The position numbers and the translations under genes are program-made. The notes under the pieces were generated by a model. That model did no database searches. It worked only from the letters and a program-made list of their open reading frames with translations, and was not told where the DNA came from. A stretch of DNA of 64,000 bases from Octopus vulgaris. Taxonomy: Eukaryota. Shown here piece by piece: positions 1-64,000 of the stretch (positions are counted from its first letter, which is position 1; each line of letters starts with the position of its first letter). The DNA is taken from NCBI GenBank assembly GCA_951406725.2, contig OX597824.1:99696001-99760000 (forward strand). The letters run 5' to 3'.

Positions 1-167
1 ACCAGTGGCCATTTAGTCTGGTTACAGAACAAAAAAGCTTCTTGACATTGAAGGGACCCAACCTACAAACAAAATCAAAACTAGTTGCACTGAATACTGA
101 TAGGCAAATTTGTCTAAAGCTTTGGATTGATCCGAATGGATCAGAGCTTCATAAAAACCATATTTAA

Positions 168-376
168 CCCTTTCATTATCGTATTTATTTTGAGATGCTC
201 TGTGTTTCTTTCAATTAATTTTAAATATAACTGAGAATTTAGTCAAATAACTTAGTTATCATTAAGCTAGTGTTAGAAACATAAATTGTGACTAAAGTTT
301 GGTGGAAGATTTATGAAAATGAGACATTTGTACTTCAGAGCGAGTGGTGGTTTCAGTCGGGTTGTTAACAAAAGGG
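168..376. mobile_element. piggyBac-type non-autonomous element (MITE)
   Basis: Termini CCCTTT...AAAGGG, each flanked by TTAA (164-167, 377-380); no coding capacity. Confidence 0.6.
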
Positions 377-727
377 TTAATAGTCATCTACTTTGGGATG
401 TATTGCTTGAGGAAAGAGATGGTTGTGAATAGATCTGCCAGGAATCCTGCACATCTACATGCTCCTAACCACATTACTAACAAGCACCATGTACCATGGC
501 CAAAATCTTAAATTCTGAGCTCAGAGTTATGGGCCAGAAATCATTAGTGCCCCTTTCCTCAGCTAACACAATTGTCAATGTTCCCTGTCAACTACACTTC
601 ACCCCCGCTGCACCATACCAATACTCCACCCCACCGCACTACACCCTGCCTTAAAGTTGGTGAAAATAATCAAAAATGATGAATCAAATTTCTTCATTTG
701 AAATGTCAATATTTTTGTTTGTTTTAG

Positions 728-773
728 AAATACTTCTGTAAAAGAGCTGGCAAATAATCTCATTGAATTTGAG
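728..773 (+). CDS. SELENOL: Selenoprotein L, first coding exon visible in the window (upstream exons lie outside it)
   Basis: Acceptor tttgttttag| and donor GAG|gtaatg. Encodes (x)NTSVKELANNLIEFE, which joins in phase 0 to IEWDQFL, giving the SelL-like 'L.E.E.EW..FL..VD' segment. Confidence 0.7.
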
Positions 774-2124
774 GTAATGCATGACATTTTTGTAGCATTT
801 CTTTAACATTTTTTTAATTTTACTAATATATATATATAATTTATATTATTATTTCATTGAATACCACGCATCCATTTCTAAGTAAGTTTCTCTCTCTCGT
901 TGCTCACACGTGACTATCATCCATCTTTCTTTTCCTGCACGACTTTCTAAGGACTGGACATCTATCTTTTCCCTTTTCAAAGAAAATATTTCATCCAGCA
1001 TTTACTATTTTCCTCTCGTTCTGGTCTAATGACCCTCCATGTTTGTTTTCATTAAGTTTCCTTGTATGTCTTCACTGTCCTGTTTTTGTTCCCAACTTTG
1101 AGCCTCCATAAATCCAAAATTTTATTTTGGAATTTATGGAAGCAACTGTCTTCGAAGATTCATATTGCCGTTGAATGAGGAGCAGATAGACAGTCAACAA
1201 CTGATGAAGGGTCGTTCTTTGTGTTACTTGTCCTATTTTCCATGTTTTTTTTTTTGTCTCGTTGTTTGCGTATTTAACTCATTTGTATGCATGCTTCATG
1301 TTGTTATATCTATGCACACACACATACATACACGCTAATATCAAACAGTGATAATGAGTGTTCAACACTAGTCAATAAATCTTTATCTGTGGGTTAAGAA
1401 GGCTACCAATGATTTCACGTAAAAAGAAATCTCTTATCAATTTTCGAGCCTGTCACATGGAAACGCTAGTGCTCATCCCCATTTTGGAAAAACGAGACTG
1501 TGTGGAATTTCAGGATGAATAAATATACAGATCATGGAAAGTAACTTATAAAGAAATCTTAATTCCTGTCTCCCTTCTTGAATCATTTTATGTGAGAACG
1601 CTTGTGCACATCCAAATTTATAAAAAAACATTACGTATATGTGTACATGCACATCCATACAAAACATGCAGTTCCTTGTGAATATCCCAGGGCTAATGCA
1701 GGGGAGGCAACAACTAAGATTTCCTTACAAGTTACGTCCCGTGATATAATAATAATAATAATTGTGTACAGTGCTCAGGTGCACTATAATATGTATATTA
1801 TCTTCCTCAAAATCTTGTATTCTCATCCAAAATGGAGACAAATACCAATATTCCTGTGGCTACCATTAGTAGCCTTGTTAATCCACAACTAAAGTATGTA
1901 TATATATGACGGATTCTCTTGTCATGAACGATAGATGTGGGTTCAGTAAAATATTGTGTTAATAAAATAAAATGTTCTATGGGCACGAATGTGTCTCTTG
2001 AGGTCTGCTGGTGCCTTGCAAGCCTTTCGGCAAATGGGACAAGTGTTGAGGACTCAGTTTGCTTCAGTGCTTGTGGATTATTTACTTTGTCTTTTCTTGA
2101 GTGAACAGCAAGGCTTGCTCTGCT

Positions 2125-3330
2125 TCATCATCATCGTTTAGCATCCGTTTTCCATGCTGGCATGGGTTGGACGCTTTGACTGGGAACTGGCAAGCCAGGA
2201 GGCTGCACCAGGCTCGAATCTGATCCAGTCAGGCGACACTGCCAATGACCCACACATGAATGGTGCTCATCGCATGCCACCAGCACAAGAGCCAGTCAGG
2301 CAGCACTGGCATCAGCCACAACTACAATTTCCATTTTTGATTGAGCTTTGATTTTGATTTTACTTGGCTCAATAGATCTCCTCAAGCATGGCATGTTGCC
2401 CGACGATTAAAAGGTACTTTTTAAAGGGGCTGGTTTGCACCACTGGTATAGGCTATGGCTTTGATCTCACATTACTTGCTGGGTCTTCTCAATCACAGCA
2501 TATCTCCAGAGGTCTTGGTCTTTCATCATTGCCTCTGTGATACCCAACATTTGAAGGTTGTGCTTCACCATCTCATCCCATGTCTTCCTGGGTCTACCTC
2601 TTCCACGGGTTCCTTCCATTGTTAGGGAGTGACACTTCTTCACACAGCTCTCCTCATCCATACGCAGCACATGACCAGTGCAGTCGTCTCTCTTGCATAC
2701 TACATCTGATGCTTCTTATATCCAACATTTCTCTCAGGGTGCTTACACTCTGTCGTATATGCACACTGACATTACACATCCAGCGGATCATGCTAGCTTC
2801 ATTTCTTTCAAGCTTACACATGTCTTCAGCAGTCCCAGCCCATGTTTCACTGCTGTAAAGCATGGCAGTTTGCACACATGCATCATACAATCTACCTTTC
2901 ACTCTGAGTGAGAGGCCCTTTGTCACCAGTAGAGATAGGAGCTTTCTGAACTTTGTTCAGGCTTTTCTTATTCTAGAAGCAACACTCTCCGAGCCTTCCA
3001 CCCCACACTACAGACTTGGTCACCTAGGTAGCAGAAGCTGTCAACTACTACTACTTTCTCTCCCTGGCATGTGATGGAGTCTGTTTTCTGAGCATCTGCA
3101 GTGTTTATTGTCCCTGTGCATCTGACGCACACAAAAGCTATCATCCTGGTTGACCTTCCTTTGATGTTGCTGCACCTCTTATGCATACATAGCTTACACT
3201 GGGTACATCTTATGGAGTACATCTTTTCTAGAGATTGAGCAGAGCCATCTACCTGATGGAGTTTGTGGTGTGTTCACCTTCCTACTTACTAGGACTTTGG
3301 TTTTTGCAATATTGACTCTAAGCCCTTTTG
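2125..3330 (-). mobile_element. RTE-clade LINE, 5'-truncated and decayed
   Basis: Minus-strand fragments VDSFCYLGD, LYDACVQTAMLYSSETW and RGRGRPRKTW; (GAT)n tail near 2125. Confidence 0.85.
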
Positions 3331-4452
3331 ATTCTAAACTTTGCTTTCACACCTGAAATTTCTTTTCTAGTTCTGGTAGTGATTCTGCTGTGCCATAAAA
3401 CCACAATGATAGGTAAGGTTTCCATTGAGAGGAGCAGCATTTTGCTAGCGTGTCTTCATGTTTGTACAAAGTTGGTCCCAATGTTGGAGTCGATTTTGCC
3501 CAGATCTTTGAACTGAGTAGAAGCAGGACTGGTACCGGGTCCTGTGTTCTGATGCTTTGCTTTCCCAGAAAGAAAAGGGAATATTGATTTGCTTCAGATT
3601 GTCTTTTACTTTGTCTTTGAAGTGCAAGAGTGGCCCCTTCCAATTGACCTTACTGTTGGGAATTAGCGAAAGAGAAGTTGCATATGTCAGGTCACACTCA
3701 GGCGCTACTGGTAACATGTAACCTAGCACATCCTATTGCATAGTCGAGTCATCAGCGACTAAATTGGCAACCCCACTTAACTTGCTTTGTGAAGAGGGTG
3801 TTTATTGGACACCCTGTGGACGAAAAAACAAAACCTGTCAAAGGGTGGAGGACTAATCAATGGTCATCCAACAAAAATGGGTGTACATATGTATATATTG
3901 CTTTTACATATCTTATATATATATTCTTAAATCTCATATATTTTTACTTTTTTTCGTGTGTGTATATATATGTATGGGGCAGATGAGACTCCTTACCCAT
4001 GGTGATGGCAACCCATCTAGGAGAAGAAAAACTCTCTATATATATGTGTGTGTGTGTGTGTGTATATATAGACCTATCATCTTCATGGCTGATATTGCTT
4101 TGACAAAATTTGTCAATTTCCATTACTGCTGTAATAATTGTTCTTTTACAGCTAGCTAATTATACAGTTGATTTTGTATAAGAGGATATATATTATTAGA
4201 CCCTCTTTAACAAAACCTACAATTTATGTATATATTTGGATATGTATGCAGTCATCTGCTAATCAAACATTTTCTTTACCTCATGAAATTACTTCAAGAC
4301 TAGCAAGTTACACAAGAGGTGGAAGCCTCAATTCAAACCTAAAACATTTACACATCTCCTCAAGAGCCACACCTACATTTCTTCTGTAATTGACTAATTC
4401 GTGCCTAGCCAATCTTCTTTAATATTCTCTTTTGGTTTGTATTCTTTTACAG

Positions 4453-4704
4453 ATAGAATGGGATCAGTTTCTTCACACTGTAGATGCTGCTCTCCATGGT
4501 GAGTCCCATGGGAAAACTAAAACACTTGAGGTTGGAGATTATTTATCCCAGCAACTAACAGTTGTTGATGTATTAGAGGGAAATTCAGGAACTCTGGACA
4601 AATTACTCCCAGTTTTCACTTCTCCTTATTTACTACTTGTTCTCCAGCGCCATTTTGCATGACTACCCTGACGTAAACATGTAATGGAGCTAGAAACTTG
4701 GAAG
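4453..4704 (+). CDS. SELENOL: Selenoprotein L exon carrying the UxxU motif (TGA at 4660-4662 and 4669-4671 read as Sec)
   Basis: Acceptor tcttttacag| and donor AAG|gtaagc; 84 codons: IEWDQFLHTVD...PYLLLVLQRHFA-U-LP-U-RKHVMELETWK. Hydrophobic beta-strand + RHF + UxxU is the SelL signature. Confidence 0.93.
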
Positions 4705-4849
4705 GTAAGCTTGTTTCTTCTCCCCCCCCCCCAGTCTACGATAACTCTAGTCATCTTTTTTGTTGTCTCACTTTCTTCTGCAGAAATGTTATGTAACATG
4801 CGTTTTTACATGTTAACCTACCTGTGATCCTGTATTTATGTATATAGAG

Positions 4850-5110
4850 GTTACAGACAGGCTAATGGCAGTGGTAACCATCAAATGTGGCAGTAACTAG
4901 TAGTCACAACAGCACTTTCTCCAGCTGGTTCTGTTCTAGAATCTATACTTGCAGAAAATTTTCCTCCATTGCTAATAAGATCACATAGGTAATAGAAACT
5001 ATTGCCTGCCTCCAGAGAACCATCTGTGCATTTCAGAAAATTTCTCTCTTTTATGTTTTTAGTTTTTGCTCCTCTGCATCTGTTGCATATTAACCGTTTA
5101 GTGTTCACAT
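4850..5110 (-). mobile_element. RTE LINE fragment
   Basis: C.RC...GSLE..NSFYYL.D.IS.GG, homologous to the other RTE copies. Confidence 0.6.
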
Positions 5111-5749
5111 TACTCTGTTAAATGTAATACTTTTTCACTCAAATGGTTTTGAATTAATCATGCATTATCTTATAGCTTTGAAGTTTCAATGATGTGATTG
5201 TTTATTTTTAGAATGTCAATTTAGGTTAGAGGCTAGATATCGCCAGTTTGAATATAAACCATCTAGAATATTTGGGCCGGCCCATATGGCTGGTTTAAAC
5301 GGTCTTCTTTGTCTGTTAACCTTCTTGTGATCCAACATACCAAAATGGCCTCTGCCAGTAACAACACTTCACTCTAAATTCATGGATTATTTTCTTTCCC
5401 TTATTTGATAAGAGGAATGCTTCCCAAAATATTATAAAAGTATTAAACAACCTATGTAAAGTTATACAATATATTTTCTATGGTTTTTATTTATTGATGT
5501 CATTTTACATATTTTGCCTAACTTTTCACTTGCATTGCTCAGAATATACCCTTCCAGATTATAAACAATATTTCTAAGAAGTTAAAGATATCTATTCAGA
5601 ACTGCTAAGCTGCCATTAATATAAGAAATATTTGAAAAGATATTTAAATTTACTATTAACCCTAAAAAATGTTGGTTCTTTTCTCCACCTTATTTCCCTA
5701 AATACTTAAATTGATAAAATGACTGACACAGTTTTATTTCATTTTGCAG

Positions 5750-5872
5750 TCAGATTTGAAAGCTTTAGGCTGCGATGTTCTACTTCTTTTCTTTGGATCA
5801 CAGAAGTCTATAAAGCAGTGGTTGGCAGAAACAAAATCTTCTTTTCCTTCTTTTCAAGATTCTTCAAAAAAT
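5750..5872 (+). CDS. SELENOL: Selenoprotein L exon
   Basis: ttttgcag|...AAT|gtgaga; SDLKALGCDVLLLFFGSQKSIKQWLAETKSSFPSFQDSSKN, the AhpC/TSA-like 'V.V.FG....W...T...F...D' segment; phase 0/0. Confidence 0.88.
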
Positions 5873-6548
5873 GTGAGACATTTTAAAATATTTTTCAGAA
5901 ATGTTGAATTCTAAATATTACCAACAGTTGGAGAGTTGCTGCTGCTAACCCAAATGCTGAACAGTTGAAAATAACAAAATCTATGCAAATGCACAGATCT
6001 TTGATTGCTTCCTTTTTAAGATAGGCCTTTTTTTACCTTTTGAAAACTCTGCATCATTAGAAGCTTTCCTTATTTCTCTTTTCTTTCATTTTCTACTTCT
6101 CTACTACAGTGCTTCAAGTGAGCTACAATGCTCATATATATATATATATATATATATAAAATTGAATAATAAGAGTGTAACTCTTTCCATGGAATAACAC
6201 GGAAGGGCTCAATATATTGAGCAAATATCAAAGTTCATGGCGGGAGAGAAAACAGATTAATTTATCATCCTCCTTATCCGGCCAATACATATTCAAATTG
6301 GGAATACAATCAAATATATACATATATATTTTTATTATATAATTCCAAGGTTGGGTGATCACAAGATGTATACAGAAAATTACATCCGATAAAATAAATT
6401 AAAATCACAAGCAGGTGAGATGTTTAAAAGATTTACAATAGCCTTTCAATGAAATAAAATTAAATAGAGTAAGGCGAATTTAAACTGTCCTCGAATGAAA
6501 TAAAAATAAAGCAGTTCATGGCTGAAATAAAAATATAATGAAGTAAGA

Positions 6549-6631
6549 TATCTTACGATCATTTCAGGGAATACACAAAGCAAAAACTTTTCCTTTTGAC
6601 TTTGGTGGCTGCATTTCCTTCATCAGAGATA
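6549..6631 (-). ncRNA. Minimal type I hammerhead ribozyme motif in the Penelope terminal region
   Basis: Minus strand: TATCT-CTGATGA-AGGAAATGCA...TGTATTCCCT-GAAA-TGATCG-TA-AGATA (stem I, core, long stem II, near-palindromic stem III, GUA cleavage triplet). Confidence 0.75.
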
Positions 6632-6899
6632 GAATTTTTAAAGTTTAGGTTTTTTTTTAAATTTAAGTTTTTTTAAAAGAGTTTTTCCCACAACAACTGT
6701 GTGATCTTGGTAATAAATATAGAAGAGCTGAAAGAGTTGTAAATGAGTTTAAAGGAAAAAATAAAAATGAAAAGTGGTCCGGTATGTATAAAATAAATTT
6801 TCATGTCTTATAATTACTAGAAATAACAAAATTATATTTATACCTATACTAAATTATATGCCTGAATAAGGATGAGTGGAGATCTATATCGGAGAACAC

Positions 6900-8520
6900 A
6901 GCATTTTAAAAACTTTTTGTTTTTTCTAAAATTTTAAAAATCTTTTTATTTTCTAAAAAATTTGAAAGTTCATAGCAAATTGTGCTGACATGAGATGAAG
7001 ACCTCAGATATCTTATTCAGCAATAACTGTTCTTAATATATTTATGACTTCTTTCAAACAAAGTCTACAGGTTTTTATTTGGGTGTTATATGCAGTATAC
7101 TCCCCCATGATAAACCATTTTAGAGAGTATATTCTATTACTGTTTTTTATATGACCAAAGCAGTTGAATTTTTCCTATTCACTTGTGCCCTATATCTAAT
7201 CTTGAAATTTGTAGTGCTTCCAGTGTATACTTTTTTAACCTCATTTAAAGTATTCATTTATACACTACATTGTTGTGTAGACACTGACCCTCTAATGGAC
7301 AATTATTTTGAGAGCTATAATCACAACTGTTTTTTGCAAAGCCACCCATTTCTTTATTATTATTTCCTTTGTTACTGTTAGTATTTGTCAAATTTCATAT
7401 TTTAGGCTTATTATTTGTGGCAATAATCGATCCGAGGCTCAATGTTGTGGAATAAGAAAATTTCAGAGTTGATTTGTTAAAAATAGAGTGGTTCCTATGT
7501 GTTGAAGGAAAATTATTCTCAATTTATTAATTTAAAGAATAACTGGGGAAGGTTTTTAACCTGTAAGGAGGGGAGGGGGGTGAACCAAATAATATCCCAT
7601 TTCCATGCTGTTTTTTATAGAATTCCCTAGTTACATTAATATTACCCACATTATTATAATTTAAATTCTTATTTTTTTGTATTATATCTACATCGTTCAA
7701 GTTCAAGAAGGTCAATATTAGATGGGATATCTATATTTAGATCACCCAATTTTGGGATCATTCTAGCCAGCTTAATTCTAAATACAGTATTTTTTTTATG
7801 TATGTTTCGTGTTAAAGCCACTATTCATAAGGGCCAGATACATGTGTGTATGTGATTATTAAAAACCTAGTCATTGGCAGATAGATTAGATATCCTAATT
7901 GATACCCCTTTAATTACTCTGTTAATGACACTTTTTAGATGGTTAGATAATATGTTGATATACTGGATAGTCTTATCCTTTAAATAAGGATAGAATAGGC
8001 CATTTTCCGAGTTCAGGATAATGTCTAAAAAATTTGCAATCTTAGACACCTGTTTTCAGAAGTGATATTTAAATTATATCCCTTAAAGACCCTAATTAAT
8101 TGTTTCCTACTCCTATCAATTTTTCGTAAGGGAAAGTTCAAAATGACAAATAAAGCGTCATCTCTATATAATCCCCTGCTAATATTTGGAAATTTCTCCT
8201 TAATAATTGATAATAAGAATAGCCCAACAATGTCAGTGATTTAGGTGGAATGAGAAGATCCCATCGTAACATCGAAATTATCTGGGATATCACTACGGGT
8301 CCAATATTTTTCATTATACGAAATTAATGTTTTTCTGGCAGTTTGGATTATCCCTTTTTCCAAAAGTGAAATGTTCTTAAATCTATTTTCAAATGCCAAT
8401 GCCGTATGTAAAAGATTCAGAGATATTAACTGTTAATAATTATCATTGTCGAATTGTATAAAACAGGATTTTTCTTTTATTTTGAATTGAACAAAACCAT
8501 GTAATTACATTACCAGTTCT
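6900..8520 (-). mobile_element. Penelope-like retroelement (RT + GIY-YIG), decayed, antisense within a SELENOL intron
   Basis: Minus-strand motifs DNFDVTMGS, LYRDDALF and NFLDI...YINILSNH (RT), then CPLEGQCL..NVVYK...YTGSTTNFKIRY (GIY-YIG); many stops. Confidence 0.85.
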
Positions 8521-10091
8521 GTTACATAGAGGCAAATCCACATTCCGCTTCACATGAGGGAAGATTCACAGAGATTCTCATAAATAAATCATGAGATGCT
8601 ACTCTTGGATGACATCTTTTAAGTGGTTGTCTCTCTTAGGTTTGACTTTTGGGCCAACAATTGTGTTGGATGGTAAATTTGTTTGCATTATCATATAGTA
8701 TATTCTAGTTGTATGTGATGTTCATATGCTTGTGTAGCAAGGTAGTCCTTCATAGGGGCATGTTCCTTCTGTGTGTGAAGTTCATGTATTATGTATATTT
8801 AAATTTCACATTCAGGAAAGGAGATATCCTGATGGGATTAGCAGCACAGGTAGTGTTTCTTCTTTGAAATGTTTGATAGTAAAATATTGCTCATGTATGC
8901 AAGGAGATTTCACCCCTAATATTTAGAATGTTAATTGTTGACTGTAGATATTTAATTTTTCAGTGATACAGAGTTCACATTTGGTACTGCATCTTCTGTA
9001 TTTTCCGACTTTAGCAATGATGTTCCATTTTATCTGGGGTTTACTTATTCCACCTTGTTTCAATGTCCATATCATTATTGGAGAGGGATGTTATGTGTCT
9101 TTTATTTGTCTCTGAATGATGCCAGCTATTGTGTGTACCTCTCCTTGAATGAGTTGCCCATCATTCTGTCTGTCTTTGCTACTCCATTGGGATCCATGAC
9201 CTTGGCCTTGTATACAAGTTCTTTTCTGAGACAGTTGTTGTTTAGAGGGCAGTGGGTTGGAGATGTGCACCTTCATGATTCTACAACCCTTGCTGGTCAT
9301 AGAATTAATTTGTTTAGTTTGGTAGTATTATAGGAGAAAATAATGCAATGTCATGCATGGGTAGTGGGTAATGAAGATTTATAGTAATAGAGGAGGTTAG
9401 TGGATGGAGTAGGGGGCAATCAGATAGTGAGGCATCTCCCCCCTACAACTATGATCGAATTAGTTTCTTTTATCTTTTAATTCTATTCAACAAGCAGTTT
9501 TAGCACTAAGTACAAAGGCTAAGGTTACCCAGTTATTTATACACTTAACAGCCCTCTATATACCCCCTTTAAGGCTGGAAGGATCATTAAGGAGATGATA
9601 AATCTGATAATACGATGGGGGGAGGGCATGAAATAAGAAGAGTGGCCATCATTAGATAAATAAAGGAGTTTACATTAAAAGGGGTTATGAAAGCAAATGG
9701 ATAATAATAAAATAAGGATTCTAATTAAAAAATTAGGAAAATAATAAAGAATGTGAGTGGTAGATAGTCACTATGCAAATAATATTATAGGAATTAAAAA
9801 AATAATTAAAAATTAGTTAAAAATAGTATAATGGAATAAAGTAAAATAAGGTAATGTAAAGGATAAAGTAGAATAGCAAGTAAAAGGTGAACTGAAACAG
9901 AATAAAATAATAATAAAACGAGAGAATATATAATAAGCATAATTCAATACATAAATATAGCATGAAATGAATCAAAATATACGAAAAATGAGAAAATATA
10001 AGAAAGCAGTTTAGTATAAATTTCCAAGACATGATTTGAGATGTGTAGAATATATAAAGCAGATTCCTTAATATTGAGAATTTAAAGTGTA

Positions 10092-10700
10092 ATCATCGTC
10101 ATCATCATTTACCATCTGTTCTCCATGCTGGCATGGGTTGGACAGTTCAACTGGGGTCTAAGAAACCAAGGGAATGCACCAGGCTCCAATCTGATCTGGC
10201 AGTGTTTCTACAGCAGGATGCCCTTCCTAACGCCAACCACTCTGTGTGTAATGGGTGCTTTTTATGTGCCACTGGCACAGGGGCCAGAGAGGGCTGGCAC
10301 CCGCCACGTTTGGATGGTGCTTTTTACGTGTCACTGGCACAGAGAGGTGTCGCTGGCATCAGCCACAACTATAATTTCCATTTGATTTGATTTTGATGTT
10401 GATGTACTTGACTCAATAGGTCTCCCCAAGCACAGCATGTCACCCTACAATCGAAAGGTACTTTTGTTAAGTGACTGGTTATGCGACACTGGCATAGGCT
10501 ACAGCTGTGGTCTCACTTAATTTGTCAGGTCTTCTCAGTCACAGCATATCTCTAGAGGTCTCGGTCTTTCATCATTGCCTCTGTGATACCCAACATTTGA
10601 TGGTCATGCTTCACCGCCTCATTACATGTCTTCCTGGGTCTCCCTCTACCACGGGTTCCTTCCACTGTTTGGGTGTAACACTTCTTCACACAGCTCTCCT
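10092..10700 (-). mobile_element. RTE LINE 3' end
   Basis: RGRGRPRKT and the shared 3' UTR/tail (catcatt...ccatgctggcatgggttgg on +). Confidence 0.8.
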
Positions 10701-10869
10701 TAGTGAATGGGGAAAGCTTGGTCTGCAGTGTTTGCACCTGTGTATCCTTGTCAAGAGCAGGGCTTATTAGCCACCAATGGATCCGTAAATGCAAAATATA
10801 AGCTAGTCCTCGACTGCACAATGTTCCTGAAGGTTAGCAATGGTCTTCCTTGGTCACGACTGGGCAGCC

Positions 10870-10961
10870 ATCATATATACGTGTGTGTGTGTGAGGGAGT
10901 TGTATGCATATGTGTGTGTCTGTATATATATATATATATATATATGTGGGTGTATGTATTA

Positions 10962-10994
<33 letters not shown>

Positions 10995-11112
10995 GTGTGT
11001 GTTTATGTGTATATATGTTTATGTATGTGAGAGTATGTATATGTGTGTGTATGTCTATATAGATGTGTGTGTGTATAGATCTGCATGTGTGTATGTATGT
11101 ATATATATATAC
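10870..11112. repeat. Compound (TG)n/(TA)n microsatellite
   Basis: Direct reading; produces spurious YIYI/VCVC ORFs. Confidence 0.9.
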
Positions 11113-11181
11113 GTGAGGTGGGGGTAATCTTGCTAGTAACTTTCTGTCACTTAATCACAAATTTTGTTTTGTTTTTTCTAG

Positions 11182-11220
11182 ATTTACTCTGCTCTTGGAT
11201 TACGTAGATCTGTCAAGGAA
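11182..11220 (+). CDS. SELENOL: Selenoprotein L micro-exon (39 nt)
   Basis: ttttttctag|...GAA|gtaaga; IYSALGLRRSVKE matches the conserved 'Y..(F/L)GL..S' motif. Confidence 0.85.
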
Positions 11221-11504
11221 GTAAGATATTTATATTATACTCTTTCCTATATATATATATATATAGTTAAATACTGATGTATAAATGAAAATATTTCATT
11301 AGCTGGGGTCAGACCTTACTTTGATAAATTCTACTCCTTGTTTTATTTCCATTTTTACGTAGTTTTTAGGAATGGCTTTAGAGAGTTGTGTCTGAGATCA
11401 ATGAGAAGACTAATATATTGGAAGAGAAGCATGAACATCACATAATCCCATACTATTCTCCTGTAACCTACCATCAAATCTAAGGCTTCATAATTTTGTT
11501 AGAG

Positions 11505-12730
11505 ATCATCATTGTTTAACCTTCACTTTCCATGCTGGCATGGGTTTGACTGGGGACTGGTGAGACAGAGGCTGCACCAGGTTCAATCTGGTCTGGCAAT
11601 GTTTCTACAGCTGGATGCCCTTCCTAACGCCAACCACTCTGAGAGTGTAGTGGGTGCTTTTTACTTGCCACTGGCATGAGGGCCAGTCAGGCGGTTCTGG
11701 CAATGACCATACTCACGCTCAAAAGGTGTTTTTACATACTACCTGCATGGGAGCCAGTCCGGCGGCACTGGCAATTACCATGCTCGAATGTAGTTTTTCA
11801 TGTGCCACCAGCACAGGAGCCAATCTGTGGCCCTGGCAATGGTCACACTCTGATGTGCTTTTAACATTCCACTGGCACGAGTGCCAATCAAGCGCTACTG
11901 TCGTCGGCCACATCAGCAATTTTGATTTTGATTTCACTTGCTTCAACAGGTCTTTGCAAGCAAGGTTTATTATCCAATGAATGAGGGGTATTCATAAATG
12001 GGCTGGTTACACCCACTGGCATAGACCATGGGCTATGGTATCACTTGGCTTGTTGGGTCTTCTCAAGCACAGCATATCTCTATTGCCTTGGTAAGGCCCA
12101 ATGTTCGAAGGTCATGCTTCACCACCTCATCCCAGGTTTTCCTGGGTCTACCTCTTCCACAGGCTCCCTCAACTGCTAGGGTGTGACACTTTTACACACA
12201 GCTGTCCTCATTCATTCGCAACATATGACCATACCAGCATAGTCATCTCACTTGCACACCACATCTGATGCTTCTTAAGTCCATCTTTTCTCTCAGGGCA
12301 CTTACACTCTGTCGTGTATTCACGCTGACATTACACATTCAGTGGAACATACTGGTTTCGTTTCTTGCAAGCTTACACATGTCCTCAGCAGTCACAGCCC
12401 ATGTTTCACTTCCATGTAGCATGGCAGTTCACACATATGCATTGTACAGTCTACCTTTTACTCTGAGAGAGAGGCCCTTTGTCACCAGTCTTTTATAAAG
12501 GACCATCTACCGAAAGGGGTTTGTGGTTTGTCTGCCTTCCTACTTATTAGACTTTGGATTTAGCTAGGTTGACTCTAAGGGCCTTCAATTCTAATCCTTG
12601 CATCCACACCTGAAACTTTCCCTCTAGTTCTGATAGTGATTCAGCAATTAGAGCAAGGTCATCAGCATAGAGGAGCTCCCAGGGGCATCCTGTCTTGAAT
12701 TCCTCTGTTATTGCCTGGAGGACTATGATG
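11505..12730 (-). mobile_element. RTE LINE, RT-to-3'-end fragment with an internal deletion
   Basis: EFKTGCPWELLYADDLALIAES (RT YADD motif) plus the same 3' UTR. Confidence 0.85.
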
Positions 12731-12815
12731 AAACCCCACCTAGGTATATTTTCCTCCCATAAATGTACAATTTGTAATCTCAAGTAATTGATGATATTAA
12801 TATATTTATTTACAG

Positions 12816-12914
12816 GTGTTTTGTATGAAGACCACACAATATTATGCTGCTGAAATGGCTTCTGATGGGATTATCCCAACTCCATATAAAGATTTCAATG
12901 AAGATATTTACCAA
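12816..12914 (+). CDS. SELENOL: Selenoprotein L exon
   Basis: tatttacag|...CAA|gtaagg; VFCMKTTQYYAAEMASDGIIPTPYKDFNEDIYQ ends in the conserved EDIYQ. Confidence 0.88.
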
Positions 12915-12969
12915 GTAAGGACATTTTAATATCTAACCACTCAATTTTATTTAAATGATCACCTCTAAA

Positions 12970-13257
12970 GCGTGGTTGATGCCAGTGCTAGCTGACTGGT
13001 CCTGTGCTGGTGGCATGTAAAATGCTCCATTTGAGCGTGGCCAATGCCAGTATCACCTGACTGGCCCTCATGCCAGTGGCACGTAAAAAGCATCCACTAC
13101 ACTCTCAGTGTGGTTGGCGTTGGAAAGGGCATCCAGCTGTAGAAACATTGCCAGATCGGATTGGAACCTAAGTGCAGCTTTCTGGCTTGCCAGCCCTCAG
13201 TCAAACCGTCCAACCCATGCCAGCATGAAAGCTGATGTTAAACGATGATGATGATGA
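12970..13257 (+). mobile_element. RTE 3'-UTR-derived repeat
   Basis: ggaaagggcatccagctgtagaaa...caacccatgccagcatg...aacgatgatgatg; reverse complement of the RTE tails elsewhere in the window. Confidence 0.75.
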
Positions 13258-13778
13258 GTGAGATGAAATATGATAACTTATTCTGAAATTATAACTTAGG
13301 ATGGAAATCATAGCTTTTAGTTCTTATATTTCCATTGTAAACTTAAGACTACGACTGGATGTTAAAATCTGAGCAAAATAATGCAAATTACATGAGAAGA
13401 AGGATCGCAGAAACCACACAAATCTATATACAGTAGTCCCTCGTCATATCACTGTCCACCTCTTGCGCACTCAGTATATCATGGTTCACTTGTCATGCAC
13501 TCAGTACATCGTGGATTTTTCTGGCTAATATTTGTAAATTTATACTGCAAACTCCTCAGTATATCTGGATTTCTGCGGTCGATAGGTATTTATATTTTTT
13601 TAGATTTGAATTATTTCTGTGGGAGGTTTTCAAATGTAACACCGGTGGTAGTCAAGAGATTACTGTACACTTGTACAGACACCCAACTTGTGATATTAAG
13701 AGTCACTGAGCATTGACTGAAAATTAAAACCTGATACAATCTGATCCTAAACCAAAATACTTTATTATTTCTTGCTAG

Positions 13779-13886
13779 ATGGGTGGTGATTTCATCATTG
13801 ACCAAACTGGTAAAATCTTGTTTACCTATCGCAGTCAGACTCCAAGTGATCGACCTTCTGCTGAGCAAATTTTAGGAACCTTAAAG
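13779..13886 (+). CDS. SELENOL: Selenoprotein L exon
   Basis: ttcttgctag|...AAG|gtcagt; MGGDFIIDQTGKILFTYRSQTPSDRPSAEQILGTLK completes the Q-(L/M)GGDF...DRP motif of the SelL/PRXL2-like family. Confidence 0.9.
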
Positions 13887-14692
13887 GTCAGTAAACCTCA
13901 TTGCTGTTGACAACCTTTGAATCATTATAAATTTTTGAGATTATTAAAAATTTGATATTGTTGCCATGGTGACAATATTTAGAGAAGGAAATACTCAATA
14001 TTGAAACTATTTTTTCTGTATTAAAACAGTGGAGAAGTTTATTACCTTTGCTATGGAAAAGTAGTACTTGATGGAATCGACCAACAGTTGTTTTTTTATC
14101 AACCAATAACATAATACCAAAATCTTTTCTTATTCATTAATCACACATGGGTGCAGTGATGGGTGAGATTGCTCTCAAGAGTCAAGGGAACTGAGGAGTG
14201 TAGAATGAAACAACCTACCCAGACACACAATACTGCTTGCATTTTAAACTCAAGATTGTCACCTTGGGCAAGTGTCTTTTGTTATGGATCTGGGCTGACC
14301 AAAGCCTTTGTGAATGGGTATGGTAGATGGAAACTGAAAGAAATCTATTATGTGTATGTATCCTTGTCTTGATGTCACATGATGGTCCTAAATGAGTATC
14401 TCACCATTATACAAATGATATCATTTTCACTTTTCAAATAACTTGTCTGGACATGAGGAAATACTCAGTGCTTGGAAACAAGTGAGGGTTGGTGTCAGGA
14501 AGGGCACCTGGCTGTTGAATATTCACCTAAACAAATTTCATTTAGCTAAAGCAAAAAATGGAAAAGCAGACATTACCCTTTAATACTGCAAGTTACCATT
14601 CCCTCTTCCCAATGGGGGAATTCATTACCACTGCCCATTTTTAAAACCACCATCACTTATGCTCTCACCAACAAACTGTCGGCTGCTGATAT

Positions 14693-14734
<42 letters not shown>

Positions 14735-17383
14735 ACACCCTGTCATTACTGCTCCATCATCATCATCACTCCTTCTTTACTATTTCCTCTTCTACACTAT
14801 TATCCCAATTATATTCTCTCATTTCAGTTTGTCTTCTACAATCACTTTTTCTTCTAGCTATTACTAATTAAGAGATGTCCATTGATTTGAATCTGATGAT
14901 CTATTCTGGTACCGTTTAGTTTCTCCCCATATGGAATCCTTCAGAAACAACAAAAAAGATGAATCTGACAGAATAATCTATATTTGAGTGATTTTTCTCC
15001 TGTTTCGATACTCAAACACATCCACCCACACATAATTTAGCAGATGTGTGTATGTACATACACACATCTTTTATGTGTTTGTTGGGGAGGATTATTGTAA
15101 ACATGGCTATTCTCCAGTTTTTACTTTCCTTTTAAATAATCCATGTTTTGTCTGGAACAATAAATTTCTGGTGTTTGTTGTTATTAATAAGATTTCACAG
15201 AATACTAGTCGTTACCTATTGCTATGCTGCTGAATAACAACCTCGTCAAGACAAAATAGATCTTTCAACAGAAACCTACTATAATGATCACATTGATAGA
15301 CTCAACAACAGCCTTTTTGAAGCAAATTTAAGTTCTATCTTTCACACACACACACTCTCTCTCTCTACCCGAATATTGTTCCCTTTCTCTGCAATTTGGT
15401 TTCTTGTGTTATAGTGGTACAGTTGTAGCTAACATTTACAGCTCAGTCACTGAGAGTGTCTTGTATCTTTTAAGTCTAAAGAAACAATAAGTCATGAGCT
15501 TTATAAATATTAGTAAATTGTATCCATCATTCTTTGGCAGTTTATTGACTTGCAGTGCCTTGCTGATTTTTAAAAGTTCATACTTTATATATCATTATTA
15601 ATGATAATTTACAATGGAATTCTGTTTGGTGAGCTATTTTTATAGTTAGGATTGATTTAGTTCATCTAATACACTAAATGTGTTTAAAAGAAGTATTAAG
15701 GTCTCTTTGTTGTTTAATTTTCTAGTTAGAGTTAAATTATTCAGTGATTGAAAGTATTTGATTATTAACTAATGTCTGTTTTTGCCTATTAATTAATTTC
15801 TTTCAAGCATAAATTGTGTGTGTGTGTATTATATAATTGGGATTTAACCGTTGTGTTGATAATGATCATCTTCATGTATGTAGATTAGTATTTTAGTGTT
15901 ACATTGACTGAATAAGTAAGATTTTAAAGTGTATAAGAGATATCTCTTAAGCTTCCAGTGACTGTATCAACTTGTTTTTTGTGTATCTGTCACAAAGAAG
16001 CTGTCATCTACATAATTCATATAAATGGTATGATTGAGTATGATTTCTCCATTGATCATGTCCTGAATGTAGACCCAAGTGGCTACTGTTTTGTGGTAGA
16101 CAGAAGATAATAGTTTCCTCATTTGCTGCTTTAGCAGAAAGATTCTATATGAGATGTTTGTAAGCATTCTTCAATATTATTACAACTGTTTCCTTCAAAG
16201 GGCTGTTAATGGAGAGGAGAATCTTTCTAAATTAAATGCAGAGATGTTGAATATTTGCCTTCTTTGAAAATCTGTAAGATTTCATTTACTGAAAGTGTAG
16301 TAAGCCCCCCCCCCTCTTCAACCTTTTCTCTCTTCATCTCTTTCTCTTGAGTTTCAACAGTTCCAAAGAAGATACTCTTTATTGAAAATGCCAAAACACT
16401 CGTACGTACAGGCACATAGAAAACACTGTAGATATAAAAATAACAAATATGAAGTCAGACAACTTGTGTGTGTTTGTGTGTAATGCACGGACACATGAAT
16501 GAGGTCTTTTCTCATTTGAATTCAGCTTGCAAGCTTTGATTGTTTTTTTTCTCTTTTTAATGGAGTCAATGTGTAGAAATGTAGATTAATACTGAATACA
16601 TTTGTGATTCTGTTTATGCACAAATGCCCACCTTGAGAGTCTCATAATACATTCACAAGAGACACTAGTGTGTTTTGTGAAATAATGTCTAAATTATTGC
16701 ACTTTCCATCGATGTGTCTTTAAGCTCTTACATTGATCTAAGTGAAACAGAAACAGCCTGTCACTCAATCGGAGTGAAACATCAATATTTCACCAAAATC
16801 ATCCCTCTTTTACCAATCAGCTCTTTGATATTGCAACATTTAGGAACTACATTGATAAAATGAAACATTAAGTCTAAATAGATAATCTTGATCACCAACT
16901 TGACATGGAAGCTGCATTGGAATACAGAATTCTGCTTTATTTACCTTGAGAGTATCTCCCATCAGGACTCATGGTGTATAAAAGTACTCGTAATGATATT
17001 GCTGACCGACAAGAATCGTCTGCTATGACTGCTGGAACTGCCCAATCACCTCATTTCATCCTGCTTTTGGTTCCTCAGTGACAAATGTCCAGCAGCACCA
17101 ATATCAGCCAAATTTCTTGTCAACAATTTCGGTGTCTATTCAGGCACGTCACTGAGGAACCCGTATTAGGGGGAAATCACAGGATCTTGCAGTTCTGGGG
17201 GCTGTAACAAGTGCTTCAATATACCACGAGTCCATATGAAAGGTCATCTCAAAGTTAACACAGTATTCCATCTTTTAACACAAAATCCATTTTAAGTTGG
17301 AAATCTAGATTTCTTTTTGGTATTAATCCTGCTTTGGTAGCCATTAATTACTTATTAAGTCTAAATATTTTATGATATTTCAG

Positions 17384-17398
17384 AATTTTCCTGTGTAA
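17384..17398 (+). CDS. SELENOL: Selenoprotein L terminal coding segment (NFPV-stop) at the start of the 3'-UTR exon
   Basis: Acceptor atatttcag|AAT TTT CCT GTG TAA, followed directly by the SECIS; AATAAA at 17901-17906. Confidence 0.7.
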   Translation, partial: NFPV

Positions 17399-17404
17399 AA
17401 CGAA

Positions 17405-17478
17405 GCATGTGGTATCTATGAAGGCCCCAGATGAAAGCAGTAACATTGAAACCTTGGGCTGGAAATCTCAACGCATGT
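17405..17478 (+). promoter_or_regulatory. SECIS element (eukaryotic type 2) in the SELENOL 3' UTR
   Basis: Helix I GCATGTG/CGCATGT; core ATGA (17418-21) opposite GGAA (17461-64); helix II GGCCC-AG/CT-GGGCT; AAA (17434-36) 12 nt after ATGA; apical mini-stem CAGT/ATTG. Confidence 0.85.
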
Positions 17479-17644
17479 CTTGAAGTTGATCATTGTTAAT
17501 TTGTTTATTATATACATTAACAACTATATTTGTAATTATTTTTACCGGATGTTAACATCATGACCATCATCAATGGTAACACTATCGATTTTGATAATAC
17601 AGATGTCTTTTATTTCTAAATGAATTCCTGAATGCACATAGAAG

Positions 17645-17829
17645 CAGGGGTGGACTGAGCTGTTGGTCAATTGGGCACTGCCTGAGGGCCCGCACTCTAC
17701 ATGTTAACTCTCTTTGATATCAATGCTAAGGGCTCCACATTCTACTTGTTAACTCTCTTTGATATCAATGCTAAGGGGCTTGGTGAACAGTTATGCCTGA
17801 GGACCCTTATTACTCTCAGTCTGCCACTG
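17645..17829. mobile_element. hAT-like MITE in the SELENOL 3' UTR, with an internal ~45-bp tandem duplication
   Basis: TIR CAGGGGTGGACTGAG / CTCAGTCTGCCACTG; imperfect 8-bp flanks CATAGAAG / CATAAAGG. Confidence 0.5.
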
Positions 17830-19251
17830 CATAAAGGGCTGCTAACTACAACTGCTACATTTAGTCCTTCAAATTTTTATTTTTTTAATTTGCTTGTTTT
17901 AATAAAAGTTTATTACATTCATGAAAAATTAAGGTAGTGTTTAAAAGTAAATATTTTTGTTGTTGTTTATAAGTGTGTGTGTGTGTGCACATGAGCAGTG
18001 ACAGAGTGTATAACTAAGAAATATCTCCATAAACAGTTTGGTTCAATTTCAAATTCCGCAGTTTTAACCAATAGAATATAGGACTTAAGTAGAGTCACCT
18101 TCTTCCAACAGCTGTCATCAGCATCACCATGTGGGTTGTTTGACCTTAAATCTCTTTCAAAATAAAGTGCACCATCTTAAAAAGGGAATGTCACAAATGA
18201 CAGGGTAGGCAAAGCCAGAACAACTTCGAAAATAAGTCTGTTCTATCTCAGCTGACCTAGTGCTAAGCAATTGCAACACTATAAGCCTCCTGTCCTTCTG
18301 AGATTGATTAAATAAAGAACGGGGGGGGGAGGGTTATACTGGGGGTTGAAGTAACGAAACATATGACATTACTAACAGACAGACAAGTCTGTTAATAACA
18401 TATTTCTGTTATCATATTTCATGTAGGAAGCATTAAGAAATCTAGAAATAATTGTATCTCAGTATTTCACTCCATAAACATGTTTTGGATTCAGTCCCAC
18501 TGCACAACACCTAGAGCAAGAGTCTTATAACCCTGGGGTGGGGGTCAACCAAAGCTTTGTGAATGGGTTTTGTAGAAACTGAGAAAAACAGAAATATATA
18601 CATGTGTGTGAGTGTGTGTGTGTTCTCTTGGTGACATTTATCTGTGTGTGAAAAGATGTCTAATCAATTGAAACATTATCTTACTTGAAAACAGGTGAAA
18701 GTTGGTGACAGGAAGTGCATCTAGATAGAGAAAATCTGTCCCAAATTTGGTCTAACTCCTGCCATCACATAAAAGAAGATGTTAAAAGGGTGTTTTCCTC
18801 AGTGAAATGACTGCACCACACTTGCCAAAACAGGAGTTAGAAAATCCTTAATAATTACCCATTAAGTAATGTTTGTGTCAAATTTTGGCACAAGGCCAGC
18901 AATTTCAGTCTGTCTGTTTCAGCAGAGATAGGTATCCTATAGATTGCTGGTGCAGATTTTTTATGATGTTGTCAGTTAAGAAAATGTCTTTAACACTCTT
19001 GGCTAAGGTAGTGGCACACTGAATCATCACCTTCTTTCACTATGGAATCAATATTTTCCTGTTTAGTTAATGTATTCCCTTAAAATTCTAACTGAACATA
19101 ATATTGAGGACTTTGAGAAGATTATATAATTTGTGCTGTGATGTCTTCTGTAAACCAACAAGCATAGAGGAGAAGTCTGCAAACTACTGGAAATTGTGCA
19201 TTTGTATGAAGAATACAGAAGGCTGTTGACATTATGATAAACAATTTTTTT

Positions 19252-19680
19252 TCATCATCATCCGCTTTCCATACTGGCATGGGCTGGACGATTTGACTGA
19301 GGACTGGCTAACCAGATGGCTGCACCAAGTTCCAATCTGATCTGGCAGACTTTCTACAGCTGGATGCCCTTCCTAACACCAACCACTCCAAGAGTGTAGT
19401 GGGTGCTTTTATGTGCCACTGGCACGAGGGCCAGTCAGGCGGTACTGGTAACGATCATGCTCAAATGGTGTTTTTTACGTGCCACCTGCACAGGAGCCAG
19501 TCCAGCAGCACTGGCAATGACCTCACTCAAATATTTTTTCATGTGCCAATAAAGCGACACTGGTAATGATCATGCTCGAACGGTGCTTTTACGTGCTACC
19601 CAATTGGAAGCCAGTCAGCTGCTCTGGCAACTCGCTTGGATGATGCTCTCAGCGCTCCACTAGCATGGATGCCTGTCATT
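19252..19680 (-). mobile_element. RTE 3'-UTR repeat
   Basis: Near-identical to 11505-11900 and 48136-48550. Confidence 0.8.
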
Positions 19681-20936
19681 GCTATAACTGACAAAATGTT
19701 GAGAGAGTTTGAATGTTGTTCTAAAAGAACTGCAGCAATTGTCAAGAAGTTTGCTGGTTGTTGTGTTGCTGTCACCAATTATTCATTGTGGTTGTTGTCA
19801 GCTTGGGTCAGCAGCTCTCCTTGTCTTTTTGCTGTCTCTCAATGCTCTCTGTCAAGAAGTCAAGGTGCACTGAATTTATACTGATGGTTAAGCTCAGCAA
19901 GAAGCATTCCAAAAGATAAAATCCTTGCTGGAGCCTTTTCTACACGAAGTCATGATTGGTCAGTCAGATTTTGTTGATCATGTGGGTAATATTCTCACAA
20001 ATTGTGACACTGGGTGATCTGACTGCTGAATATGCCCACTGCATAACTCTCCTGTCACCGAAATTTCCTTTCACAATGAATTGAACAAAATGAGATTAGT
20101 GCAGGTACTGCAGATGTGAAATGCATAAAGGAATGTGTATTAGAAGAGGGGAACTGCAAGACTAAAAATGCTGGTTAAATGTTAGTAATATTGCAAAAAC
20201 ACTTGGAAAGAAGTTTGAAGAGAACACATGTATGTGTGTGAACCAGATGAGTGCAGCTAATTGTGCAACTGAGTGAATGAGTGAGTGACTCATAAATAGT
20301 CATATACATGGACACCACTGAGTTAGTGTCATATCTACCAGTGGATCAGTAGTTGCATTTGAATAGGTGTATTTGCACATGAATATCAGTGGATTGCCAT
20401 TGTGAACCTATTCAGCATTTCCTGAGCTTAGAAACATAAGCAGCCGAAGTAAAGTTGCATCGTCTATCCGTTTTATGTATACTGCTGGCAGTAAGTGTGT
20501 TTGCAAAGTGTTCACGTGCATGTTGTGCAAGTGATGGGTGCTTGTGTGAATGTCAAATGTATGTTATGTAAATGTCTTCAGATGTATGCTTGTATGAACA
20601 GAAAGAAGGAGAAAGCAGCAGGACAAAAAAACATAATAAACTAGCTTTTCTTACTGTACTGGAGAAAACATGTCGACTTATCTCATTCCTGTCATTGGAG
20701 AGCAGACAGAAGCATCAGTGGAAGAATGAGTTGATATTGTTTGTTCAAATGGCAAGGCTGATGTTAAAGATTCAAGATGAACCAGCTGCAGGCATTCAAT
20801 GCCGATGGAGTCTTTTTTGAGGACAAGCAACAAAGAAAACAAGACAAATAAGAATCTATTGGGTATGTTGGTTGATATTGACAATGCTACCAGTAGCATG
20901 GCCACTGGCACCTTGGCAGTGTTGCTGAAAACATTT

Positions 20937-21201
20937 GGATCTTTTCCTTTTGAAGGCCAGATTTCAACACAATTTCTAGTTAACTAAACACTTTAAAACT
21001 TCGTATACTGGTAGAATGTGTGAAAATAAAACATTTTTTTCTCTTGGCTTTCTTGAGAAAATTGTAATTTGTTTGTTTAACGTAGTTTAATTTTTCGAAT
21101 TTTAACCAATCCTATGCTCTCTTTTGAGCTAATACAAAGTTTAAAAGTGTTTAGTTAACTAGAAATTGTGTTCAAATCTGGCTTTCAAAAGGAAAAGATC
21201 C
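20937..21201. mobile_element. Merlin-type MITE (265 bp)
   Basis: ~65-bp TIRs starting GGATCTTTTCCTTTTGAA; perfect 8-bp TSD AAACATTT (20929-36 / 21202-09). Confidence 0.8.
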
Positions 21202-22379
21202 AAACATTTGATGTGCTGAGAAGTGTGTTTGATATATGATCACCAGTGTTACGACAACTGAGATAGTGATCACACAACAAGGCTATAAATGGTAGGGAAA
21301 TGTCGATTTTCTCAGAAATGTATTGGTGTTCTTCATGTGAACTTGCAAAGTATTCTTAAGCAGTGTAGCTGCAATGTCCTACAGACAGTCATTGGTAAGT
21401 TGTCTCTAAACGGCATCATATGCTTCCTTCAGGGTTGGCTGTGAAAATGTTCTTTAAATATTTGGGTTACCAACTTGTTACTAGTGTTGAGTGCTATTTC
21501 TAGCATCAGAAGTCACCCGTTGTACAAAGAAGATGGAAATCTATTTGGATTTTTGATAAACAATTTTTTTTTTCATACACTAAAAGCAAAAAACTCATTT
21601 ACTGCAAATCACAAAATGTTATGGTTGTTTGAACACTTCTCGGTGTAATTGTAGTAGTGGTCAAAAAGTTAGCTGCTGAATATTGTTACTGATCATTCAT
21701 TGTGGTTGTTACCAGCATGGGTCAGCTGTCCACATCTGTTTGCCATCTTGTTGTCTCTCAACGGTCTCTCCAAGCTTTCTGTCAAGTAATCAAGGTACAC
21801 TGATGGTTAGGCTCAGAAAGAAGCATATCAAACGATGAAATCCTTGCTAGAACCTTTACCACATGAAATCATTATCAGTTAGATTTTGTTGATCACATTC
21901 TCACAAATTGTGACATTGGGGTAGTGAACTGATTGCTGAATATTCCCACTTTGCATCACAAGGGATCACCAACTTGTGACAAAAAATAAAGTATGAAACT
22001 CAGAGTTCCCCAGTGACCCAACAGGTCACAGATAATCTAGTAATATATTAAGTCAGAATGAATCATGCCTACTTGCTTGTAATGTTACTCAGACAAACTG
22101 GCGCATAATGGGAAAATACTATGAATTATGCCCCTGAAATGTAAATACGAGCAGAATGAAACAAATTTCGCGTAAATTGGATAAGTGGTTGTGAAGATAG
22201 TAAGGGTTTCCGGAGTATAAATACCCAAAACGGTACATAATGGTAAAAGTCTCCGATATTAACTTGATCCTGGAAGGGAAGCAACTCATCCCTTTCGATT
22301 ATACAATGACTTGATAACAAAAAATGTTTCTATTTTCGCTTTTCTGAAATATAATATTTTAAATAATAATGAAATTATT

Positions 22380-22740
22380 GTATACAGTGCTCAGGTGCAC
22401 CACAACTTGTCAGAGTCAGATACATGCTTGCATGTGTATGGAGGGAAGAAAATCAGGTGTAGTGTTGGCGAATCTCAGGAAGCATGGAAGTTTTGAAGGA
22501 TGCAGTGCTCCGGCAACTAACAACTGATGCCGGCAGTTTGTTCCATACTTGAGCAACTCTTAGCGTGAAAAAATGTTTCCTAAAGTCATGGGAGCTGTGC
22601 TGTTTTCTGACTTTGTAAACATGTCCATGGGTGTTAGACAGGTGTTGTTTGAAAAGGTGCTCAGAGTTATTATTTGTAAGATGGTTAATAATTTTATAGG
22701 TGTCTGCCAAGTCAGCTGCCAGACATCGGGGTTTCAATGT
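22380..22740 (-). mobile_element. CR1/L2-group LINE 3' end
   Basis: DL..TYKII...HGH.YK......RKHFFTLRV..VWNKLP..VV, the typical CR1 ORF2 C-terminus. Confidence 0.8.
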
Positions 22741-23571
22741 ATCATTTAGAAATATTTTTAAGTGAATGGGATTTCAAAAATGTGAGTTGTTTATACAATA
22801 AGTATTAATATTTTAGCTTTCTTTAAACTGACAATATTTTAATGGTTTTTAAAATTATTTTCAAGTGAATACCATTACAAAAATTCTTTTTGGCATAAAT
22901 ATTTCGTAAAAGATCCGGGGATTTATTCCATCTCAATCACAGATCTTAAAATTAATTTTTAAGATACGTTCGTAACCTCAGTGTGAAATAACTTTTTTCT
23001 GTATGCTTATTTCGAGTACATTCAACATATCTCACTTCCAAAGATTTGGTTGCTATTTCCAGCACTCCCTGCTACCATGTAACAGCTATTTGCGATAAAG
23101 GACCCGAAATGCCTGTTACGTGGTAGCAGGGCGTGCAAGAAATAGCAGCCAAATATTTCCTTTTTCTGGGGAAAGGAACTGCTTACGCTTGATTTTGATG
23201 TCACGTCCGTTGAAAGCATGCAAAATAACATGGAAAAGGAAAAAAAAAAAACACGAAACAAAACTCTGTTGCTGGGAAACTCGGACTTTCCCGGTGACCC
23301 AACGGGCCACTAGTAGTCTAGTTCACTATAAATGGCATGCGCTAGTCTCGAACCTCGGCCCGCGATGTTTACATTTTATATCACCTTAGAATGCATCGGG
23401 TTCTACAATATCCAGTGTGCCTTTCCCTTTTTTAAGACTGTATGGTGTGATTTGAGGGAGATCTAACTGCTATTTCTACCATGTTGATCTTTGTTATTGT
23501 TTACGTTACCAAGGAAACGCTTTTATTGATTACATTACTGTTGCTAGGTTACCCAATCTATTAATTCAAAC

Positions 23572-23847
23572 ATGGCTGACGAAGGTGACTTGAAGCAGTC
23601 TTCTTGTGAAGCAGAGACACTGCAACACGGAGCTGATAACGACAAAACATGGTCCATAAATAGAACAGAAACTAGCAGTAGTGTAGGAGGACAAGGGATC
23701 GAATCTGATGACAGATTAATACAGATGTCGAGCAATGATAGCGCTGCTAAATCAACTTACGTCCGCAACACCGTTCCCACGACAGAAAATCCGTTTGAAA
23801 AAGCCAACAGATATTTATATAAGCATAATTTGTTCTCGCTTTTTCAG
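23572..23847 (+). CDS. TEX55-like protein (C-terminal RIIa/DPY-30-type dimerisation-docking domain), coding exon 1
   Basis: ATG in good context (aacATGg), preceded by an acceptor at 23547; low-complexity N-terminus, then NPFEKANRYLYKHNLFSLFQ|gtgagg. Confidence 0.75.
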
Positions 23848-24339
23848 GTGAGGTGTTTTTCCCACCCCACCTCATTCTCTGTCTGTATTTCTGGCTTTTT
23901 AAAAATATTTCTGCAAGCGCGCCCACGCGTTTAATTGAGTGTTTAAGATGCTTGTTTCACAAAGTTAAGTTCAATTCTGGTGTAACATCTTATTTACCAT
24001 AGAATCAAGTCATGTCAATGAAACCGGGTCGATAGAAACCATGAATTGCATCCAAAAGATTTTACTTGTTAATGCAAAACCCTACTTTGCCATATGTTAA
24101 TTCTGTTTGTGTCTATGTTAGTCTGTGTGTGTCTTTGCATGTCTGTATATGTGTGTGGGTATTTTCTTTTTGCATTCATATTATTTCAAACACTCCCTAG
24201 AAAACAAATTATAAATGTAACTCTCCATTCTAGAATTTTACCAAATCCTAAATCTATCAAAATAGTTTTTGTTTATTACAAATAAAGCTTAACTGTCTTT
24301 ATTCTACAGAATAGCCTTGAACCAAAACTGTCAATGGAC

Positions 24340-25330
24340 CAATAACTTTTTGATGTTTATAATGCACCAATTTATGGATTCACTGAAAGGGGAATAGAAA
24401 GTGCCTGCTGGCATGGGGACATCGGGATAGGCTGTAGATTTGCTCATCCCAAATCCTATGTGAGCAATACTTGTTTCACTCACCTGAAGACCACGGAGAA
24501 TGGCCTCTAACAACACAGGGTCAGGGCAGAAGATGCAATGCCACCACCATGGGAATGTTTGGATGGCACATGCACTGCTCCTAAGAGGAAATAAACCGTG
24601 GATGTAGTCCAGACAGCAGCTGCTGAACAATGAGCTTTGCTGGAGGTTGCATAGAGGATTGTAAGGCAGCTGACATGGCTTCAATAGACAGCAAGTCTAA
24701 GAAACACATACCAGCACTTAAGACCACTTCAAACAATAAAGGATCCAGGACGGCTGCCTCTAACACACCTGTACATGTCAGGACAGTGGCCACTCCTGGC
24801 ACCCTGTATGTCACACCAGTATTCCTTCTGGACTGCAGGAGCCCTCATAATGTCTCACCAATGCAAAACCTAGTAAACGAGAGACTTAGTGACATGCAAT
24901 CAAGTATTATGCATGGCACTAACAGAAACACATCTGAACATGGACGTATCAGATGCTCAGATACACATACCGAAGTATGTAGTGTTTTGAACTGATAGGA
25001 GAGAAAGAACTCATGGTGGAGTAGCAATGTACACCTGGGAAGATGTCACGCCTGTGGTCCTACTGTCACACTCAAACTGATGGTACACTTTAAACAGATG
25101 AAAATAGTAATATGTACTACATATCGCCCACCAGATGCTCCAAACCATGGGGACTCATTTGAAGAGAGACCCCAGAAAATGAAAGAAGTATTAACCAACC
25201 TGGATAACAGCCTGCACACACTTCTGGAGGACTTCAGCCTCCCTAATGTTGAATGGCTTGAGGGCCACCTTCTCTCAGGTGTGTCATTATGGAATGAATA
25301 ATGCTCCACCCAACAGTCCAGTATTTGGAA
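24340..25330 (+). mobile_element. CR1/L2-group LINE 5' fragment (ORF1 Cys/His motif + APE endonuclease start) in the TEX55-like intron
   Basis: GCRFAHPK (ORF1), YRPPDAP and LLEDFSLPNVEW (degenerate GDFNLP). Confidence 0.6.
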
Positions 25331-25920
25331 CCTATCACATAATAACAAGTTCCACATTCTTTTGGAAGCAAGTAAACCTCATTGAGCTTATTCTTCTCTC
25401 CCTGACTTCTGCTGAAAATGAAAGCCATGAGGAGTGAAAGCTTTCCTCATTTCCACTCTGTAGTACACAGCCATGACATGATAAATCTTATATTGGTTTT
25501 AATGATGGAAATTCAGTTGTTCAATCAGCTGAACTTCTTCTTGATTGAATTATAGTGTTAGTGGTTGGGTACTAACACTTGTATCTTTTATGTAATACTC
25601 AGGAAGAATCATTTGACACGATGTATGACAAGCTAGCTTTGTTATACAACTACAACCAATCCATTGGTTCTCCAACAGTTTCCTTCTACACAATTTTACT
25701 CACAAAGCTTCCTCAAGTTATGGTTAAAGACACTGGTGTCACTTGATGATATCAATCAGCGAACCTGATGATTGTGAACTCCTAAACTGTGTGACCACGC
25801 ATGTACTCGTAGAACGTACACAATGCATATGTTAATAAATTGTGAGAAATGAATGATTACTTCAGTTTCCTTTAGCTGTTTTTGTATTAAATGAATTTTC
25901 TTTCTCTTTGTTCTATTCAG

Positions 25921-26010
25921 GAGTTGGTAATGAATGTGGCATACAAGCAACCTTCAGACTCCATCAGTTTTATGGTGAGTGAAATTGAAAAATTTCGAAA
26001 TCAGTCCTGA
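25921..26010 (+). CDS. TEX55-like protein, coding exon 2 (121 aa total)
   Basis: Strong polypyrimidine acceptor ...ttctattcag|; ELVMNVAYKQPSDSISFMVSEIEKFRNQS* completes the D/D pattern Y(L/M).KH.(L/I)..LFQ.L...(V/L).Y..P.D...FM; AATAAA at 26258-63. Confidence 0.75.
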   Translation, partial: ELVMNVAYKQPSDSISFMVSEIEKFRNQS

Positions 26011-27289
26011 GACAATAACAATGTGGAGAAAACCAACCAACCACTGGATCTCATCTACTGTCAGATGAGGTAGACAACAGGCTGAGATGTGGTATTCACC
26101 AGGGTTGGGTGTGATAGACACTGAAGTGAGATGTAGTTAGAAACCAGAGAAAATGAAAGCGGGAGTGTGTGTATGTGTAATAGACACTAGGATGAGATGT
26201 GGTATTCACCAGGGTTGGGTTTAATATACTTGAATTTCTTACTGTGTGTTATATTTCAATAAATTGTATTCAAGTGTTTCTTGTGTTATACTTTCCTGCA
26301 ATGTCCTCTACTGTTGAAAAGTGTAATGGCAATATTAGATGTTATTTTATGACTGATTGTAGGTGTTCAAATGTTTGGTATATTTTTGTACTCTTATTGA
26401 ACTGTACTCTACCAGTGTTTATATTTCCTCAACTAACTTTATCCATATTGTTCCATGTATCATATGGATGAATAAAACTATGTTCTCATACATTTAAAAC
26501 CTTTTCTGCATCTCGGGTTTAAAAAAAATTATTTTTTCTATTCTGTTAAAGTATGTGATCAAGTAGTTAGTGTGTTGCTTTCATGACCGTCAGATCGTGT
26601 GTTCATTTCCTGGATTGAGTAGTGTGTTGTCTTCTTGAGCAAAACATTGCATTTTACATTGCTCTAGTATTGTGTGGAAACCGGCATATCAAAGAATAGA
26701 CTCAATGTTTCGTCTGCATATCGTAAAAAGTGACTAAAAGAGGTTGAGGTAGGGTTTGTACTCTGACCTCATAAAATCCTCACTAGCAACAACTTACCCA
26801 AGAAAGAGACCCATGGGTTGAAGGGTTGTTGCCTGAGTGGGGCAAAGATGTCATCTGCCAGTAGTAGGTAATCGACAACAAATGTGGCGGGGGGGGGGGT
26901 CAGCAATATGCTGATATATGGCACAGCTCCCTACTACTACTACTGATATAGGTTTGACACGGCTACAAAGTTTGAAATTTTCGTGTGTTGCATTGTATAA
27001 TCATACTGACACTTATATGACAGGAGTCAACAGCTTAAAACTTATTCCTAAACTAAACCCAATGTACTGATTTCATCTTGGTTATCTCTGTTACTAATCA
27101 TGTCAAACTTTTAAACTGGATGAGGTTTGCTCCAGCTGTGACATATTCTACCATACAACCTAACATATTTCTTGTCACATGAAAGTTAATAATAGCAAGG
27201 GTAAATAAAAATTCAAATCTATTTATTTGTTTACTTTGTATAAGATCCACTGCTTGTGTACAATTTATTTGACCACAATATCATCATCA

Positions 27290-28400
27290 TCATCATTACC
27301 ACCACTGCCAAGCTATTGCATCTTAATTTACTTAACAGAAATGTTATCTTGAGGTTTAGTGGCAGCAACTCTTTTCACATCTCAAGACCTACAGAAATGT
27401 GCCATCTATTTGTTGTTTTATGTTCCATCCCAGACAGTTTTCTTCATCGATAACACAGATCTTGCATCCTATGAGCCCTCTTCCAGCCTTGTTTCTGGAC
27501 ACATACAATCTATTGACATTGCTTTTAATGTGCAATCCTTTGCTCTTTGTCATCAATTTCCTCAAGCTCATTCTTTGTCCATTAACAACACCTGCACCAA
27601 ATCACATTAAGCAGACAGCCTATGTATTCATTTCTCTGATCTTGTTCTTTCCATTGAATCTATTCTCCATAATTAATTTGGTTCTGAGGTATTCTCACCT
27701 AAAGCCTTCCTTCATTTCACACTCCTTAATTTTGTCACACTCTAAAATACCCAGATACTTAAATCCATCCACCTCACCATTCTTAATTCTCTCACTGTTA
27801 GCCAGCTCTACACCATCAGTTGACATTACTTTCCCTTTGTTTATGATAAGCACACCACACTTATTAATCCCAAATTTCTTCCTAACATCATTACAGAATA
27901 TCTCCACTGTTGAGACCACACCATTTATTTCACACTCACTCTTACAACAGATCTATGTCATTCCTATGCAACACATGATTCAACTTTTCCCCCACTTTTC
28001 GAAGTGTACCCTGCTGTCACTTTCCATAATATCTGTGTGATTGTCATTATTATTAGTATTATTATTATTTCATATACATACAACAAATTAAACTGTTGGA
28101 AAAAATTTTAACATCGGATTACAACAAGTAACCTTAGATACCAAGGACCTTCCTAAGTATCCTAGCTGTCCCTAATAACAATGCTTTCTGGAGTTGCACT
28201 TAATTAGGTTTTATGCCTATTTCCTTTATCTATCTGTTCCAATCTTTAGGTATAGATCCTAATGCACATATAACTACTGGAATACATTTTACCTGCACCT
28301 TTCATAGCCTTTGTAATTCAGTGGCCAGGTCTTGGTACTTTGCTGTTTTCTCTATACCTCTTATATTGACTTTCTCATCATTTGGGACTGTAAAGAAGAC
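27290..28400 (-). mobile_element. R4/Dong-like (restriction-like endonuclease) non-LTR retrotransposon fragments
   Basis: FGINKC, FKYLGILE, RLYVSRNKAGRGL, EK.AKYQDLA.EL.RL, ALGSIPK, LQKALLLGTARILRKVL. Confidence 0.75.
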
Positions 28401-29934
28401 CCACCCACTGCGACAGAATTGGGATCCTAAAACCAAGGTGCTACATAAAAAACACTGGTGATGGTGCCATGTAAAAAGCACCCAGTACATTCTGTAAAGT
28501 GATTGGTTTTAGGAAGGGCATCCAGCTATAGAAACCAAGCCAAAACAGATTGTGGAACCTCATAAGACCCCTGTCAAGCTGTCCGGCCCATGCCAATATG
28601 GAAAATGGACGTTAAATATTGATGGTGATTACTGGTGTCATAGTTTGAGGAAAGACTACAACATCTGGCATGTGGCTACATCAGTGTTTGGATGGCACAT
28701 GTTTGTACCTCATATCTCTCTTTCTCCTCATTACTTGGACATTAAGGAAATCAATAAAGAAATATATAAGTTTATGGTTGCCCTTATTGAGGAATATCTT
28801 TGTCACCAGTAGAAGCAATTTTCCTTTATGTCAACTCAGAAAACATTGGGAAAGTACTTCCAAGATGAAGACCAGCAATCAGTTGATATTTGTTGAGTAT
28901 TTTTGTAGAATGCATTGCCAAAAGCTAAGTATTTCAGTTTTGGAGTTATCAACTTGTAGCTGAATAGGCGGAGTTAATCACCACTACACACTACAACTAC
29001 ACAACACTGCACTCATTCCTGTACCACTATTTATTATTAAGTGATAATTGTACCCCCTTCAGCCACATACAATCAATTGTACCCCCCCTCCTACCACATA
29101 CAATGATGAAAATAATTTGAGCTTCATCATTTTTTTTTTACCATCAGAAATCAACAGAAATATTTTTACAAACTAAAATGATCAAGAATTAGGTTTAGTT
29201 GTAATGGACAGAATATAGATGTTGGATCAAAGAAAGATTTTAGAACCATAATGATATGAGTAATGTACTTTGTAGACATACAAGCCTGTTATGAAGAAGT
29301 GAGTGAGAGTAGACCACAAATATTTTTGCTGCTGAATTCAAGAATGTCTAGTGAAGATAAATCAATGACTCAGTCAGGAAGTTCTGAAAACCTGGACAGA
29401 AATATTTACATTACAACAACAGTAAAATCAGGAATATGATTGATAACTAGCACAATATCCATTCCCACCTGACTCTCCTCTTCTTGTAACACCCCACTAA
29501 GTTGCACACCCAAACACCATTGGAAGATTTCATTTTATTAAACATTTGGTTTTCAAATAGCACAGGTAACAAGAAGTGATATCACAACTAACTCCCCTTT
29601 ATATCCTAAACAATCCACACACAAACCTATGACAACTCTTCCCAGGACATTACCTTCTCTTTCAACTCACACTGTCTTGGTAAACAACCCATCAACAGCA
29701 ATCGTTATCATAAAACACTCACATCACAGTCAAGAAAGCAAAATCCACTTTTACAAACTTCAAAAAATCCTTTTAGACTAAGTTTCACCAACAAACAGAA
29801 TCAAGATTTTCAGAATTCAACAATAATACCAAGGGAGATTTTATATTACATGTATCTTTTTTGTAGGAATAATAAGTCTGTCTTCCTGACCGTCTGTTTG
29901 TCTGACTGTATGTGGCTGTCTGTCTGTCTATGCA

Positions 29935-30240
29935 GTGTGTAACTGTGGCTTTGAACTGGTTGATCCCCCTCCTTATTCGACTGATTTAACCCCATCTGAC
30001 TATCTTCTATTCCCCAACACCAAAAAAAAAAAAGAAAAAAAACCCCACTTGACTGGGAACCAGTATCACAATGATGATGATATCATATCTACTGTTGCTT
30101 ACTTATTTGAGCAACAAGACAAAAACTTCTTCATCCAAGCACTGCAACACTGATGGAAGATGTATGTGGACTGCAAGCGAACTGTGATGAAAAATAAACT
30201 TCATTTGATTACATTACATGAAAGTATCTGCCAACCATTG
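29935..30240 (+). mobile_element. mariner transposase 3' fragment
   Basis: PPYSTDLTPSDYLLF (YSPDLAPSD motif). Confidence 0.75.
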
Positions 30241-30854
30241 CATGTATGTATGTATGTATGTATGCATGCATGTATGTTTGTATGTATGTCATTATTCATT
30301 TTATTTCAAGATTTCTTGCCAATAGAGTAAGAACCAGTTTCTAACCTAGATCCAAGGTTCCTTCATTGGAATTTCATGATCAACAACTGTTTGTGCGTAT
30401 GTATGTACTGACATACATATGTATGTACGTATGCACATGTGTGTGTATGTATGTGTGCTACAAGGTAACAGCTGGTTGTATTGAGTATTTATCCTGTGCA
30501 TTTCAAGGCTAAGCATAATCTATACAATATATATAGGACTGAACTTTAGGGTCTGTGCACAGCATCTGTCGTATATTTAAAAAATAGTTTCCTTTAATAT
30601 CATTCCTTTGCTGGTTTGCTATTCATGAAACAACAGCTCACTCTCTCCTGAGTCAACAGCTAAGTTTTTTTTATTATTATTCAAATAAATCGTCAATAAA
30701 TCTAGGTTTCCCCCTTCTTTCAATATCTCAATTGCCAAAACCACATGTATTCCGTTTCAGTTTCAGCCAGCCTCCCTCCTCATTGCAAAATGTTTATACA
30801 ATAAATTTGTCGATTTGAATGTACATGTGTATTAATTTAGTGTTAATAATAATA

Positions 30855-32480
30855 GGCTTAGGAGTTGCTGTGTGGTAAGTAGCTTGCTTACCAACCACAT
30901 ACTCCCAGGTTCAGTCCCACTGCATTGCATCTTGGGTAAATGTCTTCTACTGTAGTTTCAGGCTGACCAAAGCCTTATGAGTGGATTTGGCAGACAGAAA
31001 TTGGAAGAAGCTTGTCGTATATATAGATACATACAGGGTGTGTAAGATATTTGAGGACAGATTTATGTTAATAAAAATTAGATATATAATAACAGATAAT
31101 AACTTTACAAAAAATGCTATGGGGATAAAAATAAATCTTTTCTATAATGTTATTCAATAAAGCCTCCTTCAGCTTCAACAACTGCTTCTATATGAGAACT
31201 AAATCATCTACATGCTTGAATCAAGTGGTCCTGGTTCATTCTGGACATTACTCTGACTATGGCAGCTTTCAAAGAATCTTTGGTGTTGTGGGCATGTTCA
31301 TTGACCTCCCTCTCAACAACACTCCGCATGTAATAGTCCAATGGATTGAGATCTGGGGAATTAGGAGGTCAAATGTTAGGGGTTATGTGATCATGAAAAT
31401 TTTCAGCCATTCATTCCTGTGTTACTAGAGTCATGTGAGATAGTGCTGAGTTTTACTGAAACATATATGGCCTTCCATTGCATACACTGTCTATTCAGGG
31501 CTTAACAATTATTTCCAGGACATCAATGTAGGTGGCAGAGTTAATTCTAAGGCCTTGTGGAAAGAAGTAAGGAGGCATCACATGTCCTTCATTGCTGACA
31601 ACCCCAAAAACCATGACAGTTGCAGGAAATTTTGTATGCATAACATTTGCACATAACCATCTGTCATTTCTTCTGTTAACTTTTTGATCTTGGTCGAAGT
31701 TTTTCTCATTAGAGAAAAACCAAATCAAATCTTCTGCTGAATTTTTCAGTTTGTTTAAGAGCCTTTTAGATCTGATGTAGTGATTTTCTTTTGCTTTTCT
31801 GAAAAATTGACCTTTTCTCATCATATAAGACTTATAACTAATGTCTTCATGGACAACATTTCTGACTTTTCCTTCTGACACATGGAGATCTTTTGCAACT
31901 AACTTCATGGGCTTTCTGGGATTGTAATGAAAGGTCTGTTGAACTTACTGGATAAATTCAGGTGTTCTGATGATTTCAGAACATTTAGAATGCTTTTTAT
32001 GCTTTGATACTGGTGATACGTTTCCATCTTCAGTCTCTAGCTCCTTACAAACTTTGTAGATGAAAGATCTGGAAACTTTTAAAACTCAAGATATTTCTAA
32101 ATTGTTATGCTCAGACTTTATAACCACAATAACAGCATGCCTCTTTATTTCTTGAGTAAGCTGAGGGTCTGCCATTATTATTTTCTGAAACAAAGATTAT
32201 ACAGTGAGCAAAATATGCTGCAGTGACCCCAAAAAGGTATGTCCTCAAATACCTTATGTACCCTGTATATGTATATGTTTGAGTGTTTGTGTTTGTCCCC
32301 CCACCGTCGCTTGACAGTTGATGTTGGTGTGTTTACATCCCTGTAACCTAGTGGCTCAGCAAAAGAGACTGATAGAATAAGTGCTAGGCTTACAAAGAAT
32401 AAGTCCTGGGGTCAATTTGTTCAACTAAAGGCAGTGCTTCAGCATGGCTGCAGTCAAATGACTGAAACAAATAAAAGAAA
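30855..32480 (+). mobile_element. tRNA-derived SINE split by a transposon insertion
   Basis: Head tgtgtggtaag...ggttcagtccc (A/B boxes) at 30855-31030; body and tail (...gcagtcaaatgactgaaacaaataaaag) resume after 32267. Confidence 0.7.
31034..32265 (-). mobile_element. Tc1/mariner superfamily DD37D (maT) transposon, full-length but pseudogenised
   Basis: TA|CAGGGTGTGTAAGATATTTGAGGACA ... TGTCCTCAAATACCTTATGTACCCTG|TA; motifs WFFS(N)EK, FQ*(N)SA and SPDLNPLDY, with 37 residues between the second and third catalytic positions. Confidence 0.88.
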
Positions 32481-32989
32481 TAGTTAAATATTATGACTTT
32501 TTCTTATAAGCCTGTTTGAGCTAAGTAGGGACTAAACCCCGTTTGCATAGGGTCTGTGCACAGTGTCCAATTTTGCATATGTTATACCCCCACCACCACA
32601 ATTTTAATTTGTACATGAACTGTTTCACCTGACGACTCCCATACTCCTCCAGTGTGAGTACATATTCTGCTTACTTTTCTCTTTGTCTCATATACCTTCA
32701 TGCAGGCATCCAGATGAGTGTTGTATACAGTTAAAGGTGCCGCATATATAAACATTTAGACATATATTTTAAACTGTCCTACATAACCGCCCTATCCTCT
32801 CTTCCTGGTCAACCTTCATGCTCTATTCTCATACCCTCTTCATCTCTTCTGGGCTTTTGCTCTGGATATTGTATGGAATGGGGAAACTGATTTATTGTAA
32901 TTCACTGAATAAACTATGTAGCAAAGCTTCATGCTGGCTGGAAAGCATTTGTTTGTGCAGATCTTCTTTTCAGCAGATGACAAAACTTC

Positions 32990-35900
32990 CACAACTGCCT
33001 TCTCACCATCACAATGAAAGGAAGGCGTGGGGAGATTATTGAAATGTTGGAGTGATGTCATGTTGATGTGTATGGTGTGTAAGAAGTAAGATGGAGAGAA
33101 GCCTCTGCTAGATCCCTCATGGGTAAGGCACAGAGATTCAAATTCTTCTGGGTAAGCAGGAGTGATGGAGTGGATGGTGTAGGCATATTGTTAGCAGAAA
33201 AGTAAGTAGATAAAGTAATTGAGGTAATCATAGTATGTGATAGGGTAATTAAGATGAGACTTATCATAGGTAAATGAACACTTACATTTATCTCTGCTTA
33301 TGCTCCTCAGTCTGGGTTGGCTGATGAGCAGGACCAATTCTATGAGGTCCTTTTGCAGACTACCTCAACAACAAATAACAGACTCTTCATTATTGTGGCT
33401 GGTGACTTCAGTGGACATGTTGGACAGCATCCTCATGGATTCCATGGAGTGCATGGTGGTTATGGTTTTGGCCCTAGGAATGAGGAGAGAACAAGACTGC
33501 TGGAGTTCTGTGATGCAAATAATCTCACAATCTGCAACACTAACTTCAGAAAACCAGCCAGCCACCTAATCACTTATCAGTCTGATGGGTACATGAGCCA
33601 GATTGACTACCTCCTCACCAGACAATGAGGTTGACTGATGCTTGCAAATACAAAATCTTTCTAGGTAAAGAGTGTACAACCCAACATAGGCTACTAGTTA
33701 GTGACTTCAGAATTAGAGCTAGAAAGACTCACAGAAATAAACCAATCTGGAAAAGAAGACCATGGAAACTCAAAGACCCAACAAACAGACAAACATTGAG
33801 AGATTTCCTAATGAAAGCTTCTGATGAGAGAGGAAGAAATGGAGACATATACCTTAGAGGAGAATTGGAAGTTCCTGCAGGAGAATCTACTGAGGGCTCT
33901 GTGGTTGGTACAGAATCCCAGCTGGGCCAAGAGTGACATAGTGATGGAGCAAGGAGGTAGATAATGCTATAAAAGCAAAGAGACAGGCAGAGAATTATAA
34001 TAGGGTTGCCAGAAGGACAGCTATGTTAGGTTTATATAGCAAAAGGAACAGTAGAAGGTAAGACATTTGCAAATGCTCTACAAAATGAGGATCAGAGGCA
34101 TGAAGCTTTCAGGATTGCAAAGTAGTGTATCAGAGAGAATAGAGATGTGGTGGGTGAGAAATGTGTGCAAATGGATAATGGTATGCTTGTGCTTGGTGAC
34201 TCAGAGAAGAAAGATGTATGGAAGTGTCACTATGAATGGTTACTAAATGTGGAAAATGAATGGGAGAAGAAGAGTCATTCAAATATCGAACAACTTGAGG
34301 GACCAGCCATTAGAGTTGACAGCAGCATAATAGATAAGGCAATTAAGAATATGAAGACAGCGGAAGCCTCTGAACCATCAGGAATCACTTCTAGGATGAT
34401 TAAAATATCCAGTAGTGTAGGATACAGCCTAGTCGCCCTTATAGTTAATCGGGTTATTCAAGAAGGTGTCACCCCCAATGATTGGTGTAGTAGTATTATA
34501 GTTAGCTGTTACAAGAGTAAAGGTGATGTCTCAGATAAAACCAACTACAGAGGTATCAAACTGCTAGACCAGGTTTTGCACCTGGGAAGATGCCATCTTC
34601 CTAGTGAGACAGCTGCAGGAAAAGTATTTGGCCAAAAGCAAGCTATTGTACTTAACTTTCATTTACCTAGAGAAAGCTTTCAACAGTTACCCACTCTGTT
34701 TCTAGAGGTCTCTGAGCAAGCTAGGAGTAGAGCAGTGGTTTGTTAGAACTGTACAAACCATGTACAGTGGTGCTGTCACTAAGATGAGAGTTGGCCATGA
34801 ATACAGTGATTAATTTAGCATACAAGTAGGGGTTCACTAAGGTTCAGTTCTCAGTGCACTCTCATTCATTATAGTCCTTCAGGCCATAACAAAGGAATTC
34901 AAAACTGGACGCCTGTGGGAACTGCTTTATGCAGATGACCTTGCTCTTATTGCAGAATCTGTAGCAGAATCGGAAAAGAAATTCCAGATATGGAAGCAAA
35001 ACCTTGGAATCAAATGGCTTTAAAGTCAAGAAAGAAGATAAGACTCTTTCTGTCAGGTAAATGGCCTTGCTCAATATGTAGGCAAGCAATTGGAAGTGAT
35101 TCCATTCACTGCATCCAACATAAGCTATGGATACATAAGAGGTACAATAGAATCACAGAGAGATTCTATTTTACCTCTTATGTATCCATTAGTCTCTCAC
35201 AAATATCCAGGAGGCTCTTTGGAGGTTGTAGATAGTTTCTGTTACCTAGGTGACCAAATTAGCAATGATGGAGGATGTTCTGAAATTGTTTCTAGAATAA
35301 GAATAGGATGGAGGAAGTTCAGAGAACTATTACCTCTGTTGGCAACAAAAAGATTCTCTCAGGTAGATTGTACGATGCTTGTGTACAAACGGCTGTACTT
35401 CATGGTAATGAGACATGGGCTCTGAATGCAGAATACATGCATAGACTGGAGAGAAAATGAAGGCAGTATGTTCCATTGCATGTACAACATCAGCGTGCAT
35501 GTATGACAAAGTGCAGATGTATTGAGAGAAAAGTTGGGTATAATAGGAATCAAATGCAGTATGCAAGAGAATATATATGAACGAAGACAGCTGCGTAAAG
35601 AAGTGTCATTCATTGAAAGTAGATGGTACCCATGGAAGAGGGAGGCCCAGGAAGACATGGGCTGAAGTGGTATGGACCGATCTCAAGATGCTGGACCTCA
35701 CAGAGGAAATGACAATGGACTGAGATATCTGGTGAAATGAAGTTCTTGAGAAGACTCGCCCACTTCAGCAAAACTGAGTTCTAGTAGCACTGTGTTCCAC
35801 CCACACATAACAAGAACATTTTTCACATGTCCTACCCCAACAAACCTAACTACATCTCAACTCTTTCTCACATCTCTTTTTTCACACACTATGCTTACCT

Positions 35901-36618
35901 CTCACTCTCCAATCCTGTCCTCATGGCCCTGTTCACTGTATTATTGCTGTCCGGTACCACCCCCTCTATATACCCAGGTTTTCACCATTCACTGCATTCC
36001 CCCTCCCAGTTCTTTACTCATGCTTCTTTGGCAATGTCCTGCCACTCATATTATTACCTTCATACTTCCATCACTCTCTTCTTTTACTCAACTATCCCAT
36101 TTATATTCTGATCCCAGTCCCTTGGGAATATGCCTGGCACTTTGCCACCATCTCTCCTCTACTCCCTTGTACTTTTGCTGTCTCCCACTCTCTTTCTCTC
36201 CTTCTCCTGCCCTTCCCTCAGCTTGGGTAACCATGTATCTCTTTTACAGTGGCACACCTGTTTCTGTCCTCATTCCTGATCACTCTCACTCTCTCTGTTT
36301 GGGTAACCATGTACCTCCTCTACAGCAAGACACCTGTTTCTGTCTCTCTGTCTCACTATACTTTTTCATCAACTGACAAAAGATCCCCTCCTCCAATACA
36401 CCCTTCCCTCTCAAAAGATCTTTGTGTTGCAAGTTAGTTGGTGACCCTACCAGTGATAAAGCCACGTAAAAAGCATTCATTTCACACTGTAAAGTGGTTG
36501 ATGTTTGGAAGGGCATCTAGCTGTAAAAATCTTGTCAAAACTGAGCTTGCCTGTGCTTGTGCCACCTAAAAAGCACTCAGTCCACTCTGCCGGATGGTCA
36601 GTGTTTGGAAGAGCATCC
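32990..36618 (+). mobile_element. Near-full-length decayed RTE LINE (APE endonuclease, RT, Cys-rich insert, 3' UTR)
   Basis: YAPQSG, GDFSGHVG, SQIDYLL, NYRGIKLL, LLYADDL, CSICR...C...WIHKR, DSFCYLGD, GRPRKTW; frameshifts and stops throughout; the tail continues after 37795. Confidence 0.9.
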
Positions 36619-37787
36619 AGTAATTCTTTGGAATTCCCCCCACCTTATAACTTTTTTACCAGTAATTTAAAAAGAAAAATGTTTTTCAGATTCATGTATT
36701 CGATATCAAAGATTATAATTTACCAAAAAAAAAATGTTTTTTAATCTCAATTACCCCCCACCTAATTTATTTACTATGTTTACAATTGACAAGCCATGCT
36801 GTCACACACAAAATGACAGCTTTCAAATCCTGTTTCCTGCAGGAGAAAATTATCAAACTTTAAGCCTCTATAATTTTTTAAAAACATTTTTCTGGAAAAA
36901 GTGAAACAACTGTGCATATGTCACAGAGGGAATTCTTCCAATTACAAAGAGTCTCACGATTCCATCTCAGCCTCTGTTAATATTTTCTTTCAGATGCTTC
37001 TTCATGTACCCAGAAGTAAATGAACATTAAATTTTCTCTTAAATCCAGATTACTATTGGCAAAGAATGTGTTACGTCTCAAACCTTTTTCCTTTCTACAT
37101 GGCCTTCTGAATCTCCATCTCAATCGTTCCTTTGTTTTACCACCCTTTGTCAATTCCATATTTTGGTTACATGTGCAACAAACTGTCACACGATGTAACA
37201 GTCCAATATCTTGGCAAAATGTAATTGTCAATTTAGTTGTTGCTGTTGAGTCAAGCAATTGATGGCTATTATAGATTCTGAGATCAATAAACTTCATAAT
37301 TAAATAATGAAGTTGAATTGTGCTTGTATATCTTTTTAATCAACTTCATTGTATGTTTGACACTAACTTTTAACGGTTCTATAATAGATCCAGTTGAGTT
37401 TGGCAATTAACATTTCAAAAATTGAAGTTTATCAAAAATTTTAAAAGTTTGCACAATAATGTACATTTCCCAGCTAAATTGCAGGAGTTGTTTCCCTTCT
37501 TCCAGAAAAATGTTTTTAAAATGTTACAGAGGCTTAAAATTTGATAATTTTCACCTGATCGGGAAAACAGGATTTGGAAGCTTTCATTTGGTGCACGACA
37601 GCATGTCCTGCCAGCTGAAAACAAAGCAAATAAATTGGGTGGATATAGGTGTAGCTGGGGGGGGGGTAGAATTAAATTTATTTTTCTTTGCTAAATTGTA
37701 ATCTCCGATATCGAAAACATGAATCTGAAAAAAAAAAAAAAATTACTGGTTCAAAAGTTATGGTGGAGGTGATTCCGAAGAAGTACC
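36619..37787 (-). mobile_element. Merlin (IS1016/ISXO2-like) DNA transposon, internally deleted
   Basis: ~290-bp imperfect TIRs; perfect 8-bp TSD GAGCATCC (36611-18 / 37788-95); ORF 36977-37297 GLL....C.TC...M...WR....CR....LRRNTFF..S.L.L......YFW resembles the Merlin transposase N-terminus. Confidence 0.8.
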
Positions 37788-39012
37788 GAGCATCCTGCTG
37801 TAAAAATCCTGCTAAAACAGAAAGAAGTCTGGTGCAGGCTCCTGTCTGGCCAGCGCCTGTCAAACCATCCAACCCATGCCAGCATGGAAAGTGGACATTA
37901 AACAATGATGCTGATGATGATGATAAACAAATTCAGTGAAACACAAACACAACATAGCTACTTAATCACGTACAACTCAACACACAAACGGTGAAATGAT
38001 TAGATACAAACCTAAATAAGCAGACAGAAAATCCCGGACTAAATTGAAACTGTGAATTAATTGAAAGTACCAACCCACTCAAACTGTCCAACCCATGCCA
38101 GCATGGACAACCGACGTTAAATGAGGATGATGATGATGGTTGTTTTGTACAGCAACACTGTTAAGAGTAAAAACAAAATTCAGCCTTTATATATCACATT
38201 TATCTTCAGTTTTTTTTTTTTTAATTATAAATTTCACTGCCTTTATCCCCTTCTTTGCAACAGGCTTGTATAACTAAAATGTAGGTTACTCATGTTATTG
38301 TGGTTCCTAAAATCTTTCCTTTCACATCTTTGATCTATCCATTCCAACTAAACTTCATTTTGGAGTATTTCAGTTTATCAAGATAATTCTGTCATTCCTG
38401 ATCGGAATAATCGATGAGGCTCAAATTATCTTCATTATTAGTTGATTGTGAGTAGGAGACAATCTGATTACCAGGAGTTCCTGTAGGAATTATTTTTGAT
38501 ACCAAAAGATTGTGAATTACCCCAATGACTCAGCCAGGCCTATAATTTTTTTTCTTTTCATTTTGTTTTTTAAAAGCTTTATTTGGATTTCTAGGCTTTC
38601 AACATCAAAGATTATATTCTACAAATAATTTTTTTCTGTTTTCAAAATTTCGTGTTTTACTTCCTCTTCTCCCTTGGGGAGTTCACAACTAGCGGTAACA
38701 ATTTTATTTTTGGCTTGTTTTCAAAGAATTTTTCTAGTATTCTGTTTTAAAAATAGATTATGATTTTAAAATAAAAGTTTTGAGTTAGCAATTATGAATT
38801 TGTGTTTTAGGACAGGGTTTAAGATCATTTTTTTTTTTACAAGTAAATGGAGAAACTAAATTGTGAATTTACCATTTCTTTTCAGAACTGTCATCTGTCT
38901 ATCTCTTGCTCAGAAGCTTTATTATAATTAATGTCAATTCCTTGAGTTTTCAACCCTTTTTGGTTTGAAGAATGAGATAGTTATTGATAGGATGCCGCAA
39001 CTGTATCCTAAA

Positions 39013-39892
39013 GGGTCAATATAAAGATCCTCACCCGTTAACAAAAAAAGCCAACAAAAAACATAGCCTGCTGGGTGTGTAGAAAACGAATCCGGGGAGG
39101 GGGAGAACTTTCGGAAAATTCACAAGATCTGATTTTCCCCTCATAACTTTCAGGAAAATGGATATATATTAAAAAAAAAACCCTCCCCTCCCAATTCTAC
39201 AGCCTTGGCCTTCAATTCGGCTATCCACATGCTAGAAATAACAGCCAAGTCTCAAATGGGCAAGACCATTTTCAGTTCCACAAACACACGATGTTTTGCG
39301 CAGGTCAAATGATTCTCTTTCATTTCACTTTGTCTCAGTATTTCGTTGCTATTTTTACTTTTCTTTTTCAAATGAGTTTGCTGTTATTTCTGCACTCATA
39401 TTTTTTGTAATTTTCAAAAAACAAACAAAAAAAATTAACTCTTTAATTTCACTTGAATTGCTTTATCATATTATGTCGGGAAATTACTCTGAAAGAAATC
39501 TTTGCAGAAACGTGAGTAGATTGATTACATATTTCTTTTATTATGTTATCGCAGTTTTGTGAGATTTGGCTGTTATTTCTAGCATTTGGATAGCCTGCTT
39601 TTTTTTTTTTTGAAAAATTGAAATTTTACAATTTTTTTTTCAGAATCGGATTCTCCACAGCCGAAAACGTAAGATTTCGTAAAAAAAAATCAATATATAT
39701 TCCATTTTCCTGAAAGTTATATGGGAAAAATTGGATCTTGTGAATTTTCCGAAAGTCTTCTCCCCACCTCCCAGGTTCGTTTGTGCAATTTTTTTTCCAG
39801 ATTCGTTTTCTCCACAGTTGTTAACACCCAGCAGGATGGGTTTTTTGTTTTGTTTTGTTTTCGTTATCAGGTGAGGATCTTTATATTGAGCC
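39013..39892. mobile_element. Foldback/MITE with long imperfect inverted arms
   Basis: GGGTCAATATAAAGATCCTCACC ... GGTGAGGATCTTTATATTGAGCC plus further inverted blocks (CTTTCGGAAAATTCACAAGATC); no TSD recognised. Confidence 0.65.
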
Positions 39893-39966
39893 AGTTCTGA
39901 CCTTTTTTAGTCGTCTTTACAGTATTTAACATACTTTAATATAAAATGTGGGATTTTGTGAAACTT

Positions 39967-64000: not shown

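Follow-up and report, generated by a model that had tools for sequence, protein, structure and literature searches.

Evidence for an intact selenoprotein L gene in Octopus vulgaris that public annotation divides into two proteins

In a window of 64 kb of Octopus vulgaris DNA (the whole stretch that was analysed), we recognized the last seven exons of what is, with high confidence, an intact selenoprotein L (SelL; SELENOL) gene, whose two in-frame UGA codons would be recoded by means of a SECIS element to yield a UxxU protein with a thioredoxin fold. The public annotation wrongly cuts this one SelL gene into two proteins. The features of the gene, in positions of the window, are as follows.

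728..773, + strand: internal coding exon with phase 2 entry, the earlier exons lying upstream of the window; spliced to 4453 in all four runs
4453..4704, + strand: coding exon spanning the last part of the helical domain, the first strand of the thioredoxin fold and the UxxU motif
4660..4662, + strand: first in-frame TGA (predicted Sec, about residue 179), at which the record CAI9730809.1 terminates
4669..4671, + strand: second in-frame TGA (predicted Sec, about residue 182)
5750..5872, + strand: coding exon, AhpC-TSA_2 region (script and contigs)
11182..11220, + strand: 39-nt coding exon (script, contigs and CAI9730810.1)
12816..12914, + strand: coding exon (script, contigs and CAI9730810.1)
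13779..13886, + strand: coding exon that carries the conserved motifs MGGDF and DRP (script and contigs)
17384..17731, + strand: last exon, with 4 codons, TAA (17396-17398) and a 3' UTR that contigs follow as far as 17731
17404..17482, + strand: SECIS-like element with a lower helix, an AUGA core at 17418, a 10-pair upper stem (8 paired), an apical AAA and a 3' GA at 17462
17901..17906, + strand: candidate polyadenylation signal AATAAA, from sequence only

The exon structure was checked by a script, which found AG before all seven exons and GT after the first six. The exons measure 46, 252, 123, 39, 99 and 108 nt, followed by four codons and TAA, and when spliced they give a single frame with phase 0 at all six joins. 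The preliminary description of this DNA had proposed exactly such an arrangement of seven GT-AG exons joined in frame and in phase 0, interrupted by two TGA codons that are separated by two codons, and both the script and the contigs described below agree with it. Its estimate of about 226 amino acids is correct for the spliced frame within the window but not for the protein, the 5' third of which is encoded elsewhere. The 728-773 exon has a phase 2 entry and contains no start codon, and it is therefore an internal exon. Since residues 1-94 of CAI9730809.1 had no credible match anywhere in the 64-kb window, the start of the SelL gene lies upstream of the window, which holds its last seven exons. 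The whole octopus SelL has about 320 aa with U179 and U182, provided that the 5' exons of the public record are correct. The gene bounds of 728..17478 proposed earlier had to be given up at both ends, as the start is upstream and the transcript reaches at least 17731.

Transcription and splicing were examined in sequencing runs found by a search with the UGA exon. This search listed 24 runs, 20 of which contain the exon; none is recorded as RNA, and that they are RNA is a guess in favour of which the spliced joints argue. Contigs from four runs of four studies (X7, X9, X10 and X19) were aligned on window positions 700-18200. All six joints that had been predicted (773/4453, 4704/5750, 5872/11182, 11220/12816, 12914/13779 and 13886/17384) were present as GT..AG in the assembled contigs of 4/4 runs. 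The UGA exon and the 3' UTR lie together on one contig in X10 (1299 nt), X19 (1284 nt) and X9 (1093 nt), and the X10 contig has a further 328 nt ahead of 4451, which agrees in length with the public record's 5' part. These contigs show that the exons are spliced into one transcript containing both UGA codons and the 3' hairpin, and not, as could have been feared, into transcripts that skip or lack these codons: both TGAs are unchanged in all four runs. Across the UGA exon (4453..4704), X7, X9 and X10 have 0 other letters, and X19, which derives from a related organism, has two differences, at 4573 and 4589, both outside the TGAs. The listed exon pieces of this related organism's contig contain no gap, and hence no frameshift of the kind that would mark a decayed copy. 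The contigs end at 17731, which is probably an assembly break because it falls inside a 45-bp tandem repeat (17685-17777); the true 3' end of the last exon is probably further 3'. Long stretches of the SelL introns (about 1900-3600, 10050-10600 and 11200-13500) consist of high-copy interspersed repeats with very many contig matches.

The head and the tail of this frame are held by two consecutive O. vulgaris accessions. CAI9730809.1 (178 aa), found by the search with the UGA exon, is identical to the head of the model and ends at the first TGA. CAI9730810.1 (134 aa), the next accession, found by the search with the MGGDF exon, is identical to the tail, and its start Met lies after the second TGA, with 8 codons between the two records. 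It had been foreseen that open reading frames would be truncated at 4662 and that automated annotation would probably split the gene, and both expectations were borne out, the two records being the halves of one spliced frame. Taken as annotated, the locus would encode two separate proteins, one helical and the other an AhpC/TSA protein translated from the Met after the second TGA; both records do exist, and truncated N-terminal halves are very common in databases (72/90, as described below). However, the two halves are in frame on one spliced transcript, the break between them hits the catalytic motif and separates the first strand of the thioredoxin fold from the rest, both positions are occupied by U or C in relatives, and a SECIS-like element lies past the stop. 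We therefore consider two separate proteins extremely unlikely. The two 'hypothetical' O. vulgaris proteins should instead be annotated as one selenoprotein.

Several searches bear on the identity of this protein. Two pieces of the octopus protein matched the NCBIfam model SelL_rel_redox (NF040769): the C-terminal half covers profile positions 46-172 (E 9.3e-27), and the piece encoded by the motif exon covers positions 9-49 (E 3.4e-10). Taken singly, neither reaches the 120 bits that NCBIfam sets for the whole protein. Pfam AhpC-TSA_2 matched the C-terminal half with 61 bits, above its cut-off, and the N-terminal half gave no significant match to Pfam. Word-index protein searches returned O. 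vulgaris's own records only. An exhaustive protein search with an N-terminal profile of 178 positions, which leaves the motif itself outside, yielded 90 homologue representatives. Ten representatives were looked up, and the five that had names include a Latimeria 'selenoprotein L' and proteins of Ciona savignyi and Argonauta hians. The Latimeria protein matches the octopus N-terminal half with E 7e-13, the Argonauta hians homologue ends at the same residue as CAI9730809.1, and the C-terminal half of another record is 96% identical to that of octopus. Selenoprotein L is also the name of the two best-ranked Atlas clusters (0.96). Aligned with five two-domain UxxU proteins, the octopus model is 33-36% identical over 270-302 columns, and in a quick tree, which has no SelU outgroup, the 8 two-domain or eukaryote-type rows fall on one side of a branch with a support of only 34. 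Homology to named SelL thus extends to the N-terminal half through Latimeria and to the catalytic half through NF040769, together with the Atlas names (0.96), and the SelL identity first proposed from the letters alone is upheld. A third Atlas cluster, of SelL-like N-terminal fragments (found with P0002 as query), has Nematoda as its commonest phylum. Nematodes are said in PMC3473315 to have lost most selenoproteins; this cluster may be due to certain nematode lineages with SelL or to wrongly labelled records.

Structure predictions were made for the two parts of the protein separately. A helical bundle is predicted for the N-terminal half of the octopus protein (pLDDT 87). Foldseek gave no match for it at E <= 0.001, and a wider structure search returned generic three-helix bundles alone, with a best Z of 9.4. 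As helical bundles can reach a Z of about 13 through their common arrangement, these matches are generic, and the function of the bundle cannot be read from its structure. For the catalytic domain, we used the full-length homologue L038 as a stand-in for the octopus protein (pLDDT 95, pTM 0.90). The motif of L038 (residues 159 and 162) is placed at the start of the helix that follows the first core strand. The best PDB match of this model is human prostamide/prostaglandin F synthase (9usa; E 1.7e-9, TM 0.79 on target), followed by peroxiredoxins. The geometry obtained in this way, which is that of L038 and not of octopus, is of the thioredoxin/peroxiredoxin-like type, and the motif opens the active-site helix.

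This closest solved fold, which belongs to the PRXL2/SelU group and shares Pfam AhpC-TSA_2 with the octopus protein, raises the question of whether the gene could encode not SelL but a selenoprotein from a family close to it (SelU/PRXL2 or AhpC-like). The human synthase, however, has Cys and not Sec, is about 24% identical and matches without the N-terminal bundle. Against membership of such a neighbouring family, the N-terminal domain matches a named SelL, the SelL-related HMM matches as well, two Sec residues placed two residues apart are given as the mark of SelL in PMC3316567, and the named matches of the octopus protein all point to SelL. We regard the probability of a neighbouring family as negligible, and SelL is the assignment that we retain.

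If the UGA codons are read as Sec, they should be matched by Sec or Cys in relatives. Among the 90 homologue representatives, 72 terminate precisely on the residue that precedes the first TGA, the stop codon being deduced for most of them from the end of the protein and not seen in DNA. P0010, one of the 72, is identical in sequence to the first part of L038, and L038 has TGA at this codon. The remaining 18 comprise one read-through with WxxW (P0076), four models without the motif and others that end elsewhere. The mis-annotation seen in octopus therefore appears to be widespread, the 72 homologue clusters that end at the matching codon including the Argonauta record. At the DNA level, TGA-xx-TGA was found in 5/5 two-domain loci (L035-L039, with the same domain sequence in L037 and L039) and in one partial locus. 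The 34 bacterial loci comprise 24 with UxxC, 6 with UxxU, 2 with CxxC (by eye) and 2 without the motif within the locus, such that both motif positions are U or C in 32/34. In 58 metagenome loci, a script counted 28 UxxC and 13 UxxU, inspection by eye added one UxxU, one UxxC and 5 CxxC, and 10/58 have introns or are cut ahead of the motif. In the loci with a readable motif, the residue aligned to the octopus UGAs is U or C and never Trp. It had been proposed as a check that the TGAs should align with U/C of SelL relatives and be conserved as TGAs in related genomes; the former is seen in the 72/90 proteins and the 5/5 UxxU loci, and the latter in the same five loci and in X19. The bacterial loci (L001-L034), which are mostly from Chloroflexota, mix UxxC and UxxU among close relatives, which suggests that the second Sec of bacterial SelL-related genes has been gained or lost repeatedly.

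These comparisons also speak to two other ways of accounting for the in-frame TGAs. One is that the locus is a transcribed pseudogene with nonsense mutations, to which the two stops themselves and the weak SECIS score would lend themselves. The stops, however, fall exactly at the U/C positions of the family, the frame is intact over seven exons, and the related organism keeps both TGAs though its exon differs at two other sites. In addition, another record has the 96% identical C-terminal half, and the Argonauta homologue ends at the same residue. The pseudogene reading is thereby largely refuted, and we assign it a vanishingly small probability; that the gene is intact, as was claimed at the outset, follows from a frame open over all seven exons (TGAs aside) and a spliced transcript in 4/4 runs. 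The second is that the UGAs are read otherwise, either as Trp after A-to-I editing or with one of the two recoded. A-to-I editing is common in cephalopods, and the database homologue P0076 is translated with WxxW, most simply by its gene caller's choice of code. Yet no other letter occurs at either codon in the contigs of four runs, although assembled contigs lose rare variants and could conceal low-level editing, and the aligned residue is never Trp in loci with a readable motif. Such decoding is highly improbable, and insertion of Sec at both UGAs is the reading that we adopt.

Insertion of Sec would depend on the hairpin in the 3' UTR, which the preliminary description had called SECIS-shaped. 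This description is apt for the anatomy of the hairpin, with its core and covarying stem, but not for its score, as the Rfam model SECIS_1, which has a cut-off of 35 bits, gives 14.8 bits for its alignment to 17409-17474, and an Rfam scan of 13800-30000 (16 kb) listed no SECIS. The folding energy of the hairpin is no better than that of shuffles (z -0.19). A custom pattern, composed after the candidate was seen, has the candidate as its sole + strand match in 64 kb, with one - strand match, and matches 0/1000 shuffles of the UTR; it also matches 2/14 other 3' regions and misses the element of L036. The core, the apical AAA and a 3' GGA are common to the octopus element and to those behind L036, L079 and L080. 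In a 4-row SECIS alignment, two rows of which are near-identical, 88.5% of cells pair (0/500 shuffles). At 4 of 13 pairs, both partners differ among the four elements, which is more than in any slid control. When a model was built from the three other elements with octopus left out, the octopus element came third among the 14 hits in the window (13.7 bits, E 0.32), and the two hits above it are without most of the stem. The same model, applied to 11 loci, added a single significant element, that of L074, and no significant SECIS was detected behind L035, L039 and L044 by profile, pattern or three-element model. The core lies 20 nt past the stop and 437 nt past the second UGA in the mRNA, a distance that exceeds the minimum UGA-SECIS spacing of 51-111 nt quoted in PMC3316567. 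Judged by a GA/GA quartet, an apical AA and a location in the 3' UTR, the element is SECIS-like in anatomy and conservation and not in score, which moderately supports the view that the 17404-17482 hairpin is a real but divergent SECIS. The SECIS matches in L036 (1275-1340), L074 (1680-1744) and the window (17409-17474) start within about 30 nt of the stop, and those of L079 and L080 lie more than 400 nt downstream of the frame end of the last matched exon.

Taken together with the literature on the family, these data suggest how the octopus protein might be made and act. The spliced mRNA, which in the contigs carries both UGAs, would have Sec inserted at both by a single SECIS, as family conservation and the established eukaryotic pathway imply; one SECIS serving both UGAs is said of the SelL family in PMC3316567. 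The product, of about 320 aa, would begin with a helical bundle (about 110 aa) and continue with a peroxiredoxin-like thioredoxin fold, in which UxxU is probably located at the start of the active-site helix. By analogy with the family, the two Sec would form an intramolecular diselenide (PMC2397514 and PMC13134290). The most likely job, at about an even chance, is that of a low-potential oxidoreductase that resembles the CxxC enzymes of the PRXL2 group and alternates between its diselenide and diselenol forms. As a guess, a partner or substrate may be bound by the helical bundle, whose conservation among SelL-like proteins extends from octopus to coelacanth. It is very unlikely, though conceivable, that the first UGA is also a regulated switch, where low selenium or A-to-I editing changes the product. 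If this were true, a 178-aa helical-bundle protein with its own role or a Trp-containing, redox-dead form would result, and the N-terminal bundle would be an undescribed adaptor that controls a diselenide enzyme.

The SelL family has been known since 2007. It is characterized by two Sec placed two residues apart, one SECIS and a peroxiredoxin-like domain, according to PMC3316567 and PMC13134290. Six sources (PMC3473315, PMC13134290, PMC13188914, PMC2397514, PMC2874816 and PMC3316567) report SelL from fish, Ciona, a sponge, a placozoan, a sea anemone, an annelid, amphioxus and marine bacteria and its loss in tetrapods, and Table 1 of the survey of Jiang (2012; PMC3473315) gives no SelL for a mollusc, the limpet Lottia. 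The octopus protein shares the three characteristics above with SELENOL of fish, coelacanth, Ciona and aquatic invertebrates, and its N-terminal domain is homologous to the Latimeria record; it is probably a divergent cephalopod orthologue and nothing different in kind. Bacterial SelL-related proteins (NF040769) are alike in the catalytic domain, RH..UxxC/U, MGGDF and DRP, but are without the N-terminal helical domain, against the profile of which they give weak, motif-level scores, and they mostly have UxxC (24/34) where octopus has UxxU. The gene thus adds a cephalopod to the range of SelL. Our search, which left most subscription papers and the selenoprotein databases outside, found no paper on a cephalopod SelL, and octopus SelL may already be catalogued elsewhere. 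The gene also offers another system for the SelL substrate and the reductant of the diselenide, which passages of PMC2397514 and PMC13134290 treat as open and to which the gene itself gives no answer.

The remainder of the window contains several other features. Long inverted repeats at 20934-21204 and 23048-23150 match unrelated microRNA models far below their cut-offs and are probably transposon-derived hairpins. At 42851-44740 (+), a single open frame of 629 aa matches Zwilch, a component of the RZZ kinetochore complex (Pfam PF09817, E 1.7e-59); because this frame runs without interruption through the greater part of the domain, the locus is a single-exon gene, a retrocopy or a large exon. 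A TA-rich microsatellite of about 2 kb (about 50200-52250) produces long false open frames, and a gap of 100 N lies at 56014-56113. A LINE piece at 52554-54730 (+) has endonuclease and reverse transcriptase frames that were confirmed by Pfam, and a similar LINE piece was recognized by eye at 56205-58091 (+).
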